64,000 nt of DNA from an uncultured Planctomycetota bacterium (GTDB lineage Bacteria; Planctomycetota; Planctomycetia; Gemmatales; Gemmataceae): positions 96,001-160,000 of the forward strand of contig CAWKHF010000004.1 of NCBI GenBank assembly GCA_963849325.1, given 5' to 3'. Under the pieces are notes generated by a model. It saw only the letters and a list, made by a program, of their open reading frames with translations, was not told where the DNA came from and did not search any database. This document shows positions 1 to 64,000 of the stretch, one piece after another; within the stretch, counting starts at the first letter, position 1; each line of letters starts with the position of its first letter. The position numbers were made by a program, and so were the translations under genes.

Positions 1-553
1 GCTCGACACCCGGCCCCCGATCTGGCGGCGCATCCAGGTCAAGGACTGCACCCTCGACAAACTGCACGAACACATCCAGACGGTGATGGGCTGGACCAAC
101 TGCCATCTGCACCACTTCAGGATCGGGGAGCCGCTTTACGGCGACCCCGACTTGATGCAGGAGAACTTCGAGGAGATGGAGTACGAGGACTCGACCAGCA
201 CGAAGCTGAGCGCTATCTTGCCGAAGAGCGGCAGGCGGTTCCGCTTCGAGTACGAGTACGACTTCGGGGATGGCTGGCGGCACGAGGTCTTGTTCGAGGG
301 CTGCGTCCGGGCCGAGTGGGGCAAGCGCTTTCCGGTCTGCCTGGAGGGGGCACGGGCCTGTCCGCCCGAAGACGTGGGCGGCACCTGGGGCTACGAAGAG
401 TATCTGGAGGCGATGGGCGATCCCAGCCACGAGCGGCACGAGGAGTTCCTGGGCTGGCGTGGCCCGTTCGCCCCTGAAGCGTTTGACCCGGCCAGGACCA
501 CGAAGCGGATGTGGCGGGGCCTCCCGGATTGGCGCTCGGAGCGGTGGGTGTGA
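1..553 (+). CDS. Plasmid pRiA4b ORF-3-like protein (5' partial)
   Basis: PPIWRRIQV...MGWTNCHLHHF...YEYDFGDGWRH...GARACPPEDVGG. Confidence 0.9.
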   Translation, partial: LDTRPPIWRRIQVKDCTLDKLHEHIQTVMGWTNCHLHHFRIGEPLYGDPDLMQENFEEMEYEDSTSTKLSAILPKSGRRFRFEYEYDFGDGWRHEVLFEGCVRAEWGKRFPVCLEGARACPPEDVGGTWGYEEYLEAMGDPSHERHEEFLGWRGPFAPEAFDPARTTKRMWRGLPDWRSERWV

Positions 554-569
554 AGCAAGGAGAGCCACG

Positions 570-1868
570 ATGCGGTTGCCAGAAGCGAAAATCAAGGAAG
601 CCATCGTCCACCCCGAAAAGCTGGTCCGCCAGGAGGCCCTGCTGTACTTCGCCGACTGCTACAGCAGGGATGCCGAGGTCATGCCTCTGGCGATCAAGGC
701 CATCGAGACATTTGGCCGCAGCAACGCCTTCCTGCACGTCCATGTCCTGGCTCAACTGGCGCAGACCGAGGCCACGGTCGGATGGACCATCAAGGAACTG
801 CATCGGGAAGAGGACAAGGCCCACGACCTCGACAGCTTTTTCCCCGCCCTGTCCCGGCTCTTGTGCAATGCCGAGCCGCAACTTGTCGGTCCTCGTGCCG
901 ACCAAGTTCTCCAGGCACCGGGCTTCTTCAAGGAACTGGTCCCTGAGTTCCGGGAACGCCTGCAACTGGCCACCTGGGACGCCGACCAGTGCTGGCACGA
1001 ATTAGAGAGAATCTGCACGGAAGGCGTCGGCACCGACGTGGACTTCGGCCATGCCAGCCGGGTCGTGGAGGCGCTGGCCCGGCAGGGTGACGAGTACACT
1101 GACCGCATTCTCGAACTGCTCGCCAAAGAAGTCGGGGATTTCGAGACGGACCCGATGACCTGGCTGGAAATCTTCCTGGTCGAGTTGGCCGGGGAGATGC
1201 GCCTGGAGCGAGCCATCCCCCTGGTGGTGAAGAAACTCCACGAGTGCGGAGATGTTCTCTCCGAGGAATGCGTCGATGCCCTGGGCAAGATCGGGACTGA
1301 CGCCGCTGCCGAGGCCGTGACCGAAGGTTGGCTGGAAGCCGTGTGGGATTACCGGCTGTATGCCACCAGCGCCCTGGAGAAGATTCACTCGGACACGACG
1401 GTGCGAAAGTGCCTGGAACTGCTGCCCCAGGACAAGGAACTGGACATCAGGACCAAGCTGGCCGACGCCCTCCTTGGCCAGTTTGCCGACGAAGGGATCG
1501 AACCCGTGCGGGAGATAGTGCAGCGGCGGGCTTATGACCCGATGAACAGCGACCTGATGCGGAAGCTGGTCGCTGTCAGCACGGTCCTGGGTGTGACCTT
1601 CCCCGAACACCCGATCTGGAAGCGAGAGGCCGAGGAGAAGCTGGCCAAGCAGGAGCGGCGGATGAAGGAGATGCGGGGGTTCTTCCAGGCCCCGGCGCAG
1701 CCGCCCTTGCCGCCGAAGCCTGCTCCTGCAAAGGAGCGGGACGACTTTCTGGAACGAAAGCCCGCACCGTTTCTCCGAACGGAGAAGCAGGTGGGCCGAA
1801 ACGACCCGTGCCCCTGCGGGAGCGGCAAGAAGTTCAAGAAATGCTGCATGAGCCGGGGAAAGGGCTGA
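570..1868 (+). CDS. HEAT-like repeat protein with C-terminal SEC-C motif
   Basis: C-terminal VGRNDPCPCGSGKKFKKCC; AAGGAG before ATG 570. Confidence 0.85.
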   Translation: MRLPEAKIKEAIVHPEKLVRQEALLYFADCYSRDAEVMPLAIKAIETFGRSNAFLHVHVLAQLAQTEATVGWTIKELHREEDKAHDLDSFFPALSRLLCNAEPQLVGPRADQVLQAPGFFKELVPEFRERLQLATWDADQCWHELERICTEGVGTDVDFGHASRVVEALARQGDEYTDRILELLAKEVGDFETDPMTWLEIFLVELAGEMRLERAIPLVVKKLHECGDVLSEECVDALGKIGTDAAAEAVTEGWLEAVWDYRLYATSALEKIHSDTTVRKCLELLPQDKELDIRTKLADALLGQFADEGIEPVREIVQRRAYDPMNSDLMRKLVAVSTVLGVTFPEHPIWKREAEEKLAKQERRMKEMRGFFQAPAQPPLPPKPAPAKERDDFLERKPAPFLRTEKQVGRNDPCPCGSGKKFKKCCMSRGKG

Positions 1869-2229
1869 AGCTTGCCACGGTTGCAACGGCCAGGGGTGCG
1901 AAACCCTACCGGCCACGCAAAAAATCCTGCGGCGGCTGTTTTTGGAAAACGCTTTTGGCAAAAGCTTCAGCCTGGACCTGGAGGCACCAGAATCGGAAGT
2001 TGATGATTTTGGAAATGTCCCGCCAGATGGTTTTTCGCCGGTGCGTTCTTCAGAATCCTGGGAGTCCCAAAAGAAAAAACAAGGGCGACATGGTATGAGG
2101 GAAGGGTGGCGGTAGGGGTGTCAGGCAAACTTTTTGCAAAACAGTTTCTCGGTTGTTTATTCTGCTCGTCGGCTCCCTTGGGGAATCTTCTTCATCGGCC
2201 AGTCAGCCCTACCAAAGCAGAGATCGAAG

Positions 2230-2589
2230 TCATCGTCTGTCTGGCAAAACTTGCCGATAGCGGGCGGTTCGCAACTGGTCGGCGGCGAGAAAGCCCTGAA
2301 CGTACTCGGCGTCGGTTGAGGACTCCGGCTCTTGGGTAAACCCGTCCAGAAAGCCGCTCACCCACTGCGCATCAACACCCAGGGTGGTCGCTACATCGTG
2401 CCGCCAATCGCCAGATGCGGCAACGTCCACGAGTACCGTTTCCAGCGGATGGTAGGTTTTCCCATCACCCAGCGTGTACACACCGTCCACCACCCGCAGG
2501 TTGCCAGTGGGCACGGGCGACACATGCAGGCCGAGCCGCAGCGCCAACCAGCAGCCCTCGGTGACTGTTACCAGTGGGTCCAGGTCCAT
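2230..2589 (-). CDS. Hypothetical protein
   Basis: 119-aa ORF, GGAGG upstream, co-oriented with neighbours. Confidence 0.6.
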   Translation of the reverse strand: MDLDPLVTVTEGCWLALRLGLHVSPVPTGNLRVVDGVYTLGDGKTYHPLETVLVDVAASGDWRHDVATTLGVDAQWVSGFLDGFTQEPESSTDAEYVQGFLAADQLRTARYRQVLPDRR

Positions 2590-2689
2590 GTTCGCCTCCG
2601 AGGAAGGAGTACAACGTCGAAAAGCTACGGCGTTGTACGCCGCTTCCCTGGCCGTCTCCCCAGGCGAGGGGAGTCGCTGGCGGCGTCAA

Positions 2690-4156
2690 TCAGCGGATGA
2701 AGTACCGCATCGCCTCCGGCCTTTCCAGGGCGAGCTTCTTGAGGCCAGCGCCGAGCTTGCACAGCGCCTCGTGGTAGTCGCTGGAGAGATGATCGCCGCT
2801 GTATTCGTGCCCGAATTCGTGGATCAGCAGACGGTCCACGTCCTCGCTCGCCCCCTGCTCGAACCACTTGTGGCCGAGGCGCAGGAGGTTGAAGTCCAGC
2901 CGCCCGGACCCGTAGCAGGCGGCGAAGTTGTTCGTTGTGTGGACCACGGAGACGGTCAGCGACACCTGTATCAACTCCCTGGCGAGGAAGACGGCGTAGC
3001 CCGCAATGAGCTTCATGCCCTCGGTCCACTTCTCTTCGTGGATGATCGTGACGCCCTCGGCGTTCGGGTCGTCGCTGTACGGCTTCGCCGTGGGGCAAAG
3101 CTGGCCCGCAGGTAGGACCGCACCGGCACGCTTCACATTCGCCCACTCGCCCTTCGACAGTCCCACGACGATGGTGCCGCCCTGGGACTGAAATCTTTTC
3201 ATCGCCTCGATGTCGCTCGGATCGGGGGCGGCTACCTTCTCCTCGAACCGTAGGCGGACGAGATGCTTGATCGCCTCGTCGGAGCAGCGCTGGTCAGAAC
3301 CGGCGAGCTTGCACCAGGCAGCGGTGGCCTCTTCCTCGGTGGCCAGGAGGTCATGGGCTGCATTCAGCACTGCCACTCGCACGGCCTGGAGAAAGCTGGG
3401 CTTCACATTATCTCGATCTCGGTTTAGCGGGCACTTCTGGCCGATGTTGACGTGCCACCTGTCGGCGGTTTCCACGACTGGCAGCCCCATTTCGTACAGG
3501 CCCGGTGTCTCGCCCGGCAGCGCCTCGAAGATGGCCACCTGGGTCTTCCGCACCCGTGGGCGCATCACGCCTTCCTCGTCGGCCACCAGCGTCTCCAGGC
3601 TCGTCTCGAAGGTGCGGAGCGGCTTGCGGGCCAGGAGCCGGTCGCCGTTGAACGTCACGGCGATGCCTTCCCGCAACAGCAATGACCGGAGGTAATCGGC
3701 CACCTGCGGGTATTCCTCCCTGGTCAGCCGGATGCAGCCCTGGAACACGGACCCCCGCTCCCGCTTCTGCCGGGGCTTCTCGATGCGGCCCTCGGCAGGG
3801 TCGAAGACGACCGTGCCCTTTGTGGTACTGATGCTGGCGCTTTCACAAACGGCCAGGACCATCTTTTCACCAAGATTGAACTGCCCACGCTGCTCCGGGT
3901 TGCCCCGCTTGTAGGACTCGGCGTACAGCGTGTAGGCGTGGCTCAAATCCCTGAACCCTTCCGGGGCGTCGTCCTCGACCGTCAGATCGGCCAGCGGTCG
4001 GCCAGGCACCAGGGCCAGGCTGACGGCGATCTGCGTGACGCCCGCTTCGTCCAGGGCGTTCTGGACCAGTTCCCCGATCAATCTGCCCTTGCCATGCTCC
4101 TCGGCCTGCTTGCCCAGGCCCGCCTTGCTCACGTCGAACCACTGCTGCTCGCTCAT
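2690..4156 (-). CDS. GHKL (HATPase_c) ATPase with C-terminal HExxH zincin-like domain
   Basis: ELVQNALD, VEDDAPEG, RGQFNLGEK, STTKGT; C-terminal LLIHEFGHEYSGDH. Confidence 0.8.
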   Translation of the reverse strand: MSEQQWFDVSKAGLGKQAEEHGKGRLIGELVQNALDEAGVTQIAVSLALVPGRPLADLTVEDDAPEGFRDLSHAYTLYAESYKRGNPEQRGQFNLGEKMVLAVCESASISTTKGTVVFDPAEGRIEKPRQKRERGSVFQGCIRLTREEYPQVADYLRSLLLREGIAVTFNGDRLLARKPLRTFETSLETLVADEEGVMRPRVRKTQVAIFEALPGETPGLYEMGLPVVETADRWHVNIGQKCPLNRDRDNVKPSFLQAVRVAVLNAAHDLLATEEEATAAWCKLAGSDQRCSDEAIKHLVRLRFEEKVAAPDPSDIEAMKRFQSQGGTIVVGLSKGEWANVKRAGAVLPAGQLCPTAKPYSDDPNAEGVTIIHEEKWTEGMKLIAGYAVFLARELIQVSLTVSVVHTTNNFAACYGSGRLDFNLLRLGHKWFEQGASEDVDRLLIHEFGHEYSGDHLSSDYHEALCKLGAGLKKLALERPEAMRYFIR

Positions 4157-4157
4157 G

Positions 4158-4358
4158 CTACTCCTCCTCGAACTTGCCTTCTCTCCAGCACCGCCGGACA
4201 GCGCTCACGGGATCAAGCGACAGGTCCGGGACGAACAATGTCTTGATCTTGCCGTCCCTGGTGATGATGCGGACGCCGAGGCCGTTCTCCAGCTTGACGA
4301 CCTCGGCGTTGATGCCCACGTCCCATCCCTGGCCGTTTGGCCACGGCCTTGCCCACAT
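4158..4358 (-). CDS. Small hypothetical protein
   Basis: 66-aa ORF abutting the ATPase start. Confidence 0.55.
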   Translation of the reverse strand: MWARPWPNGQGWDVGINAEVVKLENGLGVRIITRDGKIKTLFVPDLSLDPVSAVRRCWREGKFEEE

Positions 4359-4779
4359 GCGATCCTCCCCGCCCTTGTCTGCTTCCGGCGCTTACGCTGT
4401 GGCCCGTCCAGCGCCTTGCATCCCTCCTTGAAGCCCTTATTCATCGGAATCCTCCAGACTGCGATGCCAGAAGCAGGTTTTCTTGCCAGGCCGGGGCGCT
4501 TGCTGCATTGCACCCAAACACCGCCCATGTATCGGGACTGACCCGAACCCGTATAGACCCGGACTCTTGCTCGGCACTTGCTGCTGTCGAAATGCTTCGT
4601 CAGCAGGGTTTGTGAAGCCATCGCCTTCCGAAGCTTGTACTCATGTTTTTTCCGTTCGTCAGCCATCATTCCGCCTGACGAAGAGTACCAGCCAGCAAGA
4701 CCAAGTTCCCAAGCCTTGGAAGTCACGGCTTTCTGTCAATGCCGGGGATGAACAGGCAGTGCTTGGGTAGCCCGCCGAG

Positions 4780-5259
4780 CTATATCTTCTCGTCCTCCTC
4801 GTCATCCTCCTCGTCGCTATCCAACATGGATTCGCCCACGAAGGTAAACGTGCTGGGGTCTTCCCCTTCGAGAAACAACTCGAAATCGTCGCAGCGGGGA
4901 GCAGCGTAGGGCCAGACCTCACGACGCCCGACCACTCGGTAAACCTCGCCGTCATACTTCACGAGATCGCCCAGGTGGAAGTCGGCGTTTTCCTGCCGGG
5001 TGTACAACGGCAAGAACGGCTTCAGCCCGAATTCGTCAATGATCTCGGCCACGGTCATGGGGCCGTCCTGCAATTCAAGCACCCGGTCCCACCATCCCAT
5101 GTTGGCGTAACATAGCGCCTGTTCGACATCCAAGCAGCTTGGTATGGCCAGCGGCCCCCGGTAATCTTCATGCAGGTGTTCCTCCAGGGCGCTGATGCAG
5201 GTCCACTCGCCCTCAAGGACGGCCTTGGCCAGCCACTTCGCACTTCGTCGCTTCACCAT
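4780..5259 (-). CDS. Hypothetical protein, acidic tail; N-half paralogous to 7536-7793
   Basis: ANMGWWD...MTVAEIIDEFGLKPFL vs ANLGRWD...MTVAQAIEEFQLSDFL. Confidence 0.7.
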   Translation of the reverse strand: MVKRRSAKWLAKAVLEGEWTCISALEEHLHEDYRGPLAIPSCLDVEQALCYANMGWWDRVLELQDGPMTVAEIIDEFGLKPFLPLYTRQENADFHLGDLVKYDGEVYRVVGRREVWPYAAPRCDDFELFLEGEDPSTFTFVGESMLDSDEEDDEEDEKI

Positions 5260-5295
5260 GATTGATCTCCCTGTGTTTGAGTTTGTGAAAGGGTT

Positions 5296-7421
5296 TCAGT
5301 CCATCCTGTCGATGAACATGAAGTTGGAGCAGGGCAGCGCACGCAGAACCCCTTCCTTCACTTCAACGTCAGCGACCTCGATGTAGCGGTCGTGGCGGTA
5401 GAGGACGTAGCACCGCACCGTCGCCGGGCACTGGACACCAGCCCGAATGCCGATGCGGGTGCTGACCCCGCCCTGTTCGATGACGACCTTCGCATCGGCC
5501 CGAAACTCGATCAGGTGCTTCATGGCATCATCCCTTCTGTTCTGCCTGGTCGTCGCCCTGAAACTGCTCTTCGGACGGACGCCCGACCTCCAGCACTTCG
5601 ATCTCGACGTGCCCGGCTTCGTCATACGGGGGCCGCTTGACCCGGAGCAGGACGTGCCCGGCGTTCTGGCCGAACAGCACTCGCTCGACCACGTTCATCA
5701 CGTCCACCAGCTTGGCACCGCCGAAGCTCATGCCGGGCCGGATGCCGGGCCGGGTGAATTCGGCAATCATCTCCTCCGGCACTCCAGCCTCTCGGAGCAG
5801 CTTCTCTTTGGCCTTGCGGCCCTCTTCGTCCAGGCTGAACAGTGTCTCGAAGAAGTTCCTGTGCATGGCGTCGAAAATGTCGCTCATGGTTACTGTCGCT
5901 CCTGCTCGTCGTGCGGTAGAAGGTCAGAAGCCGGTTGTCAGGCGTCCGGCTTGTCGTCGTCGCCCAGGCCCGGCGAGTAGCCGCAACCCTGGCACATGAC
6001 GGTCTTCAGGTCGCCCGCCTCGTGGGACGCCATGATGTCGCCGCATTCCGGGCAATCGTCGCCTTCGCCCGGCTCTTCCTTCTCCCGCTTGCGGACTTCA
6101 GCGAAGTACAGGTCTTCGACGTACTGCTCGGTCTGCGGGCGAAACGCCAGCCGCCTGTGACCGTATTTCTCGCACACCCCATCCACGATGGCCTCGAACC
6201 AGTCGTCGCACGGCTCGACCACCTGGCTGTAGGTCATGCCAGCCAGCGCTTCCTTGACAGCCGCCTTCAGGTTCGGGATCGGCTGCTCGCCGTGAATGAT
6301 CGCTTCGGCATCGTCGCAGGTCAGCTTGTAAAGGTGCATGGTTCCTCCTGCCCGTTGTGCTGCGCCAGTTGGTCGAGGGTTAGCTGTCCTTGTTCTTGAC
6401 CTTGAAGCGGCCCTTGTTGGCCTCCAGGTAGGCACGGGCAGCGGTAATCTGCTCGTCGCTGAGCAGGGCCACGGCGCACTCGTAAGGCATGGAAACCGGG
6501 AAGCGCAGGCCGTCGAAGTAGATAGACAGCCAGCCGCTCTTCTCGGCCACGGCGAAGCGGGGCGGCTTGCGGTTGGCCTCGGCCATCAGCCGCATCATCT
6601 CGTCGGCGCTGATCTTCCCGTCCCGGAACTGCTGGGTAATCTCTTCCTTGGTCAACTTCTTGTCTGCCATAAGACCCTCAAGGAGTGGTGATTGTTCTTC
6701 CCTCTATCACTGCACACCAGAAGCGAGAGCGTTCAGGATTTCACTTGCGGTCGGGCAACTCGTAGGAACCGGGCAGGCGGTAGCGGGTCAAGCCCTTCAC
6801 CTGGACGGTTTCCAGGGCAGCCTCGATCTCGTCAAGCTGCTCGTCGGTGTAGCCGTCATTATCCTCGGCCATCTGCAAGAGGGTTCGCAGGTCATCCTTG
6901 CTGACGCCCAGCGGGTCACGCAAACGCTCAAGAGTCATCGCAAAGCCTTCCTCGCAAACAGGCCGCTTGCCTTCACCGGGATATGGGTCAGCACCCAGGG
7001 CCGTCAGCAACTCGGCAAACGCCTCAGCCTGGCCGTTCAGGTGGCCTTCCGTCCAAACGTCATCCACCTTCTGCGCCTCGCCCTGCTGTTCCTGGTCCTT
7101 CTCGACCTCAGCGAGCCGCTTGAACAACAGAGCCTTCAATTCATCGTTGGTCATGGCCAAAACCCCCAGCAGTTACGTCTCCTCTCTATCACTGCACGTC
7201 AAGGAAGAAGGCGTTCAGGATTCTTCATTCACCTGCTTGCGGACGATCTTGCGGATGACGTGCGCCAGTCCCGTGCGGTCAGGGTGGCCCCTCGGCAGCC
7301 GGTGGGCGAAGACGAGGGCGAGACGCATCGTGAAGTCCAGATGCCGCCACGCCCACGCATAGCGCTTCGTTCGCCTGACCGTGCGGGCCTCGATCCGTGT
7401 CTTCCTCTTTGTTCGTGCCAT
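5296..7421 (-). CDS. Run of small hypothetical genes (5296-5523, 5528-5887, 5938-6339, 6380-6670, 6741-7154, 7215-7421)
   Basis: Co-oriented, closely packed ORFs; 5938-6339 ends in a CPECG..CQGCG ribbon; three follow the 27-bp motif. Confidence 0.65.
6710..6736 (-). promoter_or_regulatory. 27-bp motif copy 1
   Basis: aatc-CTGAACG ctctcgcttctggt GTGCAG. Confidence 0.75.
7192..7218 (-). promoter_or_regulatory. 27-bp motif copy 2
   Basis: aatc-CTGAACG ccttcttccttgac GTGCAG. Confidence 0.75.
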
Positions 7422-7459
7422 GAGAGCGTCCAGAAGTAGTGATTTTCTCCCTCACTGAT

Positions 7460-7485
7460 CTGCACGTCAGAGGGAGGGCGTTCAG
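7460..7485 (-). promoter_or_regulatory. Motif copy 3 (13-nt spacer)
   Basis: aatc-CTGAACG ccctccctctgac GTGCAG. Confidence 0.7.
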
Positions 7486-7535
7486 GATTGTGGCCAGGCA
7501 AGAACGTCCCGGCTGGTCAGGCCATGCCCGCTCGC

Positions 7536-7793
7536 CTAGCCGAGAAAGTCCGACAACTGGAATTCCTCAATGGCCTGGGCGACTGTCATTTCCCGGTCGT
7601 CGTCCACGGGCAAGAGGGTGTCCCAGCGGCCCAGGTTGGCGAAGCCGATGATAAGCTCCAGGGCCAGCATGACCTTTTCGTTGACTGGCCAGATGCCGAT
7701 AAACTTGAAGTGCCTGCGAACTGCCGTGTGAAGGGGTAGCACGCCTGCCTTCCACGCTTCGGCCAGTTCTTCGGACGTGAGCTTTCTCTTCAT
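7536..7793 (-). CDS. Small hypothetical protein (paralog of 4780-5259)
   Basis: Shared AN(L/M)GxWD...MTVAxxIxEF motif. Confidence 0.7.
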   Translation of the reverse strand: MKRKLTSEELAEAWKAGVLPLHTAVRRHFKFIGIWPVNEKVMLALELIIGFANLGRWDTLLPVDDDREMTVAQAIEEFQLSDFLG

Positions 7794-7796
7794 GGA

Positions 7797-8093
7797 TCAA
7801 TACTCGTCAGGGAGCAAGATTGTGGTCGCCGCTCGGTGGCCATTGTCGTCTGCGGCCTCGGTGATGACCCACAGCTTCACGCCCTTCAAGGTCCGGTAGG
7901 CGGACAGAATGCGGTCGCCGTGGATCAGCGCCTCGTCGTTCAACTGCTGGTCCTCCTCGTTGACCTCGCCGTAGTCGCCGCTGGCATGGCGAGCGATGAA
8001 GAACTCGGCGGTCTGGCCGCTCGCCTCCATCGCCTCCAGAGCGCCAGGGGTGGCCGCAAGCCGCCCCAAGGGGAACTTCGCCGCAAGGCGCAT
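7797..8093 (-). CDS. Conserved plasmid/phage-associated small protein
   Basis: FPLGRLAATPGALEA...RHASGDYG...RILSAY...LWVITEA...TTILLPDEY. Confidence 0.8.
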   Translation of the reverse strand: MRLAAKFPLGRLAATPGALEAMEASGQTAEFFIARHASGDYGEVNEEDQQLNDEALIHGDRILSAYRTLKGVKLWVITEAADDNGHRAATTILLPDEY

Positions 8094-8103
8094 CGCTCAG
8101 CCC

Positions 8104-10936
8104 TCAATCAAGGAAGGTCACAAGGTCGCCGTCATACACCACGCTGCGCCCGACAAGTTCCGCCGCACTGCACTCCTCGCCCTCAAGCAAGTGCTGGAAC
8201 GCCCGATGACACATCGGCACCGGGATCACCCGCCCATCCTCTGCGTCGAGAAAGACGAGGACGAGGCTGCCGTAATCCCGCAGGTCAGCGATAGTGCCGG
8301 TGATTGCCTGGATCATCTCCTTCACCGGCCTTCGGGGAATAGGTCATCGACGCCGTTCCATAGTCGGGCTTTCTCGGCCAATGCCTCCGGGTCACGGCAC
8401 TTCCAATAGCCGCCGCCGTCCTTCACTTCGACCTCGGCAAGCCCCGCCTGCTGGATGCCATCGAGCAGGGCAATCATCGCCAGGTGGCAGCGGAGGAAGT
8501 TCTCCAGACCACCATGTTCGGGACGGCTTGCGGGCTGCGTGCAGCAAGTGAACGACCACTGCCAGCCCTCCACCGCCGGGAGCTTGCAGAACCCGAAGGC
8601 AGCAGGCTCGCAACCGTTGCCGAGCCAGATCGGGAAGCAGACCAGCGGGTGGGGCCGCACGATCTCGACCACCGGCCCCACCCGCTGAAAAGACAGTCCC
8701 AGGGCCAGCCGCCGCATTTCCTCGACCACCTTGCGCACCGCCTCGGTGTCGGACAGCTTGGTGGCCAGAGCGTAGCGGATCGAAAGTCCCATCATCGCAG
8801 GCCAAGCTCCCTTTCCAGCTTGTCAAGTTCCCGTTCGAGCAGGACCGCCCGCTCCCGGCTTTTCCGGCCTGGCGGCGAGAACGAGTCAGGCCCTCGATTT
8901 CACCGCCCGTCCGCAACGAAGTTGAAGTAGAAGCGGGGCGTGTGCTGGAACTCCAGCGACCCCTTCACCCCGTCCGCCTTCCGCCGGACCACCACGAGCG
9001 GGGCCAGGAAGCCGATGACCTCGAAATCCTGGGCAAGCTGCTGGGTGTCCCACACCTGGCCATGCTGCGCTTCCAGGGCCTCCCGGCTGCCGGGTTCTGT
9101 GTTGATCTCGGCCAGCCGCTCACGGCGGGCCGCTTCGGTCGGGTCGCTCATCGCACTCCCCTTCAATTCAAGCCGAACGTCGGCCTTCCTTGCGGTTGTT
9201 GGCCTCGATCTTCCGGCGGGCATCCTCCGAGTTCGCCGCCCTGTTCCGCTGCGGGTCCAGACCCAGGACACGCCCGACGACCGCCTCGACCAGCTTGCTG
9301 ATCGTCCAGTATTCCGAGCGGGTCAACGGACGCTGCCGCAGCACGTCCATGCGCTGCCGGATGGCCTCGCACCAGGGGTCGTCGCCGGTCAGAAGACCGT
9401 GAAACTCAAGGGTCTGCCGCAGACCGGAAAAAGCCACGGCACGGGTGTAGCGCATCGGTCAGTTCCTCCAAATGGTTGTGTTGCTTTCTCGCCTTTACCT
9501 CTGGACTACCACGGTCAACATCAGGCCGAGGGCCTGAAAGCGCCTCCACGATTTTTTCCCGTGGTGCCCAGCCGCCTCGGTCGTCTCGGTTCTCGATGAA
9601 CTCGTCCAGGCAGTGGTCGCTGAACCAGCTATGAACCTCGGCCTCCCATGCTTCCGGCAAGTTCTTTTCCCGCCACATCTCGCTGCGGTAGTTGTCCAGC
9701 GTCTCCAGGTACTCCCTTTCGGAATAATCGCTCTCGTCCAGAATCGGGTAGTTTTCCAGGGCGTCCTTGATCCGGCAGAACTCCTCGAAAGCCGGGGTGA
9801 TCGTGCCATCGGCCTTGAAAACCCTGATCGAGAACCCGTCGATGTAGCCGACTGCCCAATGGCTGTGCCGCTCGAACACGAGATCGGGGTCGCCGCCCTC
9901 GCTGAACGGTCGGAGCCGGTCGTTGATCGCCTGCTCGTTGGACTGCTCCAAAAGTCCGGCGTCCCTGCTGCTCGTGTACCAGACGCACCAGCGGTCGGCG
10001 TCTTCGAGGTCGTAGCCCCGGTGCCAGGCGAAGCAGTCGAAGTCTCGCCAGTTCCCGGCCAGCGCCTTCCCAGCCGCCTCCACGTCAGTCCAGTCGATTA
10101 CCTGTGTGGTTGCCATCGCTCGCCTTTCCTCTTTCACCCTGCGTACTTGGCCTGGAGCCGGACCAGTTCCGCCCGCTCCGCAGTTTCCTGCTCGTTGGCG
10201 AGCCGTCGCTCGTACTCGCCCAGGACACCGTTCTGGTGCAGCCAACTCTGCAAGGCCCGCTCCACGTCCGAATAGGTGAAGCCGGGATCGCCCCAGCAGG
10301 GGTGGGCCAGCGTCATGCGCAGGAACCGGACCTTGCCCTCGGTGGCCGTGAAAAACTCACCGTAAAAGCCGTGCCGGTTGTAATGAGCGATGTGGCCGAA
10401 GGTCAGGGCCAGCCGCCGGTAGAACGTGTGCGGAAACTGCCGCTCGGCAAAGTCCGACTCCACGAACCGGATGAACCGCCGGGCGAACCGGGCCTTCTCC
10501 TCCGCATCTTCCCAGCGGGTCGGTGTGAACTGGTCTGCGGTGAAATCCTTGATGGTGCCGAACATGCAGCCCTCGGTAAGTCGTTGTTATTTCCCAACTG
10601 ACTTACCTGTACGCCAGGGCCGATGGCGTTCAGGAATTCGCCCGTTTTTCACGGCTGCGATGTTCCTGTCATTGGCCAGCCGGAACCCGGATCGTCACCC
10701 TACAGCCCGATGGCCTTGCGCCAGTCCGCAGGAACCTTCGCCCTCGCCACCCGCTTGCACTTCGCCTTGAGGAAGTCCCTGGAAATCCCGGTCGTGCAGA
10801 CCGACCCGACCAGCCCCGCAATCGCCGTGGCCCGGCCCTCGAAGTGGTCCTTGCCGAAATGGTCCAGGTAGTAGCGGTTCGTGCTGGCGTCGATGGCGAG
10901 AAAGTCACCGTTGCTTTCCTGAAAGAAGACAATCAT
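8104..10936 (-). CDS. Run of small hypothetical genes (8104-8325, 8322-8795, 8900-9151, 9168-9455, ~9495-10116 frameshifted, 10134-10565, 10700-10936)
   Basis: Co-oriented ORFs, some with overlapping stop/start codons. Confidence 0.65.
10607..10633 (-). promoter_or_regulatory. 27-bp motif copy 4
   Basis: aattc-CTGAACG ccatcggccctggc GTACAG. Confidence 0.7.
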
Positions 10937-11248
10937 GCGGCATCCCCTAACTACGGCCCAGGTAGAAAACCTTCCTCACGCCTCCTCAGCCTCGTTGGTC
11001 AAAAAGAGGGCGGGCCTTGATTACGGTTCGGGGCCGGGCCTTACGCTTGCTCAGCAGCACCGTTGCCCTCCTGCACAAGCACCCGCCCCGCCTCCCCGGT
11101 GGTGCCAGAGGAGCAGGAGTACCCAATGGTCCCTCCCGCCAGCCCGGTCGATACCCCAGGGAAGTGTCTCTGTGTAAGCGGAAACGTGGCCGACCCCGGA
11201 CCATCCCCCACCCCCGCCCCGCTTGATCGCCCATGTCGGGGCAAACGA

Positions 11249-12190
11249 TCATGAGTGCGCCGCAGGTGCGCAGGCCGAGAACTGGCAGACGTTCTCCAGG
11301 GCGAGGCGCATCTGGCCGTCGGTGATCTTCCCGGCCAGGAAGTCCAGAATGTTCTCGGCCAATTCCCGGATCGGCCCCGGCTCGCCCTGCTCCTCGAAGA
11401 AGGTGCGGACCTCCCTCATCGTCCGAGCCTTGGCTCGCCCGCTGCCGATCTTCCTGTCCCGGACCTTCTTGCGAATGACCTCGGAATCGACCTTGCCGGT
11501 CGTCTGGTCGGTGGCCTCGGCCACCGCCTGCTGACGGGCGGGTTCGGGCAGTTCCACGAGGTCGAGGGCGGCGCTGATGGCCATGTCGCCCCGTGCCACC
11601 GCCTGCTGAATCGGCTGTGAGAGTCGCAAGGTCTTGCGCAACTGGCTGATGTGGGCGACCGACCTCTTGTAGAAATCGGCAATCCGCTGCTCCGTCCAGG
11701 CGAATTCCTCCCGGAGTCGGCGCTGGTTGTGGGCGTCGTCCACCGGAGTCGTTGCCGCCCGTTCGTTGTTCTCCACGATGTTGCGGACGAACGCCTCTTC
11801 CGGGTTGCAGTCCACGACCTTGCACTGCAACTTCACGGGGCTGTCCGGGCGCAGGACGCTGTTGATATGCCCGACCGCCTTGTACCGACCGTAGCCGCTG
11901 ACCAGGGCTACTTTCTTGTCCTCGATCCGACGCACCACGACCGGCTGCTGCTGGCCGTAGGTCAGTATCGAGTTCGCCAGCGCCTCGATCTCCTCCTGGC
12001 TGTGCGGGACTGCTCGCCCGTTATCGGCCTCGCTCACTACGATGTTCTCCGGCAGAATCGAGAACAGGTCGCCCCGTCCGATCTCACCGGCATTCAACTG
12101 CATCGCCATCTGCAAATCCTCCTGAAGTCGCAAGAAACCCTGCCGCTCGTCCCTCTGGCCGTCACCGGCAGGGTTGCGTTTCTTCGTCAT
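11249..12190 (-). CDS. ParB/Srx N-terminal domain protein with HTH
   Basis: IEALANSILTYGQQQPVVVR...LVSGYGRYKA...NIVENNER; WTEQRIADFYKRSVAHISQ. Confidence 0.85.
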   Translation of the reverse strand: MTKKRNPAGDGQRDERQGFLRLQEDLQMAMQLNAGEIGRGDLFSILPENIVVSEADNGRAVPHSQEEIEALANSILTYGQQQPVVVRRIEDKKVALVSGYGRYKAVGHINSVLRPDSPVKLQCKVVDCNPEEAFVRNIVENNERAATTPVDDAHNQRRLREEFAWTEQRIADFYKRSVAHISQLRKTLRLSQPIQQAVARGDMAISAALDLVELPEPARQQAVAEATDQTTGKVDSEVIRKKVRDRKIGSGRAKARTMREVRTFFEEQGEPGPIRELAENILDFLAGKITDGQMRLALENVCQFSACAPAAHS

Positions 12191-12217
12191 CCCAGGCCCT
12201 TGCGGGCCACGCTCCTA

Positions 12218-12244
12218 CTGCACGCCAGACGGCTAGGCGTTCAG
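12218..12244 (-). promoter_or_regulatory. 27-bp motif copy 5
   Basis: ttttt-CTGAACG cctagccgtctggc GTGCAG. Confidence 0.75.
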
Positions 12245-12256
12245 AAAAACCTGCGG

Positions 12257-13755
12257 CTATGCGAAGACATGACTTGCCGACCGGGAGCGGGCCAGCTTCA
12301 CGGCGAGGTCGAGAAGGAAGTCCTGAAAATCCCGGCTGTTGTCCGTGGCCCCGGTGACGTAGTGGGCCACTTCTTCGAGGCCGACCTTCACCAGACGATC
12401 CGGGAGCGCCTGCGGCCCGGCGAAAGCGGAGCTACCCCCGGCCAGGTCGGAGTTGATGAACACGGTCCCGTCTCGGTAGTAGCCGTTGAGCTTGGTGCCG
12501 CCGTCGAGGATGGACGTGAAGCAGCGGACAGGGGGCTTCGCCTTCCCATTCGTGAGGCCGACCGCTTCGAGCCAGTCCCATACGAGATCGACAGCGGCCT
12601 GCGCATCCGGGCTTGCCTGGGTGATCTCCCGGCCTACCATTTCATCCACCGACAGCACCTTGCCCGGCGTGTTGACCCCGTAGCGCTCGGCGGCGTTCAC
12701 AAGGTTCTCCGGGGCCACGACCGGAGTGTAGCCTTTGCGCTCAAGCTGGTTTCTCGTGCCTGCACCCGTCAGGACGGCCTTCTCCCCGGCCACCTGCGCC
12801 ATGCTTCCTGCCAGTTGCGCCGCTGGCGCTTCACGTCCTCGGCAGTGTCCTGGTACGAGGGCTGGAGGGAGCAGGCGTTGAAGCTGTACTCCCATACCGG
12901 CTTGTTGGTGCTGAGCAGGCGGCAGAAGAGCGTGGCCAAGATGCCCTTGTCACCGGAAGCCAACGCCCGACCGCAATGGTGCTGTACGTCCCAATCCGAA
13001 CACTTTCTGGCCTCGTCCAGCGTCAGGGTGTTCAAGTTGTAGTCGAACAGCGATTCGGTTTCCGATGCCGTGAATTCACGGACCCGGACGCCACGGCGAT
13101 AAATCACCGCTGCCTTCCGGTCGCCCAGGTTGCGGTTCTTCTTCGGGAGGATGGCCTTGTCCAACGACTCCGGCTCACTGAAGTGCAGGAACCACTTGCC
13201 GATGTTCTCGTAAAAGGCGAAGACCTCGCTGTTGAGTGGCACAAAGACACGGGTGTGGTCACGCCTGGCCCGGACCTGGCTTTCGTCCACGACCTCGATC
13301 TTCACGCCGGACCAGTCGCTTCGCTCTCGAATACTCCGGTCGATGGCGTTGCTGACGAACTCACGCAGCGCCAGGGCAACCTCGGTCCAGTCCTGGCGAC
13401 CGTATTCCAAGACGAAGCCCAGGTCTTCGCTGCTGGACCGGCTCGCCCCCGTGATTGGATCGGTGCCGCCGTACTTCACGACGACACGGGCAAACTGCTT
13501 GCTGGCCTGACTGTCGGCCACGGTCTGCGGACGGGTGCCGAATTCCAGGCGCAGCGTCCCGGCGAAGACCACCGGCGAGAGGCCGTGGCGCAGCAGGACG
13601 GCGACCCCGTGCTTGTTGCCGGAGCCGAACTGACCGATGACGCCCTGGTGACTCGACTTGTCCGCCAGGCTGACGCCCAAGACGGTGAATCCTTCGGGCG
13701 GACAGACGCCCACGTTCTCGATCTTGAGGAATACCCCCATTACAGTCTTCTCCAC
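12257..13755 (-). CDS. GHKL-like ATPase with reordered motifs and C-terminal zincin-like EExxH region (frameshift near 12797)
   Basis: IGQFGSGNK precedes LREFVSNAID; second frame has LNGYYRDGTVFIN...LEEVAHYVTGATD. Confidence 0.7.
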
Positions 13756-13783
13756 GAGGTAATTTCTTGACCCACGCCCTGTC

Positions 13784-13810
13784 TTGCACTCGATGCCGAT
13801 AGGCGTTCAG
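13784..13810 (-). promoter_or_regulatory. 27-bp motif copy 6
   Basis: ttttt-CTGAACG cctatcggcatcga GTGCAA. Confidence 0.7.
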
Positions 13811-13823
13811 AAAAATCCGAGCT

Positions 13824-14102
13824 TCACGCCTTCAGGCGAACGGAAACGTAGCAGTGGCAGTCCTGAAACTCTTCCGGCACACAAGGACGGCGAGGCAGCC
13901 GCTCTCTGCGCAACTTGGCATTCGAGTCCACGTCCCAGCCGGACATGGCAGCGGTTTCCAACGCATCGTCCAGTGCCTCGTCGGGGTTGTTGCCGATGCC
14001 GGTGAAGACAGCGGTGTAGCCCGTGCCGGACACGCCGCAGCCCTGGAAGTGCTGCTCGTGTTCGATGCCGTGAACAACGATCTCGTAGTCGGTTGGCTTC
14101 AT
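13824..14102 (-). CDS. Small hypothetical protein
   Basis: MKPTDYEIVVHGIEHEQHFQGCG...; ATG 8 nt after motif copy 7. Confidence 0.7.
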   Translation of the reverse strand: MKPTDYEIVVHGIEHEQHFQGCGVSGTGYTAVFTGIGNNPDEALDDALETAAMSGWDVDSNAKLRRERLPRRPCVPEEFQDCHCYVSVRLKA

Positions 14103-14110
14103 GGACTGAT

Positions 14111-14137
14111 CTGCACACGAAGCCGGAAAGCGTTCAG
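14111..14137 (-). promoter_or_regulatory. 27-bp motif copy 7
   Basis: atttc-CTGAACG ctttccggcttcgt GTGCAG. Confidence 0.75.
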
Positions 14138-14321
14138 GAAATGGCAAGAAGAATCTGCAAGTCTCAGTCGCATGACACCGCTGAAAGTGCCGTTTCCGCC
14201 CGGTCTGTGAGACGGGTCGGACGGTATTTATCAATCAGGGGCCGTCACTGCCCGCCGCTTGCCGCTGGCGGTGAGAAACTTCGTTGAGACTCCCTTCGTC
14301 CGGCAAATCACCAACAAAATC

Positions 14322-14348
14322 CTGAACGGCCTGCTCGCTGGCGTGCAG
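14322..14348 (+). promoter_or_regulatory. 27-bp motif copy 8
   Basis: aaaatc-CTGAACG gcctgctcgctggc GTGCAG. Confidence 0.75.
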
Positions 14349-14390
14349 AAATGGAGGAGGGCTGTCACCTTCTCCGAGAAGAACCGAACC

Positions 14391-15626
14391 ATGCGCACAT
14401 TCACCTACCGGGTGTACTTCACCATTTCCCCGACCACCTACTACGTCGTTGCGGGGAGGAATGCGAAGGCTGCTGTCTGGCGGGCCAGGCGATTAGAGCG
14501 GGCGCTTCGGGTCTGCAAGCGCCGGACGGCACCGCTCCAGGTAGCCAAGATCGAACGGCTCTACCGTCACGGAGCCGGGGCCAGGAGGGTCTACGCATGA
14601 TCGAGCGAGTGGTTGTCGAAACGGACGACGCCGACGAGCAGACGCTTGCGGCGGCGGTGCTGGAGAAGCGTGGTTGCACCGTCACCGAGACAAGCGACGG
14701 AACCTTGCCGTGCTGGTGCCGGATAGCCGGGATGCCGAAGAGCAAGTCACCGAGGCGCTAAACGATGCCGGGGTAGTCCGCTTCGTCTACCGGCTGGAAG
14801 AGGAAAATCCTGAACGGCCTCTCCTCTGACGTGCAAGAGAGGCAGGAGGAATCGAACCATGCCAGACGTGACCAAGATCATCGCCTTCGAGCAGGGCGAC
14901 CTGGACGGGGCCGAGGTCATCGAGTTCTTTCAGGAACTCATCGACTCCGGCCTGGCCTGGCAGCTACAGGGCCACTACGGGCGGACGGCCCGGCGGCTGA
15001 TTGAGGCCGGTCTGTGCAGCCCCAGGGAATAACCACCGATGAATCGCTGCGAGAATGCGTCCACGGGCGGACAAGGCATCATCACGCCGCAGTGCTGGAA
15101 CAACCGGGCCTGCGTGACGCTCGAAGTCCGCTACCACGAGAACGAGCGGGACGTGCTGGGACTCTGCCTGGAATGCTGCGAGCGGGTGGAAGCCGATGCC
15201 CGGAGGCACGGCTACCTGACGAGGCGGGTTCGAGACGATTCTTGACCACTCTGCATCTTCGGGCGCAGCGAAGGCAACTGGCCTCAGCACTATTCTTGGA
15301 GGTTTTGATCCATGATTCTGCGAGACGACAACAACGGAGTTGAGATCACCCTGGAATACGACGAGGACGGCTACCCCCTCGTCAACATCAGCCTGGGCGG
15401 GGGCTTCCAGGGCGACAACGACCGGCCCGCCGTCGAGGTCGTGCTGGACGGGGTAATGATCCACGATATGTTCGATGACGAGGACAAGCGCTGGGCTGAG
15501 GGACATTGTGCCCTGTGCGGCGAGCCGATCAAGCCGGGCGACAAGACCGACGAAGGCGAGTACGGCACGGTTCACCACAACTGCCCGGACTTTCAGGGCG
15601 ACGAAGAGGACGAGCCGGACGCCTGA
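14391..15626 (+). CDS. Run of small hypothetical genes (14391-14600, 14597-~14829 frameshifted, 14859-15032, 15039-15245, 15312-15626)
   Basis: 14859-15032 (57 aa, below ORF cut-off) reads MPDVTKIIAFEQGDLD...GLAWQLQGHYGRTA with GGAGG RBS. Confidence 0.65.
14810..14836 (+). promoter_or_regulatory. 27-bp motif copy 9
   Basis: aaaatc-CTGAACG gcctctcctctgac GTGCAA. Confidence 0.75.
15242..15268 (+). promoter_or_regulatory. Degenerate motif copy 10
   Basis: TTGACCA ctctgcatcttcgg GCGCAG; spacer close to that of copy 13. Confidence 0.5.
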
Positions 15627-15751
15627 CAACCGGCCAGAACCTTGCCCGGCGAGCCGATCCCGCCGGGCGAACCATGTGTCACCGTCACCCCGCCATGCCT
15701 TCGAGGGCGAGCCGAACTCTGCGGTCCCTCCTGCCTTCCTGCGTTCCGGGA

Positions 15752-16102
15752 TCACGCCCCGCCTGGTAGCTGCTGCTGACGCACGACGGCGCTGGCCTCC
15801 CTGCTCGGTGCGGCGTACAGGTCGCCGGTCAGGGCGTCAGCAACCAGCCAATGCTGGGCAGCCTCATCGGAGTTGCCCAGGTTGAGGCCCTCTTCTTCCA
15901 GCCAGCGGCCCACGTCGGCCCGGTGGATGAAGTCGAGGTACAGCCAGTTGTCGCACATCCCACAGGCGTAGGAAACGCCGTCGTCATAACACGCCTCATC
16001 GCCTGACGGCTCCCAAAACAGCGACACGAATCTACGACTGCCTGGGTAGCCGAAGGCGGCGAGGAATCCGGCGGGAAGCGTGAAGGGGGCTTTGTGGAGC
16101 AT
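15752..16102 (-). CDS. Hypothetical protein
   Basis: 116-aa ORF with AAGGA upstream. Confidence 0.65.
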   Translation of the reverse strand: MLHKAPFTLPAGFLAAFGYPGSRRFVSLFWEPSGDEACYDDGVSYACGMCDNWLYLDFIHRADVGRWLEEEGLNLGNSDEAAQHWLVADALTGDLYAAPSREASAVVRQQQLPGGA

Positions 16103-16212
16103 GGGGGTTCCTTTTCGACCGAGAGCGGCCAGGACGGAGCCGAGGATGAAAAATGCCAGCGGTTACAGACTTCGCTGACCCGCCGAGGGATCAGACCGTA
16201 GTGCGGACAACA

Positions 16213-16244
16213 ACGAGAAAGGCGGGGAGGGCGATTCCCCGCCT
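16213..16244 (-). terminator. Probable intrinsic terminator after DUF932 gene
   Basis: 9-bp stem AGGCGGGGA/TCCCCGCCT then TTCTCGTT on the minus strand. Confidence 0.55.
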
Positions 16245-16251
16245 CGACCTG

Positions 16252-17199
16252 TCACCCCGCCATGTCGAGCGCTACTTCCAGGGCGTGCCGGTTCGTGTTG
16301 GCGCTGTCGCCGAACCAGAGTGAGTTGAGTCGGTTGTCCTCGCTGCGCCCACGGCTGTAGGTCAGCCACTCGCTGACGCCGTTGTAGGCCGACCAGTAGG
16401 TGCCCCGGATGGAGGGCAGGTTGTTGCCCCGGCCCGCCTCGGCCAAGGCCATGACTTCCTCCATGATGTTTGCCATCCGGGTGCCGGTGTCCTGATCGTC
16501 CTCGACCTTGAACACCGTCTTGACGTAGCGGCGCAGGTCGGTCTGGTTGATGCTCCGGCGGGCCAGCAGCCGGTACTGCTCGGCGGTGGCCTCGAATTCG
16601 GTGTTCGCCAGGTCCATGATTTCCCGGACGTTGGCCAGATTCTCCAGCACGTCCTTCGTATGCTTCAGCCGGATCAGCTTGCTGGTGTCGGAGCCGTGGG
16701 CCATCGCCAGGGTGTTGGCGCAGACGACCCTGACCGGCGTGAAGCCGCAGCGCACGGCGAGCGAGCCGTCGTGCCCGTGGGAGAGCAGGAGGAACTTCTC
16801 GACCGTATCGCCCTCGGCAATCACCAGCGGGTCACGGTTCAGCTTGGCCAGAACCCAAATGCGACTGCCCTGGCGCAGTGCGCCCGCCGTGTGCAGTGCC
16901 GCTTCCCTGGCGTCGAGGAAGGGCTGGAACCAGCCGAAGGCGTCCTTGTTCTGGAGCGGGGCGAAGCGGGGGCCGACGACTCCCAGCACTCTGGCGTCTG
17001 ACGTGCGGCGGACGGCCCGGTGATCGACCTGGGCCTGGGTGTCGGCGGTGACGAGCGACACCAGTTCGACCTCCCAATCGAGGCCCGACTTCCTGCTGGC
17101 CGCTGACCAGTCGTAGAGGTCGGCTTCGTCCAAGGCGGTCCCAAGCCGGTGCCAGGGCAGTTCCCCGAAGTAGGCCATCGTTTCGACTTCGTGAGCCAT
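16252..17199 (-). CDS. DUF932 family phage/plasmid protein
   Basis: MAH...PWHRLG...LQNKDAF...TAGAL..G.RIWVLA...LSHGHDGS...FTPVRVVCANTL. Confidence 0.9.
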   Translation of the reverse strand: MAHEVETMAYFGELPWHRLGTALDEADLYDWSAASRKSGLDWEVELVSLVTADTQAQVDHRAVRRTSDARVLGVVGPRFAPLQNKDAFGWFQPFLDAREAALHTAGALRQGSRIWVLAKLNRDPLVIAEGDTVEKFLLLSHGHDGSLAVRCGFTPVRVVCANTLAMAHGSDTSKLIRLKHTKDVLENLANVREIMDLANTEFEATAEQYRLLARRSINQTDLRRYVKTVFKVEDDQDTGTRMANIMEEVMALAEAGRGNNLPSIRGTYWSAYNGVSEWLTYSRGRSEDNRLNSLWFGDSANTNRHALEVALDMAG

Positions 17200-17239
17200 C
17201 TGAGTTCTCCATGCGGGGTCGTTTTCTTCAACGCTTGTT

Positions 17240-17266
17240 CTGCACGCCAGTAGGCGAAGCGTTCAA
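17240..17266 (-). promoter_or_regulatory. 27-bp motif copy 11
   Basis: tatt-TTGAACG cttcgcctactggc GTGCAG. Confidence 0.75.
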
Positions 17267-17329
17267 AATAATGCAGCGCATTTCCTGGCGGTGAGGCAAG
17301 TCGCTGAAGCCCTCTGTTTCGGAATAATT

Positions 17330-17356
17330 CTGAACGGCTGTGCCGTTGACGTGCAG
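17330..17356 (+). promoter_or_regulatory. 27-bp motif copy 12
   Basis: taatt-CTGAACG gctgtgccgttgac GTGCAG. Confidence 0.75.
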
Positions 17357-17363
17357 AAGGAGC

Positions 17364-18383
17364 ATGATTGCATTACCGCTCGCAGACAAGGAACGCCGCT
17401 CGAACACCACCGTCATCCGTGACCTGGACTGGTGCGACTACTGCCTGGTGTCCTTCTCCGGCGGCAAGGACAGCATCGCCTTGGCCCTGAGCCTGCTCAA
17501 GAAGGGCGTTGCCAAGGAGCGCATCATCCTCATGCACCAGCACGTTGACGGCGAGCCGGGTGTGAACCAGCCCTTCATGGATTGGCCCTGCACCGAGGGC
17601 TACTGCCGGACATTCTCGCAGGCGACCGGGATGCGTCTGCTCTTCCAGTGGCGGCACGGCGGCTTTCACCGGGAGATGTTGAAGCAGAACGCCATGATCG
17701 CCCCGGTTTCCTTTGAGTACCTGGGCGGCGGCATCGGCACGGCGGGCGGGGTGAGAGGAAAGATCAGCACTCGCCGCCTGTTCCCCCAGGTGACGGCGGA
17801 CCTGAGCAAGCGGTGGTGCAGCCCGTCCCTCAAGATCGACGTGGCCAGCATCGCCATTAACAACGAGCCGAGGTTCCGGGGCAAGCGCCTGCTGTTCCTG
17901 TCGGGCGAGCGCCGCCAGGAGAGCGCCGCCCTCAGCCGATATGCCGAGGCCGAGGAACACCGCACGCACACGAAGTCCCGGCACGTTGACCACTGGCGCA
18001 TGGTGATCGACTACACCGAGCAGCAGGTGTGGGACATCATGCGGGAGTACGGCATCATCCCGCACCCCGCCTACTGCCTGGGGTGGGGCCGGGTGTCCTG
18101 CCTGGCGTGTATCTTCGGACTGGCCGACCAGTGGGCCAGCGTGCGGCTGATCGTCCCGGACCTGTTCCACCGCATCGCAGAGTACGAGCGGCGCTTCGGC
18201 AAGACGATCCACCAAGGCAAGTCAGTGGTGGACCTGGCCGACAAGGGCACACCGTACCCGGCGTGCTGTGACCGGGAGCTTGTCGCCTTGGCGATGGGCC
18301 GGACCTACCCACTGGATCAGATCAAGACGGACGCCTGGACGATGCCCGCCGGTGCTTTCAAGCATTGCGGCGGTCCCACCTGA
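17364..18383 (+). CDS. PAPS reductase family (PP-loop) protein
   Basis: VSFSGGKDS, RWCSPSLK, GERRQES, HPAY..GWGRVSCLACIF. Confidence 0.88.
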   Translation: MIALPLADKERRSNTTVIRDLDWCDYCLVSFSGGKDSIALALSLLKKGVAKERIILMHQHVDGEPGVNQPFMDWPCTEGYCRTFSQATGMRLLFQWRHGGFHREMLKQNAMIAPVSFEYLGGGIGTAGGVRGKISTRRLFPQVTADLSKRWCSPSLKIDVASIAINNEPRFRGKRLLFLSGERRQESAALSRYAEAEEHRTHTKSRHVDHWRMVIDYTEQQVWDIMREYGIIPHPAYCLGWGRVSCLACIFGLADQWASVRLIVPDLFHRIAEYERRFGKTIHQGKSVVDLADKGTPYPACCDRELVALAMGRTYPLDQIKTDAWTMPAGAFKHCGGPT

Positions 18384-18390
18384 GAAAATC

Positions 18391-18417
18391 CTGAACGCTC
18401 CGCACCTTCGGGTGCAG
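18391..18417 (+). promoter_or_regulatory. 27-bp motif copy 13
   Basis: aaaatc-CTGAACG ctccgcaccttcgg GTGCAG. Confidence 0.75.
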
Positions 18418-18441
18418 TAGAGGCGGAAGGAAGATGGCATC

Positions 18442-19893
18442 ATGAGGACCACCGATCATTTCCGGGAATGGCTGCGGCAAGTTGACCTTGAGTTGACCAA
18501 GCGCTGCGGCCTGAGCCACGACGACCTGGCCGACCAGCATTGGCGGGACTGGCACAATGACGGCATGACCGCCGCCGAAGCTGCGTGCGAGTGTCTGGTC
18601 AACGAGGGATTGCCCGGCCTGGTCGGTGAAGAATAAGGGGAAACTACCTTGCCATAGCAATTTTCTGAACGCATCCCCGCATGGCGTGCATCACCTATAT
18701 TGGCCCCGCAAGGCCATGCGCCGAAGTTGAGCGCAGGCCGGAGCCTGTTCCGAAAGGAGGATCGTATGACCAAGGTTCAGATCAAGACGGACGTTCAGCG
18801 CACTCACCGCCGATGGATCAAGAGTCACCCGAAGGCCACGCTGAACGACCTGAAGGAGTATCTCGAAGGGGTGCTGGATGAAGTCTTGACCTTCGACCAG
18901 GAGGCAACGATTGCCGACTACCAGGATGAGTTGAGCGAGGATGCGCTCGAATACCTCAGCGATTGGGGCGACCTTGCCGATCCCGTCATGTGTGATGACG
19001 AACCCGCAACTTTCGAGTACCGGGAGGGAAATCTGGAGGAGGATATTCAGAACGTGGAAGAGGCCATCGAGACGTTCGGTGGGTCGTTTCGGTTGCGGAC
19101 TCGGTAACTCGCCAGCCACGACGATTAGGCCGACCAGCCGTTGCGGTCCCTGGTGGCGATGAGGACGTGAGCGCCCCGAAACTCCACCTGAATGCCTCGT
19201 CAACGAGGAACTGCCCGGCGTGGTCGGTGACGATTCGTGGAAAACATGAACGACTCGCCAGCAGGCGTGCAGGCATCGTATGACGTTGCCGCAGTACATT
19301 CGCTGGAAGGGCCTTTCCTGACGCTGCTCTTTGGTAAACGAGCGCCAAGTGCGGCTCGCCACCGTTGAACCCGGCCAGAACCGAATCTGCCTCATGGGTG
19401 CCCACACCTTCGAGGCGCTGGTGTCGAGCGGGGAAATCGTGGAGGAGTATCGAGGATGGGAATAGGCATTCGCACGATCACCTGCGGCCTCCACAAGCGC
19501 TACGTCTTGATGGATCACCTTGAACGCTTCTGGACCGGCGAAGAATGGACGCACGATCTTAGCAAGGCGCTGCGCCACGCCACGATCCTCGGCGCTGGTG
19601 AGGAATTCCAGCGGATCATGCAGGCGCATTATCAGGACAAGTCCGTGCGCACCTTCGAGGCAACGATCAAGGTCCGGGTCTTCACCGACCGGCCCTTCGA
19701 CGTGGAAGCTCTCCGGGATTACCTGGAGCGGGCGAGCCGCTTCTCCCAGGACACCGAGCGGATGGGCGACGGGCCGGTGACTGGTTGCCTGGTGTTGCAG
19801 CACGCCGACTACAGCGTGCTGAAGGAAATCAATCCCGACCCGTACCTCCTGGCCGAGCCAGAAAGCCGTCCCATCCCGCCCGGCGCTCCGTGA
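18442..19893 (+). CDS. Small hypothetical genes (18442-18636, 18765-~19107, 19456-19893)
   Basis: Co-oriented ORFs with purine-rich RBS-like sequences. Confidence 0.6.
18665..18691 (+). promoter_or_regulatory. 27-bp motif copy 14
   Basis: aatttt-CTGAACG catccccgcatggc GTGCAT. Confidence 0.7.
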
Positions 19894-19947
19894 ACCACCC
19901 TTGACAGAGGTTTGTCCTTCAAGAAGACCCATCAACGAGGAAACAGC

Positions 19948-20781
19948 ATGGACTTGGCATTACTTCGCAAAAAGTTCGAGCGCATGGGTGCCCGTTTGCG
20001 GCTCCGGGAGCTTCTGCCGGGCCGACACCCCGGATCGGCCACGATCATCGAGAGTGGCATCGCCCGCCTGAACGTCGTGAAGGACGACCAGGGCGAGGTC
20101 TTCGAGATCGAGGCCACCCGCAAGCAGCCGCCGGAAATCTCGGTCATCGACGTTCAGGGCGCTGACCGCCACCTTCTCCTCCTGATGCGCAACGCCGAAG
20201 GCCAGAAGAGTAAGTTCCTTTGTGGCCACGACGAGCGCCACTGGTTCATCGCCGCCATCCCCGAACTGGCCCCGGTCGGCAACGTCCAGCAGGCCAAGGA
20301 AGCCTTGAAGCCGCCGGAGGTCCAGGCACGTCAGGTTGGCATCAGGGCCAAGGAGCGCAGCCGCCGGAAGAACGCTGCTTATGTCCGCCAGGGGGAGTGG
20401 TTCTTCGTGCCCGCAGGGATCGAGGAGCCGGACTCGCTCCGAGTTCTGCGGGACGAGCCGCTGGTCCGGGGCCGAGGCAAGCCGCATATCGCTGAATTCT
20501 GCTACCGTGAGGGCGGCGAGACGGTGTACGTTTGCAGCAAGTACCCCAACGGCGTGGACGGTATCGAGTACGCCCGCATCCGCAAGCTGGAGCGGGAGAC
20601 GAAGCCAGCAGACAGGACATCCGGCTGGCGGGTCATGCGGCGGGAGGCCGAGGTTTACGTCCGTGGCCGGGTGCGACACGCCGATCACCGCACGATTGAC
20701 CTGGGCAGGCAGTGGCACCGGGTTCTCCTGAACATGGAACGAAATGCCAGGGCCATGCGGCACGTCGCCTTTCTGGACTGA
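19948..20781 (+). CDS. Hypothetical protein
   Basis: RHLLLL...KFLCGHDERHWFIAAIP...RQGEWFFVP; GAGG before ATG. Confidence 0.75.
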   Translation: MDLALLRKKFERMGARLRLRELLPGRHPGSATIIESGIARLNVVKDDQGEVFEIEATRKQPPEISVIDVQGADRHLLLLMRNAEGQKSKFLCGHDERHWFIAAIPELAPVGNVQQAKEALKPPEVQARQVGIRAKERSRRKNAAYVRQGEWFFVPAGIEEPDSLRVLRDEPLVRGRGKPHIAEFCYREGGETVYVCSKYPNGVDGIEYARIRKLERETKPADRTSGWRVMRREAEVYVRGRVRHADHRTIDLGRQWHRVLLNMERNARAMRHVAFLD

Positions 20782-20984
20782 CGGGCAAGCAGCGGAGGGC
20801 GGAGGACATGAGAGCCAAACAGCCTCGACCTCCTGGCGAGCTTCGAGCAGGAGGACCGGGCCAGCAGGTGACGGGCTGCGGCGCTCCCCCGCTGCCTGCG
20901 AGCGTATGACCTGCTGCCAGGCGCTCGGCTACGGGGCAGAGGCAAACCTCACCAAGAGACATCCAGAATTGGAATACCACCGGG

Positions 20985-21803
20985 CTATTCCGGTCGGCTG
21001 CTGTTGATGATCTTCACCGCCGCCTCCTTTATCCTCTTGAGCCGTTCCTCCGGGGTGTCAGAAATACCCAACTTCACCATGCTGACGATGGGAAGAGGGG
21101 GAAAAACCTTGAAGATAGCCTTGATCTCTTCGACCCCATCGGCGTAATCCGCCACACGAGCAATCATGTCCTCGTTGACCCTGACCTGGGGTTCCGTCAA
21201 CAGCACCAGCTTGCGCTCGTCAGGGGGCAGGGCGTTCACAAATTCCATCAACTTCGCTCCCACTGCCTTCGCTTCGGGCGTTGCCTGCTTGTAGTCCGTT
21301 TCCTCGTAATGGCCGAAGAACAACTCGTGGAAGGGCCGGAGGGATTTCAGAGGCGTCACGTCAACTTCGTTGGTAACGAAGGTTTCGGCTTTTTCCTTCG
21401 GCAAGCCGGATTCGGTGAGCGACCGAACGGCAGCCTGTGTAACCGTTTCGCCCTCGACTGGTGCGGACAAACGAATGCTGCTCTTGGTAAAGCGCTGCTC
21501 GACCTGGACCAAGGCTTGCATATCCGGCTGGCCATGTTGAGCCGATGTCAAGGTGAGGTTGTTCGGCTTGGTCTTCAGAAGACTCTCGCACCACAGGTCA
21601 AAGCAAGCACGTTCCAACTCGGCTCTGCTGGTGCGTACCCGCTCGTCAACAATGTCTTTGACGACCTTCGCAGCCACATCGCGCTGGAAAGCCTCCGTCA
21701 AATCACCCAGCGGCGGCGAAACGGGCTGCCCGCCTGTGGCCGTGGCCGGAGTAGTGCCGAAGTCGCCAGACGAGGGCAGGCCAATGCTACGACGAGTCGC
21801 CAT
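20985..21803 (-). CDS. Hypothetical protein (counter-oriented insert)
   Basis: 272-aa ORF, AAGGAG RBS, more AT-rich codons than flanks. Confidence 0.7.
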   Translation of the reverse strand: MATRRSIGLPSSGDFGTTPATATGGQPVSPPLGDLTEAFQRDVAAKVVKDIVDERVRTSRAELERACFDLWCESLLKTKPNNLTLTSAQHGQPDMQALVQVEQRFTKSSIRLSAPVEGETVTQAAVRSLTESGLPKEKAETFVTNEVDVTPLKSLRPFHELFFGHYEETDYKQATPEAKAVGAKLMEFVNALPPDERKLVLLTEPQVRVNEDMIARVADYADGVEEIKAIFKVFPPLPIVSMVKLGISDTPEERLKRIKEAAVKIINSSRPE

Positions 21804-21896
21804 TCCGTCACTCCTTGCGCCAGTCACCAGAGATCAGGCCGGGCAAAGAGGTAACGAAGCTTGTAACCCACCGCAAGCTCAAAAACGAAAGCGGCT

Positions 21897-22174
21897 TGTT
21901 ACCGGGAAGGTGGGAAACCGTTTACGTCTCGTCCCGGTATCCGCAGGGTGTGGACGGCATCGAGTTCGCCCGCCTTCAGAAGCTCGACCGGCAGAACACG
22001 GCTGCTGAGCGGATTTGGGATTGGCGGGTCAGGAAGCGGGAGGCCGTGGTGTACGGCAGGGGGAAGGTTTCCCACTCCAACCATCGCACAATCGTCCTTC
22101 GTGAATGGTGCAGGGTGCTTCTGAACGAAGAAAGACGGTCCACGGCGATGGGCAAGGTCGTTTTCCTCGATTGA
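21897..22174 (+). pseudogene. Diverged copy of the 3' third of 19948-20781
   Basis: ETVYVSSRYPQGVDGIEFAR...AMGKVVFLD vs ETVYVCSKYPNGVDGIEYAR...AMRHVAFLD. Confidence 0.8.
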
Positions 22175-22194
22175 ACTCCCCGGATGGTCTGTGA

Positions 22195-23974
22195 TTACTT
22201 GACACCACGCCCCAGCTTCGCCTCTTGCAAGCGCTTCAGCCCGGCTTCGGTAATCTTGGTGCCAGCCAGCCCGATGTCCTGAAGGTCGGGCAATTCGGCC
22301 AGCGCCTCCAGCCCGGCATCCGTGACCTGCGTGTGGTGCAGGTGGAGCGTGCGCAGCTTCTTCAGCCCCACGAGCTTCTTCAGCCCGGCGTCCGTGACCC
22401 GTGTTTTCGTCAGGCGCAGATCGGTGAGGCCCGTCAGGTCTTTCAGGTGGTCCAGGCCCGCATCCGAAACCTGCGTGTAGTCGAGGTTCAAGTGCGACAG
22501 CTTCTTCAGCCATTCCAGGTGCTTGAGGCCGTCGTCGGTGATCGGTGTGGCGGAAAGGCCGAGATGCTGAAGCTCGGTAAGCCCCTCCAGGTGTTCCAGC
22601 CCGGCGTCGGTGATCTTCGTCTGGTGCAGGTCGAGGAATTGGAGGGCCGTGCAACCCTTGAGAGACACGAGGCCCGCATCCGTCACCTTGGTCTTGGTGA
22701 GGCGAAGCTCACCCAGGTTGGTCATCCCGTCGAACTGCTTCAAGCCCTCGTCGGACGTATCGGTGAAGTCGAGGTTGAAACGCCGTAACTCCGGCCTTTT
22801 CGCTGAGGCGGTCTTCTCTTCTGCCGCCTGCTTGGGTCGTCCCGTCAGCAGAATCGGACCAGTACGCCGCCAGGACGACGATCCCGGCGAGGGCGAGGAC
22901 GCCACCGAGCGCCAGCAGCTTGCCCTTCTTGAGCCGGGGAGGTTGCAGGAAGGCGTTCAACTCGTCGGCCAACTCCTGGGCGCTGGCGTAGCGCCGGGCC
23001 GGGTCTTTCGACAGGCACTTCAGGCAGATGCGCTCCAATTGCGGCGGGATGGCGGGGTTCCGTGACCGCAGGCTGGGCGGGTCGTGGGAGAGAATCTTGT
23101 CCTTCAAGGCCACCGGGCTGGGGTCGTAAAACGGCAGGCGTCCGCTCAGCAACTCGTAGAGGACGACGCCCAGGCTCCACAGGTCGCTTCGTGCGTCGAT
23201 GACCTGGCCGCTGACCTGTTCGGGGGAGGCGTAGGCCAAGGTCGCCAGGGTCCGCTGCGGCTCCTGCAACAGTTCTTGCTCGGTGGCGGCGATCCCGAAA
23301 TCGGTCAGGCGCGGGCTGTTCTGGCCGTCGAGGAGGATGTTGGCGGGCTTGATGTCTCGGTGAATCAGCCCTTGACCGTGGGCGTAGGCCAGAATGCGGG
23401 CGACCTCGGCCACGATGCGAGCGGCCTCGTTGGTAGGCAGGCAACCCTGGTGCAGCCGTGCCGCCAGGTCCGCCCCTTCGATCAGGTCGGAGACGAAAAA
23501 GTAGCCCCCGCTCTCCCGGCAGATGTCGTGGACGGCGACGATGCCGGGGTGCCGCAGCCGGGCCACCTTGCGGGCCTCGGCCACGAACTGCTCGATCTCT
23601 TCCGTCGAGAACCGGCGGCTCGGCTTGGGAACCTTGACGGCGACGGGGCGCTGCAATTCGAGATCGAGGCCCTGCCAGACCTGGCCGAAGCCGCCCTCGT
23701 TGAGCAGCCGATCCAGGCGGTAGCGGCCCGCCAGGGTCCGGGGGCAGGAGTCGGGAGCGGTGCCCGAAGTGGGCGGTTCCTCCTCGACCAGCTTCTTCAT
23801 CCAGGCAACGGATTGGAGGGCACTGATGCGTTCCCTGAGCGGTTCGGCAAGGTCCGGGCGGTCACGGCACAATTCCTCCACAGCCACGTCCCGGCCCTGG
23901 TCGTGGGACTCCTCCCAGCGGAGCAGCAGATCAGCGAGCGAGTCGTCGTCAGGCATTGGGTGGTCATCTCTCAC
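22195..23974 (-). CDS. Ser/Thr protein kinase with TM helix and C-terminal leucine-rich repeats (frameshift near 22835)
   Basis: GGFGQV, VAVK, HRDIKPAN, DFG, YASPE; hydrophobic segment; LxxLxLxxTxVTDAGL repeats in the second frame. Confidence 0.9.
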
Positions 23975-24591
23975 GGGGGCGGCTCGCCCTTCAGCGCCTT
24001 GGCGAGAAGGAGCCGGGCTGACTGCCAGCGCCGCTTTACCGTCCGCACCGAGACGCCAAGGACGGCAGCCGCTTCTTCTTGGGAGAGGCCCTGATAGTAG
24101 AGCAGGCCGACCGCCTGCCGCTCGTCATCGGGCAGGGCCTCGACCTGGGCGTGAAACTCGGTCCAGTCGTCGAGGGTGGCCGGTTCCTCGGCGGCGTCCT
24201 GAAGCTGCCGGAGCGGGCCACCGGCGTCATCGGCAGCCAGCCCGTGCCCGTCCGTGTGGTGGTTCGCCGCCCCACCCTGCGGCCCGAAGTGGTGCTTGGC
24301 CAGGTCCAGCAACTCCCGGCGCATCTGCACTGCGGCCAGGTTGAAGAAGTCCTGAGTGGACCTCGGCCTGACCTCGGCCAACGAGCGGTGCAGCCGCAGC
24401 AGGGCGTTTTGCAGCACGTCGTCGGTCATCTCCCAGCGGCGCAGGTCGGGGAACGCCCGCAGCATCTTGCGGGCCAGCCGCCGGAGCCGTTCGACCGCAT
24501 GGGCCAGGAGTTGAGCGTAGGTAGCCTCATCGCCGGTGTGGGACGCATCCAGCAGAAGTTGCAGCGGTTCGTCGGTCGGTGAAGGCGGCAT
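23971..24591 (-). CDS. ECF RNA polymerase sigma factor
   Basis: RLRRLARKML...DDVLQNALLRL...RRELLDLA; LSQEEAAAVLGVSVRTVKRRW. Confidence 0.9.
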   Translation of the reverse strand: MPPSPTDEPLQLLLDASHTGDEATYAQLLAHAVERLRRLARKMLRAFPDLRRWEMTDDVLQNALLRLHRSLAEVRPRSTQDFFNLAAVQMRRELLDLAKHHFGPQGGAANHHTDGHGLAADDAGGPLRQLQDAAEEPATLDDWTEFHAQVEALPDDERQAVGLLYYQGLSQEEAAAVLGVSVRTVKRRWQSARLLLAKALKGEPPP

Positions 24592-25184
24592 AAAGAGGCA
24601 CCAGCGTGGGTGATGCGCCGGTTCGACCCGGTTCTGCCGGTGTGCTGGCCCCCTCCTGAAGAACGATGAGCGGGGGCAGGAAGGGCACGGCCAACAAAAA
24701 AAGGAGCGCCGAACACGAGGCCGCCCGCAGAACCCCGACCAAGGGGTGTAGAGAACAGCACCCGGCCCGACGCCCCCTTGCGGGGGCGTGGTCCAAGGCA
24801 CTGCTTCTCTACTTCAAGAGCCTTGCGGCTCAGGTTGGTCGTTTTCTGCGAGGCAGTTCTTGACGCACGCACGTCATTCGGGTTGTCACCGAGGCCCTTC
24901 TTCCGGCCACGGCATGTCCTGTCTCCAGTCCTCAACAGGAGTTATGGAACACGACCGGCCCGCTGCCGACCGCATTAGAAAGTGTAACCGGGCGAGGGGC
25001 CGGAGGCCAGGGGCCGAGACGCTGGGGCCGTTCCCCCGCCGGGGTGGGGAGGCGGGCATGGCTTCCGGCGGCTGCGGCCTTCTGCCTGCCACCCTGCGTT
25101 TTCAGGGAAACGTGGCCCCTCGTGCTGGCGGCGGTCGCTTATCAGATAGGGGGATGCCGGAGGCACAGAACGCCGAGGTTGCTT

Positions 25185-26726
25185 ATGGCAGATCAATGGT
25201 TCATCGTGCGGGACGACAAGAAATACGGGCCGTACAAGCTGGTCCAGATGAAGCAGCTTGCGGCTTCCGGCAAACTGCTGCCCATCGACAAGGTGTTGCA
25301 GGAAGGAATGAGCCAGTGGGTGCCCGCCTCACAGATCGAGGCCATCTTCCCGCCCACCGGGATCACACCTGCGCCGCCACCGCTACCTGTGCCCGTCGCC
25401 GCTGAACCGGCTGAGTGGCACTTCACGAAGAGCGGCGCTCAAGCCGGGCCGGTGACGTGGACGCAACTGCGCCAACTGGCGGCGTCAGGCCAACTCCAGC
25501 CGACCGACATGGTATGGAAGGCCGGGATGCCCTCGTGGATGGCTGCGGCCACGGTCCAGAACCTCTTCCCGTCTGCGACTGCCGCTTCGTCGCCTCCTCT
25601 CCCGCTGATGCCGGTGGCTGGGTCGCCTCCCGCCTTGGTGGATCGGGTGACGGGGCAACTGCTCTTTCAGGGCGGCGGGCCTGGAGCCGAGGACCAAAAA
25701 ATCGACATCCTCTTCGACAGCCAGAAGCTCGGCGTGGGTTCCTGCAAGGGCGGGTTCGGCCTGGCTTTCGAGACGACCGCTGGGCACCACACCGTCGTGC
25801 TGGTCCAGTCGGGGGTGATGAAAAAGATGTTCGGGACCGCCGGGAAGCAGCGGTCGTTCCCACTGGACCTTCAGAGTCCGGGCCATTACGAGATCAACTT
25901 CAGCTACCCTCGCAAGATGGGCGGGGTGCTGGGCGGGTTCCTGGCGGGCCTCAAAGGGGGTGTAACCGGCGCATCGGTCGAGACGCACAACCTCCCCACG
26001 GAGGTCCAGGTCAATCACAGCCCGCAGGCCAGACGCCTGCCGGGGGCCGTGCAGATCGACCCGACCGCCGAACCCACGGAGGCGGAAGAGGGTCTGGTCC
26101 CGAAGATGCTGCGGCAGCGGCGGGAGGCGGCGAGGCAAGCGCTGTTGCACGGCCTGTGGGAGCCTGTTACCGGACAGGCCCTCTCCTTCATGTTCACCAA
26201 GGACGGGGCGATGCTCCGAGGCGACGGCTTCGCCACGAAGTTTCGGTGGGTCGGTGACGACAAGCTCGAACTCTACGCTGATGACACGGACAAAACGGCG
26301 CAGTTCACGGTCCTGTCGCTGGGCGAGTTCGAGTTGATCCTCAAGACCGGGGAGCAGTCGGGCCATTTCAAGAGAGGCGTCACGATCACCGAGGCCGAAC
26401 TGAGGCGACGAAACGAAGAGGCTCGCAAGCGAGCCAAGGAAGCAGCCGAGAATTTCAAGAACGTGGCGTTTGGCGTGGCGTCCGTGCTGGCCGCTGGAGG
26501 GTTTGCCGTCCTGTGTGGTGGTGTGGCTGTTGCGGCGATGGGATCGGGGGTCGGCAGTGGAGTCCAGGCGGCGGGCGTTTCGGGCAGTACGGAGCAGTTG
26601 GGAAGCGCACAGCCAAAACAGCACCCGTGTCACGAATGTGGCGGGCGGGGCTGGCTTAGCATCGGCACATCAACCGAGCGGCGCTGCCCCCGCTGCGGCG
26701 GGCAAGGCGTCGAATGGCGCTATTAG
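25185..26726 (+). CDS. Two GYF_2 (DUF4339) domains, hydrophobic segment, C-terminal CxxCxGxG zinc finger
   Basis: WF..RDDKKYGPY; WHFTKSGAQAGPV...VWKAGMPSW; CHECGGRG...CPRCGGQG. Confidence 0.8.
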   Translation: MADQWFIVRDDKKYGPYKLVQMKQLAASGKLLPIDKVLQEGMSQWVPASQIEAIFPPTGITPAPPPLPVPVAAEPAEWHFTKSGAQAGPVTWTQLRQLAASGQLQPTDMVWKAGMPSWMAAATVQNLFPSATAASSPPLPLMPVAGSPPALVDRVTGQLLFQGGGPGAEDQKIDILFDSQKLGVGSCKGGFGLAFETTAGHHTVVLVQSGVMKKMFGTAGKQRSFPLDLQSPGHYEINFSYPRKMGGVLGGFLAGLKGGVTGASVETHNLPTEVQVNHSPQARRLPGAVQIDPTAEPTEAEEGLVPKMLRQRREAARQALLHGLWEPVTGQALSFMFTKDGAMLRGDGFATKFRWVGDDKLELYADDTDKTAQFTVLSLGEFELILKTGEQSGHFKRGVTITEAELRRRNEEARKRAKEAAENFKNVAFGVASVLAAGGFAVLCGGVAVAAMGSGVGSGVQAAGVSGSTEQLGSAQPKQHPCHECGGRGWLSIGTSTERRCPRCGGQGVEWRY

Positions 26727-26791
26727 GCTGATCGACACAGCCACCGGAATCGCAACAACCGATCAACACAGTGCCGGAAAAGGAGCAGGCC

Positions 26792-27721
26792 ATGCTTCGT
26801 TTCTCCTGTCCAAAATGTCAGACCGTCCTGCAAGCTGCCGCCGAGCAAGCTGGGGCTACTGTCGGTTGTCCAAAGTGCAAGTTCCAGATGCAGATTCCTT
26901 CAGCGGCTCCTACCGCCAAGGTCGCCTCGCCACCTACTGCCAACCCCACACCCTCTGCATCAACTGCTGCCCCCTGGTACTTCACACGGGACGGAAAGAG
27001 GTTCGGCCCTTACACCGCCGCCCAACTGAATCAGTACGCAGGCTCCGGCCAACTCCTGCCCACGGATTTGGTGTGGAAGGAGGGGATGGAGGGCTGGAAG
27101 CCAGCGTCAACGGTCAAGGGGTTGTTCGCCGCCCAACAGCCGCCGTCGAAACCGGCTCCCCTGGCGCACCCTTCCAGCACGCCCGGCAACCCTTTTGAGT
27201 CCTTGGCCACACCCAACACCAGTCCATTGACCCAGGCCAAGAACAAGTGGCAGGGCCTCAACCCCAAGGCGAAGGCGGGAATCATCGCTGGGGCGGTGGC
27301 GGTGCCGCTTGTTCTGATCTTGCTGATCTGTGGTGTGGTCGGCTTGCTGACGTGGGGAAAGTCGAGTCAGCAAGGAGGGGCCATCGCTCAGAAGGACGGT
27401 AGCAAGAAGAGGGTCGGGGAAGGGGGCAAGGGCGGAACCAATAAGGGGGAAGATGTTGGAAGCGGTGGCACGAAGTCCGCTGAATACGAACGGCAGTATA
27501 AGTTGGGTCTTCAGATGGGGCGGACACTTGCCAAGGGGTGGGAACAGTCCGGCAAGACTGATACTGTTCGCCAGCATTGCCTGAAGTCACTTCGGGATGC
27601 GGAAAAAACAATCAATGATTATATGAAATCGTATCCGCCATCCAGTGACGCAGTTCAAGGACCAATCGGCTACCGTGACGGGATGCGTGTGGGACTCAAG
27701 GAAGGCGGATTTCCTCTTTGA
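26792..27721 (+). CDS. Zinc ribbon + GYF_2 membrane protein
   Basis: FSCPKC...CPKC; WYFTRDGKRFGPY...VWKEGMEGW; TM helix. Confidence 0.8.
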   Translation: MLRFSCPKCQTVLQAAAEQAGATVGCPKCKFQMQIPSAAPTAKVASPPTANPTPSASTAAPWYFTRDGKRFGPYTAAQLNQYAGSGQLLPTDLVWKEGMEGWKPASTVKGLFAAQQPPSKPAPLAHPSSTPGNPFESLATPNTSPLTQAKNKWQGLNPKAKAGIIAGAVAVPLVLILLICGVVGLLTWGKSSQQGGAIAQKDGSKKRVGEGGKGGTNKGEDVGSGGTKSAEYERQYKLGLQMGRTLAKGWEQSGKTDTVRQHCLKSLRDAEKTINDYMKSYPPSSDAVQGPIGYRDGMRVGLKEGGFPL

Positions 27722-28183
27722 CGTTTCCCTCTCGGTGATTCTGCCGTACTCCCGGTCAGCTTCGGGGTAAAGTGGTGCGCATCGGCAAGCTCCTCGTGGC
27801 GCTGGCGTTGCCGCCATTGTAGCGGCGGCAAAGAACACGGTCGAGAATGCTGCTGTCAGCACACCGCTAACAAGAGCGGCCTGGTCGCTTCCCTGAGCAG
27901 ATTCACATTTGGCTCCCACTTTTCCCAGCAACGCCATGCGCCAGCCGGTTTTTGTCCTGCGACGGGCAATGGGGTTATTAGCCGACGCCTGCCACAGCAG
28001 CCCCAGGCAGGCACCCGTTATCAAGGGCCAGGCTCAGCCAAAGCGCTAATAACGGCCACCCCTTCTGCCACGCTGGTTATTAGCGGCCCTGCCACACCAG
28101 GGACGGCTCGCCCAGCGCTGCTTATTACCCCACCCCCGGATCGCCCCGGTCCATGAGCGCATTGTCCCTGCCGCCTTTCAGCC

Positions 28184-30175
28184 CTACGCCGCCCGTTTTT
28201 GCTGAAAAAGCTGTCCGATTCGCTGCCCGAAGCGGATTTCGCACCACTGACACCGCACATACAGCAGTTCCAGGTCGTCATCGTCCTGGCAACGGAAGGA
28301 CGGCGGGAGAGATATAGTAGAGACTTCTTCCTCTCTCTCTTCTTCCTCGTCCTTCGTCACCAGCGGCGACAGCACGAAAAAGTTCCCGTGCCGGTAGCCG
28401 GTCACGGGATCGTGGTAATACTTGTGCCGCAGGATGAGGAAGCCCGACTGCCGGAGCAGGGCGAAGACCTTGCTGGCCCTGGTGTTCGTGCCCGGAATGC
28501 CATGCTCCTCCAGAAACTTGCACATCAGGCTGTAGGCCAACTCGTTCTTGTGCAGGACGTGGTGGGCCACCCGCTCCAGCAGGCACTTGGCCGTTTCCAG
28601 CGAGCAGCGCATGTGCAGGGCGACCATCGCTGCCAGCGCCAGGACGGTTGCGCTCTTGGCCAGTTCGAGCCTGGGCTGGCTGGCTTTCGGGAGCTTCGAG
28701 GTAGCGGGGTTGCGGATGTCGAAGCCGATCTTGCCGCAGTAGGCGTGAACCTTCTGCCAGATGGCACGGGAGCGCTCCGGGTCGGGCAGGTAGGCGAGCG
28801 GGTCTTTCAGCAGGTACTCGTTCGCCCGGTCAAGCTCGGCCTCGTCGTAAAGGAGCCGGTCGGAGAAGGACTTGTCCGGGAGCCGCTGGCGCAGGCTCTT
28901 GACGACGGCCCTGGTTTCCTCGGCGCTGAGTCCCTTGCCCACCATGCAGTAGCGGATCACGCCCTGCTCGATGATGCCGATGGTATCGTCCGGGGGCCGA
29001 ACGCCGTTGACGTAGGTATCGACCAGCATTTTCAGCCAGCGCCCCTTGAGCGGGCCGAGACTCCCCATGCCAGTGCCAGTCGGCCATTTCACCTTCCGGG
29101 CCTTGCGTTTTTCCTTCGGCTCCTCGTCAACGTCGGTGTCCAGGGCCTCGACATCTGGCTGTCTGGCGCAGGCGTCGGCAGCGACCTGTTCCCAGGTTTC
29201 CCACGGTGCCGTCTGCGGCTTCTGGAGCCACTGCCAGACGTACCCGCACGAGTAGGCCGACCGGGTGTAGCGGCGTTTCTTCTTCGTCAGCTTGTTGTAG
29301 CGGTAGCCGATCCGCTTCACCTTGGGCACGAGGCGGTCGCAGACGAGAACCTTGTCGGGCCGGAGCGGAAGAATGACTTGGTGCAGGTTGTCCGGGAATA
29401 CCTCGACATCCTCCAGCCACGGCAGCTTCCGCCGCCAGGAGGAGATGATGCTTCGGGCCTCTCGGTAGGTGATCGAGCGGACGGGAATCCAGAGATGCAG
29501 CGAGCCGTTCTTCGGGTTGACCTGGAGCATGGCAGCACGCCCCTCCTCATCGAGAAGCTGGCGCAGTTCCCCTAGCCGTTGAATGAAGAGGACGGTCGAG
29601 ATGACCCCGCTGTGCCGGTCGAGGTCTATCACGAGCCAGCCAGTCTCGCCGTAGCCGGTCTTCTGCTGGACGATGCCGTGCAGCCACTCGCCCCGTAGGT
29701 GTTCCTTGAACTTGAAGGGGCGCTTCCATGTCGTGCCGATGGTGTACGTCTTCTTCTCCGGGGTGGAGATGAGCCAGGTCTTCCAGTCGTGACCGTGCCG
29801 GAAGCCAAGTTCCAGCATGATCTCGGCCTCCTTCTCGGTCGGCTCCACGACCTTCTCCCAGGAGGCATAGAGGTTCGCCCCGGTGATCTGACCGGCTCGG
29901 TGCGCCCGGAGGTAGAGGTCGGACTCGATAGCGGCAGTCTTGTCTTGATGAAGCAGGCTCCGCAGGTCGTCTAGCTCCTGGTCGGTCAGCGGCCACGCCT
30001 GGTTGCGCATCGCATGGTGCGGTTCGGCGTGGAGATAGAGTTGCTTGCCTACGGGTTTGCCGAGCGGTCGAAGCCCTTGCCTGTAGAGTTGCCTGGCCGT
30101 TTTCGGAAAGCGTGACGCTTGCTCGCAAACGGCTGGAATTATCTCGTGGTTGGTGGATATAATACTAATACACAT
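28184..30175 (-). CDS. Putative AEP-superfamily primase/replication protein
   Basis: WLVIDLDRH (hhhDxD), NGSLHLWI, VEVFP..LPL; start uncertain. Confidence 0.55.
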   Translation of the reverse strand: MCISIISTNHEIIPAVCEQASRFPKTARQLYRQGLRPLGKPVGKQLYLHAEPHHAMRNQAWPLTDQELDDLRSLLHQDKTAAIESDLYLRAHRAGQITGANLYASWEKVVEPTEKEAEIMLELGFRHGHDWKTWLISTPEKKTYTIGTTWKRPFKFKEHLRGEWLHGIVQQKTGYGETGWLVIDLDRHSGVISTVLFIQRLGELRQLLDEEGRAAMLQVNPKNGSLHLWIPVRSITYREARSIISSWRRKLPWLEDVEVFPDNLHQVILPLRPDKVLVCDRLVPKVKRIGYRYNKLTKKKRRYTRSAYSCGYVWQWLQKPQTAPWETWEQVAADACARQPDVEALDTDVDEEPKEKRKARKVKWPTGTGMGSLGPLKGRWLKMLVDTYVNGVRPPDDTIGIIEQGVIRYCMVGKGLSAEETRAVVKSLRQRLPDKSFSDRLLYDEAELDRANEYLLKDPLAYLPDPERSRAIWQKVHAYCGKIGFDIRNPATSKLPKASQPRLELAKSATVLALAAMVALHMRCSLETAKCLLERVAHHVLHKNELAYSLMCKFLEEHGIPGTNTRASKVFALLRQSGFLILRHKYYHDPVTGYRHGNFFVLSPLVTKDEEEEREEEVSTISLPPSFRCQDDDDLELLYVRCQWCEIRFGQRIGQLFQQKRAA

Positions 30176-30354
30176 GATCGTTTGGTGCCCCGGCTCTTTG
30201 TCATAAAGACCGGGGCATCTTCGTTTGTCTTATTCTTGCCGCCGCAGACTCTCGTGTTCCGTCAAGAGCCTGCGAATCACCTGCGCAACCCGCTCATCAG
30301 TGGTCCAGGCTGCTCTTGCCTTTCTGGTGAGGATGTGCCAAGGGGCCTGGCCGT

Positions 30355-30609
30355 TCACGTCTGTGCCCTTGGGTATTGCATTCCGTCGAGGATGCCGGTC
30401 GTCTTCTCGCTATGCCAAATCCAGAAATATGTTCCCGGCTGGCGGCTTGGTCGCTGGCTGACATAGCCTTGGGCAAACGCCTCGGCGCTGGGCCTGCCAT
30501 CCTTGGTTCGCAGTCCGAGTCCCTTGAGCCAGCGTCCAACGACGTGGCTGCTCACTCCGTAGAGTCGGCCAAGGTCCGTAAGCGACAGATATTCATTCAT
30601 GGGCCTCAT
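30355..30609 (-). CDS. Small HTH-like DNA-binding protein
   Basis: LSLTDLGRLYGVSSHVVGRWLKGLGLR. Confidence 0.65.
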   Translation of the reverse strand: MRPMNEYLSLTDLGRLYGVSSHVVGRWLKGLGLRTKDGRPSAEAFAQGYVSQRPSRQPGTYFWIWHSEKTTGILDGMQYPRAQT

Positions 30610-30851
30610 TCATCATGGTGCTTGTAGCGCCGCCGCTGGGAGAACCATTGACCAATGGCCTTCACTTCCTCCTCGATGTAGTAATACTGCCGACCGCCTG
30701 GCATCCGGTGCGCAGGTCGGGGAATGTTGCCACGCCGGATGTTGTGGTGAAACGTCTCCAGCTTGATGTCCACATAGCGGGCGGCATCCCGAATGTTGTA
30801 ATATCCAAGGCGTATATGGGACGGTAACAGCTTGTTGGTCATGGGTTTCAC
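30606..30851 (-). CDS. AlpA/excisionase-like winged HTH protein
   Basis: YNIRDAARYVDIKLETFHHNIRRGNIPRP...YYYIEEEV. Confidence 0.7.
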   Translation of the reverse strand: MKPMTNKLLPSHIRLGYYNIRDAARYVDIKLETFHHNIRRGNIPRPAHRMPGGRQYYYIEEEVKAIGQWFSQRRRYKHHDE

Positions 30852-31169
30852 TCCGGCATCGTTGCTACAGAATTATAGTAGTGTACCTCCAGCGAAATTT
30901 GGAACGAAGAGCGGAATGTGAAAAGCGCATTTCCATTATTGCGCTCACCACTACATCCGCCTGCCGGGATTGCTGGCGCACTCTGAACCCCTGTTGAAAG
31001 AAGGGCAGATTCTTCGGCCTTATGCGGTCACAAGTTGACGCCTGAAAATTGAAAATGTCACCTATGGTGGCTTGCGAGAAATATAAATATGAGGTCAACG
31101 AAAGCATATAATATGACGCCTCTCGCAATATAACGCATGAACGCCGTCGCCCGGCCCGACTATTGCATC

Positions 31170-31297
31170 GTAGAGGTTGTAGACGTTGTTGAAGTTCTTG
31201 CCAAGAACGGTGGGAATGAAGGCCGGGAATCCTTTATGCCAGCAACCTATCCTCATGCCTTAGAAGAATCATCTACAACCGCTACAACGCCTACAGC
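31170..31297. repeat. Inverted arrays of 9-bp repeats (putative origin iterons)
   Basis: Left GTAGAGGTT GTAGACGTT GTTGAAGTT; right ATCATCTAC AACCGCTAC AACGCCTAC. Confidence 0.55.
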
Positions 31298-31401
31298 CCC
31301 GTGGTCATGCGCCGCCAGTACGAAAAGCACTTTGCAACTCAGCCAGCCGTTCCTATACTGAGACAACGATAACGCACTCCCGCTCATCCAGTCCAGCATT
31401 G

Positions 31402-31481
31402 CCTGGCGGGTTAGTTGGCGGGCGGCACAACCTCAACCTCGTGAGGGATGCTGCGCCGCCAACTAACCCGCCAGGTTTTTT
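31402..31481 (+). terminator. Long hairpin (20-bp perfect stem) followed by T6; terminator/attenuator or sRNA
   Basis: CCTGGCGGGTTAGTTGGCGG (31402-31421) / CCGCCAACTAACCCGCCAGG (31456-31475). Confidence 0.65.
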
Positions 31482-31509
31482 GTTGCGCCGCCTCCTCTGG
31501 TGCGATCTC

Positions 31510-31734
31510 GTGAGCGGTTCTCCCGTCGTTCCCGTCCGAATCCCAGCCGAATTGCTCGAACTGCTGGACCAAGCCGTTGCCCGGTCGATGGCCACCCGCA
31601 GAGACGGTCCCTGGACCCGCTCCAACTTCATCGTTGCCGCCATCGAGGAGAAGTTGAAGAAGATGGCCCGCAATTCGGGCAAAAGCCAATCGCCCCTGCC
31701 GACGACCCACCGCCGGGATTCTGCGACCTTCTGA
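31510..31734 (+). CDS. Ribbon-helix-helix (CopG-like) regulator
   Basis: VVPVRIPAELLELLDQAV...TRSNFIVAAIEEKL. Confidence 0.7.
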   Translation: MSGSPVVPVRIPAELLELLDQAVARSMATRRDGPWTRSNFIVAAIEEKLKKMARNSGKSQSPLPTTHRRDSATF

Positions 31735-31887
31735 GGAAGGGTGTATTACACCCCCTCCGGGAAAGCGGTGGCAAAGAACTTGGCAGAATCCGGCGCTCGT
31801 GGTTTACAGATCGCCAATTTTCGCAGTAAAGAGAGATACCCGAACCGACAGCAACTTGGGCAAGCAGTCAGGGAGATCACTGGAGTC

Positions 31888-33771
31888 ATGCGCAAGAGCA
31901 AGGTCAAGAAGCCTGGCAATACCAAGGCCCAGGAGCAGCGGCACAGCATTCCCCCCGCCCTGCGGATTTCTGGCAGGCCGTCCTTCGATTGGGTCATGGA
32001 GAGCGGAGCCGCTTACAACTTCCGGGAGTTAGGGAGGCTCCTTGCGGTGTCGAACCCTGGCCTCTACCGACGTGCCGACAGCTACGGACTCTACAAGACG
32101 GTGCCTGGCAAGAACACCCCCGTTACGGTCGCCACGGGCAGGGCGTTGCGTTCCCTGCTGGTGGACACGGTGGACATCACCGTTATCAAGAACGGCAAGT
32201 TCGCCAGCGACATGCCGCCGGTCGCCACCTTGGACACGATGCTCGCCACGGAATGCTTCCTTGGTGCGTTCCGTCCCGTCCAGCGCATCGTTACTTCGCC
32301 GGTCTACCTGCCGGACTTCAGCCTGACCCAGCCGGGCTACAACCCAGGCGGCGTCCTCTACCTGGGACCGGCTCCCGCCGTCTCCGAGAGCCTGGAGTTC
32401 ACCAGCCGGTTCCTCGACGTGATGGAGTGGGCCGGGAGCGCCGACCGGACCAACGCCGTCGCTGCGGCGCTCCTCGTGCATCTCCGTCTGCTCTGGCCGG
32501 GCGGCAAGCCGGTCGTCCTCATTACGGCAATCGTCTCCGGGGCCGGGAAGGGCACCGTCATGAAGTATGCGGCGGGGAACGTCCGGCGGGCCAGCATCCT
32601 CTACGAAAACCTCGACTGGCCCATTCAGAGGCAGTTGCAGCCGCAACTCAACGCCCATCCCGACGTTGGGGTGATTACGTCGGACAACGTGCGCACCGAT
32701 AGCTCGCACTCCAGGGAAATCCGCTCCGGCTTCTTGGAGGGCTTCATCACCGACCCGGAGATCATCATGAACGCTCCCGGCGGCGGTCCCGAAGTCCGCA
32801 CCCCGAACGCCTTCGTCTACTTCATCAACACGAATGAGGGCGTCTTCTCCAAGGACTTCTTGAACCGCTCGCTCCTCAGCCACCTGACACCGAAGGGCGA
32901 CGTGACGGAAACGCACCGCAACTGTCCGATTGGCGACCCGATGGAGTACCTGGACAAGAACCGGGAGCAGTTGGACGCCGAACTCCGGGGAATGATCGAA
33001 CGGTGGAAGAAGGCGGGGAAGCCGCTGCTCCCGGACGCTCCAGAGGGCCATCGCATGGTGGACTGCACCCGGACGCTGGGCGGCATCCTCCAGGTCAACG
33101 GCTTCAAGGACTTCCTGGGGAACTACCGCAGCGTCCGGGCAGCTTACGATCCCATCGGGCAGTCCCTCGGCATCATGGCAGCGGCGCAGCCGGGCCGGGA
33201 GATGACGGCCAGGGAATGGGCGGCGCAGGCGGTGACGCAGGGCCTTGACAACCTCTTCGGCCCAGGGAGTCGTGGCAGGGAGAAGGTGCTGTCGCAGGAG
33301 CGGGAGATGGGCTGGAAGCTCAAGGCATTCATCAACCACACCGTTGAGTTCGTCACCGAGGACGGCGGACGGCTGCGGTTCAAGTTGCATAAGGATAAGC
33401 GGCGCTGGGGCGGCCTCGACCCCCACTTCCGCTACTGGTTTGAGCCGGAGGACGAGGCGACGAAGGACGCCGTGAAGGAACTGATGCTGCCGAAGCCAGC
33501 CGCAACCGAAGCGTCCACGAACGGCTCCGGCCTTCGCTGCATCGTGTGTAACGGGCCGTCGCTCGCCGTGGTGGGCACCGGCAACAAGCAGGTCCACTAC
33601 TGCCTGAAGCATTACCAGGAAAAGCACGGCGACCTGGACCAGTATCAGCCGGAGCCGATCCCGACCCCCATTGAGGCCCCGATGCCCGCAACGCTTGACG
33701 CCCCGAAGCAGGACGGCTTGGACCAGCACCAGCCAGAGGAGATTCCGGCCCGGAAGGAGGCGTCACCTTGA
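31888..33771 (+). CDS. P-loop NTPase, probable replication helicase-type protein
   Basis: Walker A SGAGKGT, Walker B-like VITSDNV, YFINTN, DFLNRSL. Confidence 0.65.
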   Translation: MRKSKVKKPGNTKAQEQRHSIPPALRISGRPSFDWVMESGAAYNFRELGRLLAVSNPGLYRRADSYGLYKTVPGKNTPVTVATGRALRSLLVDTVDITVIKNGKFASDMPPVATLDTMLATECFLGAFRPVQRIVTSPVYLPDFSLTQPGYNPGGVLYLGPAPAVSESLEFTSRFLDVMEWAGSADRTNAVAAALLVHLRLLWPGGKPVVLITAIVSGAGKGTVMKYAAGNVRRASILYENLDWPIQRQLQPQLNAHPDVGVITSDNVRTDSSHSREIRSGFLEGFITDPEIIMNAPGGGPEVRTPNAFVYFINTNEGVFSKDFLNRSLLSHLTPKGDVTETHRNCPIGDPMEYLDKNREQLDAELRGMIERWKKAGKPLLPDAPEGHRMVDCTRTLGGILQVNGFKDFLGNYRSVRAAYDPIGQSLGIMAAAQPGREMTAREWAAQAVTQGLDNLFGPGSRGREKVLSQEREMGWKLKAFINHTVEFVTEDGGRLRFKLHKDKRRWGGLDPHFRYWFEPEDEATKDAVKELMLPKPAATEASTNGSGLRCIVCNGPSLAVVGTGNKQVHYCLKHYQEKHGDLDQYQPEPIPTPIEAPMPATLDAPKQDGLDQHQPEEIPARKEASP

Positions 33772-34421
33772 ACCGTTTCATCAACAAGGTGTTCAACGGC
33801 GATGCCCTGGACTTGCTGCGGGCGATTCCCACCGCCTCCATCGACGACGTGATTGCCGACGCCATGTACGGGACGGCCAAGGTCTGTCGCTACGATTGGG
33901 GTCTCGACCCGGCGAGAGGCGACCCCGTAAAGCACTGGCAAGACCACGCACCGATCTACCAGGAATGCCGTCGAGTCCTCAAGCCCGGCGGCATCCTGGC
34001 GTGGGGGCAGGGCATCAAGTTTGCCGGGCATTTTCCAACTTGGTTCGGACCACACGGCCTTTGGCCGTTAGCTCGGAGGGGGCGTCGTTCACGGAACTGG
34101 ATCAGTTGTCACCTTTGGGTTGTCCAGACCAAGGAGCAGCAGCCGATTCCGCTCCCGTCTAACTACAAGCTGATCGAGTTCGACACCTTGCCTCCTCTGA
34201 CCGTCCACCCCTGCCCCAAGCCGGTCGAGGAAATGAAGTTCCTGCTCGAAGCGCTCACCAAGCCCGGCCAGATCGTCCTCGACTGCTTTTGTGGGCTAGG
34301 CAGCACGCTGGTCGCTGCCCAGCAACTTGGTCGCCGCTGGATCGGCTGCGACAAAAGCCGGGCGTACTGCCAATGGACGATGAAAGAGTTGGACAAACTT
34401 CCCAAACAGAACGTCGCCTAG
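33768..34421 (+). CDS. DNA N4/N6 methyltransferase, beta class, atypical motif IV (DAMY)
   Basis: GDALDLL...IADAMYG...RVLKPGG...HPCPKP...VLDCFCGLGST. Confidence 0.85.
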   Translation: MNRFINKVFNGDALDLLRAIPTASIDDVIADAMYGTAKVCRYDWGLDPARGDPVKHWQDHAPIYQECRRVLKPGGILAWGQGIKFAGHFPTWFGPHGLWPLARRGRRSRNWISCHLWVVQTKEQQPIPLPSNYKLIEFDTLPPLTVHPCPKPVEEMKFLLEALTKPGQIVLDCFCGLGSTLVAAQQLGRRWIGCDKSRAYCQWTMKELDKLPKQNVA

Positions 34422-34448
34422 CGCCATTGCCAGGCCAGAGAGCCAACC

Positions 34449-34850
34449 ATGCTGATCGAACTGAACCGCTTCCTCACCCGGAGCGAGATCGAGCGGCTTT
34501 ACCAGATACCCCCGGATGTGCTGCCCACGGTGATGGCAGGTGTGCCGGTAGTGCATCGTGACGAGAGCGGCGAGGAGCGTTTCGCTGAGAGCCACATCGA
34601 CCGGGCGGTAGACGCTTTCGCCGCCAGCGCCAGCAGGATGCAGCACCAGACGTGCGAACCCGCCCCGAAGGGGAGGCCGGGGCGCAGAAACACCACCGCC
34701 GACATCGCCGTGGTCGCCAACGAACTGAAGGCACAGGGGAAGACCTGGAAGGAGATGCTTGCCGCCTGCAAGAGCCGATTCCCTGGCCGGGTCACGAACG
34801 CCGAGCAACTGCGCACGATCTGGCGGCGGCATTACGGCGGAAAGAAGTAG
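34449..34850 (+). CDS. Hypothetical protein, possibly DNA-binding
   Basis: 133-aa ORF; basic KGRPGRR and C-terminal helix-turn-helix-like segment. Confidence 0.6.
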   Translation: MLIELNRFLTRSEIERLYQIPPDVLPTVMAGVPVVHRDESGEERFAESHIDRAVDAFAASASRMQHQTCEPAPKGRPGRRNTTADIAVVANELKAQGKTWKEMLAACKSRFPGRVTNAEQLRTIWRRHYGGKK

Positions 34851-35023
34851 CGGGCCAGAAATGTCGGGCGAAACGATCCGCCCAATTTTCGCCCATCCTG
34901 GGTGGACTGTAAGGTGGCTGCGAGGACCGAACGTGCTGGATCGCAACATGCTGGACCGCCAGACCGTGGACAAGGACATTCTGTATTGCCTGCATCGCCC
35001 GGACGGTGACAAGGAGGACCGAT

Positions 35024-38000
35024 ATGCGTCTCAATATCGACCCCAAGGGTAAGTGGGAAGTCGCCATGACCCCGGATGAGGCGGTGCGGCTCGCTGAGCA
35101 AATCCGCCAGGTCGTTAGTGAGCGTTGCGAGAACGAAGACATTGAAGTGACGTTCACGCACGGGGCGTGGGTCGTCACCACGGTGTCAAAGGAGGAGGAA
35201 TGAGTCGTGGCTGACGTTATCAACTTCCGTACCGAAAAGCTCCTGCACCTTCTGCGCAAGGCTCTGGAGGAAGTGGAGCAGCGCCGTCTGGCGGGCAAGA
35301 TCACGCAGGAAGACATTGGCGACCTGCTGAAACTGAAGGCGCGAGCTTGATCGCCTGCTGCCGGAGAAGGAGGAATAAACCGTGAAGACCCACATGCGTC
35401 ACTTCGACGGCGTGCTGCGTGAGCAGGACGGCAACCAGGGTTGCCCGCAGTGCGGGGCCGCACCGCAGCACTGCCAGTACATCGAAATCCAGGCCGTCAC
35501 CTACGAGTACGACCCGAAGAAGGGCATCCACGTCCCAATCGAGTACGTCAGCCCGGCGGAACTGGATTACGACGTGGAGTACGACGACGACCACCCCGAA
35601 GTCCTGGGCAAGTGCAACCAGTGTGGCCACGAGTGGGCTGCGTTCCAAAGTGAGGAGTAAACATGAAGTGTCCCGTTTGCAAGAAGCCCACCCAGGAGCC
35701 GGGTGCTTGTCTCGCCTGCCTGCCGTTCAATATGTACTTCGGCGTTGACACGACTCCAGAAGATGAGGACCGTTGCCGCCGCCTGATGGTGGCCAACCGT
35801 AATAAGCTCGACACCATCCCATTCAGCCAAATGAAGATCGGGGTCGGCGGCGAACATCACCCGCAGGTTGATGGTGATGACCTCGTTCAATTCGTCCTTG
35901 ACGACGGCATCACCATGACGACCGCCCTGGACCTGTTCGCCCGCAAGTCCGTACTCTTCGGGCGTCAACCCACGGAAGCGAAGTGAGCCATGAGCATGGA
36001 ACACGAATTGATATGTCCCAAGTGCGGCGGGGTTGTCACCGTGAACGACGGCAACTGCAATAGTGAAGGATCGTGGATAACGCACGGTGCGGCGACTGCG
36101 AATCGGAGTTCGCTGTGGGCTGGGAACATACTCCATTCTTGTACGATACCGACGAAGACGACAAAAACTTATGAAGCACTTCAACCAGACCTGCGAACAT
36201 TGTCACTCAGGGCCGCAGGCGCTCGCCTGCATCTCCTGCGGTCGCTGGTGTTGCGAGCGCTGCCTGGAAGCCTGCGTCCGCTGCGGCGAGTTCGTCTGCC
36301 CCTGGTGCAAACGGATCGGACCAACGACCGAGTACGGCCCAGGGTATTGCGAGAACTGCTTGGAGGAGATCAAGTCATGAAGTTGAAATGCAAAGGCTGT
36401 GGCAACATGGACAAGTTCTGCGGCTTCCAGCAGGCCACCGGCAGTCACGATTGTGTCGTGGGCCTTAGCCGGGAGGAGGCGGTTCCTGGCTGCGGCAGCG
36501 ACGACGTGGCAGCGACGGCTGCGGCAGCGCCGCCCTGCTCGGAGAAGTTGCTCTGACTCCCCCGGCGTTGCGCCCAGCCATGCGTCGGAAGCTGAAGTAC
36601 GAAAGGCAGCGCCAGGAGGCTTTGGAGATCGTGGAGGCCATGAGTGCGCAGTACCACCTGGAGATGGCGGCGCAGCAGGCTGCTCCGGCCCAGGACACCG
36701 AAGGGGGAAAGGCATGACCTGCAAAAACCACGAATGGGTCGTCTTCTCGACGGCCCTCGATAAAGGTTGGCTGATGCTCCAGTGCGTCAAATGCGGCCTT
36801 CACGCCACGGTCGATGACCCCTCGAAGAAGGAATGGTCGAATGCGTACCATGCGCCGTCGAATCCGTATCGCTGGCTTGATGAAACACGGGTCGTGATCC
36901 ACGAGGAGCATCCCGCCGACCCGCGCTACGTCCAGAAGGAGCCGCCAAGCGCCAAGAAGTGCGAATGCTATGCCAAGCTGGGTGTACCTGAGCCGGGCGG
37001 TTACGAGCGGGTCTGGATCGAGGCGACCAGGCTGAAGCCGGACCTGACTCCTGAAGCCCGGAAGGAGTTGCTGCACCTGGCTGCGCTGGCGGATCGGGCC
37101 GCTGACCTTTGCAGCACCTTCTTTCCTCTGTTCGTTGAGGGCTACCAGCAGGACACCGGCGGCGAGCCGAGCCACGCCGTCCGCTGGTTCGCCAAGCAGA
37201 TCGACAAGCTGCGGGCGATGGGCGTCCATTGCTCCTCGTCCGTGATCGCCACGCTGCTGCGGGAGTTGGCGAAGGCGTAGCTTCTGGCACCTGGCGGGAA
37301 GACAAGGCTCCGGCCCGAAAGGAGGCAGGTTTGATGAGCGAGAAGGAAGGCAACCGCTCGGCTCTGGCCCTGGGCCTGTACTTGTACCGGGTGCTGGAGA
37401 ACGACTCAGACGCCGACCCGCTGGACCACGGGGCTGTGCGGGCGGAAAGCCCGGAAGCCGCCAAGCGCCTCGTGGCCGAGCGGCTGCGGGGAGACTTGGA
37501 GTGGATATTCGACGTGTCTGGCGAGGACCAGCTAAAGGTCCGCCTCCACCCCTTGGAGGACGTGCAGACTAGCCAGGTCTTGAACTCGGAGAACTTTGAG
37601 GACTTCGAGGTTGAGCGGCCTAACCTTGGCCTTGCGCCTGAACGGTCGTCCTGACCAGAACAAGGAGGTAGTCATGAAGCAGTACACCTTCGTGGAGAAG
37701 ATCGTCAGCAAGGCGCAGTGGCTTGTCAAGGCCGAGACGCTGGCCGATGCCGAGCGGCGGTTCCAGGCCCTCCGTGACGAAGGGGAACCGCCGGTCGAGG
37801 AGGAGGTCGAGGACTCCGAGATTATCACCGTGTTGGAAGACGGCATTGCCGTTCCGCCGCCGGGCAAGAAGCGCTACCACATCGAGGTCAAGGTCGAAGG
37901 CGGCACGAAGCACTACGAGGTCTTTGCCGCCGACGAGGACGAGGCCGTGATCGCCGGGCAGGATCGTTTCCTTGGAGAGAACCCTGGCCAGGACGTTCTG

Positions 38001-38975
38001 ACGATCTCTGTGGAGGAAGCGTCTACCGCCGAGGCTGAGGCCGTCGAGAAGGCGTGGCAATTCCACCTGGATGTGGTCGGCTACGGCGACGACCCGGAAG
38101 AAGCTTGGGGGAATCTGCTCCTGCACTCACTGAAGGAGCCGCCACCTTGCGAGTGGCTGACGGAAATGAACGTGCGCCTGGAAGACGAGAGCCACGAAGG
38201 AGGAACCGATCAGTGAAACAAGAAGAAGCCCGCCTGAAGCGTGCGCTGAAGAAGCTGGAGAAGGCCGGGGTCGAAGCCTTCCACCCTGAGCGGTTCCCGC
38301 AGGATGATCGCCTTCGCTGCCGGTCGTGTGGCCAAATCTTCTGGCCTGGGAGCCGGAAGCGGATTTGGTATCGGTGCCCGAATGGGTGCTGTCCCAAGAC
38401 CGAGGCCGAGGAAGCACTAGAGTTGCTGGACAAGCTCTGCCCGCCGGAAGAGGCCGGGCCGTGATGGGCCAGCGGGTCCGGGGCGTTCTTAACTTGCAAA
38501 CAGGGAAGGGGCAGGAGCGAGGAGCGATTCGGGCCAAGTTTCCGGCCCCTGCCCAGGGCAAGACCGGGCCAAATTATTCTCGCACTCTTGCGTTTCCTGC
38601 CGCAAGTCCTTTCCAGGCAAGTAGAAGAAACTTGTTCGGCCAGTTTTACAACCGACTCGATGCCGCTCTATAGTGCTTGATGAAACAAGAATGTGCGATC
38701 TGCTTGGCTGGGTTGGTCCTGGCATCAGAAAACATGGCCAAGAAGAAGCTGGCCTGACTTTTCCAGAGGAGCCACAACAAATGAAACGCAACAGCAAGAG
38801 ACTGCCTCAGCGGCTCGTGGTAGATGACGTGCTTTATCAGGACGGCTATATCTGGATCGTCGTGGACGGCCAGGAGATTATCCTCGACGTTCTCAACGGC
38901 TGCGATACCGTTGAGGACTTGCTGGAGGCGTGTCGGGAGTGGTTGGCGTGGGACGAGGCCCAGGCGGGCAAGTGA
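35024..38975 (+). CDS. Run of ~12 small hypothetical genes, many with CxxC pairs (e.g. 35382-35660, 35663-35986, 36171-36380, 36714-37280, 37333-37654, 37674-38216, 38213-38464, 38781-38975)
   Basis: Closely coupled ORFs with GGAGG RBSs; multiple CxxC motifs. Confidence 0.65.
37624..37668 (+). repeat. 45-bp repeat (also 39194-39238 and 40604-40648)
   Basis: CCTTGGCCTTGCGCCyGmACGGwCGyCC..ACCAG...AArGAGG, three copies. Confidence 0.85.
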
Positions 38976-39053
38976 CCTACAAGGAGACTGAACTATGTTT
39001 CCACCTGGGTATCGGCCAGGGCAATCGCTTCTGGACAACGATGCCTACGAAGC

Positions 39054-39238
39054 CGCAAGTCGGTCGCCTCGATGCGGCGTGGCGTGGCGACCGGCTTCTC
39101 GATCTCCACCGAAGGGGAGGGGTTGGCCGTCGGCTCCGTGGTCGATGGCCAATACCGGCTCCGGGCGGGCGAACCATTGAGGACGGGGCCATGCCTTGGC
39201 CTTGCGCCCGCACGGACGCCCCCACCAGGGTAAAGAGG
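39054..39238 (+). pseudogene. Degenerate copy of the ubiquitin-like coding repeat joined to the 45-bp repeat
   Basis: Reads RKSVASMRRGVATGFSISTEGEGLAVGSVVDGQYRLRAGE; N-terminal part and GRKG missing. Confidence 0.8.
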
Positions 39239-39690
39239 GTGTACGAGTGGATTCCCAGGAAGAAGCTCCCTTGAAGCGAGCAGCGGTGGTAAAGAAGGCG
39301 GTGCGTCTGGCCGACATCCTGGCTACCATCGACCAGATTTCGGACGGACATGGCGATCTGGACACTTTTCGGTGGAACTGAAGAATCGGGTAAACAACCG
39401 GCTGAACGGGGAGTATTATCAGATCATGAGGACAAGGGCATTGGCAGCCAGCATCAAGCGACCTGCGACGACCAGCCTCCTATTATGACAGGCGCTATAG
39501 AGCGCAACGACCGCCCCGATTTGGCGGTTGCCTGACCAACATCATTTTGGACTTTACGCTCGTGGGCTTGGGACGCCATTTCTTGTCCCGGCTATAGGCT
39601 CCACCCATTACCCAGCGACAGCGGCAGATAGCACTCCTTCGAGGATGATCTGCGCTCGGCCCAAATCAAATGAAAGAGGAAGGACTGACC

Positions 39691-40503
39691 ATGACGACGC
39701 CGCAGAAGCCACAGCCGACACCCGAAGACCTCCAGAACTGGTACTATGGTCGCCATCATCTCCAGCGTAAGGCTGGACAGCCGGAGACGTTGCCAAAGCT
39801 GTATTATTACCTGTCCTTTTCAGTCTATCCACCAGATACAGCCAAGCTCGAATATCGGGACTGGTACAATTGTGATTGGGTTCACATCAAGCACCGTGCC
39901 GTAATTGAAGCACTTCCGGTGGACCAGATACGGCAGCAGGTTCTTGACCTGTGCCCGGCTGGTTCCGTCATCACCGAGGAACGGGATTGGGGGCGGAATG
40001 CCTACCTCACGTCGGCCCGTTGGCTAATTGCCAAGGGCTTTTATTCCGAACAGGACGGCAACGAACAGGAACGGTTGAGGAAGCTCCGGCAGTCCTGGGA
40101 TCAGCCGCCGAGCCGGATGGTTCCGACGCCGACCCCGGAAGCCGTTAATACCTGGCTGTCGGATCGGTATTACGGCCTGGAGAAGAAGCGGGGCCAGCCG
40201 GAAATAATCCCGGATGTCTTCAAGCGGGTTCGTCTCGAAATCGTCCTCGACGGTCAGGTTCACCGGGTTCAGTGGGTCATCCTCGAAGAAAAGTCCTCCC
40301 GGCTGGCTGGGGAATACCGGGACTACATTCAGGCTGACCTGGAAGAACTGTTGGGGAGCGACGTTCATATTGCCGGTAGCATTCAGGTCTACGGTAAGGA
40401 GTACCGGCCCGCAACACGTTGGTTGATTGCGAACGGCTTCTGCACCGATGTTGCGACGGCTGAGTACCAGCGGAAGAAACTGCTGAAGGACATGGGGCCT
40501 TAG
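39691..40503 (+). CDS. Hypothetical protein with two tandem homologous domains
   Basis: PTPEDLQNW...GQPETLP...RWLIAKGF vs PTPEAVNTW...GQPEIIP...RWLIANGF. Confidence 0.8.
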   Translation: MTTPQKPQPTPEDLQNWYYGRHHLQRKAGQPETLPKLYYYLSFSVYPPDTAKLEYRDWYNCDWVHIKHRAVIEALPVDQIRQQVLDLCPAGSVITEERDWGRNAYLTSARWLIAKGFYSEQDGNEQERLRKLRQSWDQPPSRMVPTPTPEAVNTWLSDRYYGLEKKRGQPEIIPDVFKRVRLEIVLDGQVHRVQWVILEEKSSRLAGEYRDYIQADLEELLGSDVHIAGSIQVYGKEYRPATRWLIANGFCTDVATAEYQRKKLLKDMGP

Positions 40504-40529
40504 TTTACCGGCGCAAAACGCCATCCCTG

Positions 40530-40648
40530 GCTTTCATCGGCGGCATGGTGGTCGAGCCGAGTACCGGCTCCGGGTGGGCGAACCTTTGAAGGCGGGGCCA
40601 TGACCTTGGCCTTGCGCCCGAACGGTCGCCCTCACCAGGGTAAGGAGG
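40530..40648 (+). pseudogene. Second degenerate Ubl 3' fragment plus 45-bp repeat
   Basis: AFIGGMVVE-(frameshift)-EYRLRVGEPLKAGP-stop. Confidence 0.75.
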
Positions 40649-40784
40649 AGCAGGGGTGGATCGGCGGGATGCTTGTGCGACTCGCTGAAAATCTAGCAGT
40701 GGTGGTTTACAACCGGCAACTTTTTTCCGTACCCTCTTGATACGCCGAGCAACTGAGCCTCGGCCAGCACCAGGGAGAACTGCG

Positions 40785-41318
40785 ATGGGCAATTTCATTG
40801 GCATGACCATCTGGCGTCTGCCTGAACGACCAACCAAGCGCAAGCCGAAGTATGTGGGCTGCCACTACCGCCTTGATCTTGTGCCTCCAACCTCTGAAGT
40901 CCTTCTGGACGCTTATCACGCCGCCAAGGACGAGAGCCGCTGGGTCATCCTTCCTTACCGCCCGCTGCCTGGGGGAAGCGTTGACCACCAGTGCTGGAAG
41001 AACGTCGAGAAGGCCGTTGAGTTGTGGGGCGGGGAGATGCAGCCGGGTTGGTATTTCCATCGTGATCCGATGATCGCCAAGAATTACATGGCTGACATCG
41101 AGGCGGTCCCGCACTCTGTCTGGCGCTCGCCGGAAGGACGGTTGTTCGAGGTCAGCGCAGATTGCGAAGGTGCCCCGTTCTTCCCAAGCCAGGTGGTCCG
41201 TCCATATATGGCTCTTAACGTCGGCTTTTGCGACGATCTCTCCCATGCGTCCACCTACCGGCCTTGCGACCCTGAGTTGGCGGCGGTGAGTGGTAATGCC
41301 TATTGCAAGGTTCCATGA
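40785..41318 (+). CDS. Hypothetical protein, possible papain/transglutaminase-like fold
   Basis: QCWKNV...GG...GW...PHSVWRSPEGRLFEVS. Confidence 0.6.
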   Translation: MGNFIGMTIWRLPERPTKRKPKYVGCHYRLDLVPPTSEVLLDAYHAAKDESRWVILPYRPLPGGSVDHQCWKNVEKAVELWGGEMQPGWYFHRDPMIAKNYMADIEAVPHSVWRSPEGRLFEVSADCEGAPFFPSQVVRPYMALNVGFCDDLSHASTYRPCDPELAAVSGNAYCKVP

Positions 41319-41393
41319 CGATTGGGCGCTCATCCGCCGCCTCGCCGCTGAGTACGGCCCGGACTGTGCGGCGCACCGAGGAGTGAGAACAAC

Positions 41394-42359
41394 ATGACCA
41401 TGATCGCACCTGGACCCTGCCGCATCACCCACGGCCCTCACGATTCGTATTTCAAGAACATCGAGGGCAAGTCGGTCGCCTCGATCCGGCGCTCCCTGGC
41501 GAGTGTCTTCAGCATCCCCAACGACGCCGAGGCGTTCATCGGCGGCTCGGTGGTCGATGGCCAGTCCCGGCTCCGGGCGGGCGACTGGCTGACGTTCTTG
41601 AAGCTGCGGGGGCGGAAGGGATCGGTGCGGGAGCCGATGCTTCCGCCGCCAGAGCATTGGGATGAAGACAAGACGCCCATGCGCCGCCTTTTGCACCTGG
41701 AGGCCAGCACCTACCGGGTCGATACGCTCTTCGACCTTCCACCGGCCAGGGCGGACTGCTTCACCGAGAACTACGTCGTCAGTCCAGGCGGCCACTTCGC
41801 CTATCGCAATCGCATCCTGCTCGGTGGAATGCCTCTTCGCCTTTTCGGAAAGGATCAGGCGATGGTCGTCTGGAATGGCGACGTGGTGATCCCCATGCTC
41901 TTGGACATGACGGCGGACTCCCGGTGCGGCGGGAAGTTCCCGGCGACGGCGACCAGGGAGGAGCGGGCGAAGTGGGCAGCGGTCTGGATGTCGATGACCC
42001 CCGCTGAAATGCTGACCCAGCGCAGCGGCGTCCAGGCAGCCGAGGGCACCGTCGTCCTCGGCGGGCTGGGCCTGGGCTGGCTGCTGCGGAAGGTCTGCGA
42101 GAAGCCGTCCGTCGAGCGTGTCATCGTCGTGGAGAAGAGCCGGGAGTTGCTGGACTGGTACGGGACCGACCTGTGCAAGCGGTACGGCAAGGTTTCCGAC
42201 GTGATCTGCGACGACGTTTACAACCAGATCGGCAAGCACGGGGCCGGGGTCAAGTACCTGCTGGACATCTGGCTGTGGTTCGGCCAGGCACGGCGGGACA
42301 GCCGGTTCAAGGCGTTGAAGCGCAAGCTGAAGAAGCGGCTTTGGGGATGGGGGTTCTGA
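41394..42359 (+). CDS. Ubl-like domain fused to class I SAM-binding (spermidine-synthase-like) domain
   Basis: aa 1-76 end LRGRKG; later VWMSMTPAE, VVLGGLGLG, VIVVEKS. Confidence 0.8.
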   Translation: MTMIAPGPCRITHGPHDSYFKNIEGKSVASIRRSLASVFSIPNDAEAFIGGSVVDGQSRLRAGDWLTFLKLRGRKGSVREPMLPPPEHWDEDKTPMRRLLHLEASTYRVDTLFDLPPARADCFTENYVVSPGGHFAYRNRILLGGMPLRLFGKDQAMVVWNGDVVIPMLLDMTADSRCGGKFPATATREERAKWAAVWMSMTPAEMLTQRSGVQAAEGTVVLGGLGLGWLLRKVCEKPSVERVIVVEKSRELLDWYGTDLCKRYGKVSDVICDDVYNQIGKHGAGVKYLLDIWLWFGQARRDSRFKALKRKLKKRLWGWGF

Positions 42360-42364
42360 ACATC

Positions 42365-43216
42365 ATGCTCTTGACTGGCGAACGCTGGGCACCGGGCCGG
42401 GAGATGCACGACCCCGGACACTGCCGCATCACCCACGGCCCTTGCGATTCTTATTTGCCGAACCTCGCTGGCAAGTCGGTGGCATCGGTGCGGCGTGGCC
42501 TGGCGACCGTCTTCTCGATCTCCACCGAAGCTGAGGCTTTCGTCGGCGGTTCGGTGGTCGGTCCCGATTACCGGCTCCGGGCGGGTGACTCGGTGCTGTT
42601 TCTGCGGCGTGGGTGGGGGCGGAAAGGGGCGTTCACCAAGTTTGGGACCATCCTGGCTGACCCGGCCTGGCCTTACCGCTCGCCCCGTGCTGTCGTCGGT
42701 AACGGTGGTCGGGGAAACCCGGATGGCCACGCCAAGGACATCACCCAGGTCGATGCCAGTGCGCACTACCCGGTGATGACCTTGGAGGAGATCAAGGCGT
42801 TGCCAGTCGAGGAGGTCGCCGCCGACGCCGCCCACCTTTACCTCTGGACCACGAACGCCTTCATGGTCGAGGCCCACGACGTTGCCCGTGCCTGGGGCTT
42901 CCAGCCGAAGACGATCCTGACATGGGTAAAGCTCAAGCTGGACCGCCCGGAAGTCTCGATGAAGACGGGCCACTGGTATCGCTCGGCCACGGAACACATC
43001 GTTTTCGGCGTCCGGGGTAGCCAGCGGCTCTTGGGATCGGCGGTGCCCACGGCCTACCTGCTGCCCAGGCTCCCGCACAGCGAGAAGCCTGAGTTCTTCT
43101 ACAAGCTGGTCGAGGCGCAAAGCCCTGGCCCGTACCTGGAGCTTTTCGCCCGGCGCCGCTGGCCTGGCTGGGACGCCTGGGGGAACGAGATCGAATCCAC
43201 GATCCGGTTGACGTGA
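42365..43216 (+). CDS. Ubl-like domain fused to MT-A70 family adenine methyltransferase (start 42365 or 42404)
   Basis: CRITHGP...GRKG then ILADPAW, HYPVM, HLYLWTTN, TEH, HSEKP, YLELFAR, WGNE. Confidence 0.9.
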   Translation: MLLTGERWAPGREMHDPGHCRITHGPCDSYLPNLAGKSVASVRRGLATVFSISTEAEAFVGGSVVGPDYRLRAGDSVLFLRRGWGRKGAFTKFGTILADPAWPYRSPRAVVGNGGRGNPDGHAKDITQVDASAHYPVMTLEEIKALPVEEVAADAAHLYLWTTNAFMVEAHDVARAWGFQPKTILTWVKLKLDRPEVSMKTGHWYRSATEHIVFGVRGSQRLLGSAVPTAYLLPRLPHSEKPEFFYKLVEAQSPGPYLELFARRRWPGWDAWGNEIESTIRLT

Positions 43217-43226
43217 GAAAGGACGA

Positions 43227-43892
43227 ATGAGGATGCTTCCCGTGCCGTTGACTTCGCCGCCCAAGAACGCAGTTGCAGGCAGTGGCGGACTTCAGCCCCC
43301 ACCGGCCTGCCGCATCACCCACGGCCCCAACGATTCTTATTTCGAGAACGTCGAGGGCAGGTTCGTCGCCTCGATCCGGCGCTGCCTGGCGACCGTCTTC
43401 TCCATCCCCGACGACGCCGAGCCTTTCATCGGCGGCTCGGCGGTCGCTGCTGAGTACAGGCTCCGGGCGGGCGACTGGTTGGAGTTTTTCAAGCGGCGTG
43501 GGCGGAAGGGTGCGCTGGAGCCGGAGGAACTGGTCCTCATCGAGAAAGAAGGCTTGACCTTGACCGAGGCCGCAGCCCTGCTTCCCGGCAGGAAGCCCGG
43601 CAAGCGGCTTTACGTTAATACGATCCGCCGCTGGTGCATGAAGGGGCTTCGCAACGGCGTCCGGCTGCGCTCCGTCTTGATCGGCGGGCACCGGCTCACC
43701 ACCCGGCGCTGGTTGCAGGAGTTCATCCAGGCGATGGACGAGGCGCATGAGCCGGGGGAATCCAGCCCACCCGTGATCCGCACTCCCCGCCAGCGCAAGA
43801 GCGCCGCTGAACGGGCCGTGGAGGAGTGGAAGGCGTTCTGGAAAAAAGGCGACCGCCCACCGAGCCAAGGCGACTCGCAGCCTCGTACATGA
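43227..43892 (+). CDS. Ubl-like domain fused to DUF1580-like excisionase-type HTH
   Basis: CRITHGP...GRKG then LTLTEAAALLP...TIRRWCMKG..GVRLRSVLIGG..LTT...LQEFI. Confidence 0.85.
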   Translation: MRMLPVPLTSPPKNAVAGSGGLQPPPACRITHGPNDSYFENVEGRFVASIRRCLATVFSIPDDAEPFIGGSAVAAEYRLRAGDWLEFFKRRGRKGALEPEELVLIEKEGLTLTEAAALLPGRKPGKRLYVNTIRRWCMKGLRNGVRLRSVLIGGHRLTTRRWLQEFIQAMDEAHEPGESSPPVIRTPRQRKSAAERAVEEWKAFWKKGDRPPSQGDSQPRT

Positions 43893-43992
43893 GCTTCAGC
43901 GCATTCCGACGCTCGCTCGTTGGGGGCTACGGTGCGGCTGGCCTGATGGCGAACCAGCCACACCTTTCTCCTCGCCCTCGTCCCGCCGCTGA

Positions 43993-45360
43993 TTACCCCA
44001 TCTCCAGAGCGATCTTCTCCACCAACTCCATGTCCTTCTCGGCGTAGATTTCGGCGGTGGACAGCTTCGTGTGACCCATGTAGGCCCGTGCCGCTTCCAC
44101 GCCGTACTTCTTGCACACGTCCGTCCCGCAGACGTGCTTCAACTGGTGCGGATGCCAGTGGGGAACCCCGGCCTTCTTACAGGCACGTTCGATGGCACGG
44201 GCGTAGCTGTGGCGGTCGTAGTGGTCCCGTGGCTCTCGCTTCGGCTTGGCTTTTTTCTTCTTGGCCTGGCGTGCGACGTGCGATGGCCACAGCGGGGTCT
44301 TCCGCCGCTTCCGTCGCTCATCGTACTTCCTCTGGCGTGCCTCTCGTGGCTGGAACAGGAACTCGTCCTCGTTTTCCCGGAACCATTCCTTTAGGATCGC
44401 CTGTGCCTTCGGGCCGATGGGCAGCAGCTTCACCGACGCCGAGCCGTCCGCCTCCTCGACATGGGCTGTCTTGTGCAGGTTGGCCGGACCTTCATGGGGA
44501 ATCTCGTTGGGGTCGATCCGATACCACCAGACGGGTCCGCTGCGGTCGATGTTCCGGCCCCGCATCAGGCAGATTTCCGTCTCCCGTGCGCCGATCAACG
44601 GCTGGAGCCGCACCATCGCCGCCACCTGGGGGCAGAGGAAGGGCAGCACGGCCTCGACGTGCTGCTGCGACACCGGCCTGACCTTCGGCCTCTCGTAAGT
44701 CCCTGGGTGGCCCCGCCGCAGCCCCCGCACCGTCATGAGCGCCTGGTACACCGAGGGCGGGACCAGTTCCTCGGAGACGGCCCACTTGAACGTCCGCTTG
44801 ATGAGGTCGATCCTGCGATTGATCTCCTTCCGGGAGATCGCTTTCTTCTTTTTCAGAAGCTCGACGGGCTTCCACTCGCCCTTCCGCTCGGCCTCCCACT
44901 GGTCGGCGTGCCCCGCCCGCTGGCGGATGCGGCTCTCCGGCAACCACCTTTCCCACGTCACCGAGTCGTCGGCAAGGCGGATGAGGTAGCGGTGGTCGTC
45001 GATCATCTTCTGGCGGACGGCCTTGAGCTTCAGCGGGCCGAACTCGGACGCCGGGGTGAGGCCGTAAAGGTCGATGAGGGGAGCCTGGGCGTACTGGTAG
45101 TTGTCCTTTTCGCCGGAAGGCGACCCATCGACCAGGCGGTAGTAGACCTCGGCGTGCTTGCAGAAGCGCACGCAGACCTCGGCTACCGACAGGTCCGGGC
45201 ACCGGCCACCGGCTGCCGTGGACGGGGCGAGCATCCCGGCTGCCAGCCACTCGTTGATGACACGGGTGTACTCCCGCTTGCTTTCTTCGGAGTCGAAGGG
45301 GCCGAGCAGGAAATCCCGGTACTTGCCGCCGCCGAGCGGCAGCGATACGACGGCCTGACC
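43993..45360 (-). pseudogene. Tyrosine integrase, 5' end replaced by IS
   Basis: SGQAVV...LGP, GARETEI, HQLKH, MGH, TAEIY; sequence upstream of 45365 is IS. Confidence 0.85.
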
Positions 45361-45365
45361 AGACT

Positions 45366-46690
45366 CAGTAGTTTCCGGTTCGGGCTGAGGGAGGAGGGGT
45401 GAGGGAGACAATCGCAAGGCTCCTCCTGAGAATGACTTGTACCACCAAGGACATTCCAGGAGGGAGCCATGCGACAACGGCAGTATACACTCACCCCCGC
45501 CCACGTCCACGCCCACGTCAGCGCCCGGATGCAACAATATCTCCGCCTGGCTGACCACGGCCCCCGCTGCCGAGCCGATACCCTGTGGGCCGTCCTCTGC
45601 TACGCCGCCAGCCGCATCATCTCTCTGGCCGCCGCCTGCGCCGCCCTCCGCGACGCGCCCTCCGACACCGCCGCCCACGACGCCCTGCTCGCCACCCTCC
45701 CTGACTACGCCGAACTGCAACGCCGCCTCAACCGCGCCCTGCAAGGCGACCTGCCCCACGCCTTACGCCGACGCCGCCAGCCCTTGGCCATCGACTTGGT
45801 GCTCATCCCCTACCACGGCAGACCCCTGCACCACGCCGACGAGGTCTACCGCAGCCAAGCCAAGAGCGGCACCAGCCACTTCCACGCCTACGCCACCGCC
45901 TACGTCATCCAGAAGGGCCGACGCTTCACCGTTGCCCTCACCCCGGTGGCCCGCCACGACGCCATGCCGGAGGTGCTCAAGCGGCGGCTGCGTGAGGCGG
46001 CGCGGGCCGGCATCCGCCCGCGTTATCTGCTGTTGGACCGCGGCTTTTGCAGCGTGGACGTCATCCGCTACCTGCAGAATGCCCGCTACGCCTGGTTGAT
46101 GCCGTTGGTGCTGCGCGGGCGCAAGGCCGACCACCCCAAGGGACCGTCGGGCAGCCGGGTTTTCGCCGGCCGCAAGCGTAGCGGCTGGGCCGAGTACACG
46201 ATGACCAACGCCGCCAAACGCCGGGCGCGGTTCCGGGTGTGTATCAAGTGTCGCAACCGTCGCGGCGAGCGGGGGCGGCATGGCCGTGAGGCGTTGGTGT
46301 ATGCCTTCGGCGGGCCGTTGCGTCCGTCGTCGTATACGTGGGTGAAGGAGACGTATCGGAGTCGGTTCGCCATCGAGACGAGTTACCGTCAGATGCACCA
46401 GGCGCGGATTCGGACCTGCACGCGCGATCCGCTGCTGCGTTTGTTGTACGTGGGGGTGGCGTTGCTCTTGCGCAACGTCTGGGTGTGGTTGCATGGGCAG
46501 GTGTTGGCGCGTCGTCAGCGAGGCGGTCGGCGGATCGACCTGGGGCGTTTGAGCTTTCGCAAGATGCTGGTGTGGTTGCAACACTGGGCCGAAGCCCATT
46601 TGGGAATCCACGATGAAATCGCCACGGAACATCGGATGTATGAATGAGTTGGGGAATGGTATCATAATTCACACTCACCGGAAACTACTG
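45366..46690 (+). mobile_element. ISH3-family insertion sequence (1325 bp)
   Basis: TIR CAGTAGTTTCCGGT / ACCGGAAACTACTG; AGACT at 45361-45365 and 46691-46695. Confidence 0.88.
45469..46647 (+). CDS. ISH3-family DDE transposase
   Basis: LAIDLVLIPYHG, KSGTSHFHAYAT, LLLDRGF, YRSRFAIETSYR. Confidence 0.9.
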   Translation: MRQRQYTLTPAHVHAHVSARMQQYLRLADHGPRCRADTLWAVLCYAASRIISLAAACAALRDAPSDTAAHDALLATLPDYAELQRRLNRALQGDLPHALRRRRQPLAIDLVLIPYHGRPLHHADEVYRSQAKSGTSHFHAYATAYVIQKGRRFTVALTPVARHDAMPEVLKRRLREAARAGIRPRYLLLDRGFCSVDVIRYLQNARYAWLMPLVLRGRKADHPKGPSGSRVFAGRKRSGWAEYTMTNAAKRRARFRVCIKCRNRRGERGRHGREALVYAFGGPLRPSSYTWVKETYRSRFAIETSYRQMHQARIRTCTRDPLLRLLYVGVALLLRNVWVWLHGQVLARRQRGGRRIDLGRLSFRKMLVWLQHWAEAHLGIHDEIATEHRMYE

Positions 46691-49600
46691 AGACTATGTA
46701 CACCTGACCCGAAGTCAGAATAGTCGATTTCGAGGTGCGCCAAACCTTCCCACTGTTATCAGTCGCTAAACGATAACCCGATGCTTGCTCCATCAATTGG
46801 ACCAGAGCCTGCTGCGGGGCGGCGGCACCATTTACGCTTAAGCCTGTGTAAACGTTGTAGAAGAACGAAGCGGAGGAAGTAGCCAGATTTCCATTGTTGG
46901 AGACCGTATATTCAACACTTACGTTGGCGGCTGGACCACCATCGGGTGCCATTCCCTGAATGACAATCGGGATAGGCTTCCCTGTCGCGTTGAAGTCCTT
47001 CCTGGGAGGGCCACCTGGTCCGACCAAACTCCACGGACCTCCTTGCACTGGCTGCCACCATACTCGAACGGAGTTCGGGATGCTCCACGTCAGCGTTCCC
47101 GTGGAGTTCGCCGGGCCAATGGTGATCGTGCCTTCGACAAGGTTTGAATCCAAGGTTGGAAGAACCGTACTTTGCCGATAGTCCGCCATCTGTAAAATTG
47201 GATTAAGTGGATCCTTCATGCGCACATAAAAATCATCATCAAGGTGAATTCGTAACCCTGGTTGGGCTGCGGCAATAGGATTGAGCGTGCGACCGAAGTC
47301 GAGCTTGACCGCCGGGACCACCGCCTGCGGCTTCTCTTCCGGCGGCGGCGCCGGTGGCGCCGCCGCGGCCACTAGAAGGGACTCGAATACCTGAGCCGTG
47401 CTCTGCGCCGTAACGCTGCCACTCGGACCCGTGATCGTTACCTGGACCGTGTAATCGGGATTCTCCTCGCTGTACGTATGCATCCCGGTGACGGTGAAAT
47501 ATCCCCCTCCGCCATCGACCGTGCCGCCCGTCGGCGCCGTGCCGTCGCCCCAATCGATGGTGGCGCTGAAGTCGCTGGCTTGATCGTTCAGGTTCTGGTC
47601 CATGAACGTCGCCACCGTGACCGGAGCGACCTTGACCACGCCCTGGACCTCCTGCACGATCGCCTGGCTGCCTCCGACGTCCGTGATGGTGACGGTCACG
47701 TTGTAATAGTGTTGGATGCCGTACGTGTGACTGCCGATGACGCTGAAGACGCCATTGCCCCCGCTAATCACCCCTGCCGTGGACGAACCATCGCCCCAAT
47801 CGATGGTGGCGCTGAAGTCGCTCGCCAAGGCGTAGGGATTGGGATCGGTGAACTGCGCCATCGTCACGCCGTTCAACGGCACATTCGGACCCGGCTCCAG
47901 GTATCCTCCTCCCTGCGTGGCCGTCAACGCCGCGTCCACCACGGTTACCGCGTCGCTGACCGTCTGCGTACTGCCGTCGGGCCCCGCGATCGTCACCACC
48001 GCCGTATACGATCCCTCCTCGGTGTAGGTGTGCGTATCGATGACGCTGAACGTTCCGTTCGAGCCAGTTACCGTGGCCGCGTCCTGGTTGCCGTCGCCCC
48101 AATCGACCACGGCCGAGTAGTCGTCGGCGCTGTAGCTGGGATCGGTATCCGTGAGAGCCGCTAACGTGAAGTTATTCGCTATTCCTTCGGTCGCTTGCGG
48201 GGAGGTTCCGGCCGCCGTGAAGGTGCCGCCGTCCACCGCCGCCCCGCTCAGGGCCGTGGCTGTGTTGCCCGAACTGTCCGCGACCGTCACCGTGACTAGG
48301 AATTGCTGACCGCCCGTTGCCTCGGTGTAGGTGTGGCTGCCGGTCACGCTGAGACCGCCGCCCGATCCCGCGATGGTGCCGTTATCGGTCGTGCCGTCGC
48401 CCCAGTCAATCGTGGCCGAGTAATCCCCGGCCTGGCCGTTGCCGGTGAACGTGGCCACGGTCACGTCGTTGAGCGGCACGCCTACCTGGGCCGACAGGGT
48501 CGTTCCGGTCGCGGAGATGACCGGAGCGGTGACGGTGACTGTTGAGGCGGCCGTGGTCGTGGACCCGCCTGCGTCGCCGATGTACACCGTCGCGGTGAAT
48601 GTCCCCTGGGTCTGGTAGGTGTGGCTGCCGGAGACCGTGTACACGCCGTTGGTGAGGGTGATCGTGCCCAGGTCGGTCGGGCTGCCATCGCCCCAATCGA
48701 TGGAAGCGGCGTAGGAATCGATGGAGTCGTTGGGGTTGGCGTCGGTGAAGGTGGCGAGCGTGGCGTTGTTCAGGGCGCTGCCCTGTGGCGTGCTGAGCGT
48801 CTGCGGCGTGGCGCTCAGTGCGGCGTCGGAGACGGTGGCCGTCGCCGTGGCCACGGTGGTCATACCCACGTCATCGGTGATCGTCACGTTCACCGGGTAC
48901 GTCCCGCCATCGGCGTAGGTATGGCTGCCGGTGACGCTGTAATTTCCGCCAGAGCCGGTCACGGTGCCGTTATCGGTCGTGCCGTCGCCCCAGTCAATGG
49001 CGGCGGTGTAGCTACCGTTGCGGGTGTCGGTGAAGGTGGCCACCGTCACATCATTGGCCGGGATTCCCTCGCTGGCGCTGAAGGCGGGGTCCGCCGGGGC
49101 CATGGTCGAGACAACGACTGTGCTGGTGCCCGTGGCCGAATAGCCGTCCGCGCCCGTGACGGTGATCGTCGGAGTATACGTGCCGGCCGCGGCGTAAGTG
49201 TGATCACCTTGCACGTAAAATCCGGATTCATCGCCGACGATGGTGGTGTTGCCATCCAGGCCGGAGCCATCGCCCCAGTCGATCGTCGCCGTGTAGCCCG
49301 TCGCCGGCCCGAAGCCATCGACGGCCTGATCGGTGTTGGCGTCGGTGAAACTGCCGACCACCACCGTGCCGGTGTCCTGCCCGGCCGTGGCGTACAAGGA
49401 ATTGCCGGAGACCGACAGGGCGGCCTCGCCCACCGTGGCGCTGCCGGTCTGTGTCAGCGTCGCTCCGCCGGCGTCCGTTACCGTCACGTTGATCGGGTAC
49501 GTACCGGGGTTATCGTAGACGTGGCTGCCGGTCAGAGTGTAGCTGCCGCCGGAGCCGCTGACCGGAGCGTCATCGACCTGGCCATCGCCCCAGTCAATCT

Positions 49601-51269
49601 GGGCCATGTAGGCGTCGGAGCTATCGGACGTGTTGGCGTCGCTGAATGAGGCGGTCAGGGTGGTGCTGTCCCCCTCCGCGGCGGGCGTCACTGTCACGCC
49701 GGCCCCGGAGAGCGACTGGTCCGCGACCGTCGCCGTGCTCGACACAGCGGCCGAACTGCCGCCCTGGTCCACGATGGTCACGCTGACGGGGTAGTGCCGC
49801 TTTCCGCGTAGGTATGGCTGCCGAGCACCGTGAAGGCGCTCGGCGAGCCGGTGACCGTGCCGCTCGTCGGCGTGGTGCCGTCGCCCCAGTCGATGGTGAC
49901 GGCGAAGTCGCCCGGCTGCCCATAGGGGTTGGCGTCCGTGAACGTCGCCACGCTGACATTGTTGGCGGCAACGTTCTCGATCGCGCTGATGTCCGTCGGC
50001 GATGCACTCAAGGGAGCATCAGCGACCTCGGCCAAGGTGCTGCCGGTAACCGTTGCGCCGCCGGACTCCTGTTCCGTAATCGTCACATTGACCTGGAAGG
50101 TGCCGTACTCCTTGTAGGTGTGGGTGCCGGACACACCAAAGCCGCCGCCGGCCTGAGCCGTCACGGTCCCAGACGTTCGAGCCTGTACCATCGCCCCAGT
50201 CGATGAGAGCCTGAAAATCATCGGGGGTACTGTAAGGGTCCGAATCGGTGAACGATGTGACCGGGACATCGGTGACAGCGGTCCCTTCCACGGCCCGAAT
50301 GAGCGGACTGACGGGGGTGCCGGGAAAGCCATCGTAAATCCCTTCCTCCCAGGCATCGAACGTCGTTCCCGACGCACTCAATCCCCCGCCGTCGGACGGG
50401 CTATCGGCGGGCTGGAGTTGGGACGCGGTTTGATGGCCCGTGCCGAGCAGTCTCGATTCGGGTCCACGGCTGTGTGGCGCCACCAGCTGCGTCGTCCCTT
50501 CCGTCGGCGCATGGTTCGCGGGATTGATCGCCGGCCCCGCGGAGGGCGAAGACGTCACCGGCTCTCCGTGGCCGCCCGCCGCCGGCGACGCCGACGAGAA
50601 CGCTCCCTGGAGAGCGAGAGCGGCTGTTTGGGCGAGTTGGCCCTGGGCAGGACCAGCACCCGAAGAGCCTCCGCCCGATGAACCTCCACCGCCTCCCGAA
50701 TTGGTGCTGGTACCGCCTGGAGCGCCCGATGCGCCGGCCAGCGCGGCATGGTCCGGGGGAAGCGGAGCAGGGGTCTTGCCAGCGCTGCCGCGTTCCTTAT
50801 TGCCAGGATGCCGGCCCCATTAGGATTGACCCACGGATCGGCGAGGATGTCGGTCGCTCCCCCATGTCCGAACGGGTTGGGGGTAAAGGGACGTTGCTGC
50901 TGTCCCGACAAGGTATCCTGCGACGGCGAGTTTTCCTTGCTCCCGACTTCGCCGTCGCTTCCGGATGACGGCGCATTCAGTCGCGCCAGCGTGCTGAAGA
51001 CCGCATCGGTGAGCGCCACGTCGCGCCCACCCAAGGCGAGCGCGGTTTCATCGTTGTCGTCCGGAGCGGGCGAATGGGACGGCTCCGGTTGGCTAGTCTC
51101 GGCCGGAGTATGGACCAAGGCCATCTGATCCAGCGAAGGGATAGTGAAAGAACCGGGCAAACTCCGATCTTCCAGTCGCTTCGACCCCCAGCCGTGTCCG
51201 CCGCGACCGGCGGACGGATATGGGGCTGAGATCGTCATACGCCGACAGGAGGTCGATACACTGGCTCAT
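46691..51269 (-). CDS. Large surface protein with ~10 PKD/Ig-like DWGDG repeats; several frameshifts; 3' end cut by IS
   Basis: N-terminal RRTRLGVE..LEDRSLP; repeats ATFTD...IDWGDG...V.G.HTY...G.Y; frame runs into the IS. Confidence 0.8.
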
Positions 51270-51751
51270 CCTCTCGCTGCCCCAAAGCCAAAAGGCCCGG
51301 ACCCGGCGGCACCTGTGCTCCGAGAGCTTGTGCCCAACGTCGAAAAGTGACGCGCGCGTGCTTGCGAAGCTGGTTGCGGAACATAGGTGGCGTCCATTCA
51401 AATGGAGTGGGTCGAAGCCCCGGAATCGTTCCATCCGAATGGGACGAGCGGAGCCATCGTCTTCAATCAGCAACGGAAAGTCAAGGTAAACCGCCTCGAT
51501 TCTTGCGCAACGCGCCGATCCCCCATGCCAAGCGGCACGGAATGGAACCGGCAGCTGATGCAGTCGCATTGTGAGTAAGAAGGGACGCTCTATCAAGGGG
51601 CGCTCTGGGGAAGCTTTGGGGCGCTTGGGGAAGCTCGGTTCGCCGCCTTCGGCACCATCAGTCGCCTGTGGCCACCGTTCTTGTCGTGGCGTAACATAGC
51701 GCGGCCGGCCTCTTGCCGGGCAACGGTGAAACACTTTATCGAGAGATCCCC

Positions 51752-54578
51752 ATGCACCCCAAAGCATACCGACGCATCGGCCCCATCGGACGACCTTGCG
51801 GGGCAGCGTTGGCCGCCCTGCTGATCCTGGGAGCGGCCGCGCGTGCGGCCGAGCCGTGGAGCGCTCTGATTAACCCGGACAACTCGCTGTCGTTCAGCAT
51901 CCGTCGCGGCGAGCAGTCGGTCTTCCGCCTGAGTCTCGGCGGCTGGGGACCGCACTGGGCCTGGGTGGGGATGCAGGCTCGGCAGAAGGCGGAGGGCGAT
52001 CGACTCTCGGTTCGCGTGCCCTTCGTCGTCAACAAGGACAAGGGCGAGGCGATCGACGTTCATTTCGAGGCGTGGCAACCGGCCGCCCGGCAGGTCGCCT
52101 TCCGCTACAACCTGAACGCGGCCCGAGACGTACACCTCACGCTGCTGATGGCCGGCGTCAACTTCGAGCGGCAAGGCAGCCAGGGTACGCTCACCCTGAC
52201 TCACGCCGACGGCAAACAGAGCAAACTCGGACTGCCCGTGCGCGGCATCCGCGCCGCCCCGGCCACGTCGCAGGCCGCGCTCGCCTTCGACAAGGGCGGC
52301 ACGGTCACGATGAAGATCGACCCGCCGTGTCCGATCACGTTTGACAACGGTATGCGTGTGGTGCTGGCGTCCGACGTGTTTCCCAAGGGCACGCGCCGCG
52401 TAACCCTGACACTGACCTTCCCGGAAGAGGTGGCCTTCTACGCCAGGCAGGCCGACCTCGATCGGTTCACCCGCACTCTGGCCGGTCCCGACTGGTTTGC
52501 CTTCCAGCCCTCGAAGGAGGTGACTCCGGGCGTCCTCGACATGAATAGCTGGCTTGAACGCCCCGCCGGCAAGCACGGCGGCGTCCGCATGGTCAAGGAT
52601 CGCTTCGCCTTCGAGGACGGCACGTCCGTCAAGTTCTGGGGCACGAACCTGTCCTACACCGCCAGCGCCCCGACAAGGAGACAGCGGACTTCACGGCCGC
52701 TCGCTTCGCCAAGTACGGCATCAACGCCGTGCGCATGCACAAGTTTTCCTACCCCAAGAATCAGATGGGCATTGGCGACCTCAACGACTCGACCCGCATG
52801 GACCCGCAAGGACTCGACCGGCTCGATTACTTCGTCTCTCGGCTGAAGGAGCATGGCGTGTACTTCGGCTGGTCGCATACGTATGGCTTTCGCGTCGTAC
52901 CCGGCGACCGCAAGCGGCTGGTGGCCTATGACGAGATCGCCAAGGAGCTCAAGGGCAACACCTACGCCTTCATCCACTTCGCCGACGACGTGCAGGACCT
53001 GATGATCGAGATGGTCGTGAACCTGCTCAAGCACAAGAACCCCTACACCGGCCGGACCTATGCCGACGAGCCGGCCCTGTGCTTCATCGAGCTGCAGAAT
53101 GAGGACGACATCTTCTTCTACACGTCCGAGAAGGCCTTCAACGCTTGTCCCACTTACAAGAAGCGTTTCATGGCCCGATTCGCGGCCTGGCTGAAGGAGC
53201 GGTATGGTTCGCAGGAGAAACTCCAGGCGGCCTGGGAAGGGGCGCTGCGCCCGACGAGACCCTGGCGGACGACAGCATCGTGCCGCAACTGAACCCGTGG
53301 TTCTTCGGCGACGATCATCTGCCGGGTCAGAAGGGCGGAGCGCGGCGGAGGCTGCTGGACACGGCCGCCTTCCTGCACGACGTTCAGGACCGCTTTTATA
53401 GTCGGTTCGTCAAGGCCATCCGCGAGGCCGGCTACCGCGGCCCTCTCAACGGTTCGCCCTGGCAGGCCCCGAGCATGGTTCCCCACTACTACAACCTGGA
53501 CTCCGATTACAAGGTCGGCTACATCGACCGGCACAACTATTTCGACGGGCAGGGGTCCGGCATGTTCGCTTCCATGCTCACCCGGCCAGGCAGCGGCTAT
53601 TTCAGCAGCGGCCTGCAGCAGGTGATCGATCGGCCGTTCGCTCTGTCGGAGTGGATCCACGTTTATCCGAATGTCTATGGCGCCGAAGGGCCGGCCATCC
53701 TGGCCGCCTACGGATTGGGCCTGCAAGGCTGGGACGCCTCGTATGAGTTCCAGTCCCAGGCGACGCGCCGGGTCTTCGGCAACATCGCCGGCCAATTTCC
53801 CTGGGGCGTCTGGGAGGCGGACGTGCCCACATCACTCGGTCAGTACCCAGCCCTGGCCCGCATGATCTTCCGCGGCGATGTCAAGGAGGCAGACGTGATC
53901 TCGGTGCGCCGGGTCAGCCCGGCCGACCTGGCCGAGGGCCGCTTCTCCTTCTCCGACAAGGTTGAGCAGCACGGCGACGTGAAATCGTTCGGCGGCAGTG
54001 TACCGCCGGAGGCACTGGCTGCGGGACGTGTCGTCGTGGAATTCACCGATAAATCCCAGTCCTCCCAGTTGCCGGACATGGACCGCTACCGCCGTGGCTC
54101 GGTCATTCGATCCGTAACGGGGCAACTCGCGTGGGACACCTCCGGTCGCGGCTTTTTCACGGTGAACACGGCGGGCACGAAGGCGGTCGTCGGGTTCGCG
54201 GGCGGCAAGGAGTTGACCCTGGGCGATGTGAAGGTCCGGCTCGACAGCCCGTTCGCCTCGCTCTTTCTCACCGCGCTGGACCGCGGGTCGGACCTCACCG
54301 ACGGCAAGCAGGCCCTGATCACGGTGCTGGCCCGCCAGAGTAATACCGGCTTCACCTACTTCGCGCCCGATCACAAAGTGCTCAATAATGGTCGGTCGCC
54401 GATTCTGCTGGAGCCGGTGAAGGCGACGGTGTCCATCGCGGGCCGGCCGGTCGCGGCGGTGAACATCCTCGATCACGACGGCCGCCGCACGGGCCGGACC
54501 TTGCCTGTGACAGAGGGCCGGTTCGTCCTCGATGGGGCGAAGGACAAGACCATTTATTACGAAGTGGTGTTTCGGTGA
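51752..54578 (+). CDS. Secreted glycoside hydrolase, clan GH-A-like (frameshifts near 52670 and 53250)
   Basis: Signal peptide; KFWGTNL, GINAVRMH, HKNPYTG...EPAL..IELQNED, LSEW. Confidence 0.75.
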
Positions 54579-54699
54579 ACCGCCGGAACGTCATTGTACC
54601 GATCGTGGATTCTTGCCATGATAATCAGCGGTTCGCTCCGGCGTCCATCCGTCCGCTCTGCGCCGTTTGAAGAGTCGGTGCCCACTCCGGGAGTTCACC

Positions 54700-56023
54700 A
54701 TGCACAGCCCGACCGCCGCCTTGTGTACTCTCCTCTTCCTGGGTGGGGCCAACCCGCTCCCGTCTTCGGAGGAGCCGCGCGCCGTCATCGAACGGGCCTT
54801 GAAGGCGATGGGCGGGACGGAGGCGGTCCGGCGGCGCGTCGCAATCCGCATGAAGGTCAAGGGGGCCATGCATGGCAATGGCGGCCAACCCATCCCGCTC
54901 GACGGTACGCTGATGGAGTTCGATGCACGGTCCAAGCTGACGTTCCAGTCTGGAAATGCTGGGCACCAAGTCCCGGGCGACGATCGTGATCAACGGCGAC
55001 AAGTCGTGGGTCGAGGTGAATGGCCAGGTCAACGACTTCAGCAAGGAAGACCTCGATTCGCAGCGCGCGTCGCGGCATCAGGATCGCGTGACCGGGCTGA
55101 CGGCCCTACTGACGGACAAGGGCTTCACGTTCGCGCCGTTGCCCGATGTCCAGGTGGACGGCCGGCCCGCGCGGGGTCTGAAGGTGTCCTACAAGGGCCA
55201 GCCGGACACCAGCTTGTATTTCGACCGGGAGACGGGCCTGCTGGTCAAGTACGCTTACCGGGCGAAGATGAGCGGCGACGAGAAAGAAGCGCTGCACGAG
55301 ACCGTCCTGAGCGACTATCGCGAGCCGGACCTGGCGTCGGCCGACGAGAAGGTCCTGCGGCAGGCGAAGATCGACGGGACCGGGCCAGCCCTTTTGGATT
55401 TCATCCGCAAGCAGACGCCGAGCGCGGCTTCCCTGGATCGAGTGCGTTCCCTCATCCGTAAGCTGGGCGATGAGGACTTCAAGGTGCGCGAACAGGCGTC
55501 GGCCGACCTGGCGGCGCTCGGCGCCGTGGCCATTCCACTGTTGCGCGAGGCGGCGAAGAATGACGACCGCGAGGTCGCTCGCCGCGCCCGCGAGTGCTTG
55601 CAGCAGGTCGGCGAGCAGGCGGGCAAGGCGACGGTAGGCGCGGCGGTTCGTCTGCTGGGCCTGCGCCGGCCGGACGGGACCGCCGAGGTCCTGCTGAATT
55701 ACCTACCCGACGCCGATGCCGGTATCGCGGAGGACGTGCGTGCCGTGCTGTTTGCCATCGGCCAGCAGGAGGGCAAACCGGATCCTGCGCTGGTCGCGGC
55801 GCTGGAGGACAAGAACGCCCTACGCCGGGCGGCGGCGCGGGCCGCTCTCGGCAAGGACGGCGGTATTTACGCTCGTCAGCCGGGCCGACGGCTCTTTCTC
55901 CGCCCGCACAAGATTTCCCTGAAGCACCGCAGCTGGATTGACGGCAAGCTGCAAATGGAGTTGGAGAGTTCGGACTATCAGTATTTCAACGCTTTCGAGG
56001 ACAAGGTATTCGCCAAGCCGTGA
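54700..56023 (+). CDS. Secreted beta-rich protein with inserted HEAT repeats (frameshift near 54950)
   Basis: AVIERALKAMGG...LYFDRETGLL; LIRKLGDEDFKVREQAS. Confidence 0.7.
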
Positions 56024-56077
56024 CGTGTACACGCGGCCCCTCGCGGGCGCTGGGGGCTTGCTACACAGGAGGTAGTC

Positions 56078-56827
56078 ATGCGCACGCTCCTCGTTTCGAC
56101 ATGGACTGTCGCGTTGGTGTTCGGCGGGACCGGCCCGGCCGTAGCACAGGATGCTGCTCGCGCCGTCATCGAGCGGGCCGTCCTCGCTCACGGCGGCGAG
56201 GAGGCGCTGGCCCGCAATCGCGCCGAGAAGGTCAAGTTCAAGGGCAGCCTGGTCCTCCGCGGCCATAGCGTTCCGTTCCTCGCCGAGACGACCGTGCAAC
56301 TGCCCGCACAATACAAGTACGTCCTGGAATTGAATGACGGGACCAACAAGACCACCATCCTTCACGTCATCAACGGCGACAAGGTGTACGTGACGATCAA
56401 CGGCGAGGCGCAGAAGCTGGAGGCGGCAGCCCAGTCGGAAATTCGTACCGGCATGGAAGTGGAGCGGGCCAAGCGCCTGCTGCCGCTGCTGGAAGATAAG
56501 AGTTACCAGCTGGCCGTGCTGGACGAGATCAAAGTCAACGACCGTCCGGCCGTCGGCGTCCGCGTGACCGGCCGCGGCCGCAAGGAGTTGCGTCTGTATT
56601 TTGACAAGGAGGTCGGCCTGCTGGTGCGGGCCGAGTTCGCCCTGGACGATGGCAAGGGCAAGTCGGTGCGCCAGCACTACTTTTTCGGCGACTACAAAGA
56701 CATCGGCGGCTGCAAACGCTTCACGAAAGTCAAGGCATACCGCGACGGCAAGCTTATCATGGAGGCCGAACTGCTCGATGCCCGGACTTTCGAGAAGATC
56801 GACGAGACCGAGTTCGCCAAACCGTGA
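56078..56827 (+). CDS. Secreted hypothetical protein, paralog of upstream gene
   Basis: Signal peptide; AVIERAVLAHGG...LYFDKEVGLL...FAKP. Confidence 0.75.
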   Translation: MRTLLVSTWTVALVFGGTGPAVAQDAARAVIERAVLAHGGEEALARNRAEKVKFKGSLVLRGHSVPFLAETTVQLPAQYKYVLELNDGTNKTTILHVINGDKVYVTINGEAQKLEAAAQSEIRTGMEVERAKRLLPLLEDKSYQLAVLDEIKVNDRPAVGVRVTGRGRKELRLYFDKEVGLLVRAEFALDDGKGKSVRQHYFFGDYKDIGGCKRFTKVKAYRDGKLIMEAELLDARTFEKIDETEFAKP

Positions 56828-57851
56828 GCGAAGCGAGTGGGGAGGAGCATGCGTTTTTTCATCGTGGGTCGAAGCGAGGCGGGTCGGCCGGTCGGCGATT
56901 GTCTGTGCGCCCGTCTGTCGCTGCCGCGTCCTGCCGTGCGACGACTGTTGCGCAACAGCAGGTGCGCGTCAATGGCACTCCCTGCGTCGATCCTCAGCGT
57001 CGTCTCCAGCGCGGTCAGCGCGTGCAGGTGCGCCTGCCCAAGACCGTTTCACGATCCGACAAATCCACCTTTCGTCCTCCGGCTGCGCCATCCCCGTCAC
57101 GCGGGCCGCGCCGGTCCTCCGCTACGTCGATGAGTACCTCGTCGTCGTCGAGAAGCCGGCCGGACTGACGACGATGCGCCACGCCGAGGAAGCCGCCGAG
57201 TTTGGCCGTCGGGCCAGGCGTTTCTTGCCGCCGACTCTGGCCGATCTGCTGCCGGACCTGCTAGCGCGACGGTCCTCGCAACGGAAGACGACCGTGCGTG
57301 CGGTGCATCGGCTCGACAAGGAGACGAGCGGCCTGGTGGTGTTCGCGCGGACGGCCGAAGCCGAGCGCCATCTCGGCCGACAGTTCCGTGCGCACACGAT
57401 CGAGCGTCAATACCTGGCGCTGGTGCGCGGTCGGGCGAAGGACGCCCGCATTGAGTCGTGGCTGGTGCGCGACCGCGGCGATGGCCGCCGCGGCAGTTCG
57501 GCCGCGCCGAGCGAAGGACAACGGGCCGTCACCAACGTCCGCGTCGTCGAAGCGCTGGGCGATTACACGTTGGTCGAATGCCGGCTGGAGACCGGCCGAA
57601 CGCATCAGGTGCGCATCCACCTGGGCGAAGCCGGCACGCCGCTGTGCGGCGAACGCATCTACGACCGGCCGTTGCATGGCAAGCCACTGCCCGACGACAG
57701 CGACATCGACCGCGTCGCCCTGCACGCGGCGCTGCTGGGGTTTGAGCATCCCGCCACCGGCGAACGCATGCGTTGGACCTCGACACTGCCCAGGGACATG
57801 ACCGCTCTCGTGCGCCGTCTCCAAAAGAGGACGCGGAGGAACACGGAGTAG
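56824..57851 (+). CDS. RluA/RluD family pseudouridine synthase (5' frameshifts)
   Basis: KPAGL, VHRLDKETSG, LETGRTHQVR, ALHA..LGFEHP. Confidence 0.9.
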
Positions 57852-57914
57852 ACGGATTGTCACGGATCGGATTCCGCGACAATCCGTCTACTCCGTGTTC
57901 CTCCGCGTCCTCTT
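57825..57914. repeat. Perfect 37-bp inverted repeat between convergent genes
   Basis: 57825-57861 is the reverse complement of 57878-57914. Confidence 0.9.
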
Positions 57915-57927
57915 CGGACCATTTCGG

Positions 57928-58605
57928 TCAGTCTTCCAAGCCCAAGTCGCGTAGCGATTGGGCGCGGAGAAGGGCCTTTCCCAGGACCGTCAACCGCTCC
58001 ACCGGCAATTGCTGCAAGCGCTCCTGCACTGTCACTGACAGGCGCCAAACCGCTCTTCCAACTGTCCCTGGAGTAACTCGCGGCATCCTTTTTCGATGCC
58101 TTTCTCAATGCCCTTTTCAATTCCTTTCTCATACCAGGTCGTGTTCATGGCTCGGACTCCTTGATACGGCTCGGTCGTGACCAACTTGTGAAACTCGCAC
58201 TGCTGCTGCTCATCGAGCGGCAGATAGGCTTGCACGCACTCGCCCAAAAGAAATCGTTGCTGTCCCGTCAACGGTGCTTCCTGAATTCGCCGCAACGCCT
58301 CGGCGCCCAGCCATGCCATGCGCTCGCGTGGAATGCGCATCAGCGCCGCCAGGGCCACGCCCAGCCAGTTGTCTCCTTGCACGTATTGTACCCCGTCCAG
58401 CGCCGGCAGACCGACGTACAAATACTCGAAATGCACCGGTCGTAACTCCCAGAAGTGCTCTTCGTACACGTCGATACCGACGCCGTTCAAGCCGACCTGC
58501 AAGAACAGGCCGATGGGCAATACCGGCAATCCATGCTTGTCGCGGAGGTTGACGTACGAGTGAAACATCCGCGGTCGCAGCGGCGCGGCCTTGTCGGGCG
58601 ACTCG
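57928..58605 (-). pseudogene. Rpn/YhgA-like (DUF4351-type) gene lacking its 5' region
   Basis: PRMFHSY...LPVLPI; EKGIEKGIEKGIEKG...QLEERFG; frameshift near 58042. Confidence 0.7.
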
Positions 58606-58652
58606 AGTAGAAGGCGCTTCACGGAAACGAAACCTTCCATTATGATGGCCGT

Positions 58653-58877
58653 ATGAATGCCGAAGCACTTCGGAAACTGTTAAGCGTCCGCCCGTTCGAG
58701 CCGGTCGAGGTCGAATTGTCGAGCGGCCAGGTATTCGCCATCAAGCATCCCGAGACCGTTATCGTGCTCAATAACACGCTGGTCGTCGCGGACCCGGAAA
58801 CGGAAACGGTGCAGTGGACTTCCCTGGTCCATGTCGTCGCCGTTCGCCGCCGGCAGGTGTCATTACCCTCCTCTTGA
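58653..58877 (+). CDS. Small hypothetical protein
   Basis: LRKLLSVRPFEP..VELSSGQVFAIKHPE. Confidence 0.75.
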   Translation: MNAEALRKLLSVRPFEPVEVELSSGQVFAIKHPETVIVLNNTLVVADPETETVQWTSLVHVVAVRRRQVSLPSS

Positions 58878-58942
58878 AGCCTCCTGCCGTGAGCGATACG
58901 GTGACGAACGTTCCTTGTTCGTCTCCCAGCCGAGGTTCCGCC

Positions 58943-61238
58943 ATGACCATGCTCTGCCGTCTTTTCCTCGCCCTCGGATTTCTCGTTCTCTCCCGCGCCG
59001 CCACCGCCGCCGAACTGCCGAAGGTCAAGGTCGAGCGACAGCCCTTGGCCTCCCAGGCACGGCGCATCGCCGAGGCCCTGGCTTTGCTCGGCGAACCGCT
59101 GTCCGATGCCGACCGTAAGGCCATCCTCGACGCCGCTACCTCCGCCGACGAGGATAAGGCCATCGCCACCATCCAGGACGTCCTCGACAAGCACTGCCTG
59201 GCGAGCGTCCGCATCACATCGGACAAGAAACTGCAAACGCAAGCCGGCCCGGCGAAACCGCAACTCGCCGAGCAGGGCTGGCGCGTTTTCCTCGTTAAGG
59301 TCCACAACGAGCCGAGCCTGAGCCGTGTTGAGCTGACCGTGCGCAGCCCCAACGCCCTGCCCTTGTCGAAGCGTTCCAGTGGCAAACCCGATCCCAAAGT
59401 CGTTTCCGTCGGCGAGGTCGGCAAACGCTTTCTCGACCTGATGATGTACAACAACCAGCCGCTGCTCCGTGACCTATCGAGCCTGGAACTGGAGTATCGC
59501 ATCGTCCAGATCTATTGCCGCGATTCCGGCCGCAAGGAGGCATCGCTGCTTTTCGACGTGAAGGACGGCAAGAAGGTCGTCGCGTCCGGTGAGCCGCTGC
59601 GCGTGGACTTCGAGTCCGCCCCCGCCGTGCTGGTACGCCTGCGCGTGCAGGACCACGACGGCCGGACGCGGCGGGACGGTCGGCCGATCATGGCCGCCTT
59701 CACCTTCACCGACCGTCTCGGCCGCATCTATCCATCGCCGAGCCGTCGTCTCGCTCCCGACTTCAATTTCCATTTCCAGATCTACCGGGCCGATGGCGAG
59801 ACCATCGCCTTGCAGCCGGGGCCGTACACCGTCACCTTCACGCGCGGTCCCGAATATCTCGTCCAGCAAAAGACGATCACCGTTCCGGCTGGCGTCACAC
59901 ACGACGAGGCGTTCCACCTGAAGCGCTGGATTCATCCCGCGGCGAAGGGCTGGTACTCCGGCGATCACCACATTCACGCGGCGGGCTGTTCCCATTACGA
60001 GAGTCCCACCGAGGGCGTCACGCCGGAGGACATGATGCGCCACGTCCTCGGCGAAGACCTCAACGTCGGCTGCTGCCTCAGCTGGGGTCCGTGCTGGTAC
60101 CACCAAAAACGCTACTTCGAGGGTAAGGTCAATCCGCTGTCCACGGCCAGCCACCTGCTCCGCTACGACGTTGAGGTATCCGGCTTCCCGTCGAGCCATT
60201 GCGGTCACATCTGCCTGCTGCGGCTGCGCGAGCAGGACTATCCGGGCACCAAGCTCATCAATGATTGGCCAAGCTGGGACTTGCCGATTTTCCGCTGGGC
60301 CAAGGGACAGGGCGCCGTTGTCGGCTTCGCCCACAGTGGTTGGGGGCTGGACGTGGGGCCGATCGAGGAGCTGCCCAACTACGTCATTCCGCCCATGTCG
60401 GGCATTGGCGCCAATGAATACATTGTCGATGTCACACAGGGCACGTGCGATTTCATCTCGACGGTGGATACGCCGGCGGTTTGGGAGCTGAACATCTGGT
60501 ATCACACGCTCAACTGCGGCTATCGCTGCCGCGTCAGCGGCGAGACAGACTTTCCTTGCATCTACGGCGAGCGTGTCGGCCTGGGACGCAGTTACGTCCG
60601 CCTCGACGGCAAGCTCGACTTCGACGCCTGGACCGAGGGCGTCAAGCGCGGCCGCTGCTACGTCAGCGACGGCAAGAGCCATCTGATGGACTTCACCGTC
60701 AACGGCCTGGGCGTCGGCGAGAAGGACAGCGAAATCAAGCTGGTCGAGCCGGGCGAGGTCGAAATCAAGGCGAAGGTCGCGGCCCTGCTGGAGCCGAAGC
60801 CGACGCCGGCGACCGAGCACATCCGCAAGGCGCCGCTGAACGTCAAGCCGTACTGGGACGTCGAACGCGCCCGCCTCGGCGATACGCGGCACGGTGCCGG
60901 TCGAGGTCGTGGTCAGTGGCCAGGCGGTCGCCCGCAAGGAGATCGTCGCTGACGGTTCGGAACAGGACGTGACGTTCCGCGTACCGATCAAGGCGAGCAG
61001 CTGGGTCGCCCTGCGCATCTTCCCGTCGAGTCACACGAACCCGGTTTTCGTGCTGGTCGGCGACAAGCCGATCCGGGCCAGCAAGCGCTCGGTCGAGTGG
61101 TGTCTGAAGGCGGTGGACAAGTGCTGGGAGCAGAAGAAGCCACACATCCGCAAGACAGAGCTGGCCGCCGCCGAGGAGGCTTACGAGCAGGCGCGGGCGG
61201 CGTACAAGAAGATCCTGGCCGAAACCACGCAGGAGTGA
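58943..61238 (+). CDS. CehA/McbA-type PHP-domain metallohydrolase (frameshift near 60885)
   Basis: GWYSGDHHIH, GFAHSG, WYHTLNCG..SGETDFP, GRCYVSDG, SHTNPVFV. Confidence 0.85.
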
Positions 61239-61254
61239 ATGAGGAACGCCTGTC

Positions 61255-62163
61255 ATGTTGGTCCTGCGCGGTCATACGGGGCCGGTACGTTGTTTGGCGT
61301 ATTCGCCGGACGGCAGAACTCTTGCCTCAGGCAGCGATGATGGAAAGGTCAAGCTCTGGTATTTGCATTCCGGACGTCAACGACGCTCTCTCTCTATCGA
61401 TACCTGGTACCACAAAAAAGACTGGGTGCGTGCGTTGGCCTTCGCCCCTGACGGAAAGACGTTGGCCGCAGGCGACTGGGAGGGCCGCATCCGTCTGTGG
61501 GGTTTCAACAGCGAGAGCCGATTCTTGCGAGCGGGGGAGGGGAAACACATCTGGTGCAACACGAGGGAAGGTCTTTGGTCGATGGCATTTTCTCCAGACG
61601 GTTTATCGCTCGCGGTCGGACGGAGTACCGGAGAAGTGGGACTGTACTGGATACGCGATGCCGACAAGCCGCGAATCTTGCACGAACACGAATGGCCGGT
61701 CAATGCGGTCGTGTACTCGCCCGACGGCCGCATCCTCGCTACAGGTGGCCACGACCGCACTGTCCGGCTTTGGGACGCCGCCTGGGGCCGCCATCAGAAC
61801 GTCCTCGCGGAACTTACCGATTGGGTTCGCTGCTTGGCCTTTTCTCCTGATGGCCGAATTCTCGTCTCCGGCGGTGATGATGCAAGGATTCACCTCTGGA
61901 ATGTGGACGATGGCAAGGAAAAATCCGTCTTCATCGGCCATACCGCCTCTGTACGCCAGATCGCTTTCACGCCGGACGGGCGGACGCTGACCTCGGCGAG
62001 CTGGGACGAGACCGTGCGCGTCTGGGATGTGTCAACGGGTTGTCAGCGGACGGCATTCGACTGGAAGATCGGTCGCGTTCACTGCGTCGCGCTGTCTCCC
62101 GATGGCATGACCGCGGCCGCCGGCGGACACGATCACTCCATCGTCGTCTGGGACGTCGAATAA
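61255..62163 (+). CDS. WD40 repeat protein
   Basis: Repeated GH...V..LAFSPDG..LASG..D..VRLWD. Confidence 0.92.
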   Translation: MLVLRGHTGPVRCLAYSPDGRTLASGSDDGKVKLWYLHSGRQRRSLSIDTWYHKKDWVRALAFAPDGKTLAAGDWEGRIRLWGFNSESRFLRAGEGKHIWCNTREGLWSMAFSPDGLSLAVGRSTGEVGLYWIRDADKPRILHEHEWPVNAVVYSPDGRILATGGHDRTVRLWDAAWGRHQNVLAELTDWVRCLAFSPDGRILVSGGDDARIHLWNVDDGKEKSVFIGHTASVRQIAFTPDGRTLTSASWDETVRVWDVSTGCQRTAFDWKIGRVHCVALSPDGMTAAAGGHDHSIVVWDVE

Positions 62164-62290
62164 AAGTTCTGAGTTCTGAGTTCTGAGTTCTGAGTGAAAA
62201 ACGACGCCGGGGCGTCAGCGAGGGATAACCCCATTCGCGGACGCCCCGGCTTTCTTACTCAGAACTCAGAACTCAGAACTCAGAACTTTT
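62162..62290. repeat. Inverted heptamer tandem repeats with inner stem
   Basis: (GTTCTGA)x4 ... GCCGGGGCGTC / GACGCCCCGGC ... (TCAGAAC)x4. Confidence 0.9.
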
Positions 62291-63356
62291 TTATTTGCTG
62301 GCCGCGGCCTTGGCCTCGACCGGGTTGTTGTCGGAGGTCGAAACCTCGGTCTTCTGCGTTTGCGACAGCTCGACGTTGGTTTCCTGACCGCCGATCTCGA
62401 TTTTCAGCTTGCCCGACAGCTCCAGCGACATGTCGCTCTTATCGACGCGACCCTTGTCCTTGTTGAACCAGATGGTGCCGTTGGCATTCTTGCTGGCCAG
62501 ATCGGCGCTCTTGATCTTGAAGGGAAGACCGCCGATGCCGTCCGTTTTCTCCGGCGGCGAGTACGTCAGCTTGGTGTCCACCTTGATCTTGTCGAGCTTG
62601 GTCTTGTCGTCGCTGCCGTCGTAGGTGTAGGTGTATTCGTTCTTGTAGGTGCCGATCGGACCCATGTCGAGAGTGGTCTTCTTGGTCCAGCTCTTGCCCT
62701 TCTCGACCGGGTCGTTGCTGACGACGGCGAAGGTCGGCTCGGCCATCTCGCGCAGGGCGTCCTCGCTGAGGATCCGGTCGAGCAACGGCTGCATCTGCTT
62801 GTTGGCCGTCACCAGCTTGTTGACGAACTCCTTGCGGCCCTCGATGTTGCTGATCTTGAGCGTCTTGGGATCGAGCGTCAGCTTGAACGACGAACCGACC
62901 AAGGCCTTGAAGAACTCGCTGAGCGGATTGGACGTGTTGTTGGCGGCGGCGCTGGTCGAGTCGTACTTGATCGGACTGCCGCCGATGTCGATGTCCATCT
63001 TCACGCCGAGGATCTTCTGCTCGATGATCCACTTGCCGTCCTTCTCCTCCAACGGCGTCCAGCTGAAATAGAAGGTCTGCTCCTGCTTCTGCTTGACGTC
63101 GTTGTTCATGACCTTCATGCTCTGCTCGGTGGTCGTCTTCATCGTCTGGTAGAACGACTTGTTCTTCTCGAACTTCCAGGCGAGCGTGACCTTGGTGGGA
63201 TCCTTGGAGGACTCCCTTGGTATCTTCCTTTTTGGTCTGTTCTTTCTTGGTGTCTTCTTTTTTGTCCTTGGCCTGGCCGAACAGATCGAGTCCGGCGAAA
63301 GGAAGGACCAGGAACGCTGCCAGGAAGAAGACCGTCAACCGTCGCCCGTTCAACAT
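62291..63356 (-). CDS. Secreted DUF6263-like protein (frameshift near 63190)
   Basis: Signal peptide, Lys/Asp-rich linker, WKFEK...IKYDST...GTIWFNKDKGR. Confidence 0.65.
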
Positions 63357-63520
63357 GGGGAGAAACCTCCAGCAAACGAAGGACTCATTCGCGCAACTCG
63401 CTGCACCGAATGTCATCCAGTGCCCGTTCATAAGGACTACTGTTTTTTATCTGATCCCCGGAGGGATACAAGAGATTCCGGAAAAATCAGTTGACCGACG
63501 ACCGTGCCGGGTGCGACAAC

Positions 63521-63587
63521 AGGCGAACGGCCGGCGTCAGCCGGCTGGTAATGCTTCAACCAGCCGGCTGACGCCGGCCGTTCGCCT
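63521..63587. repeat. REP-like perfect 29-bp inverted repeat
   Basis: AGGCGAACGGCCGGCGTCAGCCGGCTGGT and its reverse complement, 9-nt loop. Confidence 0.85.
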
Positions 63588-63601
63588 CCGAGGATCTGCG
63601 C

Positions 63602-64000
63602 ATGAACCTACTGACGACGTTCTCCGGCTCGCTGATGGAGGGTTTTCTGCCGGGGGGCTGGGACCTGGCCAAGATCGACCGCTTGGCCGAGGCGCCGCCG
63701 GACAAGGCGACGGCCCGGCAATCGTGGTGGCATCCGCAGTTTCAGCCGGTGCCGTGCGCCTCGTTCGAGGACTTCGACACCTACCTGGGCCACGAAATCG
63801 CCCGCGAGATCCAGTTGGCCCGCCAGGCCGGCCAGCCCATCGTTTTTATCCTGCCCGTCGGGCCGATGGGGATGTATCGCTGGACGGTCTGGTTCCTCAA
63901 GGAGTGGGGCGTCTCCTGCGAGCACGTCCACGGCTTCAACATGGACGAATGGTCCGACGCCCGGGGCGACACGCTGCCGCCGAACACGCCGGGCGCCTTC
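63602..64000 (+). CDS. Glucosamine-6-phosphate isomerase/deaminase-like protein (3' partial)
   Basis: [17 protein letters not shown]...[11 protein letters not shown]...HGFNMDEW. Confidence 0.8.

Follow-up and report, generated by a model that had tools for sequence, protein, structure and literature searches.

Why should three consecutive genes for unrelated proteins open with the same domain? Within the window, by which we mean the whole 64,000-nt stretch of planctomycete DNA analyzed here, three adjacent plus-strand genes each carry an N-terminal module of 68-69 amino acids, and the Gly-ending tail GRKG closes all three copies (3/3). An earlier interpretation, made from the letters alone (the sequence-only reading), took the module for a ubiquitin-like (Ubl) domain and proposed a Ubl-fusion tagging system on a mobile element. 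Research on the ubiquitin-like systems of bacteria (CBASS Cap2/3, Bil, Bub) is advancing rapidly and, to our knowledge, all Ubls described there belong to the immune operon itself.

Three adjacent genes carry the same N-terminal module

Searching the window by tblastn with the three tag peptides placed the module, on the plus strand each time, exactly where the sequence-only reading had put it. Copies c1 and c3 are 75% identical, c1 and c2 67%, and c2 and c3 64% (E 1e-25 to 3e-33, with chance matches in the window starting at E about 0.008). The genes and copies are as follows.

41394..42359, plus strand: ORF1, 321 aa; 8-aa leader, Ubl tag and Rossmann-type methyltransferase-like cargo; GAGGAG upstream of the start
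41418..41621, plus strand: Ubl copy c1, 68 aa, ending LRGRKG at residue 76 of ORF1 (tblastn, AF2 model)
42347..43216, plus strand: ORF2, 289 aa from ATG 42347; 25-aa leader, Ubl tag and MT-A70 DNA methylase
42422..42628, plus strand: Ubl copy c2, 69 aa, ending GWGRKG (tblastn)
43227..43892, plus strand: ORF3, 221 aa; 27-aa leader, Ubl tag and DUF1580 HTH
43308..43511, plus strand: Ubl copy c3, 68 aa, ending RRGRKG (tblastn)

The layout of a ubiquitin fusion, namely an N-terminal Ubl in frame with its cargo and a Gly at the junction, is present in all three genes. Translation from downstream of GRKG finds no support: start codons lie upstream of the tag in all three ORFs, and in ORF2 the 48 codons downstream of GRKG hold no in-frame ATG, GTG or TTG. 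The start of ORF2, which overlaps the ORF1 stop by 13 nt, is backed by the N-termini of relatives P0002 and P0037. The GC3 values of the tag segments (0.91, 0.75 and 0.87) match those of the cargo parts (0.83-0.87). A search of the 8.16-Mb genome confined the domain to this locus.

Two of the cargo assignments of the sequence-only reading are secure and one is half so. ORF2 matches MT-A70 (PF05063, E 1.5e-26, 93.8 bits against a curated cut-off of 23.9), phrog_359 (E 4.5e-55) and PADLOC MTase_II (E 5.6e-52), and ORF3 matches DUF1580 (PF07618, E 1.2e-11, 44.4 bits against a cut-off of 24.4); both domains follow their tags in frame. The SAM-binding domain proposed for ORF1 agrees with a weak match to the PHROG 'methyltransferase' family phrog_15480 (E 4.9e-6), but ORF1 matches no Pfam family; PADLOC models do not match it either, and comparison of its cargo with PDB sequences gave nothing below E 0.07. 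ORF3 is preceded by an AAAGGA Shine-Dalgarno sequence, stands in an Xis-like position convergent with an integrase gene, and recurs with the same layout in provirus L046; no PADLOC model matches it, and a literature search on DUF1580 returned nothing. All orthologs that were found for the three cargos carry the tag, among them four of the ORF1 cargo (P0007, P0171, P0173, P0166).

The module is predicted to adopt a beta-grasp fold

AlphaFold2 (AF2), run on a 70-sequence alignment, predicts a b-b-a-b-b-b topology with a pLDDT of 88.8, rising to about 96 in the core; from about residue 71 onward the tail is modelled at low confidence (pLDDT about 63). ORF1 modelled from its single sequence gave 37.6. 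Nearly all Foldseek matches listed are ubiquitin, NEDD8, SUMO, FAT10, MoaD, TtuB or other beta-grasp proteins, at TM 0.55-0.64 for the top rows and a best E of 2.8e-3, none reaching 1e-3. VIA gives Z 7.9 to both Fubi (8bs3_B) and MoaD (1fm0_D), over 67 aligned residues at 2.2-2.3 Å, a score below 8 that, according to the tool, may mean merely a common arrangement. The nearest solved folds, ubiquitin, Fubi, NEDD8, MoaD and TtuB, are thus found at modest scores and form a consistent list. At the sequence level, the tag region of the window proteins matches no Pfam family at E<=0.1, and the Ubl profile finds nothing better than E 0.073 in the PDB. Tandem relatives do match PF02597 (ThiS) on summed score (E 6e-11, 3e-10 and 3e-6), with no single stretch passing. 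On these models the domain is a beta-grasp module of ThiS/MoaD/ubiquitin type, as the sequence-only reading had claimed, and its tail is flexible.

A large family with free, tandem and fused members

A profile search recovered 517 representatives of 50%-identity clusters at E<=1e-3, of which 87 lie at <=1e-10 and 17 at <=1e-30. The family has no Pfam model, no PADLOC model and no PDB relative by sequence, and its free members P0127, P0100 and P0047 have no match in PHROGs. Its architectures form the full eukaryote-like set: free Ubls, Ubls with a short C-terminal extension, head-to-tail poly-Ubls and N-terminal fusions. The other fusion partners are HTH_17, GNAT, RNase_T and the N6_N4 and D12 methylases.

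Tail statistics were drawn from 172 domain instances in the best 150 of the 517 hits, 37 of the instances being truncated or diverged, and the search profile behind them itself contains the tail motif. In this set G-x-K-G ends 36/36 C-terminal units and 15/15 tandem-internal units. Exactly at the Gly stop 21 of the 36 C-terminal units, and the other 15 carry 1-8 extra residues; the point at which homology between the window copies ends, residue 76 (8 leader residues plus 68) in ORF1, is also where free relatives end or nearly end. In fused forms from the same best 150 hits, G(-3) and K(-1) are kept in 84/84 and the last residue is small (G/S/A) in 82/84, being Gly in 67. The terminal Gly is absent from the other 17 (S 10, A 5, L 1, C 1), which include the ORF1 orthologs P0007 and P0008 (KA) and the ORF2 ortholog P0005 (KS), whereas it is lost in 0/51 free or tandem units. 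In the tree, the window copies fall in a clade (SH-aLRT 96) of 23 fused, 7 truncated and 0 free rows.

Free relatives, not fused ones, lie beside E1, E2 and JAB genes

Linkage to such genes was one of the checks suggested by the sequence-only reading, and free relatives have it: in 10/12 loci with free or C-terminal forms, ThiF, Prok-JAB or Prok-E2_D lies within about 6 kb (ThiF in 8 of these 12 loci, JAB in 7, E2_D in 3). This gene content marks the free and tandem relatives as the modifiers that E1 (ThiF)/E2 (Prok-E2_D)/JAB operons encode. Several of these operons also hold CDC48-like AAA ATPases (L024, L026, L029, L030, L031, L038).

By contrast, ThiF, JAB or E2_D is near none of six N-terminally fused loci (window, L027, L034, L037, L046, L001). 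Model searches of the window found no ThiF, Prok-JAB or Prok-E2_D match, in agreement with the sequence-only reading, which had recognized no E1, E2 or JAB gene there. Likewise, the 41.5-kb provirus record has no Prok-JAB, and three same-class genomes with fused forms (G000, G315, G285) have no free form with an E1/E2/JAB set. Searches of the genome that bears the window, which is 84.7% complete, found neither Prok-E2_D nor a free Ubl of this family. Its E1/E2/JAB-type matches outside the window lie on contigs C2, C3, C5 and C9 and at 326 kb of C4. The E1-JAB locus on C9, considered as a possible trans partner, was set aside as a CBASS-type E2 + E1 + JAB set without a family Ubl. The JAB on C3 is a stand-alone MPN protein of small size, encoded between argG and a TPR gene, and no link to the tags was found for it. 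Within the element itself, searches against Pfam, PHROGs and PDB sequences yielded no peptidase candidate.

Candidate explanations: an interchangeable tag or an integral domain

Taken alone, the fold, the family, its architectures, the linkage of the free forms and the exchange of modules (see below) are held with high confidence. To the whole reading that we prefer we assign a probability of about 40%: a sub-lineage of the Ubl module serves as a generic, interchangeable N-terminal tag on the integration and DNA-modification proteins of the element. Tag and cargo are translated in one piece, and the conserved tail would most likely be the feature recognized by a Ubl-specific peptidase that the host or another element provides in trans. 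By cutting after the last Gly, as JAB does on BubAB, this enzyme would yield mature cargo and free Ubl. The tags evolve as cassettes that recombination at the junction moves from one cargo gene to another, and they are prone to easy decay.

Cleavage after the terminal Gly is plausible by analogy with BubAB, reported as a Ubl-E2 pre-protein that is cut directly after a conserved Gly by the JAB domain of BubCD (PMC11601596). In the window proteins the Gly is internal, and only a cut of this kind would expose it. On the whole, the tagging idea of the sequence-only reading gains from the predicted beta-grasp fold, the linked free relatives and the mobile host, and loses from the 0/6 fused loci with E1/E2/JAB genes and the 17/84 fused forms lacking Gly. 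The latter speak against any requirement for a Gly that can be conjugated, and their ends may be ill-suited to a JAB peptidase. Together with the bare neighborhoods and the weak selection among the three window copies, they count against a strict ubiquitin-fusion reading.

A rival explanation, which we regard as possible but rather doubtful, is an uncleaved, integral Ubl domain used for docking, oligomerization or stability, as in Rad23- or parkin-type UBL proteins. Such a domain might bring the methylases and the Xis-like protein to a shared partner, or control their half-life by way of an AAA+ unfoldase. In its favor, the neighborhoods of the six fused loci contain no peptidase, E1 or E2 gene; Gly is relaxed to S, A, L or C in the fused forms and never in free or tandem units; the fused lineage forms a clade of its own; CDC48-like AAA ATPases occur in some free-form operons; and oligomerizing bacterial Ubls have been reported (bioRxiv 10.1101/2024.11.21.623966). 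However, 84/84 fused forms keep G(-3) and K(-1) despite the predicted flexibility of the tail, an invariance that is difficult to account for unless some enzyme or receptor recognizes the tail. Moreover, cargo-specific contacts are unlikely because the tag is exchanged freely between unrelated cargos, and the partner called for is putative.

The tagged genes belong to a small integrative element

The mobile element suggested by the sequence-only reading is real: besides the tagged methylases and the Xis-like HTH, the window holds an integrase, an insertion sequence (IS) and a primase-helicase-like gene, and the host of the tags is a small integrative element.

31741..33771, plus strand: 676-aa primase-helicase-like protein, a lead from Atlas comparison only
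33768..34421, plus strand: untagged N6/N4 DNA methylase of the element (PF01555, E 1.4e-22; phrog_67, E 4.6e-36)
43993..45759, minus strand: tyrosine integrase (PF00589, E 4.5e-10; phrog_1 integrase, E 2.9e-22)
45469..46647, plus strand: IS transposase, DDE_Tnp_1 (PF01609, E 5.1e-9), adjoining the integrase

The integrase ORF as listed is probably too long, with its true start near 45.3-45.4 kb. The 676-aa protein has an Atlas score of 0.96 to mostly viral hypothetical clusters and of 0.90-0.91 to DUF5906/VapE/PriCT clusters, and is 80% identical in L001 and 45% in L027. A 180-aa gene at 37674 is uninformative in the Atlas (best score 0.82), and three unknown ORFs gave nothing below E 0.07 against PDB sequences. 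A search for att repeats between 26-32 kb and 43.9-47 kb returned a single 13-mer, taken as chance. A related-locus search with one tag alignment gave 2 genome loci and 1 viral locus, and among the sequencing runs listed the best word share was 0.09, none being an RNA run.

The setting invites a counter-defence explanation, in which the tags mimic the modifier of a host Ubl-conjugating immune system, of the kind encoded by the E1/E2/JAB operons of this family, and either jam its enzymes as decoys or let a host JAB switch on the methylases and the Xis-like protein in suitable hosts alone. Free relatives do adjoin defence-like genes, namely a retron-type RT (PADLOC RT_XIII, E 8.8e-84), PD-(D/E)XK, SNF2 and AAA genes; the mobile-element genes that bear the tags are early ones of anti-restriction type; turnover of tag alleles is rapid, with swapping by recombination, as expected of an arms race; and Bil systems are reported to conjugate Ubl to phage proteins (bioRxiv 10.1101/2024.11.21.623966). 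Yet the host genome lacks a free family Ubl and Prok-E2_D, the one E1-JAB pair it encodes (C9) resembles CBASS and comes without a family Ubl, and there is no evident reason for fusing a decoy to enzymes, so that we consider this explanation improbable. In a broader form, to which we give a low probability that is slightly higher, the early enzymes and excision regulator of planctomycete mobile elements would be Ubl-fusion pro-proteins whose G-x-K-G is read by host Ubl machinery, either being released by JAB as a host-sensing switch or jamming E1/E2/JAB immune operons, with tag swapping as the footprint of an arms race. If true, a bacterial mobile element would here provide the first case of Ubl-based counter-defence, or of activation that depends on a Ubl. 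On this reading, and judged by the fusion partners, elements with such Ubl-fusion pro-proteins would probably exist in other bacteria too.

Comparison with known Ubl fusions

Eukaryotic ubiquitin-fusion genes encode fusions of ubiquitin to ribosomal proteins, Fubi-S30 and polyubiquitin. As there, the Ubl of the present family stands N-terminally on unrelated proteins or in head-to-tail poly-Ubl genes, one or few residues can follow the last Gly, and the tail of ORF1 ends at residue 76. The tail, however, is G-x-K-G rather than LRGG, kinship does not extend beyond the fold, some fused forms lack the terminal Gly, and processing is putative.

BubAB likewise has an N-terminal bacterial Ubl translated in one piece with its cargo and a conserved junction Gly, but its cargo is described as the pathway's own E2, with JAB-E1 in the same operon (PMC11601596). 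The window cargos are methylases and an HTH protein of a mobile element without E1/E2/JAB nearby, and their Ubl family is distinct, with no match by sequence to a PADLOC Bil model or a solved chain. Iyer, Burroughs and Aravind (2006) described TAPI of lambda and T1, Ubl-Mut7-C proteins and polyUbl operons (PMC1779556). TAPI resembles the window proteins in having a ThiS/MoaD-like Ubl N-terminal on a phage or bacterial protein, and the polyUbl operons, with 2-3 tandem Ubl domains beside E1, E2-like and JAB genes and JAB processing predicted computationally, resemble the tandem relatives; TAPI differs in its Gly-rich linker, the neighboring JAB (TAPK) and its tail-assembly function (PMC1779556). 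A Ubl joined to a DNA methylase, Xis-like HTH, GNAT or RNase_T is absent from the architectures in PMC1779556, to which its supplementary tables may add some.

Free relatives of the window domain occur in Ubl + E2 + JAB + E1 sets like those reported for Bil, and forms with several beta-grasp domains are common to the family and to Bil/Bub (bioRxiv 10.1101/2024.11.21.623966). Nevertheless, PADLOC BilA-D models miss the free Ubls and match their neighbors once, weakly (BilD, E 1.6e-4, L035); the E2 of the free-relative operons is of the Prok-E2_D type; and the window copies are fused and outside any such operon. The sequence-only reading knew of no description of this arrangement, nor did titles and abstract openings yield one of Ubl tags on methylase, excisionase or prophage proteins, although the supplementary tables of the Bil/Bub papers and of Iyer et al. 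might list related architectures.

New here, then, are a large and so far unannotated Ubl family and, within it, a sub-lineage that mobile-element proteins carry as a portable tag away from E1/E2/JAB, with three classes of DNA methylase, an Xis-like HTH, GNAT and an exonuclease as cargos, together with direct evidence for tag exchange at the Gly junction. Bacteria may thus tag the enzymes of mobile elements in the style of ubiquitin fusions. Should host enzymes cleave or read the tags, the establishment of mobile elements would be linked to bacterial ubiquitin-like signalling; if the tags are uncleaved, the proteins would still form the first set of bacterial UBL-domain proteins of notable size to lie outside conjugation operons.

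Exchange, decay and remnants of the tag

Compared with ORF3, relatives P0157 and P0153 are identical at 124/126 cargo positions and at only 47/68 and 51/68 Ubl positions, respectively, which for P0157 is a contrast of 98% against 69%. Leaders and Ubl types have also moved from one cargo family to another, and the recombination breakpoints are located at the tag-cargo junction. Among the three window copies omega is 0.58-0.70 (Fisher p 0.13-0.36, not significantly below 1), and the differences are spread evenly over codon positions. Protein-level selection, on which the sequence-only reading had staked its proposal, is therefore not apparent between these paralogs; it is in the family, where the domain is kept as protein at 30-45% identity across hundreds of clusters. 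Omega is 0.62 for c3 versus L046 and 0.21 for the MT-A70 cargo versus L001, the cargo value alone being used since the L001 tag is frameshifted and its omega invalid. Frameshifted tags also occur in P0095, P0023, P0035 and P0048, with the cargo intact in L001 and P0095. For several of these frameshifts the source is a metagenome or long-read assembly, so that error is a possible cause.

Pieces of the module also persist between genes, joined to a conserved non-coding tail.

39057..39179, plus strand: remnant c4, 5'-truncated, intergenic, middle and 3' part of the Ubl module
39194..39238, plus strand: conserved non-coding tail, 45 nt, ending in an AAGGAGG-like Shine-Dalgarno sequence
about 40529..40602, plus strand: remnant c5, a short, frameshifted piece of the Ubl module (DNA families D4 and D6)

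Remnant c4 (DNA family D2) is 61% identical to the tag over 41 aa (tblastn E 4e-11) and has no start codon before mid-domain. The 45-nt tail (DNA family D3; further copies at 37624-37668 and 40604-40648, 78-100% identical) stands in place of the GRKG end in the remnants, has reading frames that differ between copies, and forms a hairpin in an MFE fold computed with no shuffle control.

These features raise the question whether the repeat acts chiefly as nucleic acid, as a 5' cassette, recombination substrate or cis-regulatory leader whose protein is of little present use. The weak omega and even codon positions, stretches of about 20 nt identical between tag copies in DNA alignment, the persistence of intergenic c4 and c5 with their Shine-Dalgarno-bearing tail, and the breakpoints at the junction would all fit. 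We nonetheless regard this as highly unlikely: the protein is conserved beyond any remaining DNA similarity, co-variation gives a confident fold, tags stay in frame with cargos across many lineages, GC3 fits the coding frame, and Rfam finds no family in 30-47 kb of the window. Scarcely more probable is a decaying relic, with tags as neutral passengers left from an ancestral Ubl system and nearing loss. The two remnants, the frameshifted tags and the weak omega suit it, but the invariant G-x-K of 84 intact fused instances from many clusters and the tag on every cargo ortholog do not, and assembly errors may account for several of the frameshifts. Both remnants, which the sequence-only reading had missed, lie upstream of the three tagged genes.

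Three successive genes share an N-terminal domain

A tblastn search of the three tag peptides against the window returned copies c1, c2 and c3 at 41418-41621, 42422-42628 and 43308-43511 on the plus strand, exactly where the sequence-only reading had placed them. The copies are 64-75% identical (E 1e-25 to 3e-33), unrelated matches beginning at E ~0.008, and an ORF scan puts each of them in frame near the N-terminus of one of three successive ORFs:

41394-42359, + strand: ORF1, tagged, carrying c1
Best start ATG 42347, 13-nt overlap with the ORF1 stop, + strand: ORF2, tagged, carrying c2
43227-43892, + strand: ORF3, tagged, carrying c3

The ORF2 start corresponds to the N-terminal point of its relatives P0002 and P0037. 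As claimed previously, the part following the tag (the cargo) is an MT-A70 methylase in ORF2 (Pfam E 1.5e-26; PHROG methyltransferase E 4.5e-55) and a DUF1580 HTH in ORF3 (Pfam E 1.2e-11). The SAM-binding domain claimed for ORF1, on the other hand, is only partly supported: no Pfam domain was found in this protein, which weakly matches a PHROG methyltransferase (E 4.9e-6). The last Gly of c1 is indeed residue 76, its counterparts being G94 in ORF2 (counted from ATG 42347) and G95 in ORF3. Because ORF2 lacks in-frame start codons over 48 codons 3' of the closing GRKG motif and its MT-A70 core starts 6 residues past the Gly, translation cannot start downstream of the tag, the objection that the sequence-only reading had raised against its own proposal. 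In GC3, the segments coding for c1-c3 (0.91, 0.75 and 0.87) equal the cargo parts. The domain is absent elsewhere in the 8.16-Mb genome, making this locus its sole site.

Genomic setting and remnants of the tag

The tagged genes sit at the integrase end of a gene block. Read in order, this block has an RHH-like gene, a 676-aa protein (primase-helicase-like according to an Atlas lead), an N6/N4 methylase without a tag and small uncharacterised genes; the tagged trio comes next and is followed by a tyrosine integrase, convergent with it, and an IS. Locus L001 from another genome is syntenic with this block (RHH 88%, 676-aa protein 80%, MT-A70 cargo 86%) and has its tagged genes in a consecutive pair, MT-A70 then HTH_17. 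In L046, a provirus according to IMG/VR, a Ubl-HTH_17 gene is convergent with an integrase. Neither att repeats flanking the element (26-32 kb against 43.9-47 kb of the window) nor capsid genes within it were found. The IS transposase gene (DDE_Tnp_1, 45469-46647) overlaps the 5', probably non-coding part of a long integrase ORF (43993-45759). The IS may have inserted into the attachment site of the element or close by, which could account for the missing att repeat. Separately, the left part of the window may hold a second mobile region, as suggested by a DUF932 gene at 16252-17199 (E 1.3e-49), of a type characteristic of elements that are conjugative or phage-like, together with a series of small minus-strand unknown ORFs at 2230-10245.

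Further pieces of the tag and a conserved non-coding element were located as follows:

39057-39179: remnant c4, a 5'-truncated fourth copy (tblastn E 4e-11; no start codon before mid-domain)
~40529-40602: remnant c5, a short frameshifted fifth piece (DNA repeat comparison, frames)
37624-37668, 39194-39238 and 40604-40648: 45-nt conserved element CCTTGGCCTTGCGCC...ACCAGGGTAAGGAGG, ending in an AAGGAGG-like Shine-Dalgarno just 5' of genes

In c4 and c5 the 45-nt stretch stands in place of the GRKG end, so that two copies of the element adjoin a decayed Ubl module; another copy precedes the 37674 gene. The copies differ in reading frame, indicating that the element is non-coding, and its MFE fold includes a GGGGCCA/TGGCCTT hairpin. 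It might serve as a leader or operator, or be a scar of recombination. Judged from sequence, the region resembles a series of five or more 'tag + cargo' cassettes, of which two would have lost the tag. Additionally, a 20-nt repeat (CCAAGAAGAAGCTGGCCTGA-like, 75-100% identity) occurs at 34840, 38218, 38738 and 39255, with successive spacings of 3378, 520 and 517 nt; each copy coincides with the 3' end of a small gene or lies close to one. A small protein at 38054-38464 has a CxxC...CxxC zinc ribbon, which gives a weak match (E 0.0012) to the C-terminal end of the model for Mut7-C RNase, a family with members known to have an N-terminal Ubl.

A predicted beta-grasp domain of an unannotated family

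AlphaFold2, applied to a 70-sequence alignment, modelled the domain in b-b-a-b-b-b order (pLDDT 88.8, core ~96) with a low-confidence tail from about residue 71. Foldseek gave zero matches to this model at E<=1e-3; the best E was 2.8e-3, and nearly every listed row was a beta-grasp protein (ubiquitin, NEDD8, SUMO, FAT10, ISG15, MoaD, TtuB or others), with TM 0.55-0.64. Among 48,161 chains, VIA-align ranked Fubi and MoaD on top (67 residues, 2.2-2.3 Å) with a Z of 7.9, and values below 8 may, by the tool's own warning, reflect just a common arrangement. Given the agreement of the two lists and a ThiS-like sequence pattern, we take the modelled domain as a beta-grasp fold, in line with the Ubl prediction made from sequence, the fold-search scores being modest.

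A profile built from c1-c3 and scored against 1.84 billion cluster representatives retrieved 517 proteins at E<=1e-3, 87 at <=1e-10 and 17 at <=1e-30. The best 150 of the 517 show three architectures: single-domain proteins, frequently extended by ~38 aa at the N-terminus; head-to-tail arrays of 2 to 7 units; and N-terminal fusions. Fusion partners across the family are HTH_17, DUF1580, MT-A70, N6_N4 and D12 methylases, GNAT and RNase_T (Pfam). The Ubl family itself lacks annotation. The domain is not represented in Pfam: neither the window proteins nor the free forms match any model over it, and tandem forms match the ThiS and TGS models on summed score only. The profile matches no solved chain (best E 0.073) and no PADLOC model matches the domain. 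Public records name the proteins 'hypothetical' or by their cargo, and precomputed Pfam shows cargo domains only.

Tags are exchanged between cargos and weakly constrained

Every ortholog retrieved for the three cargos carries a tag, yet tag and cargo histories disagree. The cargos of P0157 and P0153 are identical to that of ORF3 at 124/126 positions, their tags at 47/68 and 51/68; 11 more pairs have cargos 78-91% and tags 69-80% identical. The tag of P0151, which has an ORF3-type cargo, matches the ORF1 tag at 63/68 positions. The identity step at the GRKG junction requires recombination, and leader peptides are also traded between cargo families. A quick ML tree covering 150 domain rows, built on just 69 columns and with 88/147 inner branches unresolved, places c1-c3 in a clade (SH-aLRT 96) of 23 fused, 7 truncated and 0 free forms, tandem units grouping in a separate clade.

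The tag is under weak constraint. Omega among c1-c3, a comparison proposed by the sequence-only reading, is below 1 (0.58-0.70) but not significantly so (Fisher p 0.13-0.36), the differences being spread evenly across codon positions; for c3 versus L046 omega is 0.62, while the MT-A70 cargo versus L001 gives 0.21. L001 and P0095 each combine a frameshifted tag with an intact cargo, and the tag is also broken in P0023, P0035 and P0048; some of these cases may be assembly errors. In L001 (9826-10800), from a related MAG, the frameshift lies inside the tag of the MT-A70 ortholog, whose methylase part is intact (85% identical), and reflects either genuine decay or an error in the long-read assembly. 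Weak omega and remnants would be consistent with neutral decay of the tags, and would equally fit a purely nucleic-acid role of the repeat. Family-wide conservation of the domain at the protein level is deep, however, which makes the former quite improbable and the latter highly so.

Tail conservation and gene context tentatively favour removal of the tag

The best 150 of the 517 matches contain 172 domain instances; 37 truncated or diverged at the tail were set aside and 135 scored, these being top matches of a profile that itself contains the motif. Counting back from the last tail position, K(-1) is present in 135/135 and G(-3) in 134/135. The last residue is Gly in 36/36 C-terminal and 15/15 internal tandem units, and proteins end at this Gly (21) or 1-8 residues further on (15; e.g. 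...GTKGC and ...GAKGC on two-domain proteins), bearing out the domain boundary drawn from the window alone. In the 84 fused instances this position is G (67), S (10), A (5), L (1) or C (1). The G-x-K-(G/S/A) tail is the sole strictly conserved non-structural feature of the tag, which points to an enzyme or receptor reading it; swapping among unrelated cargos makes cargo-specific contacts unlikely.

The domain was found in 16/401 same-phylum genomes sampled, including the window's own. Up to 20 kb was fetched around 15 matches and greedy ORF sets within 6 kb were scanned with Pfam, several loci ending at contig ends. At least one of ThiF (8), Prok-JAB (7) and Prok-E2_D (3) accompanies free or C-terminal Ubls in 10/12 loci, all three being absent within 6 kb in L032 and L036. 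Judged by this context, free members would be modifiers handled by E1, E2 and JAB enzymes. By contrast, none of these genes was found near N-terminally fused forms (0/6 loci: the window, L027, L034, L037, provirus L046 and MAG locus L001), nor Prok-JAB in the whole 41.5-kb provirus record. The linkage that the sequence-only reading had proposed to survey thus holds for free relatives and not for N-terminal fusions, and its failure to see E1, E2 or JAB genes in the window agrees with the domain search.

According to published work, a bacterial JAB domain cuts the Ubl-fusion pre-protein BubAB directly after its Gly (PMC11601596); Corbett laboratory preprints deal with Bil and Bub operons, with Ubls of several beta-grasp domains and with the cleavage of BubAB (bioRxiv 10.1101/2024.11.21.623966; PMC11601596); and Iyer, Burroughs and Aravind (PMC1779556) describe phage TAPI, with an N-terminal Ubl and adjoining JAB, polyUbl operons and Ubl-Mut7-C fusions. 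The window tags are of the same kind but sit on methylases and an Xis-like HTH and belong to an unannotated family; we file the arrangement among bacterial Ubl and Ubl-fusion proteins, as a variant on mobile-element methylases and HTH proteins. The sequence-only reading knew of no description, and the portions of papers on bacterial Ubl, excisionase, methyltransferase and prophage that were covered likewise gave no account of Ubl-tagged methylases or Xis-like proteins. The name DUF1580 appeared nowhere in the literature covered.

Because of the conserved tail, the E1/E2/JAB context of free members and the BubAB precedent, we tentatively favour, at a probability of roughly 40%, a trans-acting peptidase that would take the tag off its cargo. 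The main rival, an uncleaved UBL domain serving as docking or stability module, would accommodate the missing E1/E2/JAB genes near fused forms and the loss of Gly in 17/84 fused forms, ORF1 and ORF2 orthologs included (best 150 of 517); we consider it possible, if rather doubtful. The idea of a decoy or host switch directed against Ubl-based immunity is attractive, but such a role is unlikely, being unsupported in the window's own genome. Two housekeeping-like ThiF genes and, on contig C3, a small stand-alone JAB are present in this genome (84.7% complete), and no Prok-E2_D was found in it. Contig C9 (316-322 kb, minus strand; L045:4293-9999) carries a CBASS-like set of a 397-aa unknown protein, ThiF E1, E2 (PADLOC E2, E 1.3e-10) and JAB beside a GH3-family gene, with no Ubl of the studied family.

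Recurrent neighbours of free forms are CDC48-like AAA ATPases, DUF6744, retron-type reverse transcriptase (PADLOC RT_XIII, E 8.8e-84), PD-(D/E)XK nucleases and SNF2 helicases. Elsewhere among planctomycete genomes (L025:4865-9980 and L033:2051-6428), an operon with retron-type RT, Prok-E2_D, Prok-JAB, ThiF and a free Ubl of the family, with a Pol III beta-like gene in L025 and PD-(D/E)XK or SNF2 genes nearby, looks like an undescribed RT and Ubl-conjugation defence-like system. Free Ubls with a CDC48-like AAA ATPase (AAA + AAA_lid_3) and DUF6744 (L026:3662-10135, L024:2989-10403 and L030:3697-10089) suggest a Ubl plus unfoldase module, accompanied by ThiF and JAB in L026, where the ATPase is IetA-like by PADLOC, by ThiF in L024 and by Prok-E2_D in L030. 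Finally, a 239-kb IMG/VR viral contig (L047:533-8369) carries a free Ubl with 69% identity to the P0047 group, near weak Prok-E2_D and Prok-JAB matches, both under curated cut-offs, and a 912-aa protein that contains the shoulder and repeat domains of Major Vault Protein.
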